Below, piece after piece: positions 1-64,000 of a DNA stretch of 64,000 bases. The stretch covers positions 1,280,001 through 1,344,000 of the forward strand of contig OZ241867.1 of NCBI GenBank assembly GCA_965203175.1, in the 5' to 3' direction. Numbering within the stretch: position 1 is the first letter of the stretch; each line of letters begins with the position of its first letter. A program made the position numbers and the translations under genes. The stretch comes from Candidatus Latescibacterota bacterium. GTDB lineage: Bacteria; Latescibacterota; UBA2968; UBA8231. The notes under the pieces are model-generated. The model had not been told where the DNA came from. It saw nothing but the letters and a program-made list of their open reading frames with translations, and made no database searches.

Positions 1-170
1 AGATCGAGAACTTGGGCGATGCCCCCTTGCGAACCCTGCGCTGGGACTTGCCTCTGGCGTATCCAGAAATGCCTGCGCGGCGCTTGCCGACGGAGGCCGA
101 GGTGGCCGAGCGCAAGGCGGCTGAGCGGGCCGAGCGCAAGGCGCGGGCCGAAGCAGCGCAAAAAAAGTAG
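1..170 (+). CDS. 3' end of a gene entering from the left edge (partial), unknown product
   Basis: Open frame from nt 3 (IENLGDAPLRTLRWDLPLAYPEMPARRLPTEAEVAERKAAERAERKARAEAAQKK) ending in TAG at 168-170; charged helical tail. Confidence 0.6.
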   Translation, partial: IENLGDAPLRTLRWDLPLAYPEMPARRLPTEAEVAERKAAERAERKARAEAAQKK

Positions 171-224
171 CACCGTAGGTCTCGTTGGTGCTATTGGGAA
201 GTCATTTTATATTGAAGACTTTGC

Positions 225-323
225 GGGAGCGGATGCGTGCCTGGTGGCTGTCGCGGACTTCAAATCCGTTGCGGCGTAGCGAGAGTTGCGCTGGGTGGGT
301 TCGATTCCCACACGTTCCCGCCA
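225..323 (+). tRNA. selC: tRNA-Sec (anticodon UCA)
   Basis: Anticodon arm GCGGA-CT[TCA]AA-TCCGT; long variable arm CGGCGTAGC-GAGA-GTTGCGCTG; T arm GTGGG-TTCGATT-CCCAC; acceptor GGGAGCG/CGTTCCC; G discriminator and encoded CCA (321-323). Confidence 0.96.
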
Positions 324-360
324 GATTTTAAATACCTGTAAAGATAGCGAGAGACAAGCG

Positions 361-2994
361 ATGAAATGGACTTTGGCAGCGGTGGCGTTGTTGATGGTGG
401 CACTGGCGTGGGCTCAGGACGCGGCGGTGGCGCTAAGTGCGCCCGAGACAATTCCGAGGGACCGTCCGAGCGAGAACATCGCGCTCGGGGCGAGCTATAC
501 GCTGGAGCCGGGGCCGAACTACGGGCTTTGCACCGACTCCGGTGACGCCGAGCAACTGACGGATGGGGTGTACACGGACGGCTATTTCTGGGCACAGCTA
601 TCGACCGTGGGCTGGCAGGAAAAGACGCCCTCGATCTTTACGCTGGACCTGGGCAAGGTGATGCCGATACGGGGAGTATCCTTCAACACGGCGGCGGGGT
701 TCGCGGACGTGAGATGGCCCCTGACGATCCGCATCCTCGTGGCGGGTGAGGACGAGGAATTCCACGAGATCGGGGACCTGGTGGAGTTGAGCGCCCAACA
801 ACACGGCCCACTCGTGCCGGAGAGGGCGAGCGATGTCATGTCGGTGAGCTTCAACGAGGCGGAGATACATCATCATTACGACGCCAACCGGGATCGCTAC
901 CCGCAGAAGCTCACCCCCGAATTACGTGAGCAGATCCTCCGTGATCTCCATGAAGCGGTCGCCACCCAATACGGGACGTATCGGTACTGGACGGACCGGT
1001 TGCGGGCGCACGGACGCTATGTCAGCCTGGTGGTGTGGAACGAGCCCTACACGTTCGTGGACGAGATCGAGGTCTACGCGGGAGAGCCGGAGTGGGTGAA
1101 CGAGCCTCTTCCGGGGCCCGCCATCGCCGACGTGAAGGCGTACGCGGGCCGGCTCGCCATTCAGAAAGGGATCCGGACGCGCCTGATGCGTGACATCGAG
1201 TCCCTGAGAAAGGCGGCGGAAGAGAAGGGTATCCCGCCGCAGACGCGGAATGATGTGCTGGCCGAACTGGCGGCCGTGGAAGGGGAGATGGGGCCGGCCA
1301 CGGCCTTCAGGGATGACTTCCAGGCCGTGCTGCCTCTGAATCCCTGGCATGAGAGGGTGCTTCGTACACAGGCGTGGCTGTGGCGCGCCAGGGGCCTGGA
1401 GCCGCTCGTGTTCTGGCGCTCGAACCTGTGGGATCCAGTTCCCCTCATCGGCATGCCGGACACGTCGGCGGAACCGGCCGTCGAAGTGCACCTGATGAGG
1501 AAGGAACATCGCGCCGCGGCGTTCAATGTGAGCAACAGCAGTGACCAACCGATGGAGGTGGCCTTCCGCCTGAGCGGGCTTCCCGGGGGCGACAATCCGG
1601 AGTACGTGACCGTTCGCGAGGTGGCCTGGACCGACACCCGGAGGGGAGTGGCGGTGGCCGCGGCCCTGCCTGAGGTTGCCGCGGATGAGGAAGGTCTGTA
1701 CACGGTCTCCGTACCTTCGGGCATGACGCGTCAGGTTTGGCTGACCTTCCATCCGGTGGACGTGCAGCCGGGCACGCACGAAGGCGAGGTCGTCGTGGAG
1801 TCCGTGCAGGGGGGCAAGCGGTTTCCGCTGCGCATGCACCTGTATCCCCTGGATTTTCCGGAAGAGCAGTCGCTGCACCTGGGCGGATGGGACTACACGG
1901 ACCGGATCAGTCACTTTCGCTTGGTGACCGAGCAGAACCGGCCGGCGATCATCGAGCACCTGCGCGAACATCTCGTCGACTCGCCGTGGGCCCTCAAGCT
2001 GGCGCTGCCGCGGGGCACCCACGATGCGCAAGGGGCGATGACGGTGCCGCCCTCCGCCGACTACTTCGATGCCTGGATCGACCTGTGGCCGGATGCAGCC
2101 CAGTACCTCGTCTTCGCGAAAGTGGGCCGACACTTCGAATCGTTGCCCATGGGCACGCCGGAGTTCAACACGGCGGTGAAGGCATGGATCACGTTCTGGG
2201 CGCAGCACATGGTGGCCAAGGGATTGCAGCCGGAACAGTTCGGGCTGCTCTTGGTGGATGAGCCGGACGAGCCGTGGCAGGACGAGCGCATCCTGGCGTG
2301 GGCGAAGCCCATCCGCGAAGCGGAGACAGGAGTCCGCATCTGGGAGGATACGACCCACCGGGACATGGACCGGGCGAATCAGGCGATGATCGATGCGTGC
2401 CACGTCCTGTGCCCGAACTACGTGTCCTTCCTGACGCAGGGCCAGGAGTACCGCGACTACTACCTGAAGAAGCGGGATCAGGGGATCGGGTTGGAGTTCT
2501 ACGCGGCGTGGACGAGCCGCGTCTTCGATCCCTACGCCGGCCGCCTCATGGCGTGGACGAGCTGGCGCTATGGGGCGTCGGCGATCTACATGTGGTCCCT
2601 GACCGACACGGGCGGAGCGTCGTCGTGGAACGAGTATCTCACCTACAAGGATGCGTACTCGCCGATTTTTATCGCCGAGGACTCGGTGACGGCTGGCAAA
2701 CACCTCGAGGCGGCGCGGGAAGGCGTGCAGGACTACGAGTACTTCGCCATGTTGGACCGGGCGATCCGGAAGGCGTCTGCCCAGGGGAGGAAGGGCTCGG
2801 AAGTGGAGGAGGCCCGACGGTTGCTGGAGAGCCTACCCGCGCGTGTCTGTGATGCGGCGGGCCACGGTGGTGAGATCGACACCAGCCAGCCTCTGAGTGG
2901 TTTTCACTGGTTCAACGAGAAAGTGGACCGCACCCTGGCGGACGAGGCACGGATTCAAGTGTTGGCAGCGTTGACGGAGCTGGCCGAGCACTGA
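361..2994 (+). CDS. Secreted discoidin (F5/8C-like) + GH123/DUF4091-like glycoside hydrolase, copy 1 (no C-terminal sorting domain)
   Basis: Signal peptide from ATG 361 (MKWTLAAVALLMVALAWA); QLTDG..TLDLG discoidin motifs; LVDEP and HLEAAREGVQDYEY motifs typical of DUF4091/GH123-like proteins. Confidence 0.7.
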   Translation: MKWTLAAVALLMVALAWAQDAAVALSAPETIPRDRPSENIALGASYTLEPGPNYGLCTDSGDAEQLTDGVYTDGYFWAQLSTVGWQEKTPSIFTLDLGKVMPIRGVSFNTAAGFADVRWPLTIRILVAGEDEEFHEIGDLVELSAQQHGPLVPERASDVMSVSFNEAEIHHHYDANRDRYPQKLTPELREQILRDLHEAVATQYGTYRYWTDRLRAHGRYVSLVVWNEPYTFVDEIEVYAGEPEWVNEPLPGPAIADVKAYAGRLAIQKGIRTRLMRDIESLRKAAEEKGIPPQTRNDVLAELAAVEGEMGPATAFRDDFQAVLPLNPWHERVLRTQAWLWRARGLEPLVFWRSNLWDPVPLIGMPDTSAEPAVEVHLMRKEHRAAAFNVSNSSDQPMEVAFRLSGLPGGDNPEYVTVREVAWTDTRRGVAVAAALPEVAADEEGLYTVSVPSGMTRQVWLTFHPVDVQPGTHEGEVVVESVQGGKRFPLRMHLYPLDFPEEQSLHLGGWDYTDRISHFRLVTEQNRPAIIEHLREHLVDSPWALKLALPRGTHDAQGAMTVPPSADYFDAWIDLWPDAAQYLVFAKVGRHFESLPMGTPEFNTAVKAWITFWAQHMVAKGLQPEQFGLLLVDEPDEPWQDERILAWAKPIREAETGVRIWEDTTHRDMDRANQAMIDACHVLCPNYVSFLTQGQEYRDYYLKKRDQGIGLEFYAAWTSRVFDPYAGRLMAWTSWRYGASAIYMWSLTDTGGASSWNEYLTYKDAYSPIFIAEDSVTAGKHLEAAREGVQDYEYFAMLDRAIRKASAQGRKGSEVEEARRLLESLPARVCDAAGHGGEIDTSQPLSGFHWFNEKVDRTLADEARIQVLAALTELAEH

Positions 2995-3041
2995 GTCAGG
3001 CGTTTCGTCTTGGTGCGCAGCCCTCGAAGGAGGGTCACGGG

Positions 3042-5771
3042 ATGAGATGGACACTGGCGGTAGCGTCGTTGATGGGGGCACTGGCGTGGGCCCAAGACGC
3101 GGAGGCGGGTCCGGCGGACCGTCCGGACGAGAACATTGCGTTGGCGGCGAGCTACACGATGGACCCGGCACCGAACTATGAACACTGCACGGACGACGAC
3201 GATGTCAAGCAACTGACAGACGGGGTGTACTATCGAGGGGAGGAGAGTTTCTGGACGCAACTGTCGACCGTGGGCTGGCAGGATAAGAATTCCGTGATCG
3301 TGACGCTAGACCTGGGTGCGGTGCAGCCTATACGGGGTGTCTCGTTCAATACGGCGGCGGGTCGTGCGGACGTGAGGTGGCCGCTGGCGATCCGGATCTT
3401 CACGGCCGGTGAAGACAGGCAATTCCACGAGATCGGGGATCTGGTGGGACTGAGCGCGGAACACGGCTGGCCCGTTGCGACGGGGTACGGGACGCACTGG
3501 TACTGGACGGATCGGTTGAGGACGCACGGCCGCTATGTCAGCCTGATTGTGTGGAACGAGCCGTTCATCTTCGTTGACGAGATTGAGGTCTATGCCGGCG
3601 AGCCGGAGTGGGTCGATGAGCCACTGCCCGGGCCGGCCATTGCGGATCTGAAGGCGTACGCGGGCCAGATCGGCATCCAGGCGGGGATTCGGACGCGTCT
3701 TGTGCGGGACATTCAGGCGCTGAGGAGGGCGGCGGAAGAAGAAGGTGTCCCGGTCGAGACGCGGGGCGACGTGCTGGGCGAGCTGGCGTCTGTGGAAGGG
3801 GAGTTGGGACAGGCCGGCACAGCGTTCGGGGATGATTTCCAGGCCGTGCTGCCGTTGAATCCGTGGCACGAACGGGTGTTGCGCACACAGGCGTGGCTCT
3901 GGCGCGCCAGAGGTCTGGAGTCGCTCACCTTCTGGCGTTCGAATCTGTGGGACCTACTGCCGCTCATCGGCACGCCGGACACGGCGGCGGCATTGGCCGT
4001 CGAGGTGCACCTGATGCGGCGGGAATACCGCGCCGCGGCGTTTAATGTGAGCAATAGCAGCGATGAGCCGATGGAGGTAGCGTTCCGCCTGAGCGGGCTG
4101 CCCGGCGGTGACAATCCGGAGTATGTGACGGTGCATGAGGTGGCCTGGACGGACACCCGGAGGGGAGTGCCAGTGGCCGCGGCCCTGCCGGAGGTTGTTG
4201 TCGAGAACGATCTGTATGCGGTGACCGTGCCGTCGGGCATGACGCGGCAGGTGTGGCTGACCTTCCATCCGGTGGATGTGGAGCCGGGCGTGTATGAGGG
4301 CGAGGTCGTCGTGGAGTCCGTGTCCGGGGGCAGGAAATTTCCGTTGCGCATGCACCTGTATCCCTTGGATTTCCCGGAGAAGCAGTCGCTGCACTTGGGC
4401 GGCTGGGACTATACGGATCAGGTGGGGCATCACCGCCTAGTGACAGAGCAGAACCGGTTGGCGCTCATTGAGCACCTGCGCGAACATTACGTCGACTCGC
4501 CGTGGGGCCTACCCTGGGCGCTACCTCGGGGCACGCACGATGCGCAGGGGGCGATGACGGCACCACCCAACACCGACCACTTCGATGCCTGGATCGAGTT
4601 GTGGCCGGACGCGGCTCAGTACCTGGTGTTCGCCAAAGTGGGGACGCAGTTCGAGTCGTGGCCCATGGGCACGCCGGAATTCACAACCGCGGTCAAGGCG
4701 TGGGTGACCTTCTGGGCGGCGTACGTGGAGGCGCAGGGGTTGCAGCCGGAACAACTGGCGCTGCTGCTGGTGGATGAGCCTCGCGAGCCGCGGCATGACG
4801 AGGTTATTCTGGCGTGGGCCAGGGCTATCCGCGAAGCGAACACAGGCGTCCGCATCTGGGAGAATCCGAACCACCGGGACATGGACCAAGCGAATCAGGC
4901 GATGATTGACGCGTGCCACGTGTTGTCCCCGCACCGTCAGATCTTCCTGAACGAGGGCCAGGGCTATCGCGACTACTACGTGCAGAAGCGGGATCAGGGG
5001 ATCGGATTGGAGTTCTATTCGGCGTGGACGACTCGACTTTTCGATCCGTACACGGCCCGGCTTACAGCGTGGACGAGTTGGCGCTATGGGGCCACGGCGA
5101 TGCACTTCTGGTCGATGGGCGACACGGGCGGCGCGTCATCGTGGAACGAGTATCTGGCCTCGAGGGATTCGTACGCGCCCTTGTTTATCGCTGAGGACTC
5201 GGTGACGGCCGGCAAACACCTTGAGGCAGTGCGGGAAGGCGTGCAGGACTACGAGTACTTCGCGATGCTGGACCGGGCGATCCGGGAGGCGGCGCAGGGG
5301 AGTCCGGCGGTGGAAGAGGCGCGTGGGTTGCTGGAGCGTCTGCCGGCCAGTGTCCTGGAAGCGGCGGGCCAGGAGACCCATTGGCTGAGCGAGAGCGACC
5401 GCACGCTGGCGGACGAGGCCCGGGTTCGCGTGTTGGCGGCGTTGACGGCGCTGACGACGCCGACTGCTGTGGCGCAGCCGGTCGCCGTGCCCTATGAGTT
5501 CCGGCTGGACCAAAACTATCCCAATCCCTTCAACCCCAACACCACGATCGAGTTTTCGGTCCCTATGCGGGGCGATGTCGAACTGACGATCTACAATCTC
5601 GCTGGCCAGGAAGCCCGGAGATTGCTGCGCACGGTCCTGGCTGCCGGAAATCACTCGGTCACCTGGGACGGCCGGGACCAGCGCGGACGTGAACTGGCCA
5701 ATGGCGTGTATATCTACAGGCTGCAGGCGGGGGAGCAGGTCGATACGCGCAAACTACTGCTGCTGAAATAG
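3042..5771 (+). CDS. Secreted discoidin + GH123/DUF4091-like hydrolase, copy 2, with FlgD-Ig/T9SS type-A-like C-terminal domain
   Basis: AGGAGG RBS; close paralogue of 361-2994 along almost its whole length; C-terminus LDQNYPNPFNPNTTIEF..IYNLAGQ..WDGRD..GVYIYRL..RKLLLLK. Confidence 0.75.
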   Translation: MRWTLAVASLMGALAWAQDAEAGPADRPDENIALAASYTMDPAPNYEHCTDDDDVKQLTDGVYYRGEESFWTQLSTVGWQDKNSVIVTLDLGAVQPIRGVSFNTAAGRADVRWPLAIRIFTAGEDRQFHEIGDLVGLSAEHGWPVATGYGTHWYWTDRLRTHGRYVSLIVWNEPFIFVDEIEVYAGEPEWVDEPLPGPAIADLKAYAGQIGIQAGIRTRLVRDIQALRRAAEEEGVPVETRGDVLGELASVEGELGQAGTAFGDDFQAVLPLNPWHERVLRTQAWLWRARGLESLTFWRSNLWDLLPLIGTPDTAAALAVEVHLMRREYRAAAFNVSNSSDEPMEVAFRLSGLPGGDNPEYVTVHEVAWTDTRRGVPVAAALPEVVVENDLYAVTVPSGMTRQVWLTFHPVDVEPGVYEGEVVVESVSGGRKFPLRMHLYPLDFPEKQSLHLGGWDYTDQVGHHRLVTEQNRLALIEHLREHYVDSPWGLPWALPRGTHDAQGAMTAPPNTDHFDAWIELWPDAAQYLVFAKVGTQFESWPMGTPEFTTAVKAWVTFWAAYVEAQGLQPEQLALLLVDEPREPRHDEVILAWARAIREANTGVRIWENPNHRDMDQANQAMIDACHVLSPHRQIFLNEGQGYRDYYVQKRDQGIGLEFYSAWTTRLFDPYTARLTAWTSWRYGATAMHFWSMGDTGGASSWNEYLASRDSYAPLFIAEDSVTAGKHLEAVREGVQDYEYFAMLDRAIREAAQGSPAVEEARGLLERLPASVLEAAGQETHWLSESDRTLADEARVRVLAALTALTTPTAVAQPVAVPYEFRLDQNYPNPFNPNTTIEFSVPMRGDVELTIYNLAGQEARRLLRTVLAAGNHSVTWDGRDQRGRELANGVYIYRLQAGEQVDTRKLLLLK

Positions 5772-5809
5772 CGGCATCGGTCGCCCGGCAGTCATCGGAG
5801 AGTCTTGCT

Positions 5810-7045
5810 ATGAAGCGCGTTAAGGCGTGGGGCTTTACCGTTGCAGTTGCCGCGGTTCTCGGCAGCTTCGCCCTGCTATACTTCAACTATCTCGCAAACG
5901 GGACCGTCGACCCGCCTCACGCTTTCCGGGGAGCGGCGAGCACGAGTGAAGCCTGCCGACCCTGTCATCAGTCGATCTACGACAGCTATATCAAGACTGG
6001 GCACTACCTCACTTCCACGGTCGCCACCAAGGAGACCGTTATGGGCGACTTCGGCGAAGGCCGCGATGTCGCGCGCACGCCGCTGCCAGACCTGAAATTC
6101 GCGATGGAGGAGAGGAGGGGCGGGTTTTTTCAGACAGCTGTGTACACCAAGGACACGACAGAAACATTCACCAAGCCCCTTCAGATTGTGGTGGGCTCTG
6201 GAGAGCGGGCGCAGACCTACCTGTTCTGGGAGGGGGACAGACTGTTTCAGCTGCCGGGGATGTACTTTACCCCGGAAGAGACCTGGACGCTCGCGCCCGG
6301 CTATGAAAACTGGATCATTCTGTGGGGGGATTTGCCGAACAAAAGTCTGGGAATGCTGTACCAACGACCGATCGGCGGACGCTGCATAGAGTGCCACGCC
6401 GCGACGGTCATGCCGGTAGGCTCGCCGGCAGGGTTTCGATTTCATCCCGACAGCTTTGAAGTAGGCATCAGCTGCGCCAAGTGTCACGGTCCCGGCGCGC
6501 GACACATTGCTTTCCACAAGCAGAACCCGGCAGCAGAGGAGGGCCGGCACATCGTCAACCCGGCCAGCCTGAGTCGATCGCAACAGATCTCCTCCTGCGC
6601 CCTGTGCCATGCGGGGGACGGCGTTCCGAAAACACCGCCGCTGTCATTCCGTCCGGGAGACGAAATCTCAGAGCATCTCATATACACGAAGGCGGAGCAG
6701 AAGAAGCTGTCGGTCCACGGGGGGCAGGTGCAGTTCCTCCAGGAAAGTCGCTGTTTTGCAGAGTCGGGCAGCATGACGTGCTCCACCTGCCACAATGTAC
6801 ACGAAGACGAGACGGACAAGACCGCGATGTTTTCGCGGAAGTGCCTGACCTGTCACGAGCAGTCCCACGCTGAAGATCCCGAATGCGCCCTCAATGCTGA
6901 GGGCGGGATGCTAGCGCAGGGCGACCGCTGCACTGAATGCCACATGCCCGATCAGCAAGCGAGCAATCTACCGGTGTACCGCGAGGGAGAGGAGTTGTTC
7001 CTGTCAATGGCCAATCACCGCATCGGGATTTTCAAGGATCAATAG
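5810..7045 (+). CDS. Membrane-anchored multiheme cytochrome c (7 CxxCH)
   Basis: N-terminal hydrophobic helix; CRPCH, CIECH, CAKCH, CALCH, CSTCH, CLTCH, CTECH. Confidence 0.88.
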   Translation: MKRVKAWGFTVAVAAVLGSFALLYFNYLANGTVDPPHAFRGAASTSEACRPCHQSIYDSYIKTGHYLTSTVATKETVMGDFGEGRDVARTPLPDLKFAMEERRGGFFQTAVYTKDTTETFTKPLQIVVGSGERAQTYLFWEGDRLFQLPGMYFTPEETWTLAPGYENWIILWGDLPNKSLGMLYQRPIGGRCIECHAATVMPVGSPAGFRFHPDSFEVGISCAKCHGPGARHIAFHKQNPAAEEGRHIVNPASLSRSQQISSCALCHAGDGVPKTPPLSFRPGDEISEHLIYTKAEQKKLSVHGGQVQFLQESRCFAESGSMTCSTCHNVHEDETDKTAMFSRKCLTCHEQSHAEDPECALNAEGGMLAQGDRCTECHMPDQQASNLPVYREGEELFLSMANHRIGIFKDQ

Positions 7046-7078
7046 CGCACCGTCTATCGCGTTAGAAAGGGGGAACAC

Positions 7079-8149
7079 TTGATCAAGCAAGCATGTGGAC
7101 TCGCAGCGGTCGCCCTGCTGGGTATCGCACCTTCTCAAGCTCTGCAGCGCACCGACACGGAATTCAAGATCTTCCAGTTCCCCGCCAACATGATTCCCCG
7201 CATCGACGGTCAGGCTGGCGACTGGGCGATGGTACCCGACAGCTACGCATACGGAACCGACCAGCTTTCCGATACGGTCATGGGAAACTTCACCAACTAC
7301 GACCGCGAAGATCTGGACGTCACCGTGCGCGTCGGTTGGGTCAAGGGCCTGAACCGGCTCTATTTCCTCTACGAGGCGTACGACGACTACTGGAATATGT
7401 ACGACAAATACGGCGACTTGTTCGAAATTGCAATCGACGCGGACCGGTCCGGCGGGCCGAACATTGCCAATCCCCAGATCGACGATCCGTGGGAAAGCCA
7501 CTTCCTGTTTAAGGGCGTACACGCCCAGAACTACCATATCTTCACACCTGCCGGAGAAGGACGGGATTGGGTGTTCGTCTGGGGGTGTCAGCCGTGGATC
7601 GGTAGGTTGCCGTACGCCAATCACGCGTACTCGTATGATTTCGAGGAGGGGGAGAGCGGCAAGCTCGTGCTGGAGTTCTGGATCACGCCCTTCGACTACG
7701 CTCCGTACGATGGCCCAGAGCGGGCAGCCGTGTCGAAGCTGGAGGAGAACAGCCTGATCGCCCTGTCTTGGGCCGTCCTCGATTTCGACGAGGATCACAC
7801 AGAATACGAGGGGTTCTGGAACCTTTCGCACGAGACGCGCATGGACAGCGACGCCTCGAACCTGTGCGCATTCCGATTGATGCCGCTGGAGCCGGAATAC
7901 CTCAAGCCGCTCGAGGCGGAATACTCCTTTACGATGATCGACATGGATCGCCGGATGGTCGCCTTCACGGATCGGTCCCGCGGAGAGATCACATCGTGGT
8001 CGTGGGACTTCGGCGATGGCACGTCGTCCACCGAACAGCACCCGATTCACCAGTACGAGGGACCGGGCGAGTTCGTGGTTACACTGGACATCGAGGGTCC
8101 GCAGGGAAAGGCCCGGCGCGTCAAGGTGAACCAGGTGGTGGTAAAGTGA
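7079..8149 (+). CDS. Secreted CBM9-like/DOMON-like protein with C-terminal PKD domain
   Basis: Signal peptide; PRIDG..DW, VRVGW..LYF..YDD, EIAIDADRSGG; PKD motif WSWDFGDG..STEQHPIHQY..PGEFVVTL. Confidence 0.72.
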   Translation: MIKQACGLAAVALLGIAPSQALQRTDTEFKIFQFPANMIPRIDGQAGDWAMVPDSYAYGTDQLSDTVMGNFTNYDREDLDVTVRVGWVKGLNRLYFLYEAYDDYWNMYDKYGDLFEIAIDADRSGGPNIANPQIDDPWESHFLFKGVHAQNYHIFTPAGEGRDWVFVWGCQPWIGRLPYANHAYSYDFEEGESGKLVLEFWITPFDYAPYDGPERAAVSKLEENSLIALSWAVLDFDEDHTEYEGFWNLSHETRMDSDASNLCAFRLMPLEPEYLKPLEAEYSFTMIDMDRRMVAFTDRSRGEITSWSWDFGDGTSSTEQHPIHQYEGPGEFVVTLDIEGPQGKARRVKVNQVVVK

Positions 8150-8379
8150 AGGGCGCGGATCACAGCCGCATGTTCAGGTCTCGTTACCGTCAATTGGCAA
8201 AGCACTAGTGGGCCAACCAGTTTAATTTGAAGGGTCGGGGTTTTTGTTGTATCCTTGCATGGCCTAGTTCAGCCAGCCGCGCCTAGACATTCACAATCCG
8301 ACGGGCGCTCGACATTGCGACGCCAATTTTGGCGTCGGACCGCTCAATGGTATCAGCTTCCTCTAACTCTTTCTGCCAG

Positions 8380-10341
8380 ATGACGACGGGAATGTTCCTG
8401 CTTGTCTTAATTGCCCTCGCGCTCAATGCACGCGACGCTTCGGGCGTGATTATCTACCGCATCGGCGCGCCCTTTTCCGAGGCGGAAAGGGATAGCTTGG
8501 AGGAAATCGGCATCGATTTCAGGGAGCTCGACTGGTCGGAAAACTCGCAGTTGGAGGACGCCCTCGATCCGGACTCGCTACAGGCGGGCGTACTGCAGCC
8601 CAATTTCTTCGCCGAAGACGAGGATATCGCCGCAACGCTGTTGAGCAGAGACGGCTGGGTGGCCGTGCAGCGGGAAGCTGGTAGGGGCAACTTCGACCAG
8701 ACGGTCGGGAACCTGCTGGTCGATCAGGATCCGAGTACGGCGCACACATGGAAGGCCATAGATCAAGCGACCCTCGACTTTCGCGCCGCCTGTTGTAGCG
8801 ACCCCGGTGCATCGTTGAGAGTGCATCTCGATCTAGGTGGACGATTCCTCATCAAGGAGGTAAGACTGCGGACTCTGGCGGACAGGTCGGATCACTTCCT
8901 GGAGCAATTCGTCATCGGTGTCAGCGACGAGAGATACGGTATAATTGGACACGTCCCGAATCTCCCACCTGTTGTGGAGATAGAGGGCAATACTGAACCC
9001 GAAGTCAGCGTGATGCTCGATCGACCCGTGACGACCAACTTTGTGCAGTTGCGGATCCTTCGGCAAACGCCCAAGGAGATCGGGCTGGCCGCTTTCGAGT
9101 TGTACGGGGGGGGGTACGTGAGGAAGGCCTCATATGAATCCGACGTCATCGAACTGGACGACATCGCCAGTCTAGGCGAGATCCGCTGGTCGGGACGGCA
9201 GGATCCCCGCGCCCGGGTCGCGATCCGCACTCGGGCAGGAACCGATCCGCACCCGGTCGTTTTCTGGGAGACCCGCCCCGAGCAGCAGGACATCGTCAGG
9301 TTTCTCCAAGGGGGCGGCGATCTGAGTCTGACGGAGTACAAGCGCCAGTACGACAAACTGGATGATTTCCTCAAACCGGAAGACGAGCAGGACCGGGTGC
9401 GTCCCGACACGGAGCACTGGAGCTTCTATTCGAGTCCGTATGCGTTCGGGCATCCCGGGGTCCCTATTGCATCCCCCGGGCCGCGGAAGTTCGTCCAGAT
9501 CAGAGTGGATTTTGCCTCTACCACCGTCGCAGAGGGGGGCAAGATCGACTACATAGAGTTCAAGGCGTCGGTCCCGCCGTTGGTTCGCCGCTTGGTAGGG
9601 GAAATTCACCCAACCGAGACCGAGGTGGGCAAAGCGACTCAATTTACGTATTACATCAGTCCGACGATCCGGTCCACCGACAGCAGTTTTGACGGGGTGG
9701 AGATCGCGACGCCTTCAGGCGTGGTGTCGGTCGATTCACTGCGCATAGCCGGCATCGATCAGCAGGATTTCTCTTGGACTATCCACGGAGACGGTCTGGG
9801 GTTTGAGGTTCTGCTCCCGCGCCGGCTGGAGCCGGCGGACAGCGGTGCGCTGGTGGAGGTGGTGTTCACCGCTCCGGTACTGAGAGAAGTGGGCACCCTG
9901 TTTGCAGGCAGGGTGTTCGACACGACTAGGCCGCACGAGGTGCGGCAGCGGGTCGTGCCGGGCAATGCTACCAATGAGATCGAAGGCGATCGTTTGTCGG
10001 TGAGAACGGCTCTGAGCGAATCGCTGGTGTTTTCGCCGCGGATTTCGCCGAATCCGTTCACGCCGAACAGCGATGGGGTGAATGAGGTGGTGAACATATC
10101 GTACAAGCTGCTGCGGTTGACCTCAGCGGTGCCGGTAGCAATCGAGATCTACGATCTGTCGGGCCGGCTAGTGCGGCGGGTGTATGAGGGGGAGGATCCG
10201 GTGGGAGAGTACAGCCACGTGTGGGATGGCCGGGACGATTCGAACGGGCTAGTGCCGCCGGGGCTGTATCTGTACCGGCTGGTGGTGGACGTGCAGTCGG
10301 ATCAGGAGACCAGTAGCGGCGTCGTTGCGGTGGCCTATTGA
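8380..10341 (+). CDS. Secreted discoidin/Ig-like protein with FTPNxDGxN + FlgD-Ig C-terminal domain (family member 1, subtype B)
   Basis: Signal peptide after ATG 8380 (start uncertain, ORF open from 8329); PNPFTPNSDGVNE, IYDLSGRLVR, WDGRD..PPGLY, ends VAVAY. Confidence 0.75.
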   Translation: MTTGMFLLVLIALALNARDASGVIIYRIGAPFSEAERDSLEEIGIDFRELDWSENSQLEDALDPDSLQAGVLQPNFFAEDEDIAATLLSRDGWVAVQREAGRGNFDQTVGNLLVDQDPSTAHTWKAIDQATLDFRAACCSDPGASLRVHLDLGGRFLIKEVRLRTLADRSDHFLEQFVIGVSDERYGIIGHVPNLPPVVEIEGNTEPEVSVMLDRPVTTNFVQLRILRQTPKEIGLAAFELYGGGYVRKASYESDVIELDDIASLGEIRWSGRQDPRARVAIRTRAGTDPHPVVFWETRPEQQDIVRFLQGGGDLSLTEYKRQYDKLDDFLKPEDEQDRVRPDTEHWSFYSSPYAFGHPGVPIASPGPRKFVQIRVDFASTTVAEGGKIDYIEFKASVPPLVRRLVGEIHPTETEVGKATQFTYYISPTIRSTDSSFDGVEIATPSGVVSVDSLRIAGIDQQDFSWTIHGDGLGFEVLLPRRLEPADSGALVEVVFTAPVLREVGTLFAGRVFDTTRPHEVRQRVVPGNATNEIEGDRLSVRTALSESLVFSPRISPNPFTPNSDGVNEVVNISYKLLRLTSAVPVAIEIYDLSGRLVRRVYEGEDPVGEYSHVWDGRDDSNGLVPPGLYLYRLVVDVQSDQETSSGVVAVAY

Positions 10342-11981
10342 CAATCGCTTTTTTCAGCATAACCAGCACTGAATCGCGTCGCCAATGCTGGCGACGGGCA
10401 GCTCGCGGTGGCGGCCCCAAGCGACCGCAATACTGCGGTCGGACTGCACCTAGGGCCGGACTGCTCGTCTGCTGCGCGGCATTCGCCGTCTGCTGCGTCG
10501 CCAACTTGGTATGCCCCCAGATGCTTCTCAGCCAGGAGTCCGACAAACTCGTAGCCCGACAGAGTGAACACCACTACAGACTCGGTCTGCGCCATGTGCA
10601 GAGCGGTGACTTCCAGAGCGCCGAGCGGGAATACAGGAAAGCGATCGAGATGGACTCGACTGACGTTCGCCCGCGCGACGGCCTCGGTTTCGTCTATGCT
10701 CTGCAGAACAGATTCCGAGAGGCAGAGGCGGAATTCGAGAGAGCACTGGAGATCAACCCCGACTATGCTCCGTCTCTCTACAAGTTGGGAAAGATCTTCC
10801 TGATCCGCCGGGATCGCGAAAAAGCGAAGAATGCCTACGAAAGAGCGATCGCATCCGAGCCGACGTACTTCCTCGCTCATCACGGGCTCGGCATGATCTA
10901 CTCGCAGGAGGGAAAACCGACCGAGGCGGCGGAGTACTTCAAAACTGTGCTCCGGCTCAAGTCCGACTACGGCCCCTCTCGCTATCGACTTGGAGCCATC
11001 TATCTCCGGGAACAGGAATACGCCAAAGCGATAGCAGAACTGCAGCAGGCGGCAAAGCTGGACGAGAATGAACCGGCGATCCACTACGTCCTGGGAAATG
11101 CGTATATGGCCATCGGCAGACTGAGCGAAGCGGCAGACGCATTTGCCGCAACCCTGCGGCTCGACCCCCGTCGCGCAGATGCGCACGACAAGCTAGGGCT
11201 GGTTTACACCGAACAGTCACATGTGCCCTTGGGAGCGGCAATGGCAGACCAAGACAAACTCGCGGCCGCCGTAAAGGAACACCGCAAGGCGGTTGAGCTG
11301 GCCCCCGACAACGGCTGGTTCCAGCACAACCTTGGCATGGCCTATGAGCGGCAGCGCAACTACGAGGAAGCCGCGGCCCAGTACAGAAAGACCCTGACGG
11401 TGGATCCCGACCTTGCGTACTCGCGCTATCGCCTCGGTATGATTTACTCCAGAACCCGGAAATACGAGGAGGCTGTCGACCAGTACAAGCAGGCAATTGA
11501 GCGCGAGCCGGACAACGCGCTGTTCCACTACGCCTTGGGAGCTGTGTATGCCCAGACCGGAAGGGCCGAAGAGGCGATCGCTCAGTATGAGAAGGCCATC
11601 GAACTAGACTACTTCAACACAGAAGCGCATTTCGGTCTCGCCAACGCCTATTTCAAGCAAGGGAATCGCCAAGAGGGCGAGAGGGAGATGCAGATATTCC
11701 AGAAGCAGCGCGAAGGCAACATCGCCGAACTCGAACGCAGCGTCGCCCTGGTCCCCGACAATCCGCATTTTCACTTCGAGCTCGCCGTGCATTATTTCAG
11801 ACAGGGACGGGACATCAGCGCCATCAATGAGTACAAGCTCGCCATCGCTCTCGACCCTGCCAATGCCGAATACCATCGCCGTCTCGGCGACGCCTACCTG
11901 AAAACAGGCAGGTACCACGAAGCGGAGGAGCAGTTCGAGATCGCTCGCCGACTGGATCCGGCAGACGAGAACGGACCATGA
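10338..11981 (+). CDS. Tetratricopeptide-repeat protein, probably exported
   Basis: More than ten TPR-like repeats (LG..Y...G...EA...Y..A+.++P); TTG start overlaps the upstream stop; true start uncertain. Confidence 0.85.
   Translation: MTIAFFSITSTESRRQCWRRAARGGGPKRPQYCGRTAPRAGLLVCCAAFAVCCVANLVCPQMLLSQESDKLVARQSEHHYRLGLRHVQSGDFQSAEREYRKAIEMDSTDVRPRDGLGFVYALQNRFREAEAEFERALEINPDYAPSLYKLGKIFLIRRDREKAKNAYERAIASEPTYFLAHHGLGMIYSQEGKPTEAAEYFKTVLRLKSDYGPSRYRLGAIYLREQEYAKAIAELQQAAKLDENEPAIHYVLGNAYMAIGRLSEAADAFAATLRLDPRRADAHDKLGLVYTEQSHVPLGAAMADQDKLAAAVKEHRKAVELAPDNGWFQHNLGMAYERQRNYEEAAAQYRKTLTVDPDLAYSRYRLGMIYSRTRKYEEAVDQYKQAIEREPDNALFHYALGAVYAQTGRAEEAIAQYEKAIELDYFNTEAHFGLANAYFKQGNRQEGEREMQIFQKQREGNIAELERSVALVPDNPHFHFELAVHYFRQGRDISAINEYKLAIALDPANAEYHRRLGDAYLKTGRYHEAEEQFEIARRLDPADENGP
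10421..10447 (-). repeat. 27-bp REP-like palindromic element, copy 1
   Basis: GCGACCGCAATACTGCGGTCGGACTGC on +; 26/27 identical to 58815-58841; 8-bp stem CGACCGCA/TGCGGTCG. Confidence 0.8.
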
Positions 11982-11992
11982 GCTGACACCGG

Positions 11993-13708
11993 ATGGCTCG
12001 CCGACCTCGCCTCTACATCTTCGGGCTTTATTTTCTCTTCTCGAACTCCCTCTGTGGTCCTTTGCAGGCTGCCGACGATGGGCTCGTGCTCGGCACCCGC
12101 GTGCAGTTTGTCGATGTCGCGGCCGAGGTCGGCGTCACCTTGATGAACGTCTCTGGTGATGGCGAACAGCAGTACCTGGTCGATGCCTTCATGGGGGGGT
12201 CGGCCTTCTTCGACTACGACTGGGACGGGGATCTGGATCTGTACGTGCTGAACGGGTCGAGAGTGGGAGGATTTCTCGGCCGGGATCGCCCGCGCAATGC
12301 CCTCTACCGAAACGAGGGCGCGACGTTTTCGAACGCCACAGAAGAATCGGGTCTCGGGGACACCGGTTGGGGAATGGGCTGCGCCGTGGCCGATTACGAC
12401 AACGACGGGGATGCGGACATCTATGTGACCAACTACGGCAGCAACGCGCTGTACGAAAATCGGGGAGATGGGGCCTTTGTCGATGTCGCGCAGCGCGCCG
12501 GAGTCTTCGGAGAAGAGGCATTTAGCACCGGATGTGCCTTCTTCGACTACGACCGCGATGGCGATCTCGACCTGTACGTGGCGAACTACGTCGATTTCGA
12601 TCATTTAATGGAAACCACTCCCGACAGGAGGCACGAGTGGCGGGGGTTGACCGTCCATTTCGGACCTCAAGGGATGCGGGGGGAGGCGGACGTATTCTAC
12701 CGCAACGAGGGCGAGGGCGTCTTTTCCGATGTGACTGCCGCAGCCGGTCTCGTGGATCGCGACATGCTGTACGGACTCGGTGTAGTTGCGGGAGACTACG
12801 ACAATGACGGCGATTCGGATGTTTACGTGGCCAACGATACGGGGCCCAACTATCTCTACGAGAACAGGGGCGACGGGACCTTTGCCGACGTGGCTTGGAT
12901 GAAGGGCGCGGCATACGGCGAGGGCGGCCAGCCACAGGGATGCATGGGCATCGCCTTCGGGGACTACGACAACGACGCGTATCCAGACATACTGGTCACC
13001 AACTTCTGGGAAGAGACTAACACCCTGTATCACAACGACGGAGGGCGATTTTTCTCGGATCTCACTTTCGATGCGGGAGTGGGGTTGGAGAGCTTCCAGT
13101 TCCTCGCTTGGGGCACCGAGTTCTTCGACTACGACAACGACGGCGACAAGGATCTTTTCGTCGCCAACGGCCATGTCTATCCGCAGGTCGACAGGGCGAA
13201 CCTCGGAGTCAGCTATGCCCAGACCAATCAGTTGTTCGAGAATATGGGGGATGGCACCTTTGCCGAGGTGTCCCGCACCTCGGGCGCGGGACTGCAGATC
13301 GAGAAGGTAAGCAGGGGCGCTGCTTTCGGGGATTACGACGAGGATGGCGACCTCGACATATTCGTCCTAGAGCTCAACGATCTCCCGACGCTGCTGCGCA
13401 ATGACGGGGGTGATCAAAACAACTATCTGATAGTCCGGACGGAAGGCACCGAGAGCAACAGGGACGGGATCGGCGCTCGGGTAAAACTCCGTTGCGGGGA
13501 CGTGACGCAGGTCAATGAGGTGCGGAGCGGTTCGAGCTATCTATCGCAGAACGACTTGAGGGTCCACTTCGGCTTGGGCGAGTGCACTACTGTAGACCGG
13601 CTGGAAGTACTCTGGCCGAGCGGTCTGGTCGAGAGCTTTGAAGACCTGTCCGCCAACAGGGTCTTGGTGATTCGCGAGGGAAGCGGAATCGTTCAGCCGA
13701 GCCAGTGA
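11993..13708 (+). CDS. CRTAC1-family protein (FG-GAP/VCBS repeats + ASPIC/UnbV domain)
   Basis: Repeated DYDNDGDxD(L/I)YVxN motifs; C-terminal SNRDGIGARV..GSSYLSQND..HFGLG..WPSG. Confidence 0.92.
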   Translation: MARRPRLYIFGLYFLFSNSLCGPLQAADDGLVLGTRVQFVDVAAEVGVTLMNVSGDGEQQYLVDAFMGGSAFFDYDWDGDLDLYVLNGSRVGGFLGRDRPRNALYRNEGATFSNATEESGLGDTGWGMGCAVADYDNDGDADIYVTNYGSNALYENRGDGAFVDVAQRAGVFGEEAFSTGCAFFDYDRDGDLDLYVANYVDFDHLMETTPDRRHEWRGLTVHFGPQGMRGEADVFYRNEGEGVFSDVTAAAGLVDRDMLYGLGVVAGDYDNDGDSDVYVANDTGPNYLYENRGDGTFADVAWMKGAAYGEGGQPQGCMGIAFGDYDNDAYPDILVTNFWEETNTLYHNDGGRFFSDLTFDAGVGLESFQFLAWGTEFFDYDNDGDKDLFVANGHVYPQVDRANLGVSYAQTNQLFENMGDGTFAEVSRTSGAGLQIEKVSRGAAFGDYDEDGDLDIFVLELNDLPTLLRNDGGDQNNYLIVRTEGTESNRDGIGARVKLRCGDVTQVNEVRSGSSYLSQNDLRVHFGLGECTTVDRLEVLWPSGLVESFEDLSANRVLVIREGSGIVQPSQ

Positions 13709-13741
13709 CGGGGGCCTGACGTGTACTGGACACTACTCGAC

Positions 13742-14023
13742 CTAACCGACAGTGTCAGCTCCGGCATTGATCACCAGATGGGGTTTTAGTCGGGTAGACG
13801 CCGCCACATTGCGGTCGACAGCTAGATGGGACAGGAAGGCTTCGATCTCTCGCTCCCCCATCTGCTGGGGGTGTTTCTTTCCGTGAAAGAGAATGAAACG
13901 CCGTATCCACGAGACGTAGGTTTTTTCGTTCTTCTGGGAGTAGTGCTTCAGACGGATGGTTTCCCGCACTTGATTGAGCAGTTTCTTCGACTCCGGGGGT
14001 ATAATCTCACCTCTATTGCTCAA
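13742..14023 (-). pseudogene. intI: Truncated integron integrase (N-terminal SAM-like domain only)
   Basis: LLNQVRETIRLKHYS..EKTYVSWIRRFILFHGKKHP..MGEREIEAFLSHLAVDRNVAAST is a classic IntI N-terminus; similarity stops at ~aa 77 where QNQA is expected; catalytic domain absent; divergent from an attC array. Confidence 0.9.
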
Positions 14024-14110
14024 TTTATTGTTTTTTTAACGTTTTATATAGATTACCCTTGTGTGTCAGGGGGATTTCTATACAAGAGTGAGCAAAGAGG
14101 AGACTAGACT

Positions 14111-14159
14111 CCCGGACTTCTTTCAGGGCTATGAGTGATAGCCCTGAAAGAAGTCCGGG
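14111..14159. repeat. Perfect 22-bp inverted repeat in the intI-attI spacer
   Basis: CCCGGACTTCTTTCAGGGCTAT-gagtg-ATAGCCCTGAAAGAAGTCCGGG. Confidence 0.9.
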
Positions 14160-14217
14160 CTAAAGAGAGGGATAGCGAGAAATGTTTCGGGGCTATGAAT
14201 TCTAATGGACATATTTC

Positions 14218-14237
14218 CGCTCACTCATAAGTTATGC
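14218..14237 (+). other. Putative attI recombination site (core GTTATGC at 14231-14237)
   Basis: GTT core between intI and the first cassette; its right half TTATGCGC matches the R'' of attC1 (GCGTATAAC) with one mismatch. Confidence 0.65.
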
Positions 14238-14974
14238 GCTAATGAACTAGTAAATGAAAATATCGGAAGCAACGAGAAGAGACATTTTTGATTCGATCGT
14301 AATTGAGAATGTGCCATGGAACGGACGACTTGAGGAGCCGGATTTCTTGGCTCGATTATTCGATCTTAAATCTCTTCCCTCAACTGATGATAGATTTAGG
14401 GATGCTTATGGCGATATTTGGCAGCACCGAATAAATAACTACGACTGGGACGACGACTGGGTCTTTTCTGATACTCGTTTTAATTTGCTACATGGCGACG
14501 ACGAAATATTTTTGCGATTTTTATGTGAAACCCTACATCCAGTCGTGAGAACTGACGCAGAGGAGATCGAGAGACTCCGGCGAGGATATAACCTCTTATT
14601 ACAAAATGATGGCTACGAGATAGTTGCAAAGGCAAAAATGGCAGGCCGCGCTATTTATGTAGCTCGACAAATCGGGTTGAGGCCAGAGATACCTCTAAAT
14701 TCACTAAAAGAAAAATTTCGGGTACTGACACTAGTTATGTTCTCCAGCAGATCACACGGATGGAAGCTGCAGTAGAAAATGATCCTGGTCTGGCAATAGG
14801 AACAGCGAAAGAACTAGTTGAAACCGTGTGTAAAACAATTTTGAAAGAAAGAAATATCAAACTTACTGGAAATGAGAACCTACCAAAACTTGTGAAGGCG
14901 ACGGCGAAAGAGTTAAAACTGACGCCATCTGATATAGCAGATGATGCTGAGCGGCCCCCAAAGCTTGGATCACT

Positions 14975-15838
14975 TTAGATGTGAGTTGGCCGGGTCTCGG
15001 CGGGCTGATAGTTTAGGGCTTGGGCAAATTCATCGGGTGTTTTATATCCGAGGCTACTATGGGGTCGTTGCTGGTTGTACAGGCACCGATAGTCCTCCAC
15101 GACGACGCGGGCTTCGGCGATCGAAAAGAAGATTTCTGGCGTAAGACACTCGGCTCGAAAACGGCTATGAAAACTTTCGATGAGGCCATTTTGCCACGGG
15201 CTACCCGGCTCGATATACAGCGTCTGGATGTCGGCGGCAGCGCACCAATCCTGAATGAGTCGGGCGATAAATTCCGAGCCATTATCCGAGCGCATAAACG
15301 CCGGTGCGCCCCACGCTTCGACCAGCGCTTGAAGCGTATCCAACACGTGGTCACTGGGGATCGAACGCGCCGGGTGAATGACCAAACACTGCCGGGTATA
15401 TTCATCTACGACCGTCAGCATCTTCACCGGCCGACCGTCGGTGGTTCGATCCAAAATGAAATCCCATGACCAGACATGGCCGGGATAGGCCGCCTGCACC
15501 GGAGTGCGCCGCGCCGACCGGGGGCACCGTTTCCGGCGCTCCACCGGTGGTACGCCTAACCCGGCTTGCCGCCGCACCCGCTGGACGCGTTTGCGATTGA
15601 CCGTCCAACCCTCGCGGCATAAGAGCTGATGAATAAGCCGATAGCCCCAGCGCGGATGCTGTTTCGACAAGGTGATAATGCGCTGCTCCAGCCGCTGCCG
15701 CCGGTCGGTGGGGCCTTGCGGCCGATGATAATAACTCGAGGGCGCCAGCCCGACCACAAGGCAGGCCCGCCGCGTCGAGCACATCCCCTGTTCGGCGACA
15801 TAGTGGACGGCTCGTTTTTTATGCGACGGGCTTACCAT
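14975..15838 (-). CDS. IS3 transposase OrfB (rve/DDE integrase core)
   Basis: WSWDF, VDEYTR, RSDNGSEF, PGSPWQNGLIESF, YNQQRPHSSLGY. Confidence 0.93.
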   Translation of the reverse strand: MVSPSHKKRAVHYVAEQGMCSTRRACLVVGLAPSSYYHRPQGPTDRRQRLEQRIITLSKQHPRWGYRLIHQLLCREGWTVNRKRVQRVRRQAGLGVPPVERRKRCPRSARRTPVQAAYPGHVWSWDFILDRTTDGRPVKMLTVVDEYTRQCLVIHPARSIPSDHVLDTLQALVEAWGAPAFMRSDNGSEFIARLIQDWCAAADIQTLYIEPGSPWQNGLIESFHSRFRAECLTPEIFFSIAEARVVVEDYRCLYNQQRPHSSLGYKTPDEFAQALNYQPAETRPTHI

Positions 15839-16107
15839 TTTTTTGCGTTGATCGCTTGCAACACCCGATTATCCAGCATCGCTTCGGCCAGCATCTTTTT
15901 CAACTCGGCGTTTTCTTTTTCTAACGCTTTCAAGCGCTTGGCATCGGCTACATCCATACCGCCGTATTGCTTTTTCCAGCGATAGAAGGTGCCTTCGGCG
16001 ATGTTATGCACGCGACAGAGTTCGGCCACCGTTTGGCCGCCATCCGCCTGCCGCAAAATGCGGATAATTTGCTCGACAGTACGAGATTTGCTCCCTTTGC
16101 GCTTCAT
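15832..16107 (-). CDS. IS3 transposase OrfA (HTH); -1 frameshift to OrfB at an A7 run
   Basis: EQIIRIL..VAELCR..I..GTFYRWKKQYGGM..RLKALEKEN..LK; GCAAAAAAATGGTAA overlap with the OrfB ATG. Confidence 0.92.
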   Translation of the reverse strand: MKRKGSKSRTVEQIIRILRQADGGQTVAELCRVHNIAEGTFYRWKKQYGGMDVADAKRLKALEKENAELKKMLAEAMLDNRVLQAINAKKW

Positions 16108-16384
16108 GAGTATGCTCCTCGTTAAGAAACAAGAAAATACTCACATCCAAACCTGTCCAGGTTTAAGGGGGCAGGCCAATGCTAAAGCATCTGACAGCAT
16201 AAAGCGGTTGTTGAGTAATCTGGCAACCATTACAGATGGGGTGGCAGAATTGAGAAATAGCTATGGGACTGGTCACGGCAAAGAAGCAAAATCGAGGGGC
16301 CTTACTTCGAGACATGCGAAACTGGCGGTTGGGTCTGCATCAACATTAGCGATTTTCCTAGTCGAAACTCATAATGAACAAAGC

Positions 16385-16445
16385 GTATAACAAGCGCACG
16401 CAACGGACTGGCCAGCCGGCCAGCCGCTGATGCGAGGCGTTAGAG
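16385..16445 (+). other. attC site 1
   Basis: R'' GTATAAC ... R' GTTAGAG, 61 bp, internal imperfect palindrome, directly at the cassette 1 stop. Confidence 0.85.
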
Positions 16446-16459
16446 CGCGAGAGAAGCCG

Positions 16460-17098
16460 ATGGGATACACGAGACAACTTTGGGACAAACGTGTAGCCGG
16501 CAGGTCCGATCTCTCATCGCAAGTGATACACCTCACCCGCCCGACGGAATTCGACGGGAAGAAGGTTGGTCCGGTGGACCTGCTGGTCTGTATTCTTACG
16601 GAGGCCCGACTTAGCGCTTCCACCACAGACAAGGGCTTCATCTGCGGAGATATTCCTGCTACCTGCTTTCAAGATGTGCCCGTGTATTCATTATCGCAAA
16701 ACATCCACGCTGAAGAGCAGTATCGGGCGGCGGTTGAGGGGGCAAAAGTACGCTATGTCGGAGTTGGTCTCATGTTTCCTAAGCCGTATGTATACGCTCG
16801 GGGCGGTCGGCCTGTGATCTATGAAGACACAGACAAAGCGAAGGCCATTCTGCCAGAAGATGGATGGTGGCGAATCGTTCGCTTTGATCTAAGCGACGAA
16901 GAGAACTTCGCGGACTGGACGCACGAACGAGAGTGGCGTGTCCCGGGTGGTTTTCCCTTCGACCGCGACCAAGCGACGGTTTTACTTCCCAACAAGTACG
17001 GATACGACCGCTTTCTTAGGCTATGCGAAGAAGTTGAGGAGGTTGACATCCTGAAGGAAATTCGGGGAATCGTCAATTTGGGTGCGGTGTTCTACTAG
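16460..17098 (+). CDS. Cassette 2: AbiGi/DUF2971-like protein (putative ADP-ribosyltransferase fold)
   Basis: HLTR, CFQDVP, GVG.MF.K.YVY.RGGRPVIY, DWTHEREWR; start at ATG 16460 after the attC1 crossover. Confidence 0.6.
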   Translation: MGYTRQLWDKRVAGRSDLSSQVIHLTRPTEFDGKKVGPVDLLVCILTEARLSASTTDKGFICGDIPATCFQDVPVYSLSQNIHAEEQYRAAVEGAKVRYVGVGLMFPKPYVYARGGRPVIYEDTDKAKAILPEDGWWRIVRFDLSDEENFADWTHEREWRVPGGFPFDRDQATVLLPNKYGYDRFLRLCEEVEEVDILKEIRGIVNLGAVFY

Positions 17099-17102
17099 CC
17101 CG

Positions 17103-17162
17103 CTCTAACAATCGGTTCAAGCGGACGCCGCAAAGCGGCACCGCTTAACCACAACGTTAGCA
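17103..17162 (+). other. attC site 2
   Basis: CTCTAAC-aatc-GGTTCAAGCGG..GCCGC-aaa-GCGGC..CCGCTTAACC-acaac-GTTAGCA, 60 bp. Confidence 0.92.
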
Positions 17163-17165
17163 CTC

Positions 17166-17624
17166 ATGACTGACCTCTCGCACCTAGAATCCACACTTGT
17201 CGGAGTCGCTGGCGAATACTTTGTTGCTGCGGAACTGTCGCTCCGCGGGTATCTTGCGTCGGTCACACTTCGAAATAGCCGAGGTATCGACATCATTGCA
17301 AGTAGTGCAGATGCGTCCAAGTCGGTATCTATTCAAGTCAAAACAAGCAAGGGCAAGACTCCGAGTTGGATCCTGAGCAAGAAATCCGAAGATTTTTTCT
17401 CTGACTCTCACTTCTACGTGTTTGTCTTACTCAAATCCCTTGGAACCCGGCCAGATTTCTTCATTGCCCCAAGCATTGCTGTCGCGAAGTATATCTGCAC
17501 CACGCACAGGGAATGGCTGAAAGGGTCAAAACGTGATGGAACCCAACGCCAGGATTCGAACATGAGAAAATTTAACGACCCCGAAGGTCAACATCGCGAG
17601 CGTTGGGACGTTCTGGGGCTATGA
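17166..17624 (+). CDS. Cassette 3: small PD-(D/E)XK-like nuclease
   Basis: GVAGEYFVAAELSLRGY..GIDIIA..VSIQVKT (E..D..QxK pattern). Confidence 0.65.
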   Translation: MTDLSHLESTLVGVAGEYFVAAELSLRGYLASVTLRNSRGIDIIASSADASKSVSIQVKTSKGKTPSWILSKKSEDFFSDSHFYVFVLLKSLGTRPDFFIAPSIAVAKYICTTHREWLKGSKRDGTQRQDSNMRKFNDPEGQHRERWDVLGL

Positions 17625-17625
17625 G

Positions 17626-17697
17626 TGCTAACCAGTCGCTCCAGCCGACGGCCAACCCGCTATGCGGCTTGTCCGCGGCTGAGCTTGTCCGTTAGGC
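17626..17697 (+). other. attC site 3
   Basis: TGCTAAC..GCTCCAGCCG..CGGCTGAGC..GTTAGGC, 72 bp. Confidence 0.92.
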
Positions 17698-17716
17698 GTC
17701 ATCACGGCAACCACAC

Positions 17717-18283
17717 ATGACAGAGAAAGAATGGACTGAAAGAATGGCTCACTGTCTTCAGGATGCGTTGAGCGAGACTCCATATAAGACGTGCCTAATA
17801 GAGGTTGGGAGAAAAATTCCATATGGGTTTGAAATTCGATCATATGAGAACGATGATCCGAAGCCAAACGTTAATCAGTACGAAACAGATCTGGTCATTC
17901 TCGATTGTGAAAGCGAGCAATCTTGGAAGCCTCGTGTCATTGTTGAAGCAAAAAAAAGGAACGTTACAACTCATGATGCGATCACTTATTCTCAGAAGGC
18001 ACTATCACACAAGACTGTACACCCCTATCTCCGCTATGGAATCATGCTTGGAGATAGGAAACATCATCCGTTACCAGGGAGACTCTACCGACATGGCGCG
18101 CACTTTGACTTCATGATTTCCTTCGTAGGGAGTAGACCAAACAAAGCAGAGATAGATACATTTGGGGAGATCATACGTGCCGAAATAGATGCTTCTCGGA
18201 AATTGGAGAAGATCATCTATGAGAGTCGTCAGCGTGACCGGGATCATTACACGATTTTGCATAAGAAGTTACGTCTAGAATGA
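17717..18283 (+). CDS. Cassette 4: PD-(D/E)XK restriction-endonuclease-like protein
   Basis: YETDLVI..PRVIVEAK..TTHDAITYSQKA; AT-rich. Confidence 0.6.
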   Translation: MTEKEWTERMAHCLQDALSETPYKTCLIEVGRKIPYGFEIRSYENDDPKPNVNQYETDLVILDCESEQSWKPRVIVEAKKRNVTTHDAITYSQKALSHKTVHPYLRYGIMLGDRKHHPLPGRLYRHGAHFDFMISFVGSRPNKAEIDTFGEIIRAEIDASRKLEKIIYESRQRDRDHYTILHKKLRLE

Positions 18284-18290
18284 GTCGGAC

Positions 18291-18315
18291 GCCTAACACG
18301 GTGCTTCAGCCGACG
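18291..18315 (+). other. Truncated attC site 4 (left half only)
   Basis: GCCTAAC-acggt-GCTTCAGCCGACG mirrors the left half of attC3, then switches to AT-rich DNA with no L'/R'. Confidence 0.7.
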
Positions 18316-18358
18316 TATTTTTTATTGATAGCAAAATATATACCTGTGGGAGACGATA

Positions 18359-18589
18359 ATGCGCGAATCGGATCTCTTAGCCCGTATCACAATTGATCCA
18401 GAACAATGTGGAGGACGTCCCTGCATCCGGGGAATGCGCATCCGCGTCAACGACGTACTCGAACTCCTCGCCGCTGGCGAGACGCCCGAGCAAATCCTAG
18501 CAGACTATTCCTATCTCCAGCCGGATGATATTGCCGCTAGTCTTCTGTACGCGGTGCATCAGCTTGATCACCCCATTCTAGCCGCCTAG
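18359..18589 (+). CDS. DUF433 antitoxin
   Basis: RITIDPEQCGGRPCIRGMRIRVNDVLELLAAG....IL.DY..L..DDI.A. Confidence 0.92.
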   Translation: MRESDLLARITIDPEQCGGRPCIRGMRIRVNDVLELLAAGETPEQILADYSYLQPDDIAASLLYAVHQLDHPILAA

Positions 18590-18605
18590 GATTGGGGGCG
18601 TCACA

Positions 18606-18821
18606 GTGGGCGATGAGTCGAATCGCGCCGAGACGCTCCAATTCTGGATCGACGCTCAACTGCCGCCCGCTCTGGCACAATGGCTACAGCGGGCACACGG
18701 CACCGAGGCGAGGCACGTCGAAGACCTTGGGCTCCACCGTGCGGAGGACACGAAGATCTTCACCGAGGCGCGGGCAACGTCCCGCCGATATTTCAATAGA
18801 CGATCGACACCATTCGGCTGA
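18606..18821 (+). pseudogene. DUF5615 PIN-like toxin, C-terminally truncated
   Basis: WIDAQLPPALA.WL..EA.HV.DLGL..A.D..IF..AR; only ~57 aa of similarity before running into the convergent gene. Confidence 0.75.
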
Positions 18822-21078
18822 CGCTCTGGCTGCGGGCGTCGCTTTCCACTTTGAGCCGTAGAAAGTAGTGGCCGGGCAGCACCAGGTCGCCCGATTGGTC
18901 TCGTCCGTCCCAGACCAGTTCTTGGGCGCCGGCCAGCGCTTGTCCCGAAATCTGGCGCACCCGGCGGCCGGCCAGGTCGAAAAGCTCCAGTTTCAGCGGT
19001 CTGTGCTCCAGCACGTTGATCAGGTTCAGGCTGATGAAGAGGCGGTCACCTATGCCGTCGCCATTGGGTGTGAGCACTCTGGGGTACACGGAGAGACGGG
19101 CAAAGAGGGCGCGATCCAGGGGCAACTCGACGATATTGGTACTGCTTTCGACCTGTGGGTTGGCGTCACCCGGTTCGACCCGCTGGCGCACGTCCGGGCC
19201 TAGCTGGCTGTCTTCGAGAAAGAGGTCAAAACGCGTGGCCTGCAGGAAAGCGGCGGCCTCAAAGCGCATCTCCACCAGTTCGCCGCTCTGCACCCGGCGG
19301 GGGAACTGCAAACGGAAGCCGGCGCTGTCCTCTTGCGCCTGGACCTCGATGGGCGCGCCATCGAGGCGGGTGTCGACAAAGCGCAGGGGCGTGGAGGCCT
19401 CTATGGCCAGCCGGTCAAAGCCTTCGCGAGTAGCAGGGGCGCGCAGCCAGTAGGAAAAGGTCACCGTGGTGCCCGGCTCGACTTGGAAGGGGTAGACCTC
19501 GGCGCTGACGCGTTCGGCGATGGGATCGGCGAAGTCTAGGCTCACCCAGTCTATGGAGGGTGCCTGCAGGGGAGAGTCGCTCACCAGACGCGCGTCGAGC
19601 TGGACGAAGCGCCTGAGCGAGGGCGAGAGGAAGGTCTGGCCGGAGGCCGCGTAGATATTGCTCCAGGGACTCCAGTCGCCGCCGGGCGCAGAGGTAGTAT
19701 CGATGGGGCCGCGGAAAGAGGGAATGAGCTTGTCCCACCTCCTTGCGGTGACTTCTTTGAGATTCTTGTCGTAGTAGGTGAAATTCTGCTCCAGTTCGTT
19801 GCCCGAGCGGCTGCGCAGTTCGAGCCGGGTGCCGACGGGCACATCGGCGCCCCAGCGGAGGGCGTTGACATTCTTCCGGCCTCCGAGATCGAGGATGGGG
19901 GAATCGAAGCGCACCTCGCGCGGAAAACCCTCGCTGAAGACCATGATCTCCGCAGTGTGGCCACTGGAGTAGCAATCGGGCGCGCTAGTGCCGGATGCGG
20001 TGGTACAACTGGCGTCCCAAGTCTTGAAGAGGATGCGCAGGAAACGCGTGGGGATGGGGGCGAAGTGGTGCGCGACCATGCCCTGGCGCCGGGTGGCACG
20101 CGGCAGGACGCCGGAAAAGTGCTTGGTCCAGTGCAGCGAGCCGTCCGCGGCCAGCGAGCCGTCCGAGGTCATCATCTCGTGGAAGTTCATACTGAAATGC
20201 CGCCCGCGATCGATATGGCCGATGTGGTGCACTTGGTCGACCCAGTAGACGGCGCCCAGGTCCAGGATGATCCAGGCCCAGACATCGTTGGAGGCGCGCG
20301 GGACTCGGCCGCTGCGCCACCAGGTGTTGATCCGGCCGTCGATCAGCAGCAGGGCATTGGTCAGCGTCGCTTCGACGAAATCTGTGCCGCCGGTGCCGAT
20401 GATGATCTCGACGGCTCCACCCCGCTCGCGCAAGTCCGAGACCAAGTTGTCGCCCAGGGCTTCCACTTCGATTTCGACCAGCCGCGCATCGGGCGCGGCC
20501 TTGAGCGCTTCGAGACGCGCGAACTGGATCGGCGTTGGGGGTATGGCAGGAATGGCGAAGTCGACTCGGTGGGCGCTGTTTGCGCCGAAGCGCTCGGCGA
20601 TGCGGTAGGTCAGGGTGCCGGGGACCGGGACATCGGCTACGTCGATGAACTGCTCCCCGGTGGACAGCAGTAGGTTGAAAATCTCAAAAGGGGGTGCAGC
20701 GTCGTCGAAGACCAGGGAGACACGGCTAGCCGGCACGCCGCGGCCCAGGTCCACCTCGACCCAGCCCGTCTTTTCGAGGTCGCCCGAGGCGGGCTGCCAG
20801 CCGGTCGTAGGGTCGCCGTCGAAGACTAGGGCTGCGGTGGCGCGGTTGGACCCGGCATCGCGGAGGCCGCCGCCATGGTCTAGGGCATCGAGTGCGGCAT
20901 TGATGTTTTTGCGAACCGCCAAAGGACGGACGACCCCCTGGGGCGTCAGTTCGACGATCCCCAAGGGCAGGGTCCACTGGCGCCACTGGGCGGCGTTGTC
21001 GAAGCGCAATTCCTCGGCATTGAGCGGAGCAGCCGCAACAAGCGCCAGCACGGCGCAGCGCAGATGTTTGGGTTTCAT
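18793..21078 (-). CDS. Secreted discoidin/Ig-like protein with TPNGDG + FlgD-Ig C-terminal domain (family member 2, subtype A)
   Basis: Signal peptide; FDGDPTTGW..EVDLGR; RSRSG..DWSPWS; VLTPNGDGIGD; WDGRDQSG..PGHY; ends VSIVY. Confidence 0.78.
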   Translation of the reverse strand: MKPKHLRCAVLALVAAAPLNAEELRFDNAAQWRQWTLPLGIVELTPQGVVRPLAVRKNINAALDALDHGGGLRDAGSNRATAALVFDGDPTTGWQPASGDLEKTGWVEVDLGRGVPASRVSLVFDDAAPPFEIFNLLLSTGEQFIDVADVPVPGTLTYRIAERFGANSAHRVDFAIPAIPPTPIQFARLEALKAAPDARLVEIEVEALGDNLVSDLRERGGAVEIIIGTGGTDFVEATLTNALLLIDGRINTWWRSGRVPRASNDVWAWIILDLGAVYWVDQVHHIGHIDRGRHFSMNFHEMMTSDGSLAADGSLHWTKHFSGVLPRATRRQGMVAHHFAPIPTRFLRILFKTWDASCTTASGTSAPDCYSSGHTAEIMVFSEGFPREVRFDSPILDLGGRKNVNALRWGADVPVGTRLELRSRSGNELEQNFTYYDKNLKEVTARRWDKLIPSFRGPIDTTSAPGGDWSPWSNIYAASGQTFLSPSLRRFVQLDARLVSDSPLQAPSIDWVSLDFADPIAERVSAEVYPFQVEPGTTVTFSYWLRAPATREGFDRLAIEASTPLRFVDTRLDGAPIEVQAQEDSAGFRLQFPRRVQSGELVEMRFEAAAFLQATRFDLFLEDSQLGPDVRQRVEPGDANPQVESSTNIVELPLDRALFARLSVYPRVLTPNGDGIGDRLFISLNLINVLEHRPLKLELFDLAGRRVRQISGQALAGAQELVWDGRDQSGDLVLPGHYFLRLKVESDARSQSVSRMVSIVY

Positions 21079-21171
21079 CAAGGCCGATCCTTTGCGTTAG
21101 GAAGCCATCCAGGAGAATAATAGACAGCCTGGTTATCTAACCGCCTTGTCGAAACACCCTCTGTTGCTCTC

Positions 21172-21200
21172 ATTATACGCCCTCTGCGCTCGGGGGACAA
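21172..21200 (-). promoter_or_regulatory. Sigma70-like promoter for the 21078 gene
   Basis: TTGTCC-N17-TATAAT on the minus strand, ~95 nt upstream of the start. Confidence 0.65.
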
Positions 21201-21292
21201 GAGGGAGCGCCAGAGATTCGCCTTATTCACTCATGTCGCCGTCCTATTGCTGACTTCCCATTCGCCCGCATCAACGACCGGCCGCCAAGAGC

Positions 21293-22930
21293 TCACAGTT
21301 TGCTCGAAGGCCATGCAAAAGGGCGCCGGCCGTCGTGCCCGTACGTGAAGAGCGCTGTCCGCCTCGGTGACTCAGCCTCCCAGCGGTACGCCCCGTGACA
21401 GACCGTCCCTCCCAAAAAGAAGAGAACAGACCCGCGACGCATTGGAATGTGGCGGATCGGCGCGCGCTCGTTGCAGGTCCGCACCGAATGCGGCAAGGGG
21501 TAGCACGATTTGTGACTGCCTGGCACTACGACAAATCCGCCATCGTCGGGCCCGACGTCGTTGAGCTGCCAGGCGACGTTGATGCCCGACCTCGTGTGCA
21601 CGCGCCCGTTTACTATCTCGTAGTGCTTGCCGATGCAGGTCGGGTTGGCGTTCCCCGAGTGTAGCATCTGCCCGCTCGAGCCTTTGACGTGGCACAGGGC
21701 CGTGTTCTGAGTTACCCTGTACCCTGGTCCAATCATCCAGTTCAGGCGCTGTATGACAGCCGGATGCGCCAGCATTTTGAGAAAAGGCGCATTGTACGGT
21801 GCCGGTAGCTGAAACAAGTCCTTCAGGTCCGGCCGGCCCGTGCCTGAGATCGTCGGTGCCCCAGGGATGTCGGCAAGCGTCACGTCCCCGTCGAGCTTGT
21901 TGTCGCCTACGCCCCGGTACACTAGGCGATCAAGGTTGGCGTCGATGCCCGCCACGGCCGCATCGACCCAATCATCGTCCATGACGCCCTCGACCAACAG
22001 GAAGCCCTGGGTGTCAAACGCCCAGCGCTCGGCATGATCATCCCGGCGTTCGAACTCGAGGGCAGAGGAGGCCCTCTGCGCCGCGTCGGCATCGGCGGCG
22101 GAGGTGAGCCAGGTGGTAGTGCCGTCCGATAGGAGCAGGCGACGCGAGTCGCCGCCCGCCAGCACGGTTTGCTCAGCCTCGCCCAGCCCTTCCGCCCATG
22201 CGGGCAGGGGCTGCTTGTCCTGCTGGTCAGGTGGTCCGTGTGGCCGAGCCGTGCGCGAGATGAAATTTACCACGAGTAGCTCGCCCTCATCGCCCTGCGG
22301 GCAGATCCCGTGCAGCGCGCTGGCGGCGCACAGTAGCACGTCGCCCGCCGCCAGCGCCGGGCGCTCGGCGAAGCGGCTGGAGGATGGAAGCGGTGGGGCT
22401 GGCAGCCCGCTCTTGTGCGAGGAGGGCACTACCACCAGCGGACACTTGCCTTCTGCGGAGTCCGTGAGGGCGATGACCACCACCAGCCCTTGGCACTGCC
22501 GGATGCGAACTTCTTCCCAGGTGCCGCCGGCCCGCGTAAGCTGAGTTCCGTCGGCGTTGCGGCCATTCCATCCCGCTATGTTGATGTACGCCCGGTCCAG
22601 CGTGTGCACCCCGCCTTCCAGTGGCAGCGAGGCTTCATCGTACTCTCCTGCGGCGGCGGCAGGGATGTGCCTCGCAGGGCCGTCTTGGCGAAAGCCATCG
22701 CCGCACAGTTCGTGCACGTAGCGTCCGACGGTGCCGGCCTCGCTGCAGAGATCGCCCAACCCATCGCCGCTGTCGCGGCACGCGGACAGTTCAGCCTGGC
22801 TGAGGAGCTGCGGCAGCACGACAAACCCGAGCGCGTCGAAGGTGAAATTCTGCTCTGTGGTAAGGATCGATGGCTCGTGTACGTGCGTCGCCTCGTTCCA
22901 GTGGTTCACGGTGTAGGTGTCGATGCCCAT
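21293..22930 (-). CDS. Tandem two-domain PhyH-like Fe(II)/2OG dioxygenase
   Basis: Two repeats of FD..GF+++ / ++VP.SHKS / G.V++F....HG; the C-terminal domain has LHSG at the position of HxD. Confidence 0.78.
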   Translation of the reverse strand: MGIDTYTVNHWNEATHVHEPSILTTEQNFTFDALGFVVLPQLLSQAELSACRDSGDGLGDLCSEAGTVGRYVHELCGDGFRQDGPARHIPAAAAGEYDEASLPLEGGVHTLDRAYINIAGWNGRNADGTQLTRAGGTWEEVRIRQCQGLVVVIALTDSAEGKCPLVVVPSSHKSGLPAPPLPSSSRFAERPALAAGDVLLCAASALHGICPQGDEGELLVVNFISRTARPHGPPDQQDKQPLPAWAEGLGEAEQTVLAGGDSRRLLLSDGTTTWLTSAADADAAQRASSALEFERRDDHAERWAFDTQGFLLVEGVMDDDWVDAAVAGIDANLDRLVYRGVGDNKLDGDVTLADIPGAPTISGTGRPDLKDLFQLPAPYNAPFLKMLAHPAVIQRLNWMIGPGYRVTQNTALCHVKGSSGQMLHSGNANPTCIGKHYEIVNGRVHTRSGINVAWQLNDVGPDDGGFVVVPGSHKSCYPLPHSVRTCNERAPIRHIPMRRGSVLFFLGGTVCHGAYRWEAESPRRTALFTYGHDGRRPFAWPSSKL

Positions 22931-23110
22931 AGTTAGACCTCGATGGATTCTGGAGGGTGGATGGTGTTTTCTGGCATCTCTCCGTCCGACTCAACCCATT
23001 CAACATCCGCGACTATGCTACCTACCGAAAACACCGCTACGGCGGCAAACTAAACAAAGTTCGCGTATCTTACAACTACGGCTCCTATTGAGCAAACTTC
23101 AGGAGAAAAA

Positions 23111-24631
23111 TTGAAAGAGATCCACTTCTGTAAAATCGCAATAGCGCTCATTCTGGGCTTTCCCCTACTGGGGGAGTCGACGACGAAGCTGAGCAAAGGG
23201 GAGATCATGTTCGAGCGGATCGGCAAAGGTATCAACGTGGATGTCTCCCATCTTGAAGGTGGTCCACCCGAAAAGGTGCTGTATGATCCTGCCCAGTACG
23301 ATGCCGTCAAGGCCGCGGGATTCCAAAGCATCCGCTTCTTCGTTGTCGCTGGGGAAGATCCTGCTATCTACAAAACCAGGATACAGGACGCGTTTGACCG
23401 AGACCTTGCTGTCGTGATCTGCTTGTGGGGGAGCGGTCAATGGGCATCGGAGCCGAAAGAGGGGATACAGGAGTTTGTCGCAATTTGGGATAGAATTGCC
23501 AAGTACTACAAGGACTACCCCGGCAGCCTTGTCTTTGAACTTTGGAACGAACCGGCAGGGCTGATAGTGAAACCGGGAGGGATTCAGGGGATAAAGGACG
23601 GCAAAACCGTTATGGAATACCTCAACGCGGCAATCCCCATCATCAGGAAGACCAACCCAGACCGCATTCTCGGAATCGGCGGACCTGGCTTTAACGGGGG
23701 CCGTGAACTCGAGGAATTCGTCACGCCGGAATATCTGACGTACAGGCTGGAAGACGGCTCGGGGTTTGCGGACGACGCCAATATCATCGGCATCTTCCAC
23801 ATGTATCAACCGCACAAGTTCACGCATGGAACCTCGGGGCTAGACGAAGTTCCTAAGTGGAAGGACGAAGTGAGAGAGCAGATGTCACACCCGGTGGCAT
23901 GGTCGAAGAAATGGAGGAAGCCTCTGCTGCTGAGCGAATGGGGCGCTTGGGTGCCGCCCTGCCATACAGTTGAAGACTTCAAGGCCTATATTGGGTTTGT
24001 AGCCGACGAATGCAAGAAACACAACATCGGCTGGATGTATTATTGTGCAGGTTTCAACAACCAATGGGCCTTCAACATTCTCAATACCGAGGACGGTTGG
24101 AACCAGGACGCACTTGATATTCTTACGGAAGTCACAGCCCCCCCGCCCCCGCCCATGTCGCCACTTATCAATTCGGAGTTCAGCAGCGGAACCGCTCACT
24201 GGACCAGCGAAGGGTCCGTGCAGATGTCCGTGGCGAGGAGCGCAGGCCTGAGCGGCTTGGCTGCACTCAAAGTGGAAAGCAAAAAATCGGACCGTGCCGA
24301 AATCTATCAGGAAACTCCCAAGAGAAAGTGGAGTCCTCCGGGCAGGTACCTGATCTCCCTGAGAAAGGGAAGGCTCTATAAGGTATCCTTCTTGGCCAAG
24401 TCCGTGGGTGGGATGGGAACTCTCAAGGTGCGATTGGCCGACGTCTCCGGTTCGAGTGATGGATTTTGGACATCCACGCCGGTGACAATCTCGAACGCAA
24501 AAAGGGAATATGCGATTGAGTACAAGCATACCGGCAGGGATGTAAGAGATGTCCGGGTGGCGTTCCTGTTTGGCGACAGAGACCAGATTATCCTGCTGGA
24601 TCGAATTGCACTGCACGGCTACCGGGAATAG
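23111..24631 (+). CDS. Secreted glycoside hydrolase family 5 with C-terminal CBM4/9-like module
   Basis: AGGAG + TTG start; signal peptide; AGFQSIRF, FELWNEP (acid/base), FHMYQP, LLSEWG (nucleophile); C-terminal beta-sandwich ending LLDRIAL. Confidence 0.85.
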   Translation: MKEIHFCKIAIALILGFPLLGESTTKLSKGEIMFERIGKGINVDVSHLEGGPPEKVLYDPAQYDAVKAAGFQSIRFFVVAGEDPAIYKTRIQDAFDRDLAVVICLWGSGQWASEPKEGIQEFVAIWDRIAKYYKDYPGSLVFELWNEPAGLIVKPGGIQGIKDGKTVMEYLNAAIPIIRKTNPDRILGIGGPGFNGGRELEEFVTPEYLTYRLEDGSGFADDANIIGIFHMYQPHKFTHGTSGLDEVPKWKDEVREQMSHPVAWSKKWRKPLLLSEWGAWVPPCHTVEDFKAYIGFVADECKKHNIGWMYYCAGFNNQWAFNILNTEDGWNQDALDILTEVTAPPPPPMSPLINSEFSSGTAHWTSEGSVQMSVARSAGLSGLAALKVESKKSDRAEIYQETPKRKWSPPGRYLISLRKGRLYKVSFLAKSVGGMGTLKVRLADVSGSSDGFWTSTPVTISNAKREYAIEYKHTGRDVRDVRVAFLFGDRDQIILLDRIALHGYRE

Positions 24632-24697
24632 GTAGCTACAGATCTGGCCAGCATCAGCCTAGAGGCAACGGCTAAGGGGGTCCCTATCAGATAACCC

Positions 24698-26371
24698 CTA
24701 CTGCACGGCAAACGCTACCTCGAACCTGTCTTCGTGGATTGACACCTCTGACTCGTAGCGGTTGTGCAGTTCCTCCATGTACTCGTTGAACGCGTTTCGG
24801 TATCTCTTGCGTCTGAGCTGAGATCTGATACTCATCTCAGCTTCGGCGAAGGTCTCGCGCTTGCGTTCCCGGGAGAGCACCTTGAAGATAGAGTAGCCCT
24901 CCTGCACCTTGACCGGTCCCGTGAGCTCGCCGATTGCGGCCTCAACCGCAGCTTCCACGAAACCGCCGAACTGGGGCGATTCGTAACGGTGCACGTGGAA
25001 TCGACCCTCGTCATCCCGCACCTCGAGCGATCGAACCGAATGTTTCTTCGCTAGGTCGCCAAAAGCGGTGCCGTCCTCGATCATCCCTTTCAACCACAGT
25101 GCTTCTATTTCTGTTCTTACGAGGATCTCCTGCACCTCGGTCTGTTCGGGATGCAGGAATCTCCCAGCGTTGGCCTCGTAGTACTGGCGCAGGTCGTCTT
25201 CCGCGATAGTCACTCTCTCCTTTAACACCTTGGACCTGAGGACCCTTACCAATAGCTGCTTTTCCTGCTCTTCGAGCCATCGGACCACCGCCTCTTCGCG
25301 ATCAATTCCCTGGCGCACAGCCGCCTCCTGAATCATCACATCAGGGACGATGTACTGCTCGGCGAAGGAAACCACCTGCTCGGCGTCGCGGAGTGTCTCC
25401 AGGACATTGCCCTTGCGGCTCTTGGCCGCGCCGATGAGGTCGGCAGCGGTAATCTCTCCGCTGTCGTACTGGTAGAGTGCGATCGCAGAGGGGTCGTGGC
25501 CGACGTCCGCCGCACCGGGGCGCAGTGCCTCGACGGCAGCAGCTATGCCGTCTCGGACTGGCTCGAGGCGGTATTTATCCCTCAATTCCGCCACCAACTC
25601 GGCCTTCGCGATTCCATGCTTCTTTCGTTGGAGTTCTTCAGCGATTTTTATCCGCTGTCGCGGATTGAACTGAACGGTCGTCTCATCGAGGATCTTGAAG
25701 ACGGCGTATCGGTCGCCGATTCGAATTGGATCCGACACCGAGCCTACCGCGAGCCCGAACAGCTTGTCGGCGAGGCCGGGAATCATCTCGTACCTAGTGG
25801 TGAACCGACCTGTGTCCCCGCCCCGGGCCGCGGTCTCTTTGTGCATCGACCGCTTCCTCGCGACGTCCGCAAAGCTCGTCCCTCCCTCGATCTCCCTCGC
25901 GGCCTTCTCTGCCGTTTCGCGGTCGGCGACTAGGATGTCGCCCAGTCTGATCGCGCGGTCGAGTCCCTCCCGGTCTATGTACTCTTCTACTTCACCGTCT
26001 TCTACCGTTGCGTCGATCGTCCTTCGCTCGTACTCACTGACGAGCTTCGCCTTCCTGATCTGGATCACCCTAGTCATGTAGGGGGAACTCCTCTCGAGGC
26101 CCTGGCTTCGGGCTTCCATCAGCAGCAGTTCCATGTCGATCATGGTCTGCAGATGGTCCCTCAACGGCTCCTTCCCGGCTTCTTCGTCCTTGGCGTGCTC
26201 GGGCAGTTTGGCGAGGAAATCCCGCACGTCCCGTACAGTGATCGTCCGGTCTCCAACCTCCGCGACCGTGGGATTTTCATCCTGCGGTCCGCAGCCTGTG
26301 CAAATTAAAAGGAGCGCTAGGCTGCCTGCTTTCGCCACTGGTGCTCCGTAGGAGAAAAAAAAAGCGCGCAT
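24698..26371 (-). CDS. SurA/PrsA-like lipoprotein peptidyl-prolyl isomerase with two parvulin domains
   Basis: Lipobox-like LLICTGC; VAEVGDRTIT; G.SF..+A++.S...A.RGGD.G; second domain EILV..G.AF..LAKKHS; GP+...GY.+FK. Confidence 0.85.
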   Translation of the reverse strand: MRAFFFSYGAPVAKAGSLALLLICTGCGPQDENPTVAEVGDRTITVRDVRDFLAKLPEHAKDEEAGKEPLRDHLQTMIDMELLLMEARSQGLERSSPYMTRVIQIRKAKLVSEYERRTIDATVEDGEVEEYIDREGLDRAIRLGDILVADRETAEKAAREIEGGTSFADVARKRSMHKETAARGGDTGRFTTRYEMIPGLADKLFGLAVGSVSDPIRIGDRYAVFKILDETTVQFNPRQRIKIAEELQRKKHGIAKAELVAELRDKYRLEPVRDGIAAAVEALRPGAADVGHDPSAIALYQYDSGEITAADLIGAAKSRKGNVLETLRDAEQVVSFAEQYIVPDVMIQEAAVRQGIDREEAVVRWLEEQEKQLLVRVLRSKVLKERVTIAEDDLRQYYEANAGRFLHPEQTEVQEILVRTEIEALWLKGMIEDGTAFGDLAKKHSVRSLEVRDDEGRFHVHRYESPQFGGFVEAAVEAAIGELTGPVKVQEGYSIFKVLSRERKRETFAEAEMSIRSQLRRKRYRNAFNEYMEELHNRYESEVSIHEDRFEVAFAVQ

Positions 26372-26403
26372 CGTGCACCTCCACTCAAGCTCGCGTCTAT
26401 GCT

Positions 26404-29112
26404 CTAATCTAGACCGGCGTACATCGTGGCAAAGGACACGCTGCCCGTCTCGGTCTCGTTATCTATCGATCTTCTGGTCAATCTCATACCCATGTTCGTC
26501 AACAGCCGGTAACCCAGGTAATTGGTGACGTTCGAGAACTGCACCGCTCCGACGATCTCGGTGAAATCGTCGAGCAGTCCCTCCTTGACCGCGGTCTCCG
26601 ATTTGCGCAGCTGGTTGAAGATCGTGTACTCCACACCGGCCTGCATGGTGGAAGAAGAAAACAGCGGCCATCGCGCCAGCAGGGAGAGTTGCAGCGTGTC
26701 TTCCCTGCGCTTGGGATCAGAGCTGAGCGCCGGAGCCTCCAGCCTGAGTTCGTTCTTTATTCTCGGCATGAGATCGACATAGGCGATCTTGCGCTCGAGG
26801 TCCACCTTGTTGATGAAACCGAAGAAGGTGTAGTCCTCGCGCAGATCGGGATGTCGTTCGTTCTGGTGCCAGCGATCGTATTTGAACTTACTCACGAAAT
26901 TCACATCCTCGATCTTGGTGTACTTGAAGCTCATGAACGTGGAGTTTATCCACGTGTCCTGAGCCGCCAGGGGATCGACAGTTGGAACGTTCCGCCGCTC
27001 GAACTCGTTCCACTGGCGAAGATCGTTCTCGATGTTGTCCTTGGCGATTCTGAGATTCTCGTAGATCGTCAGCCTGCCAAGACCCGGATAGTCTCGTTCT
27101 AGGGTGAAGAGCACGTAGTTAGTTGTGTTCTCCCCGTCGCCTGCAATCAGTCTCTCATCCGTTCGTCCGACGGTCAGCCTGATGCCCGGAAGCAGGCCGA
27201 CGCCGCCGTAGATGTTGTATCCTGCGTGGTCTCTCGGGTAGGGAAAATCCGGCTCATCGTCGTTTTCGAACCGATCTACCCAGATGTTGTTGTTCATGTC
27301 TAATCCGAACAAGTACTCCGGCCTGTCTGTTCCGTATCTCAAGAACGGCTCGTCGTAGTCCGGGACGAGATTGGGAAGGTCTTCGCTGTCGTTCTGGTTG
27401 AAATCGGATATGAAGTCGAGGTTTTCGTCGTACCCGGGAAACACCTCGATGTCTATGTCTTGGAATATCCTCTGCCAGTCGGGGTATCTATCCTGATCGT
27501 CGTTGTCGTCGACGAGCTCGTAGAAGAATCTCCCCTCGTCCGAGTAGTCTATGTTGGTCTCGCCCCTGGCCAGTATGGCGCTGGTGTTGTAGTTGTGGGC
27601 CATGCTGTAGGCTTCGCTGAAGAAGAAGAACGGATAGGCGACCTTCGACAGATTCAACATCCAGCCATCGCCTTGGTCAGAGGCCCCTAGGTGCTTGGTG
27701 TGCGCCCTGTTGGGGTACTTCCTGTAACTCACGCTGCGGTCCCATTCTCCGTACAAGTCGAATCCCCAGAGGCGGGTCGCCTCCAGCGTAAATCCGAATA
27801 TCTCGGTGGCCGTCGGCAGACCATACGGGATCTTCAGGACTGTCAGGTTGGAGCCATCCTTGACGTTATCATCGGCTCTGGCAGCCAGCAGGTAGACGTT
27901 GGCCAACTGCCTGTCGAACTGGCGGTCCGAGGTCATCTCGATTCTGTAGTCGTTGGCGACTGCCAACTCGAATGTCACCATTCTTATCTCTGACGGATCT
28001 GGGCCTGTGTACGTCGCCACCGAGAAGTCGTAGACCAGTTCGATCTGCTCGGAGCCGTTCGCCTCCCAGAACCCCAGCCTCTGAAAGCCGCCTTGGGGCT
28101 CGGGAATCAGCCCGACTTCGCTGGCCCGGACGGTCTTCCTTGCGAAACTCACATCCCCCGCTTCATCGATCGTTTCGACGTCGGCCTCTATGATCATGTC
28201 CCACGCGAACAGCGTGGCACCGCCTTCGTTGTCCTCTGGCGAGTCGTCCGAGAGTCGCACGAAGACTTGGGTGACGTTCTCCGCGTTCTGACTGGAGGTG
28301 ATCGAACCGCTTCGCGGGCTGCCCTCGAAGGCGTCGAGGAGCTGAGAGGAGTTGTGGGCGCTCACGTGGTTGGCGCCGAGTTTGAGATAATCTCCAATCT
28401 GGGTCGTCGCGCGTCGGCCGGTCAGGGTCGTCGAGCTCGTCTGCTGGTTACTGGGGCTTCGCGAGCCGGCGGCACCCGGCGAGCTGATCCGCGAGAGGAG
28501 CGCCGTTACTTCGTACTTGTCGGATTGATAGTCCACCTGAATGCCGTCGAACGCCGGCTTGGAGAAGGTCATCGGGGTCAGGGTTGACCGAATCTCGTCG
28601 CCTATGGTGATGGCCAGATTGTGCTGTCCCTTCTGATCGGAGGCTACGACCAGCCTACTGAAGAAACTCTGGAACCGTTCGGTCTTAAATAGGTTGCTTC
28701 CCCCCTGCTGGGGCTGGGTCTGGCTCCAGTCGTAGATCAGCCATCCTCTGGTGATGTACGAACCGTAGATGTCGTAGAAGTAGTCCCCCTCGAGATTGGT
28801 CGATACATAGCGCTTGTAGTGATCTCTCGCGTAGTTGCTGTACTCCCACTGCTTCCACTGATATTCGCGAAACAGCTCCTGTGGGACGTACCACTTCTTG
28901 ACCGCGGGGTCTAGAGCGCCGAACAGGACGCCGGGGCCCGTCGGTTCGAACGTGAGTTCGCCGCCGCGGCGAAACCCCTTTATCCGGTCTCGATCGGGAC
29001 CCTGGGCTTCCGAGCGAGTACTGTGCAGCAGAATTGCCGAGACGATGGTACACCATATGGCCAGCGCACCAACCAGGCGCATCGCGGCTCTGAACGTATG
29101 ACCGGTCACCAT
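26404..29112 (-). CDS. Large exported protein, predicted outer-membrane beta-barrel with Ca-binding-like DxNxD loops
   Basis: Signal peptide; aromatic-rich N-terminus (KWYVPQELFREYQWKQWEYSNYAR); VDDNDDQD, DENLDFISD, DMNNNIWVD; alternating beta-strand pattern in the C-terminal third. The barrel fold is inferred. Confidence 0.55.
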   Translation of the reverse strand: MVTGHTFRAAMRLVGALAIWCTIVSAILLHSTRSEAQGPDRDRIKGFRRGGELTFEPTGPGVLFGALDPAVKKWYVPQELFREYQWKQWEYSNYARDHYKRYVSTNLEGDYFYDIYGSYITRGWLIYDWSQTQPQQGGSNLFKTERFQSFFSRLVVASDQKGQHNLAITIGDEIRSTLTPMTFSKPAFDGIQVDYQSDKYEVTALLSRISSPGAAGSRSPSNQQTSSTTLTGRRATTQIGDYLKLGANHVSAHNSSQLLDAFEGSPRSGSITSSQNAENVTQVFVRLSDDSPEDNEGGATLFAWDMIIEADVETIDEAGDVSFARKTVRASEVGLIPEPQGGFQRLGFWEANGSEQIELVYDFSVATYTGPDPSEIRMVTFELAVANDYRIEMTSDRQFDRQLANVYLLAARADDNVKDGSNLTVLKIPYGLPTATEIFGFTLEATRLWGFDLYGEWDRSVSYRKYPNRAHTKHLGASDQGDGWMLNLSKVAYPFFFFSEAYSMAHNYNTSAILARGETNIDYSDEGRFFYELVDDNDDQDRYPDWQRIFQDIDIEVFPGYDENLDFISDFNQNDSEDLPNLVPDYDEPFLRYGTDRPEYLFGLDMNNNIWVDRFENDDEPDFPYPRDHAGYNIYGGVGLLPGIRLTVGRTDERLIAGDGENTTNYVLFTLERDYPGLGRLTIYENLRIAKDNIENDLRQWNEFERRNVPTVDPLAAQDTWINSTFMSFKYTKIEDVNFVSKFKYDRWHQNERHPDLREDYTFFGFINKVDLERKIAYVDLMPRIKNELRLEAPALSSDPKRREDTLQLSLLARWPLFSSSTMQAGVEYTIFNQLRKSETAVKEGLLDDFTEIVGAVQFSNVTNYLGYRLLTNMGMRLTRRSIDNETETGSVSFATMYAGLD

Positions 29113-29167
29113 GTGACTCCCCCTATCCTTGCGGCTCCAATGCTGAGGCCGGACTGCGCGCGAAAAA

Positions 29168-30910
29168 TCAATAGACCAAAGGCGCGATCGCAGTCTTGCT
29201 CTCCTTACCTGTATCTGCAGCGACTTCCACGCGCACGAGGTAGATTCCCGGCGCTAGCATTTGCCCGTTGTCGTCCGCGCCGTCCCAAACTCTCTGATAT
29301 CTTCCACCGATGTCGAGGTCGGAGTAGATCACCCTTCTGAGGCGGCCGGCGAGGTCGTAGACTTGTACCGACACCGGAGCACCGCCTGTCAGGTTAACGA
29401 TATCGTAGGTGACGATGGCTTGGTCGTTAACTCCATCGCCATTGGGCGTAAACGGAGCCGGGGCAGCCTCGAGGAAGGTGATGCGATTGTCGGCGACCCG
29501 GGTGGTGACCGACAGGTCGTCACCCCCGGCGACGGGGTCAGCGTCCACGTCTCCCGGGACGAGCGTCTGCGGCAGGTTCTGCGGTCTCTGGGTGTCGAAG
29601 ACCCTGCCGATGAAGACGGTTTTGTAGTGCAGCGCGATGCTCTCGAACACGACGCGCAGCAGTCGGTTGTCACCGGTGATCCTCGGGAAGCTGATTCGGA
29701 CGCCGACGATGTCGCCGTCGTCTTCGATGTCCTCCTTGTCCCACGCCACGTCGGTCCCGTCGATCTGGACCGATCGGATGATCTCCACCGGTGCCTGTGT
29801 CTTGATGTCGAGTTGGTCGAAGCCGCTGCTGTTGTAGCTGCGCACCCAGTAGGTCAGTTCGGTCGCCTGCCCGATCACGGCTTCCTGAGGCCACACCTCC
29901 CCCACCACGGAATCGGCCAGCGCTGGCGAGACCTCTACGGCAATCGAATCGACCGTCGCGGCCGAAAGGATGTCGCTGCTCTGGAACAGAACGCGAAACT
30001 GCCAGTACTGGCGGGGTGCAGGTGATGCGATCTGTGTACGGACTCCGGCCGGATAGGGAAGAGACCATCCGCTCCACTCTAGGCTATCGCTCGGGTCCGG
30101 CGTGTGGCCACTCCGGGTGGATACGGTAGCAGATACCTTGGCAGGTTCTCCTATCGTCTCCTTTGCCCACATTATACTGCCAAAGACGGCGGGCCGACCT
30201 TCATCGAACACCTTTGAGGTGTACGCAGCAGCAGATGTGAAACCTTCGCCGAAGATCTCAAACTCGTCAATCTCCCATTCCCCTCGAACGAGCTGTTTCA
30301 CTTCTATGAAACGCACGAACTGCAGCGGCACAGCTAGGTCGACGACCGGGTCGAGATTGCGCTCGACTGTCTTGAAGAGTCTGAGATCGGGATTTCCGGA
30401 AACGGTCTGCTGCTCCTCGCTGCCGTCGTTCAGCCTCACTAGGTAACCCTTCAGGAAGAACTCCTCAAACCCTTCGCGGGGGAAAAATCTGATCCTGTTG
30501 ACTCCGAAACGCTCGCCCAGATCAAATCTCAGTATGATTCCTGTGGCTGACGGGATCTTGATTTCGAAGGCCGTGTTCCTGCCGTCCACCATGTTGTCCA
30601 ACAAGTTCTCGAATTCACTCTGGGTGACTTCGAGGACCGTGCGCGCATTTGGCGACGTTATTTGCCCCCCCCTTTCGATCAACTTCAGGGAAATGTTGTC
30701 TTCAGGATCGTTCTGTAAAGGTTGAATGGAACCGGGGTTGGTTTCGAAATCGATGACCGCTATCTCGGAATACTCCTGATCCCAGGCGCGGGAACCCGGG
30801 CCACCTCCGAAGATGATCGTCTCTCCATTGCCTGTCGCCGCAAGTCCGAGGAGAACAATGGATAAAACGGGCAGGGCCACTGCTCTATGAGGTGATGTCC
30901 CGACTGGCAT
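29168..30910 (-). CDS. Secreted discoidin/Ig-like protein with FTPNGDGVND + FlgD-Ig domain (family member 3, subtype B)
   Basis: Signal peptide from ATG 30910 (AGGAG upstream); RFDLGERFGVNRIRF; STRSG..WSGWS; PFTPNGDGVND; ends APLVY. Confidence 0.78.
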   Translation of the reverse strand: MPVGTSPHRAVALPVLSIVLLGLAATGNGETIIFGGGPGSRAWDQEYSEIAVIDFETNPGSIQPLQNDPEDNISLKLIERGGQITSPNARTVLEVTQSEFENLLDNMVDGRNTAFEIKIPSATGIILRFDLGERFGVNRIRFFPREGFEEFFLKGYLVRLNDGSEEQQTVSGNPDLRLFKTVERNLDPVVDLAVPLQFVRFIEVKQLVRGEWEIDEFEIFGEGFTSAAAYTSKVFDEGRPAVFGSIMWAKETIGEPAKVSATVSTRSGHTPDPSDSLEWSGWSLPYPAGVRTQIASPAPRQYWQFRVLFQSSDILSAATVDSIAVEVSPALADSVVGEVWPQEAVIGQATELTYWVRSYNSSGFDQLDIKTQAPVEIIRSVQIDGTDVAWDKEDIEDDGDIVGVRISFPRITGDNRLLRVVFESIALHYKTVFIGRVFDTQRPQNLPQTLVPGDVDADPVAGGDDLSVTTRVADNRITFLEAAPAPFTPNGDGVNDQAIVTYDIVNLTGGAPVSVQVYDLAGRLRRVIYSDLDIGGRYQRVWDGADDNGQMLAPGIYLVRVEVAADTGKESKTAIAPLVY

Positions 30911-30929
30911 TGCCAAGCACTGGCTCCTG

Positions 30930-33704
30930 TTAGTAGGCGACGTGCACCAATCGATGGACCGAGGTGTTCTTCTTGGATGTCGAATCCACATCTAGGTCGA
31001 TGCGCATCAGATAAATCCCCGGTGGCACGATCTCTCCCGACTGATCAACTCCCGTCCACGCCACCGTATGACGACCCGCCGTTATAGTCTCCTCAGCTAT
31101 CCGCGTCACCAGTCGGCCGCTCAGATCGTACACTGCCACCTGAACCGGCGCCGAGCTGAGCACTCGCAGCAGCGAAAAACTGACCTCCAGTTCGTCGTTG
31201 ACGCCGTCGCCGTTGGGCGTAAAAACGCGATCGACCTGTAGATCCCCCAGCAACTCGCCGCGCTCCAGCGCCAACACCACCGTCGTCTCGCTGTCCACAA
31301 CCCCGTTGGCATCGCCGTCATCCACCCGCTGCCACGAGTTTTCGAACGCCGAGTTCCCCATGGAGCCGATGAAAAACGTGTTGAACCTGAATATGGTCGC
31401 CTCAAACTGAAGCTCCACCAGCGCTGATCCACTCGTCGTCTTGATTGCAGCTGGCAGACGCACCCACAGCGAATCCGTCTCCATCACCACCTCAAACCCC
31501 TCGCTCTCCGCCGTATACGTCACGGCGTCCTGCCCCGTCACGTTTACACTCACCTGTTTCAGCTTCATGCCAACGTCGTCGGGTGCCTCGATGAGGATCT
31601 CGTCGAACCCCCTGCTGCCCGATTTGAAGGTCGAACGAATGAAATACGACATTTGCTGCTTCGTGCCTATCTCCTCCAGCCGCGAGGGCAGCACCTCGCC
31701 CACGATCGCGCCAGCCACCGGCGTCACGAAGTTCAGCGCCACCGAACGTAGCGTGGCCGCCGCCTTAGGGTCTTCTGTCAGGAAGATCGCCCTGATGGCG
31801 ACGAACCGTCTGGGACTGGGCGAGGTAATCTTTGCGCCTGAATCGAAGTAGGGCTGACTCCAGCTACTCCAGTCATCGCCCGGGAGCGTCTCGGTTCTGA
31901 CCGGGCCCACCGAAGCTTCCCCGAAGAACTTCTTGTCCGTCTCCCAGGCCTTGGCCGCCTCCTCTTCGGTGCCTGGGAATTCATCCCCGTTCTTCTTGTA
32001 GTAGCGGGTTATGCTCTCGACCGTATCGCCGGTTCGGGTTTGCAAGATTAGATCCGCACCCGGCGGCACGTCGGCCTCCCACTCGATGGTAGCTAGGTTC
32101 TGAGGGGTCCGCGCCACTTCTATGAACGGAGCCTCCCCTCCGAACTCAGACGAGATCTGCGACTCCGGCAGGAACCCTTCCCCGAAAAACTGGACCTCCG
32201 ACACCCCGTGACTCCCTTGTCCGGGCTCGTACGTGGAGCGGTCGTGGAGCCTATAGGTAAAGGCAAAATGCTCGACCTTCGTGAGCGGGAACTTGAAGTC
32301 GTGGAAATTCTGCCCCCGCACGATGTCGCTGAGCGACCCCACCGTCTTCCAGGCCAGTTCGCCGCCAGCATTGGTGGAGCCGTCCGAGAGCTGAATGCGA
32401 TAGGCTCTGAACGGAGGTGGGTTGGGGAGGGCGTGGAGTATTCTGATATTGTCCACAAAGTAGGAGCCTCCGAGATCTATGAACATTGAGCGCTCCGCAT
32501 CCCGCGGATCCGCAATCGGCAACTTGTTGGGATCGTAACTCCCGTTGGCAGACCAGAACACGACCTCGCCGAAGAGGTCTCCATCTACCACGGCCGCCCC
32601 CTTGTTGATATTCTCCCGGGCGGTCACCTTGCCGCCCCGCTCCAGTACGCCTGTGCCGATGTTGTCGCCGATGGTCCAGACCTCGATCTCGGCCAGCCTG
32701 GGTATTTCGCGGCGGTAGTAAACTACCGGCCCCTGCCTCTCCGTGCCTGCCAGAGCTTCCCAATCCTCTTTCCCATCCAGCAACCTCACCTCCCCCGATG
32801 CCTCTCGTCGGAAGTAGTCTATCTCTCCCTGTTGGTCGGCCGGCAGACTATCGTATTCGGATTGGGAAACCTGCCTCGCCCTGCCGAAGTCGCTGTCCGT
32901 GATCCCCACCCCGACGTATTGGATGACGTCGCCGGTGAAGTCGCCCCGGGCATCGGGCCACTTCGTCGGTAGCTGTTTGGTCAGATCGATCTCGAAAACC
33001 CGCTCGTTCTTGATCGGTTTGTCCGTGGTGAAGCGCGTCCGGAAAAGGAGCTGACCGAGCGTTTTCTGTCCCTGTGAAGTGATCACCTTGAACTGCAGAA
33101 AAGGGTCTCCCAGATCTTCACTGACAAACTTGAGGACGATCCTAGTGGCCGATACCGTCCGCCCCAGATCGATCTGCACCCACCAGTCCCGCAACAGGTC
33201 GGAGGGGTCCGGTTCCCAGAAGGTGTCCATCCTGCCATCCATGAGGTCGATGCCGCTCGAGCGATTGGATCCGGCATTCAACACACCGCCGCCGAAATCG
33301 ACGGCATTGAGGACGGCGTTGATGCCGGGAACGACGACTTCCTCGCCATCTATTTCCAGTCTCGTGTGCTTGCGGATGAAGGCAGGTTTCACTCCCTCAT
33401 TGCTGATCTGGACCGTGTTGGCAGCGGAGTGCCAGTGTTCCCAATGCGCCCTGGAATCGACGACCACTCTGCCCGAATCCAGCGAATACCCCTCCTGTCC
33501 CCAGCACAGACATACCGCCGACAGCGTCAACGCGGAACAGACGAGTGCCGTGCGGAGGGGATCTGTTAGCCGTTGAGCGCCGACCCATCCCCGCTCGCGG
33601 TGATCCCTACCTACGCCGACTCGGGTTCTTGTCGAGTTCAGCAATAGCGCCGATGAGCGCACTTCTCTCTCCTTATCTCGCTCCCGAGCTTGCGCCCCGC
33701 TCAT
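30930..33704 (-). CDS. Secreted discoidin/Ig-like protein with FTPNGDGVND + FlgD-Ig domain (family member 4, subtype A)
   Basis: Paralogue of 18793-21078 (GGG..AGSN..DG..T.W.P..DLGR.V.A); QTRTG..DWSSWS; VFTPNGDGVND; ends VHVAY; start uncertain (the 33749 ORF start lies inside the terminator). Confidence 0.75.
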   Translation of the reverse strand: MSGAQARERDKEREVRSSALLLNSTRTRVGVGRDHRERGWVGAQRLTDPLRTALVCSALTLSAVCLCWGQEGYSLDSGRVVVDSRAHWEHWHSAANTVQISNEGVKPAFIRKHTRLEIDGEEVVVPGINAVLNAVDFGGGVLNAGSNRSSGIDLMDGRMDTFWEPDPSDLLRDWWVQIDLGRTVSATRIVLKFVSEDLGDPFLQFKVITSQGQKTLGQLLFRTRFTTDKPIKNERVFEIDLTKQLPTKWPDARGDFTGDVIQYVGVGITDSDFGRARQVSQSEYDSLPADQQGEIDYFRREASGEVRLLDGKEDWEALAGTERQGPVVYYRREIPRLAEIEVWTIGDNIGTGVLERGGKVTARENINKGAAVVDGDLFGEVVFWSANGSYDPNKLPIADPRDAERSMFIDLGGSYFVDNIRILHALPNPPPFRAYRIQLSDGSTNAGGELAWKTVGSLSDIVRGQNFHDFKFPLTKVEHFAFTYRLHDRSTYEPGQGSHGVSEVQFFGEGFLPESQISSEFGGEAPFIEVARTPQNLATIEWEADVPPGADLILQTRTGDTVESITRYYKKNGDEFPGTEEEAAKAWETDKKFFGEASVGPVRTETLPGDDWSSWSQPYFDSGAKITSPSPRRFVAIRAIFLTEDPKAAATLRSVALNFVTPVAGAIVGEVLPSRLEEIGTKQQMSYFIRSTFKSGSRGFDEILIEAPDDVGMKLKQVSVNVTGQDAVTYTAESEGFEVVMETDSLWVRLPAAIKTTSGSALVELQFEATIFRFNTFFIGSMGNSAFENSWQRVDDGDANGVVDSETTVVLALERGELLGDLQVDRVFTPNGDGVNDELEVSFSLLRVLSSAPVQVAVYDLSGRLVTRIAEETITAGRHTVAWTGVDQSGEIVPPGIYLMRIDLDVDSTSKKNTSVHRLVHVAY

Positions 33705-33727
33705 GTCGGAAACGCCGTTGAGCACCG

Positions 33728-33765
33728 AAAAAAGGGGGGCGAGGATCAACGATCTCGCCCCCCTT
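33728..33765 (-). terminator. Intrinsic terminator after the first gene of the operon
   Basis: Minus strand GGGGGGCGAGATC-GTT-GATCCTCGCCCCCC followed by TTTTTT. Confidence 0.8.
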
Positions 33766-33805
33766 CAACAACAGCCGTCCTGGGTCCTTACAGCCGACCT
33801 TCCCC

Positions 33806-34714
33806 CTATTTGGAGAAACTCGCCTTAATGCGGCCCCAGGTGTCGTCCTCGACCGCTGTGGCGTCGGACACCCAGTTGTTTGCGTCAAAACCAAGTAGCA
33901 CGTAGTCTACCAGGGAATCGGCGTGGAAGTACATGTTGATGTCGCCAGTGGAAACCCAGTAGCCGTTGTACGAATCGCCTGGGCCATTGTCATCGTCCTG
34001 AATGGCCATGCCGATGCCCATGACCTGGCCTTCCTCCAGGTTATGGGTAATCAGGTCGGGATCGTCGGGACCGGTCGAACTGGCGGGCAGGTCGTCGAAG
34101 GTGGTGAACCAACTCTCCTGAAAGAGAGTGGCGGGTCCACCGGCCTCGCCCTCGACGTTCCATCTGATGCCGGCGTAAGGCTCTACAGAGGCCCATACTC
34201 CGCCGCCCCATAACCACAGGTTGTTGTCCGGGTTATTGAGCGACTGCTGCCAGTCCTGCGCGGTGGCCCCGGCCCATCGCTCCGGATCCAGGCCTTCAAT
34301 GTCTCCTTGGAACTGCCCGCCGCTGTGGTCGGCATCGATCACGAGCTCGAGTTTGTCGTTGGTGGCGTCGAGGGTGCCGTACCAGAGGTCGTCGAACCTT
34401 TCCTCCATGACGTACACAAAGTTGGTCTCTGGGCTCCAGCCGACGATGATGCGCTCGGCAAGATTGCCTGGATCCGGGTCACCCTGGGTGCCCGTGACGA
34501 CCTCGATTAGGTCATCTTGGGTTACCCAGAAGACAGACGGTACGTTGTCCCAATCGCCGAGATCACCGTCTACCACGACGTCCCTGATTCCATCGACGTC
34601 GATGGGCACCTGTACCGCCGCCCAGTTCCGGTCTGTCCGCTGGTGGGCCGAACTCGGAGTGAAGGAAGCGAGAACGAGGCCCAAAACGGTAGCTATAACA
34701 ATAATCCTCTTCAC
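33806..34714 (-). CDS. Secreted acidic CBM9-like protein with C-terminal TAVEDDTWGRIK tail
   Basis: AAAAGGAG RBS; signal peptide; VVDGDLGDW, IIVGW..VYV..DD, ELVIDADHSGG (shared with 7079-8149); ends ATAVEDDTWGRIKASFSK. Confidence 0.75.
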   Translation of the reverse strand: MKRIIVIATVLGLVLASFTPSSAHQRTDRNWAAVQVPIDVDGIRDVVVDGDLGDWDNVPSVFWVTQDDLIEVVTGTQGDPDPGNLAERIIVGWSPETNFVYVMEERFDDLWYGTLDATNDKLELVIDADHSGGQFQGDIEGLDPERWAGATAQDWQQSLNNPDNNLWLWGGGVWASVEPYAGIRWNVEGEAGGPATLFQESWFTTFDDLPASSTGPDDPDLITHNLEEGQVMGIGMAIQDDDNGPGDSYNGYWVSTGDINMYFHADSLVDYVLLGFDANNWVSDATAVEDDTWGRIKASFSK

Positions 34715-34890
34715 TGTTGCTTCTCCTTTTGTCTATAGAATGATGACTACTACTACATTTGCGTTGATTCTGAAATGCGGGCTTTCCCTCAACACCTCCT
34801 TTCAGCGCACCATTCGCTCAGCGAGCGAGAGCAAACGGGAACTGGTGATTTTGCGCAAACCCGGTTCTAACTGAAAAGCGATTTGACTTT

Positions 34891-34919
34891 AATATGGGAA
34901 ATTATGCCCGGAAATCCAA
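34891..34919 (-). promoter_or_regulatory. Putative sigma70-like promoter of the 34714-24698 operon
   Basis: TTGGAT-N17-CATATT on the minus strand in an AT-rich spacer. Confidence 0.45.
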
Positions 34920-35266
34920 GGAAAACTTCCAGCATGTTGATGCCCCAACTTCGAGACCGACCTGACGGGTGATGTCCTTAAAGCGTCCCCGCCCCTCGTT
35001 GCCGTAGAGCGCGTTGCTACGAGGCATTATAAGCACTAGCGAGGGTATTCATTTAACCGGACCTATGGTATCTTATGTAGGAGCGCAGAACATGAGACGG
35101 CGAATGCTCCATCTGGCATTGCTGGCGTGGGCTTCGTCGAGGGTGTGGTGGTCAAGGGGCACACTATCAGGGACATCACGGTCGATCTATCCGGCGACAC
35201 GGCGGTGGAGGACGAAGCCCAGTCGCTGCTGCCTCCTCACTTGGGTAGTTCTTTCTTAAGGCGTAG

Positions 35267-36700
35267 ATGATGCAAACACAAACGGGGCGAGTCGTTAAGT
35301 GGTCTAGAAAAACCACCATATTCATTGAAATCCTTTTGGTTCTTATCCCCTTTCTGCTGTTTATAGGACTAGAGATCTATTTGCGGCATAATAATTACGG
35401 CCTTGATGACAGGCTATTTATCCCTCAAAGCTCTTCTCTTACTTACCAACTTAATCAGGAGTTGTACCGAAAATATTATTCAATTAACAATCCAATGCTT
35501 AAACAGCTAATTCCCAAGATAAGCATGAAACAGCAGAAATCCGAAAAGGATTTTCGCATCGTTTGTCTTGGGGGATCAACGACAAGAGGGCCGTTTCCCA
35601 AGCTACTTCACGAATTATTAAAACGTTCCAACGCGGATAAAACGGTAGAAGTGGTTAACCTAGGAATAGATACCTTTAATAGTTATCAGGTTCTCGACTT
35701 CGCGAAAAAACTGCCTCAGTACGATCCCGACCTTTTGATCATTTACATGGGACATAACGAAATTTATGGACCACTTGGTGTTGCATCGAATGTGGCATTG
35801 GGCACGTCTCGCGAAGTAATCAATCTGATTTTGCGATTACGCGAAATTAAGGTATTCCAGCTAGCAAACAACTTTTACGCAAAATTAAGAGCACGTCCTA
35901 ATGGATTTGAAAAGGAAGGATCGCCATATAAGATGATGGTAAACAGTTCTCTTGCCCCGCATCATCCTCTACGGGAGCAAGCCATTGAGAATTTCAGGGG
36001 AAATCTCCACGAGATTATCTCTATTGCAAATCGCCATCAAGTCCCTGTGATTTTAGGGACTATCGTTTCCAATCTTCGAGATTGGCACCCCTTTGATTCA
36101 GAACCGCCGCCAGCGTCCCTCGATGTTACCCAATGGCAACAGTTATTAAAGAATGGCAAGGCTGCGTTTGAACAAAATCATCTGGAAGAGGCGGAACGCA
36201 TCTACCAAGCAGCAATTGAACTTTTCCCAGATCACGCCCAAACTCATTTTGATCTAGGTCATGTTTACCTTGCCCAAGGACATCAAGATAAAGCCAAACG
36301 ATCCTTCACAGGAGCAAGAGACTTGGATATCTTACCGATCAGAGCCCCATCAGAGGTAAACGAAACCATAAAAAGTGTTGCCAAGGAAACAGACATCATA
36401 TTAGCAGACCTTGAAATCGTATTTCAAGATTACGATCCCAAGAGTGTGATTGGCAAACCAATGATTGTTGAACACCTGCATCCTTCAAATGAAGGATATT
36501 ATTTAATCGCAAGCCACCTAGCCAACGTCATTTTTAAAGAAGGGTTTTTGACGGCGAGTAAAAGATTGGATTTTGATGATCCATCGTTAAAAAGGGAATT
36601 GGATATAGGGGCGCTAGATGAAGGGGCCCTTGTTCGACTCAGACATATGTTGAAGATATGGCCATTTAATATCAACAATGAAGGTTATCAATATCCTTGA
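35267..36700 (+). CDS. Membrane-anchored SGNH/GDSL hydrolase with TPR; AT-rich
   Basis: N-terminal TM helix; LGGSTT (block I), YMGHNE (block III), EHLHP (block V); TPR A..LFPDHA..HF.LG..Y. Confidence 0.82.
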   Translation: MMQTQTGRVVKWSRKTTIFIEILLVLIPFLLFIGLEIYLRHNNYGLDDRLFIPQSSSLTYQLNQELYRKYYSINNPMLKQLIPKISMKQQKSEKDFRIVCLGGSTTRGPFPKLLHELLKRSNADKTVEVVNLGIDTFNSYQVLDFAKKLPQYDPDLLIIYMGHNEIYGPLGVASNVALGTSREVINLILRLREIKVFQLANNFYAKLRARPNGFEKEGSPYKMMVNSSLAPHHPLREQAIENFRGNLHEIISIANRHQVPVILGTIVSNLRDWHPFDSEPPPASLDVTQWQQLLKNGKAAFEQNHLEEAERIYQAAIELFPDHAQTHFDLGHVYLAQGHQDKAKRSFTGARDLDILPIRAPSEVNETIKSVAKETDIILADLEIVFQDYDPKSVIGKPMIVEHLHPSNEGYYLIASHLANVIFKEGFLTASKRLDFDDPSLKRELDIGALDEGALVRLRHMLKIWPFNINNEGYQYP

Positions 36701-36736
36701 AGTTAAAAGAAAATTTCCGCTAGGATATGTCTGCGC

Positions 36737-38116
36737 TCATTCCTGCCCGTTGCAGACGCGAAAAGAATACAGGTTCGTAGCCTCGAGTTCGAAACGCAGT
36801 TGCACGACTCGCCCCGTGAGTTCGCTCAGGTCGCTGCGCCCACCCCAGTCCATGAGGGCTCCCGTCTCGTCGCCGCAGAACGGGGTGCACTGCACAGCGG
36901 CAAACCCGGGAATGGGTCGCCCCTGTTCATCTTCGATCTGCACCCTGACCCCGCCGCTGCTGTCTGTTGAAGGGTCAGGACTCGGGCCACTGGTGGCCGC
37001 GTTCAGCCGCAGTTGGCTCCCGTTCCAGGTAAAGGGACGGGTAAGGACATATCCCGGACTTGTGGCATCGAGAGAGCAGAAGCCATCTAGGCGAATGGTG
37101 GCTAGGCCGATGCGCCCGTCGTGGTCGGCGGCCGGGGCATTGTGCGGCACGGTAAAGCCGGAGTAGAACAACCACAGCCGTCCGTTTCTCTCCACCGGTG
37201 CCGAAACGGGATAGATCTGCGCGTGATCGAAGGCACCGCCCCGGTACTCGTTGGTCGGTACCAGATGCATGAACAGCTTGCGGTCGGCCGTGCGGTCCCA
37301 GTGCAGGCCGTCGCGACTGGAGACCAGTTGCATATCCAGCGTCTGGGGGTATGTGTGGTACACCCACAGAACGCCCAGGTACTGGCCTGCATGGGGAAAG
37401 GCGGACAGCCCGTAGAACTGGGTGTCGGGAGGGTCAAAGGCGTCGGGTGCCAGCACGCGGCGGGTCCCGCTCCAGTGCAGGAAATCCTCGCTCACCATGC
37501 GCGAGACCATGCGGATCGGCCGGGCCGGCGTCCTCGCCTTGTGATACAGCCAGTACTCACCCGACGCCGGATCGCGCATGACGCTGAAGGTATCGCCCGT
37601 CGCCCGGCGGGGCACGACCGGGCTGTCTTCCCACGGCCGCCAGCGGACGCCGTCTGCGGAAAAAGCCGCGTGGATTCCGTCGCCCGTCGGCGTCCAGTAG
37701 AGCAGTTTGTAGCGCCTTTCGGCATCCCTTTCCGCCGAGTCCTTCAGGACGCAGTGGGTCCACTCCACGTCGCGGAGAAGGATGTTGTTGGCCGTCGATC
37801 CATCGAACTCCTCCAGCCCGAGTTCCGGCTTGTCCCAGTTGGCGCCGTCCGACGACGTGGCGTAGCAGAGGTTCTTCCCGGCATCCGGTCTGTCCCGGCT
37901 CGGCTGAGCGTTGTACCACATCTTGAAGCACCCATCCTCCTCGTCCCAGATGACCGTCCCCGGCTGCAGGACCAGATATCCCTCCCAGGGCCGGTCGGGT
38001 ATGAGCACAGGGTTGGCTTCGTGTCTGGCCGGGTGATGGACCGAGCGCCAGACGTTCTCCGTTTGCGCCAGCATTGCGTCGTCGCAGAAAATCTGCGTCC
38101 CAACGTGTTGGGGCAT
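36737..38116 (-). CDS. Five-bladed beta-propeller glycosidase-like protein (GH32/43/130 superfamily)
   Basis: NPVL.PD.PWE, FKMWY, CYATS.DG.NW.KPELG, S.DG+.W repeats, RLDGF.SL..G...T.PF, LRF.L....LYSF. Confidence 0.72.
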   Translation of the reverse strand: MPQHVGTQIFCDDAMLAQTENVWRSVHHPARHEANPVLIPDRPWEGYLVLQPGTVIWDEEDGCFKMWYNAQPSRDRPDAGKNLCYATSSDGANWDKPELGLEEFDGSTANNILLRDVEWTHCVLKDSAERDAERRYKLLYWTPTGDGIHAAFSADGVRWRPWEDSPVVPRRATGDTFSVMRDPASGEYWLYHKARTPARPIRMVSRMVSEDFLHWSGTRRVLAPDAFDPPDTQFYGLSAFPHAGQYLGVLWVYHTYPQTLDMQLVSSRDGLHWDRTADRKLFMHLVPTNEYRGGAFDHAQIYPVSAPVERNGRLWLFYSGFTVPHNAPAADHDGRIGLATIRLDGFCSLDATSPGYVLTRPFTWNGSQLRLNAATSGPSPDPSTDSSGGVRVQIEDEQGRPIPGFAAVQCTPFCGDETGALMDWGGRSDLSELTGRVVQLRFELEATNLYSFRVCNGQE

Positions 38117-38132
38117 CGGATGGCCTCCTTTC

Positions 38133-39578
38133 TCAGACGGGCAGCGGCGTGAACTGCAGGCTGTACAGGTCGGCGTCGCTGAGGGCGAAGCGCAGACGCA
38201 CCGGTTTGCCGGCCAGTCCGCGGACGTCGGCGGCGCCTTTCCAGGTGACCGTGTGCTCCAGGTAGTCGCCGTAGATTTCGTCGCAGTCGCCCAGGGCGTA
38301 CCCCTTCAGCGTCTTGCCGTCGCCGTCTTGGATCTCGACGCGCACCGAGCCGGCCGCGGATGTGGCCGCGTTCAGACTCAGGGCCCCGCCCTCGAAGGTG
38401 AAGGGCCGCGTGATCAGCTCGCCCCCCTTCAGCGGCGCATTGGCGGAGACGAAGCCGTCTAGGCGCAGCGTGAAGCGCCGCAGCCGGCAGGCGTCGCCTC
38501 GGTAGTAGCCCTCGGTGGTGAAGATCGACAGCTCCTTAGGTGCCGTCGGCAGATCGTTGGCCGTCTCCAGAATGCCCCAAGCCGTCATGTTGTTGCGGTT
38601 CTCCCAGCGCTCCGGCTGCAGTCCGGGCCGCACGAAAGCCTCGCTCCAGCGCTTGAAGTGCAGGCCGTCGCGGCTGGTCATGTACACGGCGTCCGACACG
38701 CCGCTGGCGGTGTTGCCGGGCATGCGGCGATCCGGCACGAAACGCTTGGGGAAGCCCATGTAGATGTGCGGGGCCCGATGGTAGGAGGTCACCGCGTTGG
38801 TGTAGAGATGCTCGACGGGCGCGTCGGCGAAGTCGAGCCACTGCGGCTTCGTCCAGCGGCGGAAGTCCTTCGAGGTGCAGGTCATGATGTTGCGCACCCG
38901 TTCCCCGCCGGGGTAGATGGAGTCTCGGTGGTAGTCGACGTAGCAGCCGCGCAGCGGGTCGAAAAAGGCGAGGTTCAGCGAGTCGAAGGCGCCCACGGTG
39001 ATCACCGGCTTCTCCGACAGCAGGCTCCAATGTACGCCGTCGGCCGACTTGAAGGCGTAGAGGGCCTGCTCCTCGGTGGTGCGCGCCAGTGCGCTCCCCA
39101 AGGCTTTGTATTCTTCCCCCTCCCGGCAGTCCGGGTTGCGGTCGCGGAAGGGCGCGAAGTTGTGCGCGCCGATGCCGTCCCAGACGATGTTGTTGCGCGT
39201 CGAGCCTTGGTAGTTGACCAGGCCCAGCTCCGGCCGGTACCACTCGATGCCGTCGCGGCTTTCGGCGTAGCATACGACCGGCCGGTAGTGGTTGCCTGAC
39301 GGGTCGTAGTGCGAGCCGCGATAGTAGGCGCGGAACAGCTTGCCGTCTTGGAATACCGTGTGGTAGGCGCTGGTGTTGCCCTCCCACGGCGCGTCGTGGT
39401 CGATCGCCACGTTCCGTGGCACTGGCTTCTGCAGGCGCAGCTCGACGCCGCGCAGCCGCTCGATCAGGTAGTCGTCGACTAACAGCTCGCGCCGGTTGCC
39501 CAGCTCGATGACGCCCGTCGGGGTACTGTTGGCGGTCTTTCTCTTCGTCTTCGTCTTCGATCTCTTTTTCTTGGCCAT
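38133..39578 (-). CDS. Beta-propeller glycosidase-like protein, paralogue of 36737-38116, with Lys-rich N-terminus
   Basis: DAPWEG, CYAES.DGI.W.RPELG, S.DG+HW, RLDGFVS..GELITRPF, LRF.L.DADLYS. Confidence 0.72.
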   Translation of the reverse strand: MAKKKRSKTKTKRKTANSTPTGVIELGNRRELLVDDYLIERLRGVELRLQKPVPRNVAIDHDAPWEGNTSAYHTVFQDGKLFRAYYRGSHYDPSGNHYRPVVCYAESRDGIEWYRPELGLVNYQGSTRNNIVWDGIGAHNFAPFRDRNPDCREGEEYKALGSALARTTEEQALYAFKSADGVHWSLLSEKPVITVGAFDSLNLAFFDPLRGCYVDYHRDSIYPGGERVRNIMTCTSKDFRRWTKPQWLDFADAPVEHLYTNAVTSYHRAPHIYMGFPKRFVPDRRMPGNTASGVSDAVYMTSRDGLHFKRWSEAFVRPGLQPERWENRNNMTAWGILETANDLPTAPKELSIFTTEGYYRGDACRLRRFTLRLDGFVSANAPLKGGELITRPFTFEGGALSLNAATSAAGSVRVEIQDGDGKTLKGYALGDCDEIYGDYLEHTVTWKGAADVRGLAGKPVRLRFALSDADLYSLQFTPLPV

Positions 39579-39626
39579 CTCCGGTTTCCTTTCTGTATTG
39601 CGGGCTACCCTGCCGACGATCGGCCT

Positions 39627-41663
39627 TCAGATCTGGGTCAGGAAGCTGCCCGTGGTGCCCGTGGCGTAGTCGATCACTAGGAATACCCCGGCCCCGACGA
39701 TTTCGCCCAGGATTAGACCCAAGAAAAAGGGCCGCAAGTTGCGGTAGAGGCGCACGCCGCCGTAGCGCAGGATCACCAGCTTCAGGAACCAGGCCAGCAG
39801 GGCGCTGCAGAAGATGTGACCCGTCTTCCAATTGGCGGCGATCGTGAACCCGAGCGGGTTGAGGGGCCACCACAGGAAGTGGTGGCGCGCCCACATGAGC
39901 GCCGCCATCACGCCTGCCCCGATGCCCATGAACTGATAGGCGTCCCAGCGCGGGCCTTCGGGTTCGGCGGCGATACGCGGGGCCATGTCCATGGGTCCGA
40001 AGTGGGTGGACTGCCAGGAGAAGAACAAGGGGTTGAGGTTGATGCCGCCGTACTCGTACGCCATGACTAGGGTGACGTAAGAGGAGCCCGCTAGGCTGAC
40101 TAGGATGGCCAGGACAATGGCCCAAAACAGCCGGCGCTTCTGGCCGCGGATCATTTCGCTCATCTTCAGCCCGTTGGCGACTGAGGCCATCACGAAGGAG
40201 CGGACCTCGGCGTGCCAGCCGTAGGAGAAGCCGAGCGCCACCAAGCCCTGGGTGCCGATGGAGGAGGTGCCGACCGCGGAGATCACGAAGGTCGAGGTCA
40301 TCAGGGGCGGACGCATGGCCGGGATGCCGCCCTCGGCGACCACCCGCGTCAGCGCCATGAACAGGATCATGGCGCCGAAGACGAACAGCACTGCCACCGG
40401 GAAGGGCAGGCCGATCGTCGACAGCCAGATGGCGACGGTCAGCAGGCCGGCAAGCAGCCCGAAAAACGCCTGCCGATAGGAGAGGATCTCGCCGCTGTCA
40501 TCGATTTCCCGCAGCCCGCCGACGGCCTTTGCCACCACATCGCGCAGGTGCCGACGCGCCACCCACAGCCCGACGACGACGAAGGCGATCATCGCCCCGA
40601 GACCCTGGTGGGCTAGGAAGGGATCTTCGGAGTAGAAGTCGATCCGCTGCGTACTCTGCACGCCGATCGTGTTGAAGATGCCCCGCTGCAGCCTGACGAG
40701 GACGTAGAAGACCCAGATCGAGGCCGAGATGTCGAGGTTGACGAAATAGAAGAACCCGGTCCAGGGCGGGCTGAACCAGAAGCTGAGCCAGGTGTTGCCG
40801 AACAGGGGCACGCCCACGGCGCGCTCGAAGCGGGGAAACTCCGGAAAGTAGGAGTGTAAGCCGTTGACGCTCAACAACAAAAAGGAGACGGCGAAGCCTA
40901 GCCACATGGTCTTGTTGGTGAAGAACGAGCGGCCTACAGCGCCGCCGCCCTCCCGCCGCATCATCTCCATCGGCACTTGCACCAGCGCGTAGCTGAGCTT
41001 CTCGTTGTCGACCCACTGCTTGCGTAGAATGACCATCGCGCAGATCATGGCAAAGGCGAGGGCGAGAAAGAAGCCGAACCACAGGCTCAGGGGCACGACC
41101 CAGGCACCCCAGGGAATCGAGGCCCCCTCGGGCAGCCCCTCAAAAAAATAGCGGGCCACGTTCTCGCCGCGCGGGATCATCCACTGGGGGATGTATTGAT
41201 TGTAGAGGGAATCCCAGTTGTTCTCGGGCGTGGCGTAGTAGGTCGACCCGAGGAGGCAGGGGATCATGAACTGAGTGAAGCCCATGCCGGGGATGCAGCA
41301 GGCCACCACCAGCATGATGTAGATGGTGATCAGTTCCGCCCGGGTCAGCGCCAGCCATCGGTGGAGGAGGCCGACTGCGGCACTGGCCAAGACGAGGAAG
41401 AAAAATAAAAAGAGGGCGGCCGGGGTGCTGAAGTTGAGGGTTAGGTAGGAGCCTCGGATCTCATTCGTCGCGTAGGTGTCGCAGATGTTGAGCACCAGAG
41501 CCAGCACTGCCCCGATGAGGATGCCCCGCAGCGGGATCCTCTGCAGATCCCGCGCCTGCTGTCGGTCCCCCTGCGGAGGTGCCGTCATCGGGGGCGTGGC
41601 TGGTGGTGCGTCGCGAGGCGGCGGTCGCAACTGTCGCGAGGCGGCAGCGGTCGCAACGGCCAA
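39627..41663 (-). CDS. Polytopic membrane protein, DUF6785/DUF6784 (OPT-like putative transporter)
   Basis: About 15 or more hydrophobic segments; YYATPEN.W, IPW.AW..PL..W, ILRKQW...EKL.Y, RVVAEGG, WWPLNPLGF, RYGG..LY...RPFFLGLILGE; start uncertain (TTG 41663 or ATG 41588). Confidence 0.72.
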   Translation of the reverse strand: MAVATAAASRQLRPPPRDAPPATPPMTAPPQGDRQQARDLQRIPLRGILIGAVLALVLNICDTYATNEIRGSYLTLNFSTPAALFLFFFLVLASAAVGLLHRWLALTRAELITIYIMLVVACCIPGMGFTQFMIPCLLGSTYYATPENNWDSLYNQYIPQWMIPRGENVARYFFEGLPEGASIPWGAWVVPLSLWFGFFLALAFAMICAMVILRKQWVDNEKLSYALVQVPMEMMRREGGGAVGRSFFTNKTMWLGFAVSFLLLSVNGLHSYFPEFPRFERAVGVPLFGNTWLSFWFSPPWTGFFYFVNLDISASIWVFYVLVRLQRGIFNTIGVQSTQRIDFYSEDPFLAHQGLGAMIAFVVVGLWVARRHLRDVVAKAVGGLREIDDSGEILSYRQAFFGLLAGLLTVAIWLSTIGLPFPVAVLFVFGAMILFMALTRVVAEGGIPAMRPPLMTSTFVISAVGTSSIGTQGLVALGFSYGWHAEVRSFVMASVANGLKMSEMIRGQKRRLFWAIVLAILVSLAGSSYVTLVMAYEYGGINLNPLFFSWQSTHFGPMDMAPRIAAEPEGPRWDAYQFMGIGAGVMAALMWARHHFLWWPLNPLGFTIAANWKTGHIFCSALLAWFLKLVILRYGGVRLYRNLRPFFLGLILGEIVGAGVFLVIDYATGTTGSFLTQI

Positions 41664-41988
41664 GCGCTCACATCCGGGCCCGTCACCGCAGCGGTGACAA
41701 CCCCGAGGAGCGGGCCGTTTTTCTCATGGTTTTGCCCGTGTATAGGCATAACTCGTATCAAGCGCTTAATTTCTTACTTTGATTTCTTCATCTGATTTTT
41801 TGTCCTAAATTTAGGCCCGAAAAGCCTAACTTGGCAAGCATCCTCCTCTGGTATGGGACAATGTGGTCCTCTATGGAGAATATGTCATCAACCCCAAGAT
41901 GATCCGCAACCGCCCCGCTTTGGTCGGTACCCAGATACCAGCGTTCACGGATACTAGCGTTCACTCATAACTAGTAGGGCGTGCTCTG

Positions 41989-43101
41989 ATGGCTCAGGTT
42001 CTATCTAATCGCACCGTCGTCCGGGACGGTTGGCACAATATGTGTTCCGACCTCTGCTTCTGGCGGGACACCTTCTGGCTGGTCTACGATCGGACTTCGG
42101 CACACACAGCGCCTGACGGCGTCATCGTTCTGCTGAGATCGGCGGACTTGAGACGCTGGGACGAGGTCGCCGTCTTCAGGACGCCCAACGACGCGAGGGA
42201 CGGGAAACTCGCGGCTACCGACGATGAGCTCTTCGTGTTCTGCGCCGACAGCAGATATGAACCGATCGCCGGACGGAAGCGGCAGGTAATCCACTCTTAC
42301 GTCTTCGTTTCGGACGACGGCTACAGTTGGTCGGCACCGACGGGAATACTCGACAGAAACTACTGGCTGTGGCGCGTGAGGGTACACGACGGGGTCTTCT
42401 ACTGTGCCGAAAAGGGGGGTGAGCTCCTTTCCAGCCAAGACGGCCGCAACTGGACGTTCGTTTCCAGAATTCCCGATGGTGAGGGCGCAACCCCGCAGGA
42501 GCTGCAGGAAGCCCGCGAGCTCGACCACCGCACGACGCCGCGATTCAACGAAGCGGACGTCATCTTCCGACCGGACGGAGAGCTGTGGTGCGTATCCCGG
42601 ACGAGGGAGCCCGACCAGCATTCGCTCCTCTACACTTCCATCCCCCCTTACAAGGAGTGGTCGTGCGTGGACCTCGAGACGCTGATCCAATGTCCGGCGC
42701 TGTGCGAATCGGGAGGGAAGGTGTACGCGGCCGGGCGCCGCGACCCCACCGCACCTTGGATTCCGCAGCACTCGCCCGCGGGCAACACTGGGATTTTCCT
42801 GCTGGGTCGGGATGGAGTGACGCCGGTATTCGCGCTGCCGAGCGACGGGGACGCGGCCTATCCGGGTCTTCTCTCGCTCGAGGCGGACCGGCTGATCATC
42901 AGCTACTACTCGCAGCACGCCTATCTGAGCGGCGTGGTCGAGGGCGAGAAGAGACACCTCCCCCACATAGAGCGGTGGGGGGCTCTCCGGCGAGACGCGC
43001 CCCCGCCCGGCTACGAGCTGTCGCACTTCAAGAGCGGGCCTGCCGACATCTTCGTCGCCGAAGTCGATCTAGCGGCCGAGAACGTGGAGGCGTCATTCTG
43101 A
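41989..43101 (+). CDS. Sialidase-like (BNR/Asp-box) beta-propeller protein
   Basis: RSADL..W, SDDGYSWS, SQDGRNW Asp-boxes; DARD.KL; WLWRV; LPS.GD.AYPG..ISYYS. Confidence 0.65.
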   Translation: MAQVLSNRTVVRDGWHNMCSDLCFWRDTFWLVYDRTSAHTAPDGVIVLLRSADLRRWDEVAVFRTPNDARDGKLAATDDELFVFCADSRYEPIAGRKRQVIHSYVFVSDDGYSWSAPTGILDRNYWLWRVRVHDGVFYCAEKGGELLSSQDGRNWTFVSRIPDGEGATPQELQEARELDHRTTPRFNEADVIFRPDGELWCVSRTREPDQHSLLYTSIPPYKEWSCVDLETLIQCPALCESGGKVYAAGRRDPTAPWIPQHSPAGNTGIFLLGRDGVTPVFALPSDGDAAYPGLLSLEADRLIISYYSQHAYLSGVVEGEKRHLPHIERWGALRRDAPPPGYELSHFKSGPADIFVAEVDLAAENVEASF

Positions 43102-43112
43102 GGAGAGCGGCC

Positions 43113-44171
43113 TTATTGCGACCAAGCTTGAGGGTCCAGCCCAAGGCTCCGTGCGGCCTCGATGATGTGGCCCCAAGTCGTGTCGTCGATGGGAATACCC
43201 TCTTCTTGGCGCTGGTGCCCCGTGCGGTATTCAGGGTCGCCGGGCAGCAGTATCTCGCCGATATGCGGATCAACCCGGCTGGTGGATACATGGCGGATTA
43301 GGCTTTCGAGCTCGTCGAAGTAGTAGTCCATTTCGACGAAGTGCTCGATGTTGTACACCGTTAGGTGTAGCCCGTTGCTCTGCATGACGGTCTCGCCGTT
43401 GGCACAGCCCTGACCGCTGAGGGCCCCGCCTAGGATCTCAACTATCATACTCAGGCAGTACCCCTTATAGGCCACCGGGCCGCCGAAAGGCAGGATCGCG
43501 CCGGGCGGATCGCCGACAAAGGCCTCTGGATCGGTAGAGGGGTTGCCATCGTGGTCGATAATCCGCCCCTCGGGTAGCTGTTCTCCCCGGTTGTGGGCGA
43601 CGCGGACCTTGCCCTCGGCGCAGACCGAAGTGGTCATATCGACCAAGAGCGGATCGGCGTTGCGCCGAGGTGCAGCGCAGGATATGGGGTTGGTGCTGAG
43701 CTTGCCGTCGATCCCACCGTAGGGAGCAATCTGGCGCCCGAGATGACCGGCGTTGCAAAAGGCTAGGCCGATCATGCCTTGGCGGGCGACCTGTAGCGGA
43801 TAGGCCCCCACCCGGCCAACGTGCCCGCAGTTGCGCAGCGTGGCGGTAGCGACCCCGTACTGGGCGGCCTTGTCGATGGCTAGCTGGGTGGCGAAGGTCC
43901 CGCCGATCTGGCCCATAGTGCTGCCGCCATCGACGACCACTGTGCAGGGTCTTTCGCTGACAATAGAGGGCTGGCCTTTGGGATCAAAGATGCCGTCTTG
44001 GATCTGTTCGACGTATTCGTAGAGGCGCAGGCTGCCGTGCGAGTCGTGTCCGTAGAGAGAAGACTCGACTAAGTGGTCGGTCACGGCGCGGGCGCTGGCG
44101 GGAGGGCAGCCGGCCGTCTCGAAAAGCTGGTACCCTATCTGGCGCAGGTCGTCGGGTTTGATGTGCGGCAT
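43113..44171 (-). CDS. Ldh_2 family (malate/L-lactate dehydrogenase-like) oxidoreductase
   Basis: GHDSHG, HVGRVGAY, STNPI, DMTTS...EGK, PFGG...YKGY.L, LLPGDPE. Confidence 0.92.
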   Translation of the reverse strand: MPHIKPDDLRQIGYQLFETAGCPPASARAVTDHLVESSLYGHDSHGSLRLYEYVEQIQDGIFDPKGQPSIVSERPCTVVVDGGSTMGQIGGTFATQLAIDKAAQYGVATATLRNCGHVGRVGAYPLQVARQGMIGLAFCNAGHLGRQIAPYGGIDGKLSTNPISCAAPRRNADPLLVDMTTSVCAEGKVRVAHNRGEQLPEGRIIDHDGNPSTDPEAFVGDPPGAILPFGGPVAYKGYCLSMIVEILGGALSGQGCANGETVMQSNGLHLTVYNIEHFVEMDYYFDELESLIRHVSTSRVDPHIGEILLPGDPEYRTGHQRQEEGIPIDDTTWGHIIEAARSLGLDPQAWSQ

Positions 44172-44986
44172 TAGTTAGTTGCTCCCTCGAGGACGCGCTC
44201 GATTTCTCGTTCCCAAGTCTCAGCGACTCGCACGCCGTATTCGGCTTGGCCACCAGTGGCTTCCGGCCCCACCAAGATGGGCTGGCCGCGTCTTTGGCCG
44301 ATGAGCTTGGCGCGATCGACGCAGGCGGTGTGCAGGAAGTGAAAGGCAAGTCCGGCGCGCTCGCGATTGGTGGTATTTGCCTTGGTGGAGTGGGCGGTGC
44401 CGTAGCAGAAGAAAACGACGCCACCGGCCTTTAGCTCAATGGGCACGGCGCGTTCCTCGGGTACTTGGCAGTGGATGTGGTGATCGGAGTAGGGGTCGCG
44501 GCCGTGCGGATATTCCTCTTTGAAGGAGTCGTGCACGACGTGGATGGTGCCATTTTCGATGGTTGCGTCGTGAACGGCAACCCACATGGCAGTGCCTTTT
44601 AATGGGTCGTCTATTTTGAAATAGGCGTTGTCTTGGTGCCAGTCTGTGCCGATGCCGTGTCCGGCCGGCTTGAGAAACATCTGATCTAGGTGTAGGATGA
44701 AGGGAGTGCCGATGAGCTGTGAAATGGAGATGGTGACTTTTTCGTCAAAGGGCAGGGCGCGGATGAGATCGCTTTTGTCGTACAGAGGAATCAGTTGCAA
44801 ATTGACCTTGGTGGTGGAGGGAGTCTCGCCGTCGCCCTCGGTGGCGACATTGCGGACCAAGCCCTCGCGTTTGAAGCGCTCGACTTCGGCTTGTATGGCT
44901 TGGACTTCGCGGGGAGCAAAAAAATCGAGCACCGCAACGTAGCCGTGATTTTTGAAATGGGTTACTTGGGCGTGGGAGAGAGACAC
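44171..44986 (-). CDS. Phytanoyl-CoA dioxygenase (PhyH) family protein
   Basis: DQMFLKP..WHQDNAYF, WVAVHDATIENG, H...N...R. Confidence 0.9.
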   Translation of the reverse strand: MSLSHAQVTHFKNHGYVAVLDFFAPREVQAIQAEVERFKREGLVRNVATEGDGETPSTTKVNLQLIPLYDKSDLIRALPFDEKVTISISQLIGTPFILHLDQMFLKPAGHGIGTDWHQDNAYFKIDDPLKGTAMWVAVHDATIENGTIHVVHDSFKEEYPHGRDPYSDHHIHCQVPEERAVPIELKAGGVVFFCYGTAHSTKANTTNRERAGLAFHFLHTACVDRAKLIGQRRGQPILVGPEATGGQAEYGVRVAETWEREIERVLEGATN

Positions 44987-45019
44987 GGGTGGTTCCTCGT
45001 CTTGTGCAGGGTGGCGGGA

Positions 45020-46432
45020 CTAGGTTGCGCGCTGAGAGGCTCGCGCCAACTCGCATAAGAGCGCGGCCGCAGTGCGGATGCCGCGGTGAAAGTCGCGCAT
45101 GGAAAAGCGCTCGTTAGGGCCGTGCCAATTGTCGGTGATTTGCCCTAGGCCGATGAGCAGGACCGGTGCGCCCGTCGCAGCGGCAAAATCGACGACGATG
45201 GGGATGGAGCCGCCCTCGCGGGTAAACACCGGCTCGATTCCGAATCCCTTGCGCATCGCCGCGAGCGCAGGCTCGACTAGTGGATGGTCTAGATCCAAAT
45301 AGTAGGCCAGTGAGCAATGCTGGTTTTTGAATTCGACGCGGGTGTCTGCGGGCAGACGAGCGCGGATGTGCTCTTCGAGGGCAGCTTGGATGTGTTCGGG
45401 GTTTTGGTCGGGCACTAGTCGGCAAGAGACGGCCGCTCGGGCTACCGCCGGTATGACGGTGCGCGGACTGCCGCCGCGGAGGAGGTTGATGTCGAGCGTG
45501 GGACGAGTCCAGCGTCTTTCGAGGAGGGAGTATTCCCGTTCTCCCACCAGCGAGGGCACGCCCAAGGTGCGGCAATAGGCTTCCTCATCAACCGCGAGGG
45601 CAGCGTAGAGGCTTTTTTCTCGGGCCGAAAGCGGCTGCACCCCCTCGTAGAAACCGGGCACAGTGATATGCCCGTCGGCGTCAATGAGGTCGGCCAAGGC
45701 GTTGACGAGTAGTTGATTGGGATTGTGGACAATCCCGCCGAAAAGACCGGAATGCACGTCCTGGGTCGGCCCCAAAACCTCGACTTCGGTATAGACAATA
45801 CCGCGCAGACCCAAAGTCAGCGAGGGCTGGTCCGGCCCGTACATGCTGGTATCGGAAATCACCGTACAGAGCACTGGGGCAAATTCATCAAGCCCACCCT
45901 CGGCCACAAACTGGCTCAACGCAGCGCTGCCGCATTCCTCCTCGCCTTCGATCAGGAAGACCAGATTGAACGGAAGCTGATTCCCATTGGCGAAGACGAC
46001 TTCGGCCGCCTTCAGATGCGCGAAGCAGGGCCCCTTATTGTCGCTGGCCCCTCGGGCGATTAGGAAGCCATCCCGCTCCTCGGCGGCAAAGGGATCCACC
46101 TCCCAAGCCGAGCGCGGATTGTCCACGCCTTGGACATCATAATGACCGTAGATCAAGACGGTGGGTCGGTCCGGCGAGAACGCGGGGCTACGGGCAAGAA
46201 CCAAGGGATTGGTAGCGGGCCTCACTTGGATCTTCTCGACCTCGAACCCCATTTGCTCGAATTGGCCGACGAGGAAATCGGCCGCTTGGGCGAGGCCCTC
46301 GCCTGTATCGTCATCGGCCCCAGCACTGACGCTGGGGATGCGTATAAAGGATTTCAGTTGTTCGATATAGGCCCGCTGCTGCTCGTCGATACACAGCAGC
46401 GCTTTTTCCAAGGCTACGCCTTCCTCTCGCAT
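45020..46432 (-). CDS. M20 family dipeptidase
   Basis: YGHYDVQ, RGASDNKG, EGEEE, GLRG, DVHSG.FGG, EGGSIP, HGPNE. Confidence 0.92.
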   Translation of the reverse strand: MREEGVALEKALLCIDEQQRAYIEQLKSFIRIPSVSAGADDDTGEGLAQAADFLVGQFEQMGFEVEKIQVRPATNPLVLARSPAFSPDRPTVLIYGHYDVQGVDNPRSAWEVDPFAAEERDGFLIARGASDNKGPCFAHLKAAEVVFANGNQLPFNLVFLIEGEEECGSAALSQFVAEGGLDEFAPVLCTVISDTSMYGPDQPSLTLGLRGIVYTEVEVLGPTQDVHSGLFGGIVHNPNQLLVNALADLIDADGHITVPGFYEGVQPLSAREKSLYAALAVDEEAYCRTLGVPSLVGEREYSLLERRWTRPTLDINLLRGGSPRTVIPAVARAAVSCRLVPDQNPEHIQAALEEHIRARLPADTRVEFKNQHCSLAYYLDLDHPLVEPALAAMRKGFGIEPVFTREGGSIPIVVDFAAATGAPVLLIGLGQITDNWHGPNERFSMRDFHRGIRTAAALLCELARASQRAT

Positions 46433-46611
46433 CGCTTCTCTGTTCTCTGATCGTCTTCCCCACCCTGCAGCCTAGCCCGCCAGCGCGCATTTCGACCAGC
46501 GGTGGTGCTCTTGCTGAGGTCGGGTTTATTCATTAGCTTTTTGCAAAACAAAAATTGAGAATCAAGTCCGATTTGCCCGCCTTGCCCGCTTCCCGCAACT
46601 GTGCAATATAA

Positions 46612-47736
<1,125 letters not shown>

Positions 47737-47784
47737 CTCAATACGAAGCCCTGCGCCTTAGGCGGAGACAGAAAGGCGAAACGC

Positions 47785-48270
47785 ATGTTTGAGGAAGTCT
47801 GGAGAGCCTACGAAGAAAACGAACTAAGCCACAGTGCGGCCCATCACCTGATGGCGGTCCACGAGTTGCGCGAGGCGCACGGCTACGCCCGCGTCTCGGA
47901 TGTCGCCAAGCATCTGAGCATCACCAAAGGTAGCGTCTCGACAGCCATGAAGCACCTCAAGGAGCGCGGCTATGTGCAAGAGGATCTCAATCGCTTCCTC
48001 GAACTTACCGAACAGGGCTTGAAAGTGGTGCAGGAGGTCGAGGAAACGCGCTTGGTCGTACAGCGGTTCCTTAAAGATGCCCTCGGTATGGATGAGGACG
48101 ACGCCATGATCGACGCCTGTAAGGTCGAGCACCTAATCAGTACGGAAGCGCGGATGCGGCTGGTCCATTTTCTGCGCGTGTTGTTTTCGGAAAAACCTGC
48201 GGCCAATGGGTTCCTCCAGATGTTCCGCGAAGATGCCCTAGAGTCTAGCAATGGCGACGTGAAAGCGTGA
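47785..48270 (+). CDS. DtxR/MntR family metal-dependent transcriptional regulator
   Basis: ARVSDVAKHL.IT.GSVS.AMK.L...G, LT..G, DACKVEH.IS. Confidence 0.88.
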   Translation: MFEEVWRAYEENELSHSAAHHLMAVHELREAHGYARVSDVAKHLSITKGSVSTAMKHLKERGYVQEDLNRFLELTEQGLKVVQEVEETRLVVQRFLKDALGMDEDDAMIDACKVEHLISTEARMRLVHFLRVLFSEKPAANGFLQMFREDALESSNGDVKA

Positions 48271-48354
48271 AACCTCTGCGGCCTGTTATGGCTACCCCCT
48301 GGTTGCCCTAGCAGAGAGCGAGTAGATTCTGAGAGGACATAGCTTCTATCTATC

Positions 48355-48381
48355 AGGCCGGACGTCGTCCGGCCTTTTTTT
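48355..48381 (+). terminator. Intrinsic terminator
   Basis: AGGCCGGAC-GTC-GTCCGGCCT followed by a T run. Confidence 0.8.
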
Positions 48382-48390
48382 GAGTGAACA

Positions 48391-49356
48391 ATGCTAGGTT
48401 TCCTTCTGCGACAATTTCTGCCCGTTGGTTTGTTGGTCGTGGCCGTGGTGGGTTTCTTCTTTCCCCGTCCAGGCCTTTACATGGCCGAACTACCCACGCA
48501 GTACGTCGCGGTTGGCCTCATCTTTTTCTTGTCGGGTCTGATGCTAAAGACCGACGAAGTCCACGCCGCCCTCGCCGCGTGGAAGGCGACGTCCTGGGGG
48601 TGTGTTTCGATTCTCTTTGCCACGCCCTTTCTCGGTGCGGCGATCGCGTTCCAACTTCCGATGGAGCCCGCCTTCCAATTCGGTCTGGCCCTGTTCTGCT
48701 GCATGCCGACGACCCTGACTTCGGGCGTGGCGCTGACGGCGCAGGCCCGGGGCAACGTCGCCTTGGCCTTGCTTTTGACGGTGCTGACCAATATCGCCGG
48801 TATCTTCACGGTGCCCTTCGTGTTGGCGCATCTTCTGAGTTCCCTAGGCCAGGTCGAGCTTTCGGCTAGCGATCTGTTCGCCAAACTCTGTCTTTCGATC
48901 TTGCTGCCCTTGGGTGTCGGCAAGTACCTGCGGCGCTTTGCCGTCGATTGGATTGACGCCCAGCGCTCGCAGTTGACTTTGGCCAGCAACGCGGCGCTGA
49001 TCTCGATTCCGTGGATGAAATTCAGCGAGTCTTCCGGACGGCTAGCCCAGATAGAACCTGCGAGCTTGTTGATTCTGGTAGTGTCTGGATTGGCAATCCA
49101 CGCACTCTACCTGCTGCTCAACGGCGGCGCTTGCGCGCTTTTGCAACTCGAAGCGGCGGCGCGCAAGACCGTTGTGCTGATGGCCAGCCAAAAGACCTTG
49201 CCGGTGGCGATGACGGTGCTGGCATTTTTGCCGGATTCGGCGGTCTCGCCCGAGCAGAAGGGGTTGCTAGCAATACCTTGTATTGTATTTCACCTAGGGC
49301 AGATTTTCATGGATGCAGTTATCGCGACGCGGTGGGGGAACCGTGCAGCAGGTTAG
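48391..49356 (+). CDS. Bile acid:sodium symporter-like (SBF-like/SLC10A7) transporter
   Basis: IFFLSGL.L, CMPTTLTSGV.LT..A.GN, SQKTLP, PC++.H..Q+..D. Confidence 0.85.
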   Translation: MLGFLLRQFLPVGLLVVAVVGFFFPRPGLYMAELPTQYVAVGLIFFLSGLMLKTDEVHAALAAWKATSWGCVSILFATPFLGAAIAFQLPMEPAFQFGLALFCCMPTTLTSGVALTAQARGNVALALLLTVLTNIAGIFTVPFVLAHLLSSLGQVELSASDLFAKLCLSILLPLGVGKYLRRFAVDWIDAQRSQLTLASNAALISIPWMKFSESSGRLAQIEPASLLILVVSGLAIHALYLLLNGGACALLQLEAAARKTVVLMASQKTLPVAMTVLAFLPDSAVSPEQKGLLAIPCIVFHLGQIFMDAVIATRWGNRAAG

Positions 49357-49405
49357 GTGTTCTCACAGTGCAGGCTATGGCTCTCTTTTAATGGAGAGGA
49401 AGACT

Positions 49406-49810
49406 ATGCGATACTTGATTGCGGCGGCATGGATCGCCGTTTCCCTCGTTGCTTGTGGCGACTCGGAGTCTGTTGTTGGAGATGACAATGGAGACCAGCG
49501 GACCGAGGAAGGCGACCGTGCACAGCTAGCGGAGATGCGAGGGGAAATCGACGCGCTCATCGGCGACGCTGCAGGCGCGTCCATTGCGGACTGTCGCTAC
49601 GCGGGCGTAGGCTCCAAGCCCTGCGGCGGGCCTTGGGAGTTTGTAATTTACTCCGCCTCGTCAACCGATTCGACGGCATTAGCCGAGCGGCTGACAGCGT
49701 ATAACGCCTTTGAAGCTGAGATGAACGAGCGCTATGGGTTAGCTTCGGACTGCTCAGTGCCCAACGCGCCGGTGTTGGCGTATAGAGATGGACGGTGCGT
49801 CGCCGAGTGA
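49406..49810 (+). CDS. Cys-containing lipoprotein, unknown function
   Basis: GGAGAGG RBS; lipobox LVAC; C...G.KPCGGP..YS..SDC..GRC. Confidence 0.75.
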   Translation: MRYLIAAAWIAVSLVACGDSESVVGDDNGDQRTEEGDRAQLAEMRGEIDALIGDAAGASIADCRYAGVGSKPCGGPWEFVIYSASSTDSTALAERLTAYNAFEAEMNERYGLASDCSVPNAPVLAYRDGRCVAE

Positions 49811-49851
49811 CGCCTTGCTTTAAGATCGTTGATCAACTCGGACCGCTCTGC

Positions 49852-50859
49852 TCAAATCTGCGAACGGTAGATCGCGTCGACCAATTCCATGGTCTTGGTC
49901 GCGTCGTCGAAATTCGTTTCGGGATCTTTTCCCTTTAACATGCAATCCACAAAATGGCGGTTGATATCGTAGGGGCCGAAGGCTCGATAGTCCTCTGCGC
50001 TGCCGGCCAAAACGGTAGGGTCCAACTCGTCGATAGGTTCGGTCTTGTTATCGGCGTAGAGCTGACCGCCTTCTTCGGGGTCGCCGAAGAAGGAGATGCC
50101 GGGGGCATGGACCTCGACGCTGAATATCCGCCGACCGGCCATGAAGTTGTTGAGCAAGAGTCCGGTGGCCCCGCTGCTGAAACGGACTAGGGCTAAGTGG
50201 ACATTCCAGTGGTCGGCGTCGAGGCGGCGCGAGTCGCTGGCAACGGATTCGACTTCGCCACCGCATAGATAGCGCAAGGTGTCGACGGCGTGGATGCCAT
50301 CGCAGGTAAGCATGTCCAACGCTCCGCGATAATAGGGCGCGCCGCCGACCCAGTTTTTGTAAAAGCTGGCGTGGGCGGTGTGCACGGACCCGCGCTTTTC
50401 GCACAGCGTTTTACCTTGGCGAATGACGGGGGCAAAACGGCGTTGGAAGGCGACGCCGGTCAAGACCTTGTGGCGGCGGGCTAAAGCGGCGAGTTGGCGG
50501 ATTTGCTCAGTGGTAACGGCGGGGGGTTTTTCGATAATGAGATGGCAGCCGTGTTCAATCACGGTGGCGCAGATGTCGAAAAGGTGGTGCGGAGGCATGA
50601 TGGCGTAAACCGCGTCGGGTTTTTCGCGTTCGAGCATTTGGCGGTAGGCGCTGTAGCGACCTTTGATGTCGTAGAGGTCACAGGTTTTGTGCAGGCGCTG
50701 TTCGTCGAGTTCGGCGACGGCGACTAGTTGGGCCTCGGGGATGTCGCGCAGTGAGGGGTAGTGGGCCATCAGGGCGCGGCCACCAGCGCCGATGAAGGCG
50801 ACGCGGAGTTTCTTGCGGGCGCGACCTTTGTACTTGGGTCGCGTTTTGGCTTTGGCCAT
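49852..50859 (-). CDS. Gfo/Idh/MocA oxidoreductase with basic N-terminal extension
   Basis: FIGAGG, IEKP, FQRRF, DGIHAVD. Confidence 0.9.
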   Translation of the reverse strand: MAKAKTRPKYKGRARKKLRVAFIGAGGRALMAHYPSLRDIPEAQLVAVAELDEQRLHKTCDLYDIKGRYSAYRQMLEREKPDAVYAIMPPHHLFDICATVIEHGCHLIIEKPPAVTTEQIRQLAALARRHKVLTGVAFQRRFAPVIRQGKTLCEKRGSVHTAHASFYKNWVGGAPYYRGALDMLTCDGIHAVDTLRYLCGGEVESVASDSRRLDADHWNVHLALVRFSSGATGLLLNNFMAGRRIFSVEVHAPGISFFGDPEEGGQLYADNKTEPIDELDPTVLAGSAEDYRAFGPYDINRHFVDCMLKGKDPETNFDDATKTMELVDAIYRSQI

Positions 50860-50928
50860 GTCTATTCTCCGGACGCAGCTATGAGTGAAGATGCGCGGTC
50901 ACGTTGCCTGTCTGAATGGCTGCTGGGG

Positions 50929-52032
50929 CTACTCCTCTCGCTCCTTAAAATTTTCCGCCCGACGCAGTGCTTCGACGCCGGATTCGGCGAGCGAGATCGG
51001 AAAGTGAACGGGACGGTTGCCCTCTAGCTGCGACTGGTAGATGGCCATGACCATTTCCAATGAGCGGCGGCCCACGGCGCCGTCGCTGCGCAAGGTGCCG
51101 CGGCCTTCCAAAGCGTCGATCAACTCGGATAGTGCAGCGACGTACGTAGAAGCCGGGGCCGGCCGTTCGACTTCGACTTCTTCGAGGCTGCTCCACTCAA
51201 AGCCGCTGTCGGGCTCAGACAGCGTGACCTCGGACTGAAAGAGGCGGACCTGCTCGAGGTCCATGCGAATCAGGCCGGTCGAGCCGCGCAGTTCAAAGGC
51301 GTTGTCGTTGTACTGTGTCAGCTCGGCACCGAAGATCAGCCCGGTGGCCCCCCCTTTGAACTTGAGCATCGCGGCCGAAAAATCCTCGACAGCCCACGGA
51401 CGCATGCGCTGCTCAGCCATGCCGCATAGCCAATCCACTTCGCCGGCGTAGAGATCCATCAAGTCGAAATAGTGGGTGAAGTCGTGCAGTAAGGGCCCTT
51501 CATTTTCGCTGCGCCACCAAGGAGCCGGCTTGCCCCCATCCATGTAGCAATAGATGTGGTTGAACTCGCCGATAGCTCCCGCGTCGAGGAGCGTTTTGGC
51601 GAGAACCCACTCGGAGTGCCAGCGGCGGTTGTGGTTGATCTGCAAAAGCACGTCCTCCGCTTGGCAAGCCGCGATCATCTGGTCGCATTCCTCCAGCGAA
51701 AGGGCCATTGGTTTTTCGCAGATGATGGCTTGGGTCGAGGAGGCTTGGGCGCAGATAGTGACCATTTCGGCGTGGAGTTCGGGGTGGGTGGCGACGATGC
51801 AGATGTCGGGCTGGACTTCGGCGAGCATTTGCCGATAGTCGTGGTAGAGCGCCTCGACGCCGAAGCGCTCGCCAAAGGCGTCGAGCTTTTCGCGCCCCCG
51901 GTTGACGCCGGCGACCAACTCGCAGGAAGGGTGTTGAGTGACGGCGGCGGCGTGGTTGTCGGGCAGGTCGGAGAAACTGAACTGATAGCCGACGCGACCC
52001 GTGCCGATGATAGCAACGCGATACGTGGACAT
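50929..52032 (-). CDS. Gfo/Idh/MocA oxidoreductase
   Basis: GGAGG RBS + ATG 52032; IIGTGRVG, CEKPMA, NHNRR, DFTHYFD. Confidence 0.9.
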   Translation of the reverse strand: MSTYRVAIIGTGRVGYQFSFSDLPDNHAAAVTQHPSCELVAGVNRGREKLDAFGERFGVEALYHDYRQMLAEVQPDICIVATHPELHAEMVTICAQASSTQAIICEKPMALSLEECDQMIAACQAEDVLLQINHNRRWHSEWVLAKTLLDAGAIGEFNHIYCYMDGGKPAPWWRSENEGPLLHDFTHYFDLMDLYAGEVDWLCGMAEQRMRPWAVEDFSAAMLKFKGGATGLIFGAELTQYNDNAFELRGSTGLIRMDLEQVRLFQSEVTLSEPDSGFEWSSLEEVEVERPAPASTYVAALSELIDALEGRGTLRSDGAVGRRSLEMVMAIYQSQLEGNRPVHFPISLAESGVEALRRAENFKEREE

Positions 52033-52045
52033 GAAACCTCCAGCT

Positions 52046-52546
52046 TTAGAAGAGATCGAGTTGAGGAGCAAGCACACCTTCGAGGGCGAGCAACGCCCTT
52101 TTGATCGGCAGTCCTCCGGCATAGCCGACCAGCGCACCATTGCTGCCAACGACGCGGTGACAAGGCACGACAATCGGCAGGGGATTCCGGCCATTGGCCA
52201 AGCCGACGGCGCGGATCGAGCTTGGGTTGCCGATGCGGCGAGCTAGCTCCAAATAGGAGATCGTCTCGCCGTAGGGAATTTCCGCGAGTGCGGCCCAGAC
52301 TTTGCGCTGAAAAGCTGTCCCTTGGGGGTTGAGCGGTAGGTCAAAGCTACGTAGATGACCGGCGAAGTAGGAATCGAGCTGGTCGGCAACTGGATAGGGC
52401 AGATCAGTCACGGCCTGCCAATCCGACGGCGGGGTAAAGTCGCCGCTCTCGAAATAGATGTGTCGCAAGCCCGCGGAGTCACCGGCTAGGAGCAACTCGC
52501 CGATGGAACTGGACACTGTAGTGTAAAGCAGATTTTCAGTGGTCAT
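52046..52546 (-). CDS. ogt: Methylated-DNA-protein-cysteine methyltransferase
   Basis: GTAFQ..VW..L..IPYGET.SY, RAVG.ANG.NP..IVVPCHRV. Confidence 0.95.
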   Translation of the reverse strand: MTTENLLYTTVSSSIGELLLAGDSAGLRHIYFESGDFTPPSDWQAVTDLPYPVADQLDSYFAGHLRSFDLPLNPQGTAFQRKVWAALAEIPYGETISYLELARRIGNPSSIRAVGLANGRNPLPIVVPCHRVVGSNGALVGYAGGLPIKRALLALEGVLAPQLDLF

Positions 52547-52616
52547 AGCGATCCTAGTGCGATCTCCCAATGTAAACAGGTTGGTCTAGACCGTCGAGCC
52601 GCCAAGGGAAATGAAC

Positions 52617-53867
52617 TTAGCTGGTCGGTTGTAGCGCCTGAAAGTCCGTCCCCGTCGGCTCCTGAAAAACTCGCAGATCAAAGGCGGGCACAATGGCGAA
52701 GATGTGGTCGAAAATGTCGGCCTGAATCGCCTCGTAGTTGGCCCAGACGATATCCTTGCAGAAGACGTAGATTTCGAGGGGTAGCCCCTTGGAGGTCGGC
52801 GCTAGCTGACGCACCAGAAAGGTCATCTCTTGGTTGATCTGCGGATGGTTTTTCAGATAGGCCTGCACATAGGCGCGGAAGGTGCCGATGTTGGTCATGC
52901 GCCGGCCATTTACCAGATGCGAGAGATCCACCTGGTTGAGCTTGTTGTATTCGGCTAGCTCTTGCTTCTTGCGCTCGATGTGGGCGGTGATGTACTGGAT
53001 TTTGGCAAAGCGGGCGAGCATTTCCTCGTCGCAAAACTTGACGGTGCTGACATCGAGGTAGATCGCCCGCTTGATCCGCCGCCCGCCCGACTCCTGCATC
53101 CCGCGCCAGTTTTTGAACGACTCGCCAATCAGTGCGTACGTGGGAATGGTCGTGATGGTCTTGTCCCAATTCTGCACCTTGACCGTCGTCAGCGTGATGT
53201 CGATCACGTCGCCGTCGGCTCCGTACTGAGGCATTTCAATCCAGTCGCCGTAGGCGACCATGCGATTTACCGAGATCTGGATGCCGGCGACCAACCCGAG
53301 GATCGAGTCGCGGAAGACCAAAAGCAAAACCGCGGTCATCGCCGTCAGGCCGCCGAGCAAGTAAAGCGGCGATTGGCCGATTAGAGTTGCGACGACGACG
53401 ATGCTGCCGAGCAAAAAGAGGATGATCTTGAGGAACTGCACCGGCCCCTTGATGGAGATTTCGTGCGAGGTCCTAGTGCTGTTGTAGATGCGGACGCCCG
53501 CGCTTATTAACGCCTCGATGGCTAGTAAGCCGGAGAGCACCAGATAAATATGCGCCGCGGTCTGGATGATTTTGACGGAAACGGGATGACCTTCTAAGGC
53601 CATTGGCCCTAGGTGGTAGAAGATGAGGCCGGGGACTAGATGGGCCAGCCGGTGCAGGACCCGGCACTCGATTAGGACATCGTCATAGGGAAAATCGGTG
53701 CGGTGAATGATGGCGGCGCAGCCTCGGAGTAGCGGTCCTCTGGCTAAGCGATGGGCGAGCAAGGCGACGAAGGCCACCACAGCTAAGGCGACCAGTGCGG
53801 CGAGGTCTTCACTGAGGTCTTGGCCGAGACCCCATTCGAGAAATTGGCTACGCAGTAAGTTGAGCAT
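52617..53867 (-). CDS. MscS-family mechanosensitive channel (YbdG/MscM-like)
   Basis: LLVFRDSILGLVAGIQ, GDWIEMP.YGADGDV, VQNWDKTITTIPTY, NWRGM.ESGGRRIKR, TNIGTFRAY. Confidence 0.93.
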   Translation of the reverse strand: MLNLLRSQFLEWGLGQDLSEDLAALVALAVVAFVALLAHRLARGPLLRGCAAIIHRTDFPYDDVLIECRVLHRLAHLVPGLIFYHLGPMALEGHPVSVKIIQTAAHIYLVLSGLLAIEALISAGVRIYNSTRTSHEISIKGPVQFLKIILFLLGSIVVVATLIGQSPLYLLGGLTAMTAVLLLVFRDSILGLVAGIQISVNRMVAYGDWIEMPQYGADGDVIDITLTTVKVQNWDKTITTIPTYALIGESFKNWRGMQESGGRRIKRAIYLDVSTVKFCDEEMLARFAKIQYITAHIERKKQELAEYNKLNQVDLSHLVNGRRMTNIGTFRAYVQAYLKNHPQINQEMTFLVRQLAPTSKGLPLEIYVFCKDIVWANYEAIQADIFDHIFAIVPAFDLRVFQEPTGTDFQALQPTS

Positions 53868-53959
53868 CTGTTGTCATTAAAAAAGACGGTGGTTAAGGCG
53901 GCTCGCGGGGGTGGGCTTGGGTGCCGGTCCAACCTGGGCTGGAAAGGGGGAGAGTCGCG

Positions 53960-54442
53960 TTACTCTGGAACGGCTAGAGCTGAAGGAAAGTCGACGAACA
54001 GGGCCGATTGCTCTTGCTCGCCGCCATAGGAGTAAAAGCTCAAACGACCTTCTTCATCGACAAGCCAGAATTCTTGGGCACCCCGAGCCAAGTACAGATC
54101 CTTCTTAGCCAGCATCTCGCCAATGGAGTTGGAGGGTGAACGGATTTCGACGCATAGTTCCGGCGCTTGGAGATAGGGCGTATCCATCCCGTGGCGGGCG
54201 AAGAAATCATCCGAACCCCAGGCTATATCGGCGACTTTGACGCCTTGGCTGGTCTGGACCGAGCACTCGGTCAGGACGCGCCCTGCTGTTTTCTGCTGCA
54301 TCAGTGTGAAGGCGATGAGGACTTGGATATGGCCATGTTTGTTTGAGGCAGGCGTCATGGTGATGTGTCCCCATTCGTTTAACTCGATTTTGAAGGGTAG
54401 GTCCTGCAGGGCCTTGTTTTGGCACACTTCAATCCAGTCCAT
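53960..54442 (-). CDS. Uma2 (DUF820) family endonuclease-like protein
   Basis: KIELNEWG.I.M.P...H, VKVAD+AW, APELCVEI.SPSN, K..LY...GA.EFWLVD. Confidence 0.9.
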   Translation of the reverse strand: MDWIEVCQNKALQDLPFKIELNEWGHITMTPASNKHGHIQVLIAFTLMQQKTAGRVLTECSVQTSQGVKVADIAWGSDDFFARHGMDTPYLQAPELCVEIRSPSNSIGEMLAKKDLYLARGAQEFWLVDEEGRLSFYSYGGEQEQSALFVDFPSALAVPE

Positions 54443-54559
54443 GGACGCGACGCTCCTACTGAGGTTGTTGACCTGTCAGGTTGGTCATAAAGGGAAGATA
54501 GCCTACCTCAGAAGCGAACTCAACTCTCTGTTCTATGAGACACGCCTCATGCGGCTATA

Positions 54560-55684
54560 TCAAGTGCGGTCGGACTGCTCGGGGCAGGTAGCGATTCCGT
54601 ATAGGGCTTCGCCAATAAAATCGCGCCGCCATCCGCGCAGGAGGCGATGATCCTCGGGCGTGGCCGCGACCGCGTCGAGGACTAGGTTGCGCACTTCAGC
54701 GCGGGCCGCGACAAAGGGCGCATCAATCCGCGCCGCGTCGCTTTGCTGGCGCAAGTAATCCATGGACTGGGAGAGTTTGCGTTCGATGATCTCCTTGTCG
54801 AGCTGCGGTCGGCGCGGACGGGGCGGGCACTCCTCATCGGGGACGGTCCAGCCTCGGCGAATCTGTTCGAGGATGCAGCGATCGTAGCGGTGATTGCCGA
54901 GTGCGCGGAGCTGGCCTAGTTCCTTCAGCGATTGGGGCTTGCGCCGGGCCAGTAACACGAGGGTGTCGTCTGTCAATACGTGATTGCGCGGCCGGTCGCA
55001 TCGCTGAGCTTCCTCTTCGCGCCAAGCGGCCAACTCGCGGAGGATGGCCAACTCGCGCGGGGAAGCTCGGCCCGTGCCCTTGATCCGCGTGAATTGCTCA
55101 CGCGGGTCTCGCTCCTCGTATAGCTGTGGGTTGTCGTACGCAGCCATCTCCTCTGTCAGCCAGGTGCTGCGACCAATTTCCTCGATGCGCGCCTGCAACA
55201 CATCGCGCGCCTCGTGCAGATAGCGCACATCCTCAATGGCGTACGCTAGCTGGTCCTCGGAGAGCGGGCGGCGGACCCAGTTGGTGAGTGTCTCGGTTTT
55301 GTCGAGGACCACGCCGAGGGTTTGCTCCAAGAGTTCGGCTAGCGAAGTGGTAGAACTCATATTGGCAAGCCCGGCTGCGCAGCGGGTGTCGAAGACGTTG
55401 CGCGGGAAAGCACCCGTGGCCCGGCGCAGAATGGCCAAGTCCTGTTGGGCGTCGTGGAGAATCAGTTCGACCTCTGGGTGCTCTAACAGGGCACTAAGGG
55501 GCGAGAGATCCGCAATCGCCACCGGGTCAATCAGGTGGCAGTCGCCGTCGGCGAGGGCCAATTGGATCACGCCTAGCTTGGGATAGTAGGTGCGGTTCCA
55601 AACGAATTCAGTGTCTAGGGCAACGCGCTCACAGTCTAGAGCGCGCTCGACAAGTTCGGCAAGGGCCTTTGCTGTGTGAATCAT
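54560..55684 (-). CDS. rnd: Ribonuclease D (3'-5' exonuclease + HRDC)
   Basis: ALDTEF..RTYYP.L..IQ, H...QDL, FDT, W..RPLS..QL.YA.EDV, WRE..A...D.P, GWRR. Confidence 0.9.
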   Translation of the reverse strand: MIHTAKALAELVERALDCERVALDTEFVWNRTYYPKLGVIQLALADGDCHLIDPVAIADLSPLSALLEHPEVELILHDAQQDLAILRRATGAFPRNVFDTRCAAGLANMSSTTSLAELLEQTLGVVLDKTETLTNWVRRPLSEDQLAYAIEDVRYLHEARDVLQARIEEIGRSTWLTEEMAAYDNPQLYEERDPREQFTRIKGTGRASPRELAILRELAAWREEEAQRCDRPRNHVLTDDTLVLLARRKPQSLKELGQLRALGNHRYDRCILEQIRRGWTVPDEECPPRPRRPQLDKEIIERKLSQSMDYLRQQSDAARIDAPFVAARAEVRNLVLDAVAATPEDHRLLRGWRRDFIGEALYGIATCPEQSDRT

Positions 55685-55734
55685 GCGTCCATGGGCATCT
55701 TGAAGTGAGGATTAAGCAACATACAACGGAGGCT

Positions 55735-57036
55735 CTAAGATGACAAGCGCCAGAAGCGGCGCACGGGGGTTTGCTCCCGATAACCGGCCAGCCGAGTACT
55801 GAGCAGCCAAGCCGCAACAAACGCGAACTGGACTGCACACAAGTAAAAAAGCGGTCCCCGCGAACCAGCCAGCGCAGCAGACCATTGGAAACAAGCCCCA
55901 CCCGCGATGCCGCCGACAATACCGCCCAGTGCCGAAGCGTACATTGCAAGGGAGAATCCCTCGGCCTGGTACTCTTTGGAGACGGCGTCGATCATCGCTC
56001 GCGACTGTCCCATCTGGTGGCCGCCGTCTAGTGCGCCCCAGAGCAAATAGACACCCCCCGCCCAGAGTGCGATCCACGGGAGTCCCGTAGGGAGGAAGAG
56101 CCAAGCGGGTGCCATGCCCGCTTGTAGCAACAGAGTGATGGTCAGCGGTCCTCGGCTGCCGTGCCGGTCCACCATCCGACCCCAGCCATGCAGTCCCGCC
56201 ACATAGCCGAGGGCTTGTACTGGCGTCATCCAGACGAAGTAGCTAACGGGCAGCCCCCAATCCGTGAGCGCCACGACCCACAGCGGAAAGGTCGCCGCTA
56301 GCACGGCCGTGCGGGCCATGACAAAGAGCGCGTATGCGCGCATCTGGGGCGTAGCTAAGGCTTGGCGCAAGCGGCGGATGAGGCCTTCGCCGGGCGGGGA
56401 CAGAGGTCGCTCAGCTACTTGGCGCGCCAAGAAGGCCCCACCGAAAGTGGAGAAAACCGCCAGAGCGAAAAGCGGCCCAAAGTCGTCGGCCATGGGCTGA
56501 GAGCCGAGGTACCAGCCGATTAGGATGGGCAAGGCGAGTTCGAGCAGGCGCTGCTGAAGGCGCATGCGCGTGAGAAAGGCTCCGAGCCCACTGCTAGCGG
56601 TGTTGTCTTGGACTAGGGGCCACCAAGCGGTGTTGCCCGCTTGGTATGCGAGACCGCGCGCGCTAAACAGGGCTAGGCCGATCCAAGCGGCCCAAACCCC
56701 GTTTGCGCCATAGAACGCCAACAGCGCCAGTGCTAGCCCAGCCGGGAACGAGCAGAGTCGGCCCCAAAAGAAGATCCCGGCCTTCCCAGTGCGGTGCATT
56801 AGCTGCAACCCGACGACGCGCCCCATCCTTTGTAAATACTCGCTGGTGGCGACTAAACCGATGAGAAAAGGCGAAGCATTGAGCGAGAGGAGAAAGAGGG
56901 GGACGAGAGAAGTGAGGAGGGCACTACTGATCGAGCCGCTAACGGCGACGCCGATCAGCCGCGACTGGCTGCGGCGACGAGCTGCTGGAAAAATTCTGTG
57001 ACTGGGGTTTGCCGTGTTGCTTGGGGTGTCGGGCAT
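55735..57036 (-). CDS. MFS transporter
   Basis: About 12 TM segments; WGRMVDRHGSR motif A-like. Confidence 0.8.
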   Translation of the reverse strand: MPDTPSNTANPSHRIFPAARRRSQSRLIGVAVSGSISSALLTSLVPLFLLSLNASPFLIGLVATSEYLQRMGRVVGLQLMHRTGKAGIFFWGRLCSFPAGLALALLAFYGANGVWAAWIGLALFSARGLAYQAGNTAWWPLVQDNTASSGLGAFLTRMRLQQRLLELALPILIGWYLGSQPMADDFGPLFALAVFSTFGGAFLARQVAERPLSPPGEGLIRRLRQALATPQMRAYALFVMARTAVLAATFPLWVVALTDWGLPVSYFVWMTPVQALGYVAGLHGWGRMVDRHGSRGPLTITLLLQAGMAPAWLFLPTGLPWIALWAGGVYLLWGALDGGHQMGQSRAMIDAVSKEYQAEGFSLAMYASALGGIVGGIAGGACFQWSAALAGSRGPLFYLCAVQFAFVAAWLLSTRLAGYREQTPVRRFWRLSS

Positions 57037-57122
57037 AAAAAAGAAGAAAGGACCGACAGCACGTCCGGGCAAATTGCGTTTAGCGCCCGCGCATCAGCGC
57101 GCTAAACGGGTGTTGCTCAGCA

Positions 57123-58568
57123 TCACTTGTGCGATCTAAATGCGGCCTTTTCCCCGGGCGTCGGCGAGTGGTCGAAGGCCCCGCGTTGGATCACCGCAGC
57201 AGTCCCGCCCGCCGCTTCGATGGTTGCCCGCTGGCTGGCATGGGCCTGCTCGTCAACCGCTTCCGGGTCGAGCAAGGCGCGCAATTCTCTTTCGCAGTCT
57301 CGCAACAGGTCCTGATGCTCAGGCATGCCGGACAAGTCGTTTAGCTCGTCGGGATCCTCTGACAAGTCGAAAAGCTGCGGCGGTGCGCCTACGTAGTAAT
57401 TGTACTTGTAGCGATTGCGGCGCAGCATATAGGTGCCGTGCTCGGTGCCCAGCGCGTGATACTCGCTAAAGACGGTGCGCTCTCGATCGTCCTCTTGTGC
57501 GATCTGCCACAGCGAGCGGCCGGGCAGGTCTTGGTCGATCTGTTTAGCCCCAACGCATTCGAGCGCGGTTGGAAAACAATCCACCAAAGAAACTGGCGTC
57601 TGTACCACCTTCCCCTCCGGCACGTCAGGCCCAGCCATAATCATCGGCACAGCCGCGGCTTCGTCGTAGAGCGTGAACTTGCCGAAGATACCTCGGGACC
57701 CAAGGCATTCGCCGTGGTCGGAGGTATAGAGCACGCGGGTGAAATCCGTCAGGCCGTACTCGTCGAGCGCACTGAGAACGCGACCGATCTGGTGGTCGAG
57801 GTAGGTCGTGGTACCGTAGTACGCGGCTGTAACTCGCCGCACTGTTTCTTCGCTGTGGCCTGAGTCGAAGCGGAAGAAGCGGCGGAAGTAGTCCATCGCC
57901 GGATGATCGGGCCACGTGTCGGGCGTCCACTGCGGTGGCAGCGGCACGTCTGCGAGCGGGTATTGGGCGTAGATTCCCGGCGGAGCGATATAAGGAGGAT
58001 GCGGGCAGACGAAATTGAGGAAAACTACCCAAGGCTTGGCATCGTCGCGGTGCTCGGCGAGCCAGCGCAAGGCGTGTTCGGTGCAGCGGGCGTCGTACTG
58101 CAAATAAGTCGAATCGCCCGCGCCTGCCCGTCCAAGCTCGCCGTGTTTGTCGCGCAAGGGCGGTTGATCGCGGATGCAGCCGAGGACATCGCCGGCACCA
58201 TCGACTACGTGCAACGGCTCGATTTCCTCGCTAAACCCGTGGTCTGCGCCTTGCCCCTTGAAGTGCAGCTTGCCGATAGAGTCGCAGCAGAAGCCCTGTT
58301 CGCGCAGGCGCTGATGCCAGGAGGCGGGCGTGCCATCGTAGGGATGCCCGTTGTCCCAGTAGCCGATCTGATGCACGTAGCGGCCGGTGGCCAGTGACGC
58401 GCGAGCCGGGACGCAGATCGGGCAATTGGTGTAGGCGTTTTGGAAGCGGGTACCGCGTGCGGCTAAGGTGTCCAGATGGGGCGTCTGCACCAGTGGATTG
58501 CCGTAGCAGCCGCTGGCGAGCCGGTGGTGCTGGTCGGACAAGATGAAGAGGAAATTGCGACGTTTCAC
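57123..58568 (-). CDS. Sulfatase (choline-sulfatase-like)
   Basis: GTG start overlapping the upstream TGA; SDQH, CVPARAS..TGR, GKLH, PHPP, SDHG, LFDLSEDPDEL. Confidence 0.92.
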   Translation of the reverse strand: MKRRNFLFILSDQHHRLASGCYGNPLVQTPHLDTLAARGTRFQNAYTNCPICVPARASLATGRYVHQIGYWDNGHPYDGTPASWHQRLREQGFCCDSIGKLHFKGQGADHGFSEEIEPLHVVDGAGDVLGCIRDQPPLRDKHGELGRAGAGDSTYLQYDARCTEHALRWLAEHRDDAKPWVVFLNFVCPHPPYIAPPGIYAQYPLADVPLPPQWTPDTWPDHPAMDYFRRFFRFDSGHSEETVRRVTAAYYGTTTYLDHQIGRVLSALDEYGLTDFTRVLYTSDHGECLGSRGIFGKFTLYDEAAAVPMIMAGPDVPEGKVVQTPVSLVDCFPTALECVGAKQIDQDLPGRSLWQIAQEDDRERTVFSEYHALGTEHGTYMLRRNRYKYNYYVGAPPQLFDLSEDPDELNDLSGMPEHQDLLRDCERELRALLDPEAVDEQAHASQRATIEAAGGTAAVIQRGAFDHSPTPGEKAAFRSHK

Positions 58569-60076
58569 GGCGCTCCAACGATTTTGTCGGCATCGATCTG
58601 GGGCGGCACGGGATAGTGCAGGCCGCGTTGACCGGAGAGGTTGCGGTTGGGACGGGGTGCCCATTGCTGATCGGGCAAGCCGACGAGTTGATTGTCTTTG
58701 ACCCAGGCTTCATCGCCGCCGTAGAGTTCGCCGACGAGGCGTTCGCTGAGTTGGGCTTGGATTGCGGCGTGGTCGGGTGAACCCGCTAGGTCGTTCAGCT
58801 CGATGGGATCGCTTGCGACCGCAATTCTGCGGTCGGACTGCCCGAGGTCGAAGAGCTGGACGCGGTTGCCGACGGGATAGTAGATCAGCTTGTGCCGCCC
58901 CGCGTGGATCATGCGGGTGGCAGTCGCCCCTTCGCCGCATTCGCCGTAGAGATAACTGCGCCGTTCCTCGCCGACCATGGATAGGCCCTCGACTGTGTCG
59001 GGGATGTCGATGCTCGCCAGATCGAGCAGAGTCGGCATGACGTCCTGCCAGCCGACGAGGCGGTCGTCGACAGTATGGTGCGGCACTCGTCCGTCTCCAC
59101 CTCCGAGCAAGATCATCGGCACGTTGGCCGACTGCTCGTAGTAGAGCCGCTTGGCCCAGAGGCCGTGATTACCGAGCATATCGCCGTGGTCCGCGGTGAA
59201 GCAAATAATGGTATTGTCGAGCAGTCCCTCCTCGCGCAGGGTGCCGATGATCACGCGTAGTTGGTGGTCAATCTGAGTGCAGAGCGCGTAGAAGGCGCGG
59301 CGAATGCGCAGAACCTCCGGCCCCTTGAGGTGGGCGTTGGCTCCCTGAATGACTTTGAGCGCATAGGGCAGATTGTCGAAGGCGCGTGCCCAAGCGCCGT
59401 GGTGCGGCGCGTCGATGTCGATGTCGCGGTAGAGGTCGAGATAGCTTTGCAAGGGCACTAGCGGCGGATGCGGATGGCGGAAGGACAGGTACCAGAAGCC
59501 GGGCTTGGCTGGGTTGCGCCGCTTAATCATCCGGCTCATCTGGCGCACTGCCCAAGTGGTGGGGTGGCAGTCCTCGGGCAAGTGCCAGGGACGGAAGGAG
59601 TATTCGTTGTTGCTCATGCCGTGGGCAAACCTCGTGCCAGTATGGCCTTTGTCTGCGAGGAAGAGATCGTAGTCGTCAACCGCTCCCAAGTGCGGTCGGC
59701 CTTCTTCGTCGAGGAGCACGTCGTCGAAACCGATGCGGTCGCGCTGGGGATAGACGTGGAGCTTGCCGACGGCATATGCTTGGTAGCCTGCGTCGCGGAA
59801 GGTCTGCGCCACGGTCGGCAGCTCGGGCATAGGGGCGGTCGTTTTGAAGACCCGGTCGCCGTGGGTGCGCGGCGAAGTCCCCGTCATCAGGGTGCGACGA
59901 GCGGGGATGCAGACCGGGCATTCGCTATAGGCGTTGGAGAAGCGAGTGCCGCTGCGGGCTAAGGAGTCGAGGGTGGGGGTGAGAATGGCGGAATGGTTGG
60001 CTTCGCCCAAGAGGGAAGCGGACCAATGGTCGGTGGTAATCAGGAGGACGTGCGGTCTGTCGTTTGCCATCGGCAT
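58565..60076 (-). CDS. Sulfatase carrying a 9-aa palindrome-derived insertion
   Basis: TTDH, CIPARRTLMTG, GKLH, PHPP, ADHG; LFDL[GQSDRRIAV]ASDPIEL. Confidence 0.92.
   Translation of the reverse strand: MPMANDRPHVLLITTDHWSASLLGEANHSAILTPTLDSLARSGTRFSNAYSECPVCIPARRTLMTGTSPRTHGDRVFKTTAPMPELPTVAQTFRDAGYQAYAVGKLHVYPQRDRIGFDDVLLDEEGRPHLGAVDDYDLFLADKGHTGTRFAHGMSNNEYSFRPWHLPEDCHPTTWAVRQMSRMIKRRNPAKPGFWYLSFRHPHPPLVPLQSYLDLYRDIDIDAPHHGAWARAFDNLPYALKVIQGANAHLKGPEVLRIRRAFYALCTQIDHQLRVIIGTLREEGLLDNTIICFTADHGDMLGNHGLWAKRLYYEQSANVPMILLGGGDGRVPHHTVDDRLVGWQDVMPTLLDLASIDIPDTVEGLSMVGEERRSYLYGECGEGATATRMIHAGRHKLIYYPVGNRVQLFDLGQSDRRIAVASDPIELNDLAGSPDHAAIQAQLSERLVGELYGGDEAWVKDNQLVGLPDQQWAPRPNRNLSGQRGLHYPVPPQIDADKIVGAP
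58815..58841 (-). repeat. 27-bp REP-like palindromic element, copy 2 (in-frame in the sulfatase)
   Basis: GCGACCGCAATTCTGCGGTCGGACTGC on +; 26/27 identical to 10421-10447. Confidence 0.82.
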
Positions 60077-60190
60077 CTCTCGTGTGTAGCAAAGACCAGA
60101 CCCGTCAGATGCGCGGACAGTGGGCCTAGCCTGCGCGTTAATTTGCTTGCCTAAAGGCGCGGTGAAGTCCGTAGATCTGCGCTACGCGAC

Positions 60191-61051
60191 TCAGGCCACC
60201 TCGTAGTCGCGCTCGGGCCGACTCGGGTTGCCCCAGTGGTCAGCCGGGTCGGCGGCGTTGATCAGCACGCCTTCCTTTTCCCAAGAGTAGCCGGGAATTG
60301 CGCGCACATCGGGAGTGCAGTAGCGCAGCGTTAGCCCACAGCGCCGGCGATCCGATTCGTTGTAGTGCGAGCTGTGCAAAAGCAGGTCGGAGTGGATCGA
60401 GACTTCGCCGGCCTTGAGCTCGACATCGATGATTTTGCCGTAGCGCTCAACATCTTCCACCGTCTGATCGAGGACGTTGTTTTCCGAGGTGTCGCTCGGG
60501 CGGAATTCGAGCTGGCCGTGGTGATGCGAGCCCGCGACGAAGCGCATGCAGCCGTTGTCGATGTCAGCGTCGTCAATAGCCAGCCAGACGGTCGCCGTCT
60601 TGGAGGGAGTCAGCGGCCAGTAGCTAGCATCTTGGTGCCAGGAGATGGTAGTGCCGTCCTTGGGCATCTTGCAGAAGTAGTGCGAGGCTAGGCCGATTAG
60701 TTCGGGACCGAGGAGATCGTGGATGTAGGCGAGGATCTTGGGATGGTGCATGAGGTCATAGACCTTGGCGAACTTGAGATGCGCCGAGCTGAGGGTGAAG
60801 CTACCATAGCCGGCGGCCATGACCTTTCTCAGTTGCTCGTCGAAGAAGACCCGGTGCTCGGCAATCTCGGCGTCGTCAAAGATGCGAAGGCCCTTGAGGT
60901 AGCCGTCTCGGTTGAAAGCGGCAACCTGTTCGGTAGTGAGGGTGGTAGGGTCATCGACTGTGCTGGGGTAGAAGCGCAAGTCGCGGTCCATTTCGCGCAG
61001 TTCGTCGTGGGTCGGCGCGGCCTTGAAGGTGTGATCAATTTGGTTCGTCAT
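60191..61051 (-). CDS. Phytanoyl-CoA dioxygenase (PhyH) family protein
   Basis: HYFCKMP..WHQDASYW, WLAIDDA...NGCM, H.S..N.S.RRRCG. Confidence 0.92.
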   Translation of the reverse strand: MTNQIDHTFKAAPTHDELREMDRDLRFYPSTVDDPTTLTTEQVAAFNRDGYLKGLRIFDDAEIAEHRVFFDEQLRKVMAAGYGSFTLSSAHLKFAKVYDLMHHPKILAYIHDLLGPELIGLASHYFCKMPKDGTTISWHQDASYWPLTPSKTATVWLAIDDADIDNGCMRFVAGSHHHGQLEFRPSDTSENNVLDQTVEDVERYGKIIDVELKAGEVSIHSDLLLHSSHYNESDRRRCGLTLRYCTPDVRAIPGYSWEKEGVLINAADPADHWGNPSRPERDYEVA

Positions 61052-61172
61052 GGCGTCATTCTCCTAACAGATAGGTTCGCAAATAAAACGCAATTTGCTC
61101 CTTGTCTCAAGGGCGAGGGCTAGTCGGTGTAGCAGAATCCGCTGGTGATCTCGACGAGGTCTGTCGATCTGT

Positions 61173-62168
61173 TCATCGGCCCATCAATTCCTCATAGACC
61201 CCGCCCGTTTTGGCTTGGATATTTTCGCCGCCAAAGGGATAGAGAAACCCCCAGAACAGAGCGCCGACCAACATCAAACCGAGGTAGAACAGCAAGATGC
61301 GGCGGCCCCAGACTGCCCCAAGCATGGTCAGGGTGGAGAACTTGGTGGCCGGTCCAGCAATGAAAAAGCCCAAAGCCGCCCCCGGACTCATCCCCATCTG
61401 CATCATGCTCTCGACAATGGGAATGCTGCCGCCGCCGCAGGCGTAGAGCGGCACCCCCAGAGCCACAGCCACGGGCACGGCCCAGACGCTGCCGGGGCCG
61501 ACCAGCGCCAACACCAACTCTTGGGACAGGAAGGTCTTTACCAAAGCGGCGATGAAGATCCCCAAGCCGAAGAATTTGGCGATGAAGAGCAGATCGGCGC
61601 GAAAGCGCTGTGCCAGTATTCTGGCTTCAGACCGCCCGTCCGTCTTGGCCGGAGCGTGCTCCGCAGGGACTGCTGTACGGACGGCAAACGTTAGGCGGCG
61701 CAGAGCGGACTGGACTGCGAAACCGGCTAGCAGTCCGACGCTGGCCGCTGTGACCAGCCGGGCTACGGCCATTTCCATACTTATGGTGCCAGCGGTGTAC
61801 ACGAACAGGGCGGGGTTCATCAGTGGCGAGGCCACGACAAAGGCCACCAAAGGTGCGACCGGTACGCCCATATTTATCAGGCGGCCAGCCACGGGAATGG
61901 CGGCAAAGGTGCACAGGGGCGAGATCAGGGCCAGCAGGGTGGATGCCACAATGGAGCCGTTGGCCCGCTGCTGGAGCGTGCGGCGGATCCGAGTCTTAGG
62001 CAAGTAGCGCCAAGCTAGGGTGCTGAGCAGGGCACCGAGCACCACAAAGTACCAGAGCTGGGCCGCCAAATCCCAGAAATTTGCCAAGACGCGCAGCGTA
62101 TAGGTATTCCGCAGATAGTGCTCTGCAATGCTAGCGGCCTGCCAGAGCGGGTGGTAAAGGGTTTGCAT
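61173..62168 (-). CDS. DUF318/ArsP-like permease
   Basis: SPLCT...IP, F++ASPLMNP, LGVPLYAC..G.IP, G.A+.F++AGPAT. Confidence 0.85.
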   Translation of the reverse strand: MQTLYHPLWQAASIAEHYLRNTYTLRVLANFWDLAAQLWYFVVLGALLSTLAWRYLPKTRIRRTLQQRANGSIVASTLLALISPLCTFAAIPVAGRLINMGVPVAPLVAFVVASPLMNPALFVYTAGTISMEMAVARLVTAASVGLLAGFAVQSALRRLTFAVRTAVPAEHAPAKTDGRSEARILAQRFRADLLFIAKFFGLGIFIAALVKTFLSQELVLALVGPGSVWAVPVAVALGVPLYACGGGSIPIVESMMQMGMSPGAALGFFIAGPATKFSTLTMLGAVWGRRILLFYLGLMLVGALFWGFLYPFGGENIQAKTGGVYEELMGR

Positions 62169-62192
62169 CTGAAGGACGCGGTGAAGCCACGC

Positions 62193-64000
62193 TCAACGGA
62201 CCAGGGTCATGGGTCGGATCTTGCGCAGATCGCGAGCTTTGAGGACGGCAAAGTAGATTCCGCTAGCCACGTTGAAGCCCGAGGCATTGCGCGCGTCCCA
62301 CATCACCTCGTGATAGCCCGAGGTGACGTCCCCTTCCACCAAGGTGCAGATCCACTGGCCCGCCGCATTGTAGATATCCAGCTTAGCAGGTCCTGCTTGG
62401 GGCAGGGCAAAGCGGATGCGGGTGATGGGATTGAATGGATTCGGATAGTTTTCCAGCAGCGCTGGTGCTTCTGGTAAAGGCTGGCTGGCCGCGGACTCTT
62501 CTACGGCCGTGGGAATCTCGCCCGGCAGCAGGAATTCGATGCCGGGCAGGCGGTCCCCGTCTTGATCCACCACGTGTGCGGCCAGCATGGTGTTCCCGGC
62601 CGAGTTGCCGATTTTGAAGAGTAATCTGTTTTCTCCCTGCACTAGGCGAATCGGAACCTTCTGGTCGGCCAGTTGAAAATTGCGCCGAGCGACGTTCTCA
62701 TAGACTACATCGCCATTCAGCCAGACCTTGGCGTAGTCGCCATAGCCGAGCCACAGGAAGCCTTCCTGCGCCTGCGGTGTATGCACTAGAGTGAAGGCGT
62801 AGTTGGCGATGTTCTGATCCTTTCCATTGAGGTCGCCCAGTGGCAAAATTTCAGCGGTGTAACCAAGGTGCTCCACCTGCGTCCACACCACATCGCCAGC
62901 CGGTTCGCCCTCTCGGGGATATAGCTGGGCTTCGTTGGGCAGAGGCTCGGAGCCGATATCGCTGCTGTTGGGGAACGGACCGGCGACGAGCCAGCGCCGG
63001 ATGCCGCGCCCGTAGAACGCGCCACTGCGACCGCCACCACGAGATTTGACGAAGTTGCGCTGTACGCTGTCGGGCGCACGTCCCTCCACTTGGATTCGGT
63101 TTAGATCGAAAGTGCCAAAGCCCTTGGCCGCTGCTAGGTAGAGATGTTCCAAGTCGAGTGGATTGAAGCCCATGACCACGTTGGCCACGGCCTCGGTGGC
63201 GAGGGGATCGCCGCCGGCTACCACCACATTGTGCTGGACGTTCTGCCCCCACTGCGGCCCATCGCCTTCGGTGCCCCAGAATCCCTCGATGACGGTATAG
63301 GCCGCCGGGTTGTAGGAGAACAGGTCCACGTACCCGTGCTCGGGGTTGTTTTGGTAGTGCTGGCGCTTGGAGGTGCCATCGCCGTAGGCTTCCGAGGCTA
63401 GGGTGCCGACGTAATTCTTGATGCCTAGGGTGGTGCCGTAGATCGTGGTCTTCATGGCGGCGATGGAAATTACTTTATCGGCGTCTAGGATCGGTTCGGG
63501 CATGAAGTAACCGTCCTTGCGGAAGCTGCCGGTGCCCTCTACGTGGAAGCCGAACTGGGCACCTGGATATCGCAGACGGGTCACTCCCAAGCGCTGAATG
63601 GGTCCGCCCGGAACCGGCTCAAGGCGGAAGGGGGCGTAGTTGAGGTCAGAGGTGTCCACCACGGTGGAGACTCCCGTGGCGGCGAACTCTTCTAGCATCT
63701 TGATGTACGAGAGATCGCCGAATTCGGGATAGGTCGCGGACCAGCCGTCTTCTTCTGCATTGGAGGGAAAGCCAGGCTCTCCTTTGCGGGGCGATTCGGC
63801 CCCGCCCTCGGCAATGGTGATGCGCCGCGGCCCCACCTGCTCAGTGAGGTAGTTAATCACGCTCTTTACCACCCGCAAATCCGTGATCTGGCCGGGGTGT
63901 TCAATGCCATTGTGGTAGTATGCCGAGGAGGGATTTCCCCTGTTGGTCACAATGTTGACTTTGACGACGACCCAGTCGCTTGGCTCGACGACGGCGCGGA
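62193..64000 (-). CDS. DUF362-domain protein with FlgD-Ig/T9SS type-A-like C-terminal domain (5' end beyond the window)
   Basis: Frame open to the edge (..WVVVKVNIV..); ITD.RVV, IAEG, D..IS+..+K, TLG+KN, G.GP..G, DP+A; C-terminus LENYPNPFNP.T.I.F..IYN..GQ..WD.R..SGIY..MTLVR. Confidence 0.8.
   Translation of the reverse strand, partial: RAVVEPSDWVVVKVNIVTNRGNPSSAYYHNGIEHPGQITDLRVVKSVINYLTEQVGPRRITIAEGGAESPRKGEPGFPSNAEEDGWSATYPEFGDLSYIKMLEEFAATGVSTVVDTSDLNYAPFRLEPVPGGPIQRLGVTRLRYPGAQFGFHVEGTGSFRKDGYFMPEPILDADKVISIAAMKTTIYGTTLGIKNYVGTLASEAYGDGTSKRQHYQNNPEHGYVDLFSYNPAAYTVIEGFWGTEGDGPQWGQNVQHNVVVAGGDPLATEAVANVVMGFNPLDLEHLYLAAAKGFGTFDLNRIQVEGRAPDSVQRNFVKSRGGGRSGAFYGRGIRRWLVAGPFPNSSDIGSEPLPNEAQLYPREGEPAGDVVWTQVEHLGYTAEILPLGDLNGKDQNIANYAFTLVHTPQAQEGFLWLGYGDYAKVWLNGDVVYENVARRNFQLADQKVPIRLVQGENRLLFKIGNSAGNTMLAAHVVDQDGDRLPGIEFLLPGEIPTAVEESAASQPLPEAPALLENYPNPFNPITRIRFALPQAGPAKLDIYNAAGQWICTLVEGDVTSGYHEVMWDARNASGFNVASGIYFAVLKARDLRKIRPMTLVR

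Follow-up and report, generated by a model that had tools for sequence, protein, structure and literature searches.

The locus described here is one of the many copies of an envelope module that is specific to Latescibacterota. It lies within a stretch of 64,000 nucleotides (hereafter, the window; contig OZ241867.1) from the 6.58 Mb genome of a Candidatus Latescibacterota bacterium, and comprises five co-oriented genes, all with export signals. The products are a secreted protein with a CBM9 fold (C), two proteins with discoidin-like or carbohydrate-binding-module-like domains and FlgD_ig/CHU_C tails (F-A and F-B), a 902-aa protein modelled as a large outer-membrane β-barrel (B) and a two-parvulin peptidyl-prolyl isomerase lipoprotein (P). 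In the same genome 41 such modules cover 546 kb, which corresponds to 8.3% of the sequence. The evidence supports the view that the barrel-type protein belongs to no characterised family, and that the module has not been described in the libraries and literature searched. The reading that best accounts for the module, to which we give an even chance, is that the F proteins are type-B-like cargo of a type IX secretion system (T9SS) and that the barrel would be their cognate anchor or shuttle, by analogy with SprB/SprF, the barrel itself not being a member of the PorP family.

The five genes were found as minus-strand ORFs where the sequence-only reading had placed them. The gene for C (33806..34714, 302 aa) has a GTG start preceded by the ribosome-binding site AAAGGAG. 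It is followed by those for F-A (30930..33749, 939 aa from a TTG), F-B (29168..30991, 607 aa), the barrel (26404..29112) and P (24698..26371, 557 aa), with intergenic gaps of at most about 60 nt as called. A single N-terminal hydrophobic segment is present in each of C, F-A, F-B and B. The F-A ORF is probably over-called: the true start would lie later, with a signal peptide at residues ~65-83. The likely start of F-B is the Met located 26 codons into the called ORF. The intergenic region upstream of C (34715..35266) is the presumed promoter region and is common to a divergent GDSL/TPR gene. A σ70 scan returned no promoter sites where 3.3 were expected, a result that carries no information in this phylum; the terminator scan, with eight terminator-like sites against 7.9 expected, is equally uninformative. 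RNA-library contigs from four studies span all five genes and cross three of the gene junctions, which is weak evidence. Their depth is higher over the C gene, though genes cannot be ranked by contig depth and DNA may be present in RNA libraries. Downstream of the module, behind a PhyH-domain gene, sits a third discoidin protein with a CHU_C/FlgD_ig tail (18793..21081, minus strand, 762 aa; F5_F8_type_C 48, CHU_C 27.0 and FlgD_ig 24.2 bits), and an F ORF (F762-778) occupies the same place in the closest relatives, genomes L024-L026.

The central component of the module is the barrel. The 902-aa protein matches no Pfam or NCBIfam family (NCBIfam: none at E <= 0.01), and a PDB profile search with its sequence gave no match at E <= 1. 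Specific comparisons with PorP/SprF (TIGR03519), SlpA_C (PF21620) and the Plug and TonB_dep_Rec models of Pfam were likewise negative. The structural model, of middling confidence (pLDDT 65.9), places roughly 28-30 long strands in residues 154-901, and the fold search retrieved outer-membrane barrels only, none of them specific. The best Foldseek matches are the Deinococcus SlpA structures 7zgx and 8ae1 (E ~1e-8, but TMq 0.18-0.23); superposition on SlpA gives a Z of 11.9 with 392 residues aligned at an rmsd of 10 Å. Five of ten distant barrel relatives score 16.8-21.7 bits on SlpA_C, below its cut-off of 35. The proposal of a novel type of outer-membrane barrel agrees with the structure prediction and the fold search, which gave a large β-barrel of no characterised family. 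The most conserved regions are the N-terminal 115 aa (residues 37-152) and an acidic insert (residues 531-628); searched alone against Pfam, neither returned anything at E <= 5. The acidic, calcium-motif loops noticed earlier correspond to a D/N-rich stretch that is indeed conserved. The family is large, with at least 1000 representatives in a library of 50%-identity clusters. DUF6029, the nearest named Atlas cluster (0.88), was considered as an identity for the barrel and set aside as a lead only, with no other support.

The C protein has no Pfam match, CBM9_1 included (none at E <= 0.01), and its likeness to CBM9 is borne out by the fold. The model (pLDDT 80.3) retrieves 7nwn in Foldseek (E 3.2e-9) and superposes on it with a Z of 19.7 and an rmsd of 2.3 Å over 182 of 195 residues; the Z with 1i82 is 19.4, and the CBM9 comparisons overall range over Z 19.2-19.7 and rmsd 2.3-2.9 Å for 182-186 residues. 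A divergent 317-aa relative of C scores 39.3 bits on CBM9_1, which is also found in 13-100% of the members of the nearest Atlas clusters. The invariant residues in the C alignment include H24, H130, W293 and K297. A histidine occupies the predicted +1 mature position in 26 of the 30 C paralogues (24 by regular expression and two by eye). The TWGRIK tail pointed out from the sequence is present and conserved, W293, G294 and K297 being invariant or nearly so; the WGxIK form of this C-terminal tail is common to C and 62 unrelated small ORFs.

Both F proteins end in a CHU_C domain (PF13585) that exceeds the gathering score of 27 at the extreme C-terminus, in keeping with the proposed resemblance to the T9SS type-B tail. 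F-A contains a discoidin-like domain and scores 38.1 bits on F5_F8_type_C_2, 34.1 on FlgD_ig and 33.3 on CHU_C, and it also matches FlgD 3osv (2.7e-7). F-B, which has a CBM6/32-like or discoidin-like N-terminus, scores 30.3 bits on FlgD_ig and 29.6 on CHU_C and matches the CBM structure 2yb7 at positions 103-228 (8.8e-5) as well as FlgD 3osv (4.5e-7). Among 28 relatives of F-B, FlgD_ig and CHU_C are found in all and F5_F8_type_C in eight (E <= 0.01). The NCBIfam type-B model TIGR04131 gives 19.4 bits for F-A and 17.2 for F-B, below its cut-off of 35, and the TIGR04183 score of F-A (19.1 bits) is also below cut-off. The distinction between A and B subtypes holds, since they are positional paralogue families: F-A belongs to the family at position -2 and F-B to that at position -1 relative to the barrel, and 100 of the 129 top matches of the latter family also sit at -1.

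P carries two parvulin domains (Rotamase_2, 77.5 bits in two stretches; Rotamase, 62.7 bits) behind a SurA/PrsA-like N-terminal region, which reaches 21 bits on SurA_N_3 (cut-off 27.2). The NCBIfam equivalogs are far below their cut-offs, with 29.5 bits against 394 for SurA (PRK10770) and 83.5 against 343 for the best PrsA model. The N-terminus has a Cys-containing, lipobox-like end, and the pattern L-x-[AG]-C occurs in about 27 of the 40 paralogues.

The ORF set of the genome, obtained with a crude ORF caller, includes 62 barrel, 40 parvulin, 30 CBM9-fold and about 200 FlgD/CHU_C-tailed ORFs. Their arrangement into modules recurs 41 times, far beyond chance. Of the 41 modules, 22 contain all four families and 40 contain both barrel and F genes. 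On the same strand, 43 of the 62 barrels have an F gene immediately before them, as in the window, and 14 have another barrel there. The barrel homologues keep their synteny with FlgD/CHU_C, CBM9-fold and parvulin genes. The description of the locus as a self-contained module is supported; the locus is not a singular operon but one of 41.

Proximity to the barrel depends on the class of tail. ORFs with FTPNGDG-type tails lie within three genes of a barrel in 64 of 109 cases and those with NYPNPFNP-type tails in 4 of 46, the background for this distance being 259 of 5112 genes. The NYPNPFNP-tailed proteins tested (4/4) pass the type-A model TIGR04183. There are also 38 type-B-like proteins among the 109 that sit at least six genes from any barrel, some of them in arrays made of F genes only. 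The C-terminal domains give no signal of homogenisation within modules, a neutral result: the best match falls within the module of origin for 11 of 111 tails and for 12 of 111 bodies.

The same organisation is found in related genomes. In L024-L026 and L047 the genes run C-F-F-B-P, and another 13 loci have C-F-F-F-B-P. In a set of 121 genomes from the phylum, the barrel goes with CHU_C tails and not with SprA. The barrel was found in 72 of the 121 genomes, CHU_C in 79 and SprA in 116; in family f2 the corresponding counts are 0/29, 5/29 (weak matches) and 29/29, and in family f3 they are 0/13, 0/13 and 13/13. In the bacterium's own family (f1) every one of the 40 genomes gives barrel matches, the first-look candidates numbering 10 to 165 per genome. 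The DNA stretch itself is found in sponge metagenomes; the barrel family also occurs in genomes that are not labelled as sponge-associated in their records.

The sequence-only reading had recognised no SusC/TonB, Bam, Por or Gld protein at the locus. This is correct insofar as neither a Plug domain nor a SusD partner is present there, while a T9SS is indicated elsewhere in the genome. SprA (490 bits, rising to 618 when its neighbour in the frame is included) and PorU (632 bits) exceed their cut-offs, and a PorV-like gene adjoins PorU (147 bits, below the cut-off of 250). Consequently, export of the F proteins is best ascribed to the T9SS and not to the new barrel, so that of the earlier suggestion that the barrel anchors or exports these proteins only the anchor is retained, as a proposal. 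No PorP-family gene was found in the genome, the sole match (21 bits) lying inside the PorV-like gene. The GldK search gave only FGE-domain matches below the cut-off. No paper linking Latescibacter* with type IX secretion, T9SS or FlgD was found in the literature search; in the accessible part of PMC4454575 only non-specific porins and Plug proteins are mentioned.

Our preferred mechanism for type-B-like cargo with its own barrel would proceed as follows. All five products, whose signals are observed, would leave the cytoplasm through Sec, P as a lipoprotein. F-A and F-B, lectin-like proteins that combine a discoidin/CBM-like domain and a middle region with a FlgD_ig/CHU_C tail, would then cross the outer membrane through the T9SS, as their tails suggest. 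The type-B-like tails would be directed not to PorV but to the co-encoded 902-aa barrel, which would retain the proteins on the cell surface. Gene adjacency, the split between tail classes and the phyletic co-occurrence point to this step, and PorP/SprF-family barrels, which hold type-B cargo such as SprB, provide the analogy. According to the accessible part of PMC9143113, type-B cargo is bound by PorP/SprF, and linkage between the PorP/SprF genes and the cargo genes is frequent; the consulted portion of PMC12618676 agrees on both points. The barrel of the module, about three times larger and not a PorP homologue, probably has its lumen filled or gated by the N-terminal segment and the acidic insert. 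P may serve the barrel and/or the cargo as a periplasmic chaperone specific to the module, and C may be an accessory ligand-binding subunit. The 41 diversified modules would provide many surface binding specificities. Some observations count against this mechanism: the barrel has no similarity to PorP/SprF and is far larger than any known shuttle, its model is of middling confidence, 38 of the 109 type-B-like proteins stand away from any barrel, the F tails score below the TIGR04131 cut-off and match FlgD_ig, and GldK is represented only by the sub-threshold FGE matches.

A rather unlikely alternative, which can coexist with anchoring, is that each module is a T9SS-coupled, TonB-independent machine for capture and import, the Latescibacterota counterpart of a polysaccharide utilisation locus (PUL). 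The barrel of about 30 strands would dock the lectin cargo and act as a gated pore, with the plug-like N-terminal region and the acidic, probably calcium-binding insert as the gate. C, with its N-terminal and possibly metal-binding histidine, would be attached and would capture substrate together with the F proteins; the private parvulin would assemble the complex, and DUF6785/6784 permeases would be fed at the inner membrane, allowing some 41 substrate specificities per cell. The very large size of the barrel and its two conserved regions fit such a role, as do the CBM9 fold of C, the discoidin/CBM-like domains of the F proteins and a multiplicity resembling that of PULs. DUF6785/6784 paralogues are enriched near the barrels: 21 of 53 sit no more than six genes away, the background being 9.6%. 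The one in the window (39627..41663, minus strand; 434 and 103 bits) is a polytopic protein with ten hydrophobic segments and a candidate member of the module; no paper on DUF6785 was found. A gene for a GH5 enzyme with a CBM4_9 domain adjoins this copy in convergent orientation, as had been noted (23111..24631, plus strand; Cellulase 80.5 and CBM_4_9 28.1 bits). However, it is the only glycoside hydrolase among the 97 neighbours scanned out of 190 neighbouring ORFs, and the genes that recur near the barrels encode FG-GAP/ASPIC, TPR and DUF6785 proteins rather than CAZymes. In L025 and L026 a 526-aa ORF lies opposite at the position of the GH5 gene (matched by position), and none was seen in L024. 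We conclude that the GH5 gene, conserved only in the closest relatives, is a neighbour and not a general part of the module; the original reading as a non-SusCD glycan-capture system is not supported so far. Moreover, the barrel has no Plug domain or recognised TonB-related feature, and a channel role is unsupported by the evidence. That the genome has a single SusD_RagB match (at 3767002, with a stop codon and away from this locus) fits the import reading; on the other hand, the genome already contains 32 Plug matches, none at the barrel of the window, and 31 genes whose Plug domain exceeds the cut-off.

Less probable still is a T9SS-independent pathway of the chaperone-usher kind, in which the barrel would be a translocation and assembly platform, P its dedicated periplasmic chaperone, and the Ig-tailed F proteins and C the subunits of a fibre or complex. 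The parvulins are closely tied to the barrels (35 of 40 within six genes), giving about one chaperone gene per module, yet 11 of the 41 modules have no parvulin gene. The F families are positional and in fixed order, and tandem barrels form two distinct subfamilies, the first copy matching first copies in 11 of 12 cases and later copies matching later ones in 10 of 14. The barrel is usher-sized or larger and FimD and PapC are among its fold matches, but these are no better than any other large barrel, and no match to usher or chaperone families was obtained. The CHU_C matches over cut-off and the presence of SprA and PorU speak for the T9SS instead. Finally, a surface layer or host-adhesion array, with the barrel as a remote SlpA-like anchor and F and C as an attachment coat (to a sponge host matrix, for example) without transport, is very improbable: SlpA tops the Foldseek list, half of the distant relatives tested give sub-threshold SlpA_C matches, the stretch occurs in sponge metagenomes and FG-GAP/ASPIC and TPR proteins are neighbours, but the TM-scores are low, SLH and other wall-binding domains are absent, the barrel family is not confined to sponge-labelled genomes and 41 different coats in one cell are hard to picture.

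About 8% of the genome goes to a module built around a protein of no named family. Should the anchoring of type-B-like cargo prove right, the rule that such cargo needs its own barrel would extend beyond Bacteroidota, to a different and much larger barrel. It would also offer a handle on how uncultured Latescibacterota decorate their surface, among them those of the sponge metagenomes in which this stretch occurs, and would single out the barrel, the positional F families, the CBM9-fold protein and the module parvulin as four new families that merit profile models. If uptake were the function, the module would represent a second, independent solution to the problem solved by SusCD systems.

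C shares its fold with the CBM9 of Thermotoga Xyn10A (CBM9-2) and of Caldicellulosiruptor, from which it differs as a stand-alone secreted protein outside Pfam CBM9_1, with a predicted mature N-terminal His and a C-terminal WGxIK tail. P resembles SurA, PrsA and PpiD in having PPIC-type rotamase domains after an N-terminal chaperone-like region and in its envelope location; in contrast to these, it is a lipoprotein with 40 module-tied paralogues and falls far below all NCBIfam equivalog cut-offs. The barrel is comparable in strand number to the giant barrels that are its best structural matches (the 30-strand SlpA of Deinococcus, MtrB, LptD and FimD), but it lacks an SLH or coiled-coil N-terminus, has TM-scores of 0.16-0.26 with them, passes no family cut-off and stands in a different gene context. 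The SusC/SusD PULs of Bacteroidota are also present as dozens of diversified loci that combine a large barrel with surface proteins having carbohydrate-binding folds. Unlike them, the module has no Plug/TonB-dependent receptor domain and no SusD partner, its surface proteins are predicted to be T9SS cargo rather than lipoproteins, and CAZyme genes are not regular neighbours.

The closest parallel is that of type-B cargo and PorP/SprF barrels. The module differs from it in a barrel of 902 aa and ~28-30 strands with no sequence similarity to PorP/SprF, in providing each barrel with two or three cargo genes from different positional families, in some tandem barrels and in tails below the NCBIfam type-B cut-off. 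It also includes a parvulin lipoprotein of its own and a CBM9-fold protein, and a PorE-like OmpA protein was not recognised. On the other hand, the cargo of SprB-SprF in Flavobacterium johnsoniae and of PG1035-PorP-PorE in Porphyromonas gingivalis likewise ends in a C-terminal CHU_C-type domain. In the module as in these systems the barrel gene immediately follows the cargo gene, with many pairs per genome, and, as far as the accessible parts of PMC9143113 and PMC12618676 go, a T9SS translocon is present together with a separate class of type-A tails that is unlinked to barrels.

The five genes of the cluster are minus-strand ORFs lying precisely where the sequence-only reading had placed them. 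They encode C (33806-34714, 302 aa), with a CBM9 fold; F-A (30930-33749, 939 aa counted from TTG) and F-B (29168-30991, 607 aa, with a likely start 26 codons inside), two surface proteins with CHU_C tails; B (26404-29112, 902 aa), the barrel; and P (24698-26371, 557 aa), a parvulin lipoprotein. The convergent GH5 neighbour is a GH5+CBM4_9 gene (23111-24631). Export signals had been proposed for all five proteins and are found in each of them: C, F-A, F-B and B contain a single N-terminal hydrophobic segment, and the leader of P closes with a Cys-containing lipobox-like motif (L-x-[AG]-C in approximately 27 of 40 P paralogues). Since the signal peptide of F-A appears only at residues ~65-83, its true start is later than the TTG call. 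In Pfam, both F-A and F-B match FlgD_ig and CHU_C, and F-A also matches F5_F8_type_C_2. P has two stretches that match parvulin models, which with the leader confirms the predicted two-parvulin lipoprotein. The build of P is that of a SurA/PrsA-like parvulin, yet it falls under every equivalog cut-off of NCBIfam. C and B have no Pfam match and no NCBIfam name. For the putative single promoter of the cluster, a scan with the sigma-70 consensus, which need not apply in this phylum, gave 0 sites versus 3.3 expected.

For B, a collection clustered at 90% contains over 1000 relatives, none of them named. In a library clustered at 50%, representatives of its family number at least 1000 at E <= 0.001; 717 remain at <= 1e-10 and 335 at <= 1e-30. 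The AlphaFold model, built with a 40-sequence alignment (mean pLDDT 65.9, pTM 0.62), contains about 28-30 long strands within residues 154-901. Foldseek returned outer-membrane barrels only: SlpA (7zgx and 8ae1) at E of about 1e-8, together with MtrB, LptD, FimD and TonB-dependent receptors; TM-scores across the matches were 0.16-0.26. VIA-align against 48,161 chains also gave barrels throughout (Z 9-13.7, no stand-out), the longest overlaps being with MtrB (409 residues), SlpA (392) and SusC (346). A profile search of PDB sequences found nothing. As modelled, B thus belongs among the large outer-membrane barrels but to no characterised family, as the sequence-only reading had proposed. Sub-threshold SlpA_C matches occur in 5 of 10 distant family members, and B may be distantly related to the SlpA-type giant barrel. 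The low-confidence parts of the model, residues 31-152 and 537-616, are also the most conserved, with mean column identities of 0.76 and 0.83 versus 0.61-0.69 elsewhere in the alignment, and of 0.62 and 0.74 versus 0.48-0.57 among 51 paralogues of the genome. Neither part matches a Pfam family, even at E <= 5.

The window sits in one 6.58-Mb contig, for which our own crude caller gave 5174 ORFs (the longest were picked greedily, so starts are over-called). Searches by phmmer with the five proteins (E <= 1e-5) collected 62 B, 40 P, 30 C and about 200 ORFs of the F family, to which F-A and F-B belong. Of the 62 barrels, 43 have an F gene immediately upstream on the same strand, 14 have another barrel in that place and 5 some other ORF. 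Grouping yields 41 barrel-centred modules, which occupy 546,218 bp (8.3% of the genome) and are composed of B+F+P+C (22), B+F+P (7), B+F (11) or B alone (1). Most P (35/40) and C (23/30) paralogues are no more than six genes from a barrel, versus 9.6% of all genes. The F genes form positional families: the top-three matches of an F at -1 are also at -1 in 100/129 cases, the corresponding counts being 30/62 for -2 and 11/36 for -3. Barrels also occur as tandem pairs or triplets (e.g. 903395-909014, 1474968-1480684 and 6156224-6164891 of the contig), in which the first copy and the later ones fall into separate subfamilies (first-to-first 11/12, later-to-later 10/14); this hints at hetero-oligomeric or two-step barrels. 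The conserved synteny extends to 80 related loci in public records, most of which are titled Candidatus Latescibacterota. The order C-F-F-B-P is preserved in the four closest (L024-L026, L047) and C-F-F-F-B-P in 13 loci at 69-77% identity (L030-L039, L043, L044, L088), and other subfamilies have other fixed layouts. L040, L041, L060, L078, L098 and L101 are uninformative for layout, owing to long opposite-strand ORFs from the caller.

The model of C (pLDDT 80.3) agrees with the CBM9-like assignment, superposing on CBM9 modules with Z 19.2-19.7 and rmsd 2.3-2.9 A; DOMON-like haem subunits come next (Z 11-12), and Atlas neighbours of C carry CBM9_1. A His is the first residue of the predicted mature protein in 26/30 paralogues (24 matched a regex and 2 were added by eye; residues 23-24 are encoded at 34640-34645). 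It is invariant alongside H130 and several Asp residues, a set that resembles, from sequence alone, either metal sites built on an N-terminal His or the haem sites found in DOMON relatives. The TWGRIK tail noticed in C (33806-33870) is of a wider kind, TAVE-x-x-[ST]-W-G-x-[IV]-K, found genome-wide within 20 residues of the C-terminus in 86 ORFs: 24 of the C family and 62 other small ORFs (100-560 aa), most of them far from barrels and many in tandem arrays (e.g. 1361532-1376241, 4966210-4983946 and 5057660-5066094 of the contig). No hydrophobic helix follows it, and it resembles a C-terminal tag that this organism uses generally. A second cluster, this one lacking a barrel, lies on the plus strand of the window (5511-5738, 7079-8149, 10048-10329); in it, ORFs of 965 and 684 aa with FlgD/CHU_C-like tails flank a divergent 356-aa CBM9-like paralogue that lacks the N-terminal His and the WGxIK tail. 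Of the two, CHU_C itself matches only the 684-aa ORF; the 965-aa ORF is matched by the PorU tail.

The T9SS components looked for elsewhere in the genome include SprA and PorU, each over its cut-off, with a PorV-like gene adjoining PorU. No PorP-family gene was found in the genome, and a GldK search gave FGE-domain matches only. Small FGE-sulfatase-domain proteins recur at modules (6/12 near barrels). Two classes of C-terminal domain are present: the NYPNPFNP type in 46 ORFs, of which 4/4 tested pass the type-A model TIGR04183, and the FTPNGDG type in 109. The type-B-like tail proposed for F-A and F-B holds at the level of Pfam CHU_C, but both miss the cut-off of the type-B model TIGR04131. 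Within three genes of a barrel are 64/109 FTPNGDG-type ORFs, 4/46 NYPNPFNP-type ORFs and 259/5112 other genes. On the other hand, 38/109 type-B-like ORFs are at least six genes away from the nearest barrel, and may represent orphan cargo sharing a barrel encoded elsewhere. Up to six or seven CHU_C-tailed F genes also stand in arrays with no barrel near (5507494-5521029 and elsewhere). In the identical 121 genomes of the phylum, which are kin rather than independent and whose counts are given without a statistic, the barrel is found in 72, CHU_C in 79 and SprA in 116. All three are present in 40/40 genomes of the window's own family; a second family has the barrel in 0/29, CHU_C in 5/29 (single weak matches) and SprA in 29/29, and a third has 0/13, 0/13 and 13/13. 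The barrel therefore tracks type-B-like tails and not the secretion system as such.

Pfam was run on 97 of 190 non-family ORFs in and around modules. FG-GAP+UnbV_ASPIC, TPR and DUF6785+DUF6784 proteins recur, the commonest being FG-GAP_3+UnbV_ASPIC and long TPR proteins (e.g. L106:15470-17218, L130:978-2669), and the window's GH5 is the only glycoside hydrolase among the 97. Some long TPR neighbours have a PMT_2 glycosyltransferase domain. Genome-wide, 26/60 ASPIC-type and 21/53 DUF6785-type ORFs have a barrel no more than six genes away; the window's DUF6785+DUF6784 protein (39627-41663) is a polytopic membrane protein with 10 hydrophobic segments. The stretch is present in sponge and marine metagenomes, and contigs of four metatranscriptomic libraries span all five genes, bridging the C|F-A, F-B|B and B|P junctions. 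These contigs are 93-97% alike and thus derive from relatives; RNA libraries may contain DNA, and contigs cannot establish that genes share a transcript or how strongly they are expressed. Across contigs from the RNA libraries of three studies (33864-34955), word depth over C is 128-312, and in two of them the other four genes are far lower, mostly 0-30. This is a hint that C may be expressed more highly or separately, from a contig depth that cannot rank genes.

We give an even chance to the best-supported reading, in which F-A and F-B are type-B-like T9SS cargo and the giant barrel is their cognate receptor. The F proteins would pass SprA, and their tails would bind the co-encoded barrel, which would act as receptor and anchor; P would serve the module as its own periplasmic chaperone, and C would bind a putative ligand as an accessory subunit. 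Against this reading stand the tails, under the NCBIfam type-B cut-off and not homogenised within modules, the 38 type-B-like proteins far from barrels, a barrel without homology to PorP and the middling confidence of its model. A putative import role of the barrel would be compatible with such cargo anchoring. Elsewhere in the genome, Plug domains score over cut-off in 31 genes, and there is a single SusD-like gene. We consider an usher-like pathway, or a structural coat, less likely.

Searches of a paper library found no Latescibacter* work coupled to T9SS or FlgD and no mention of DUF6785; passages of PMC4454575 mention only non-specific porins and Plug proteins. According to PMC9143113 and PMC12618676, type-B cargo is bound by PorP/SprF-family barrels, often encoded beside the cargo gene, which shuttle and anchor their cognate proteins. 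The module would pair cargo and barrel in this known manner, around a barrel of an unnamed family.
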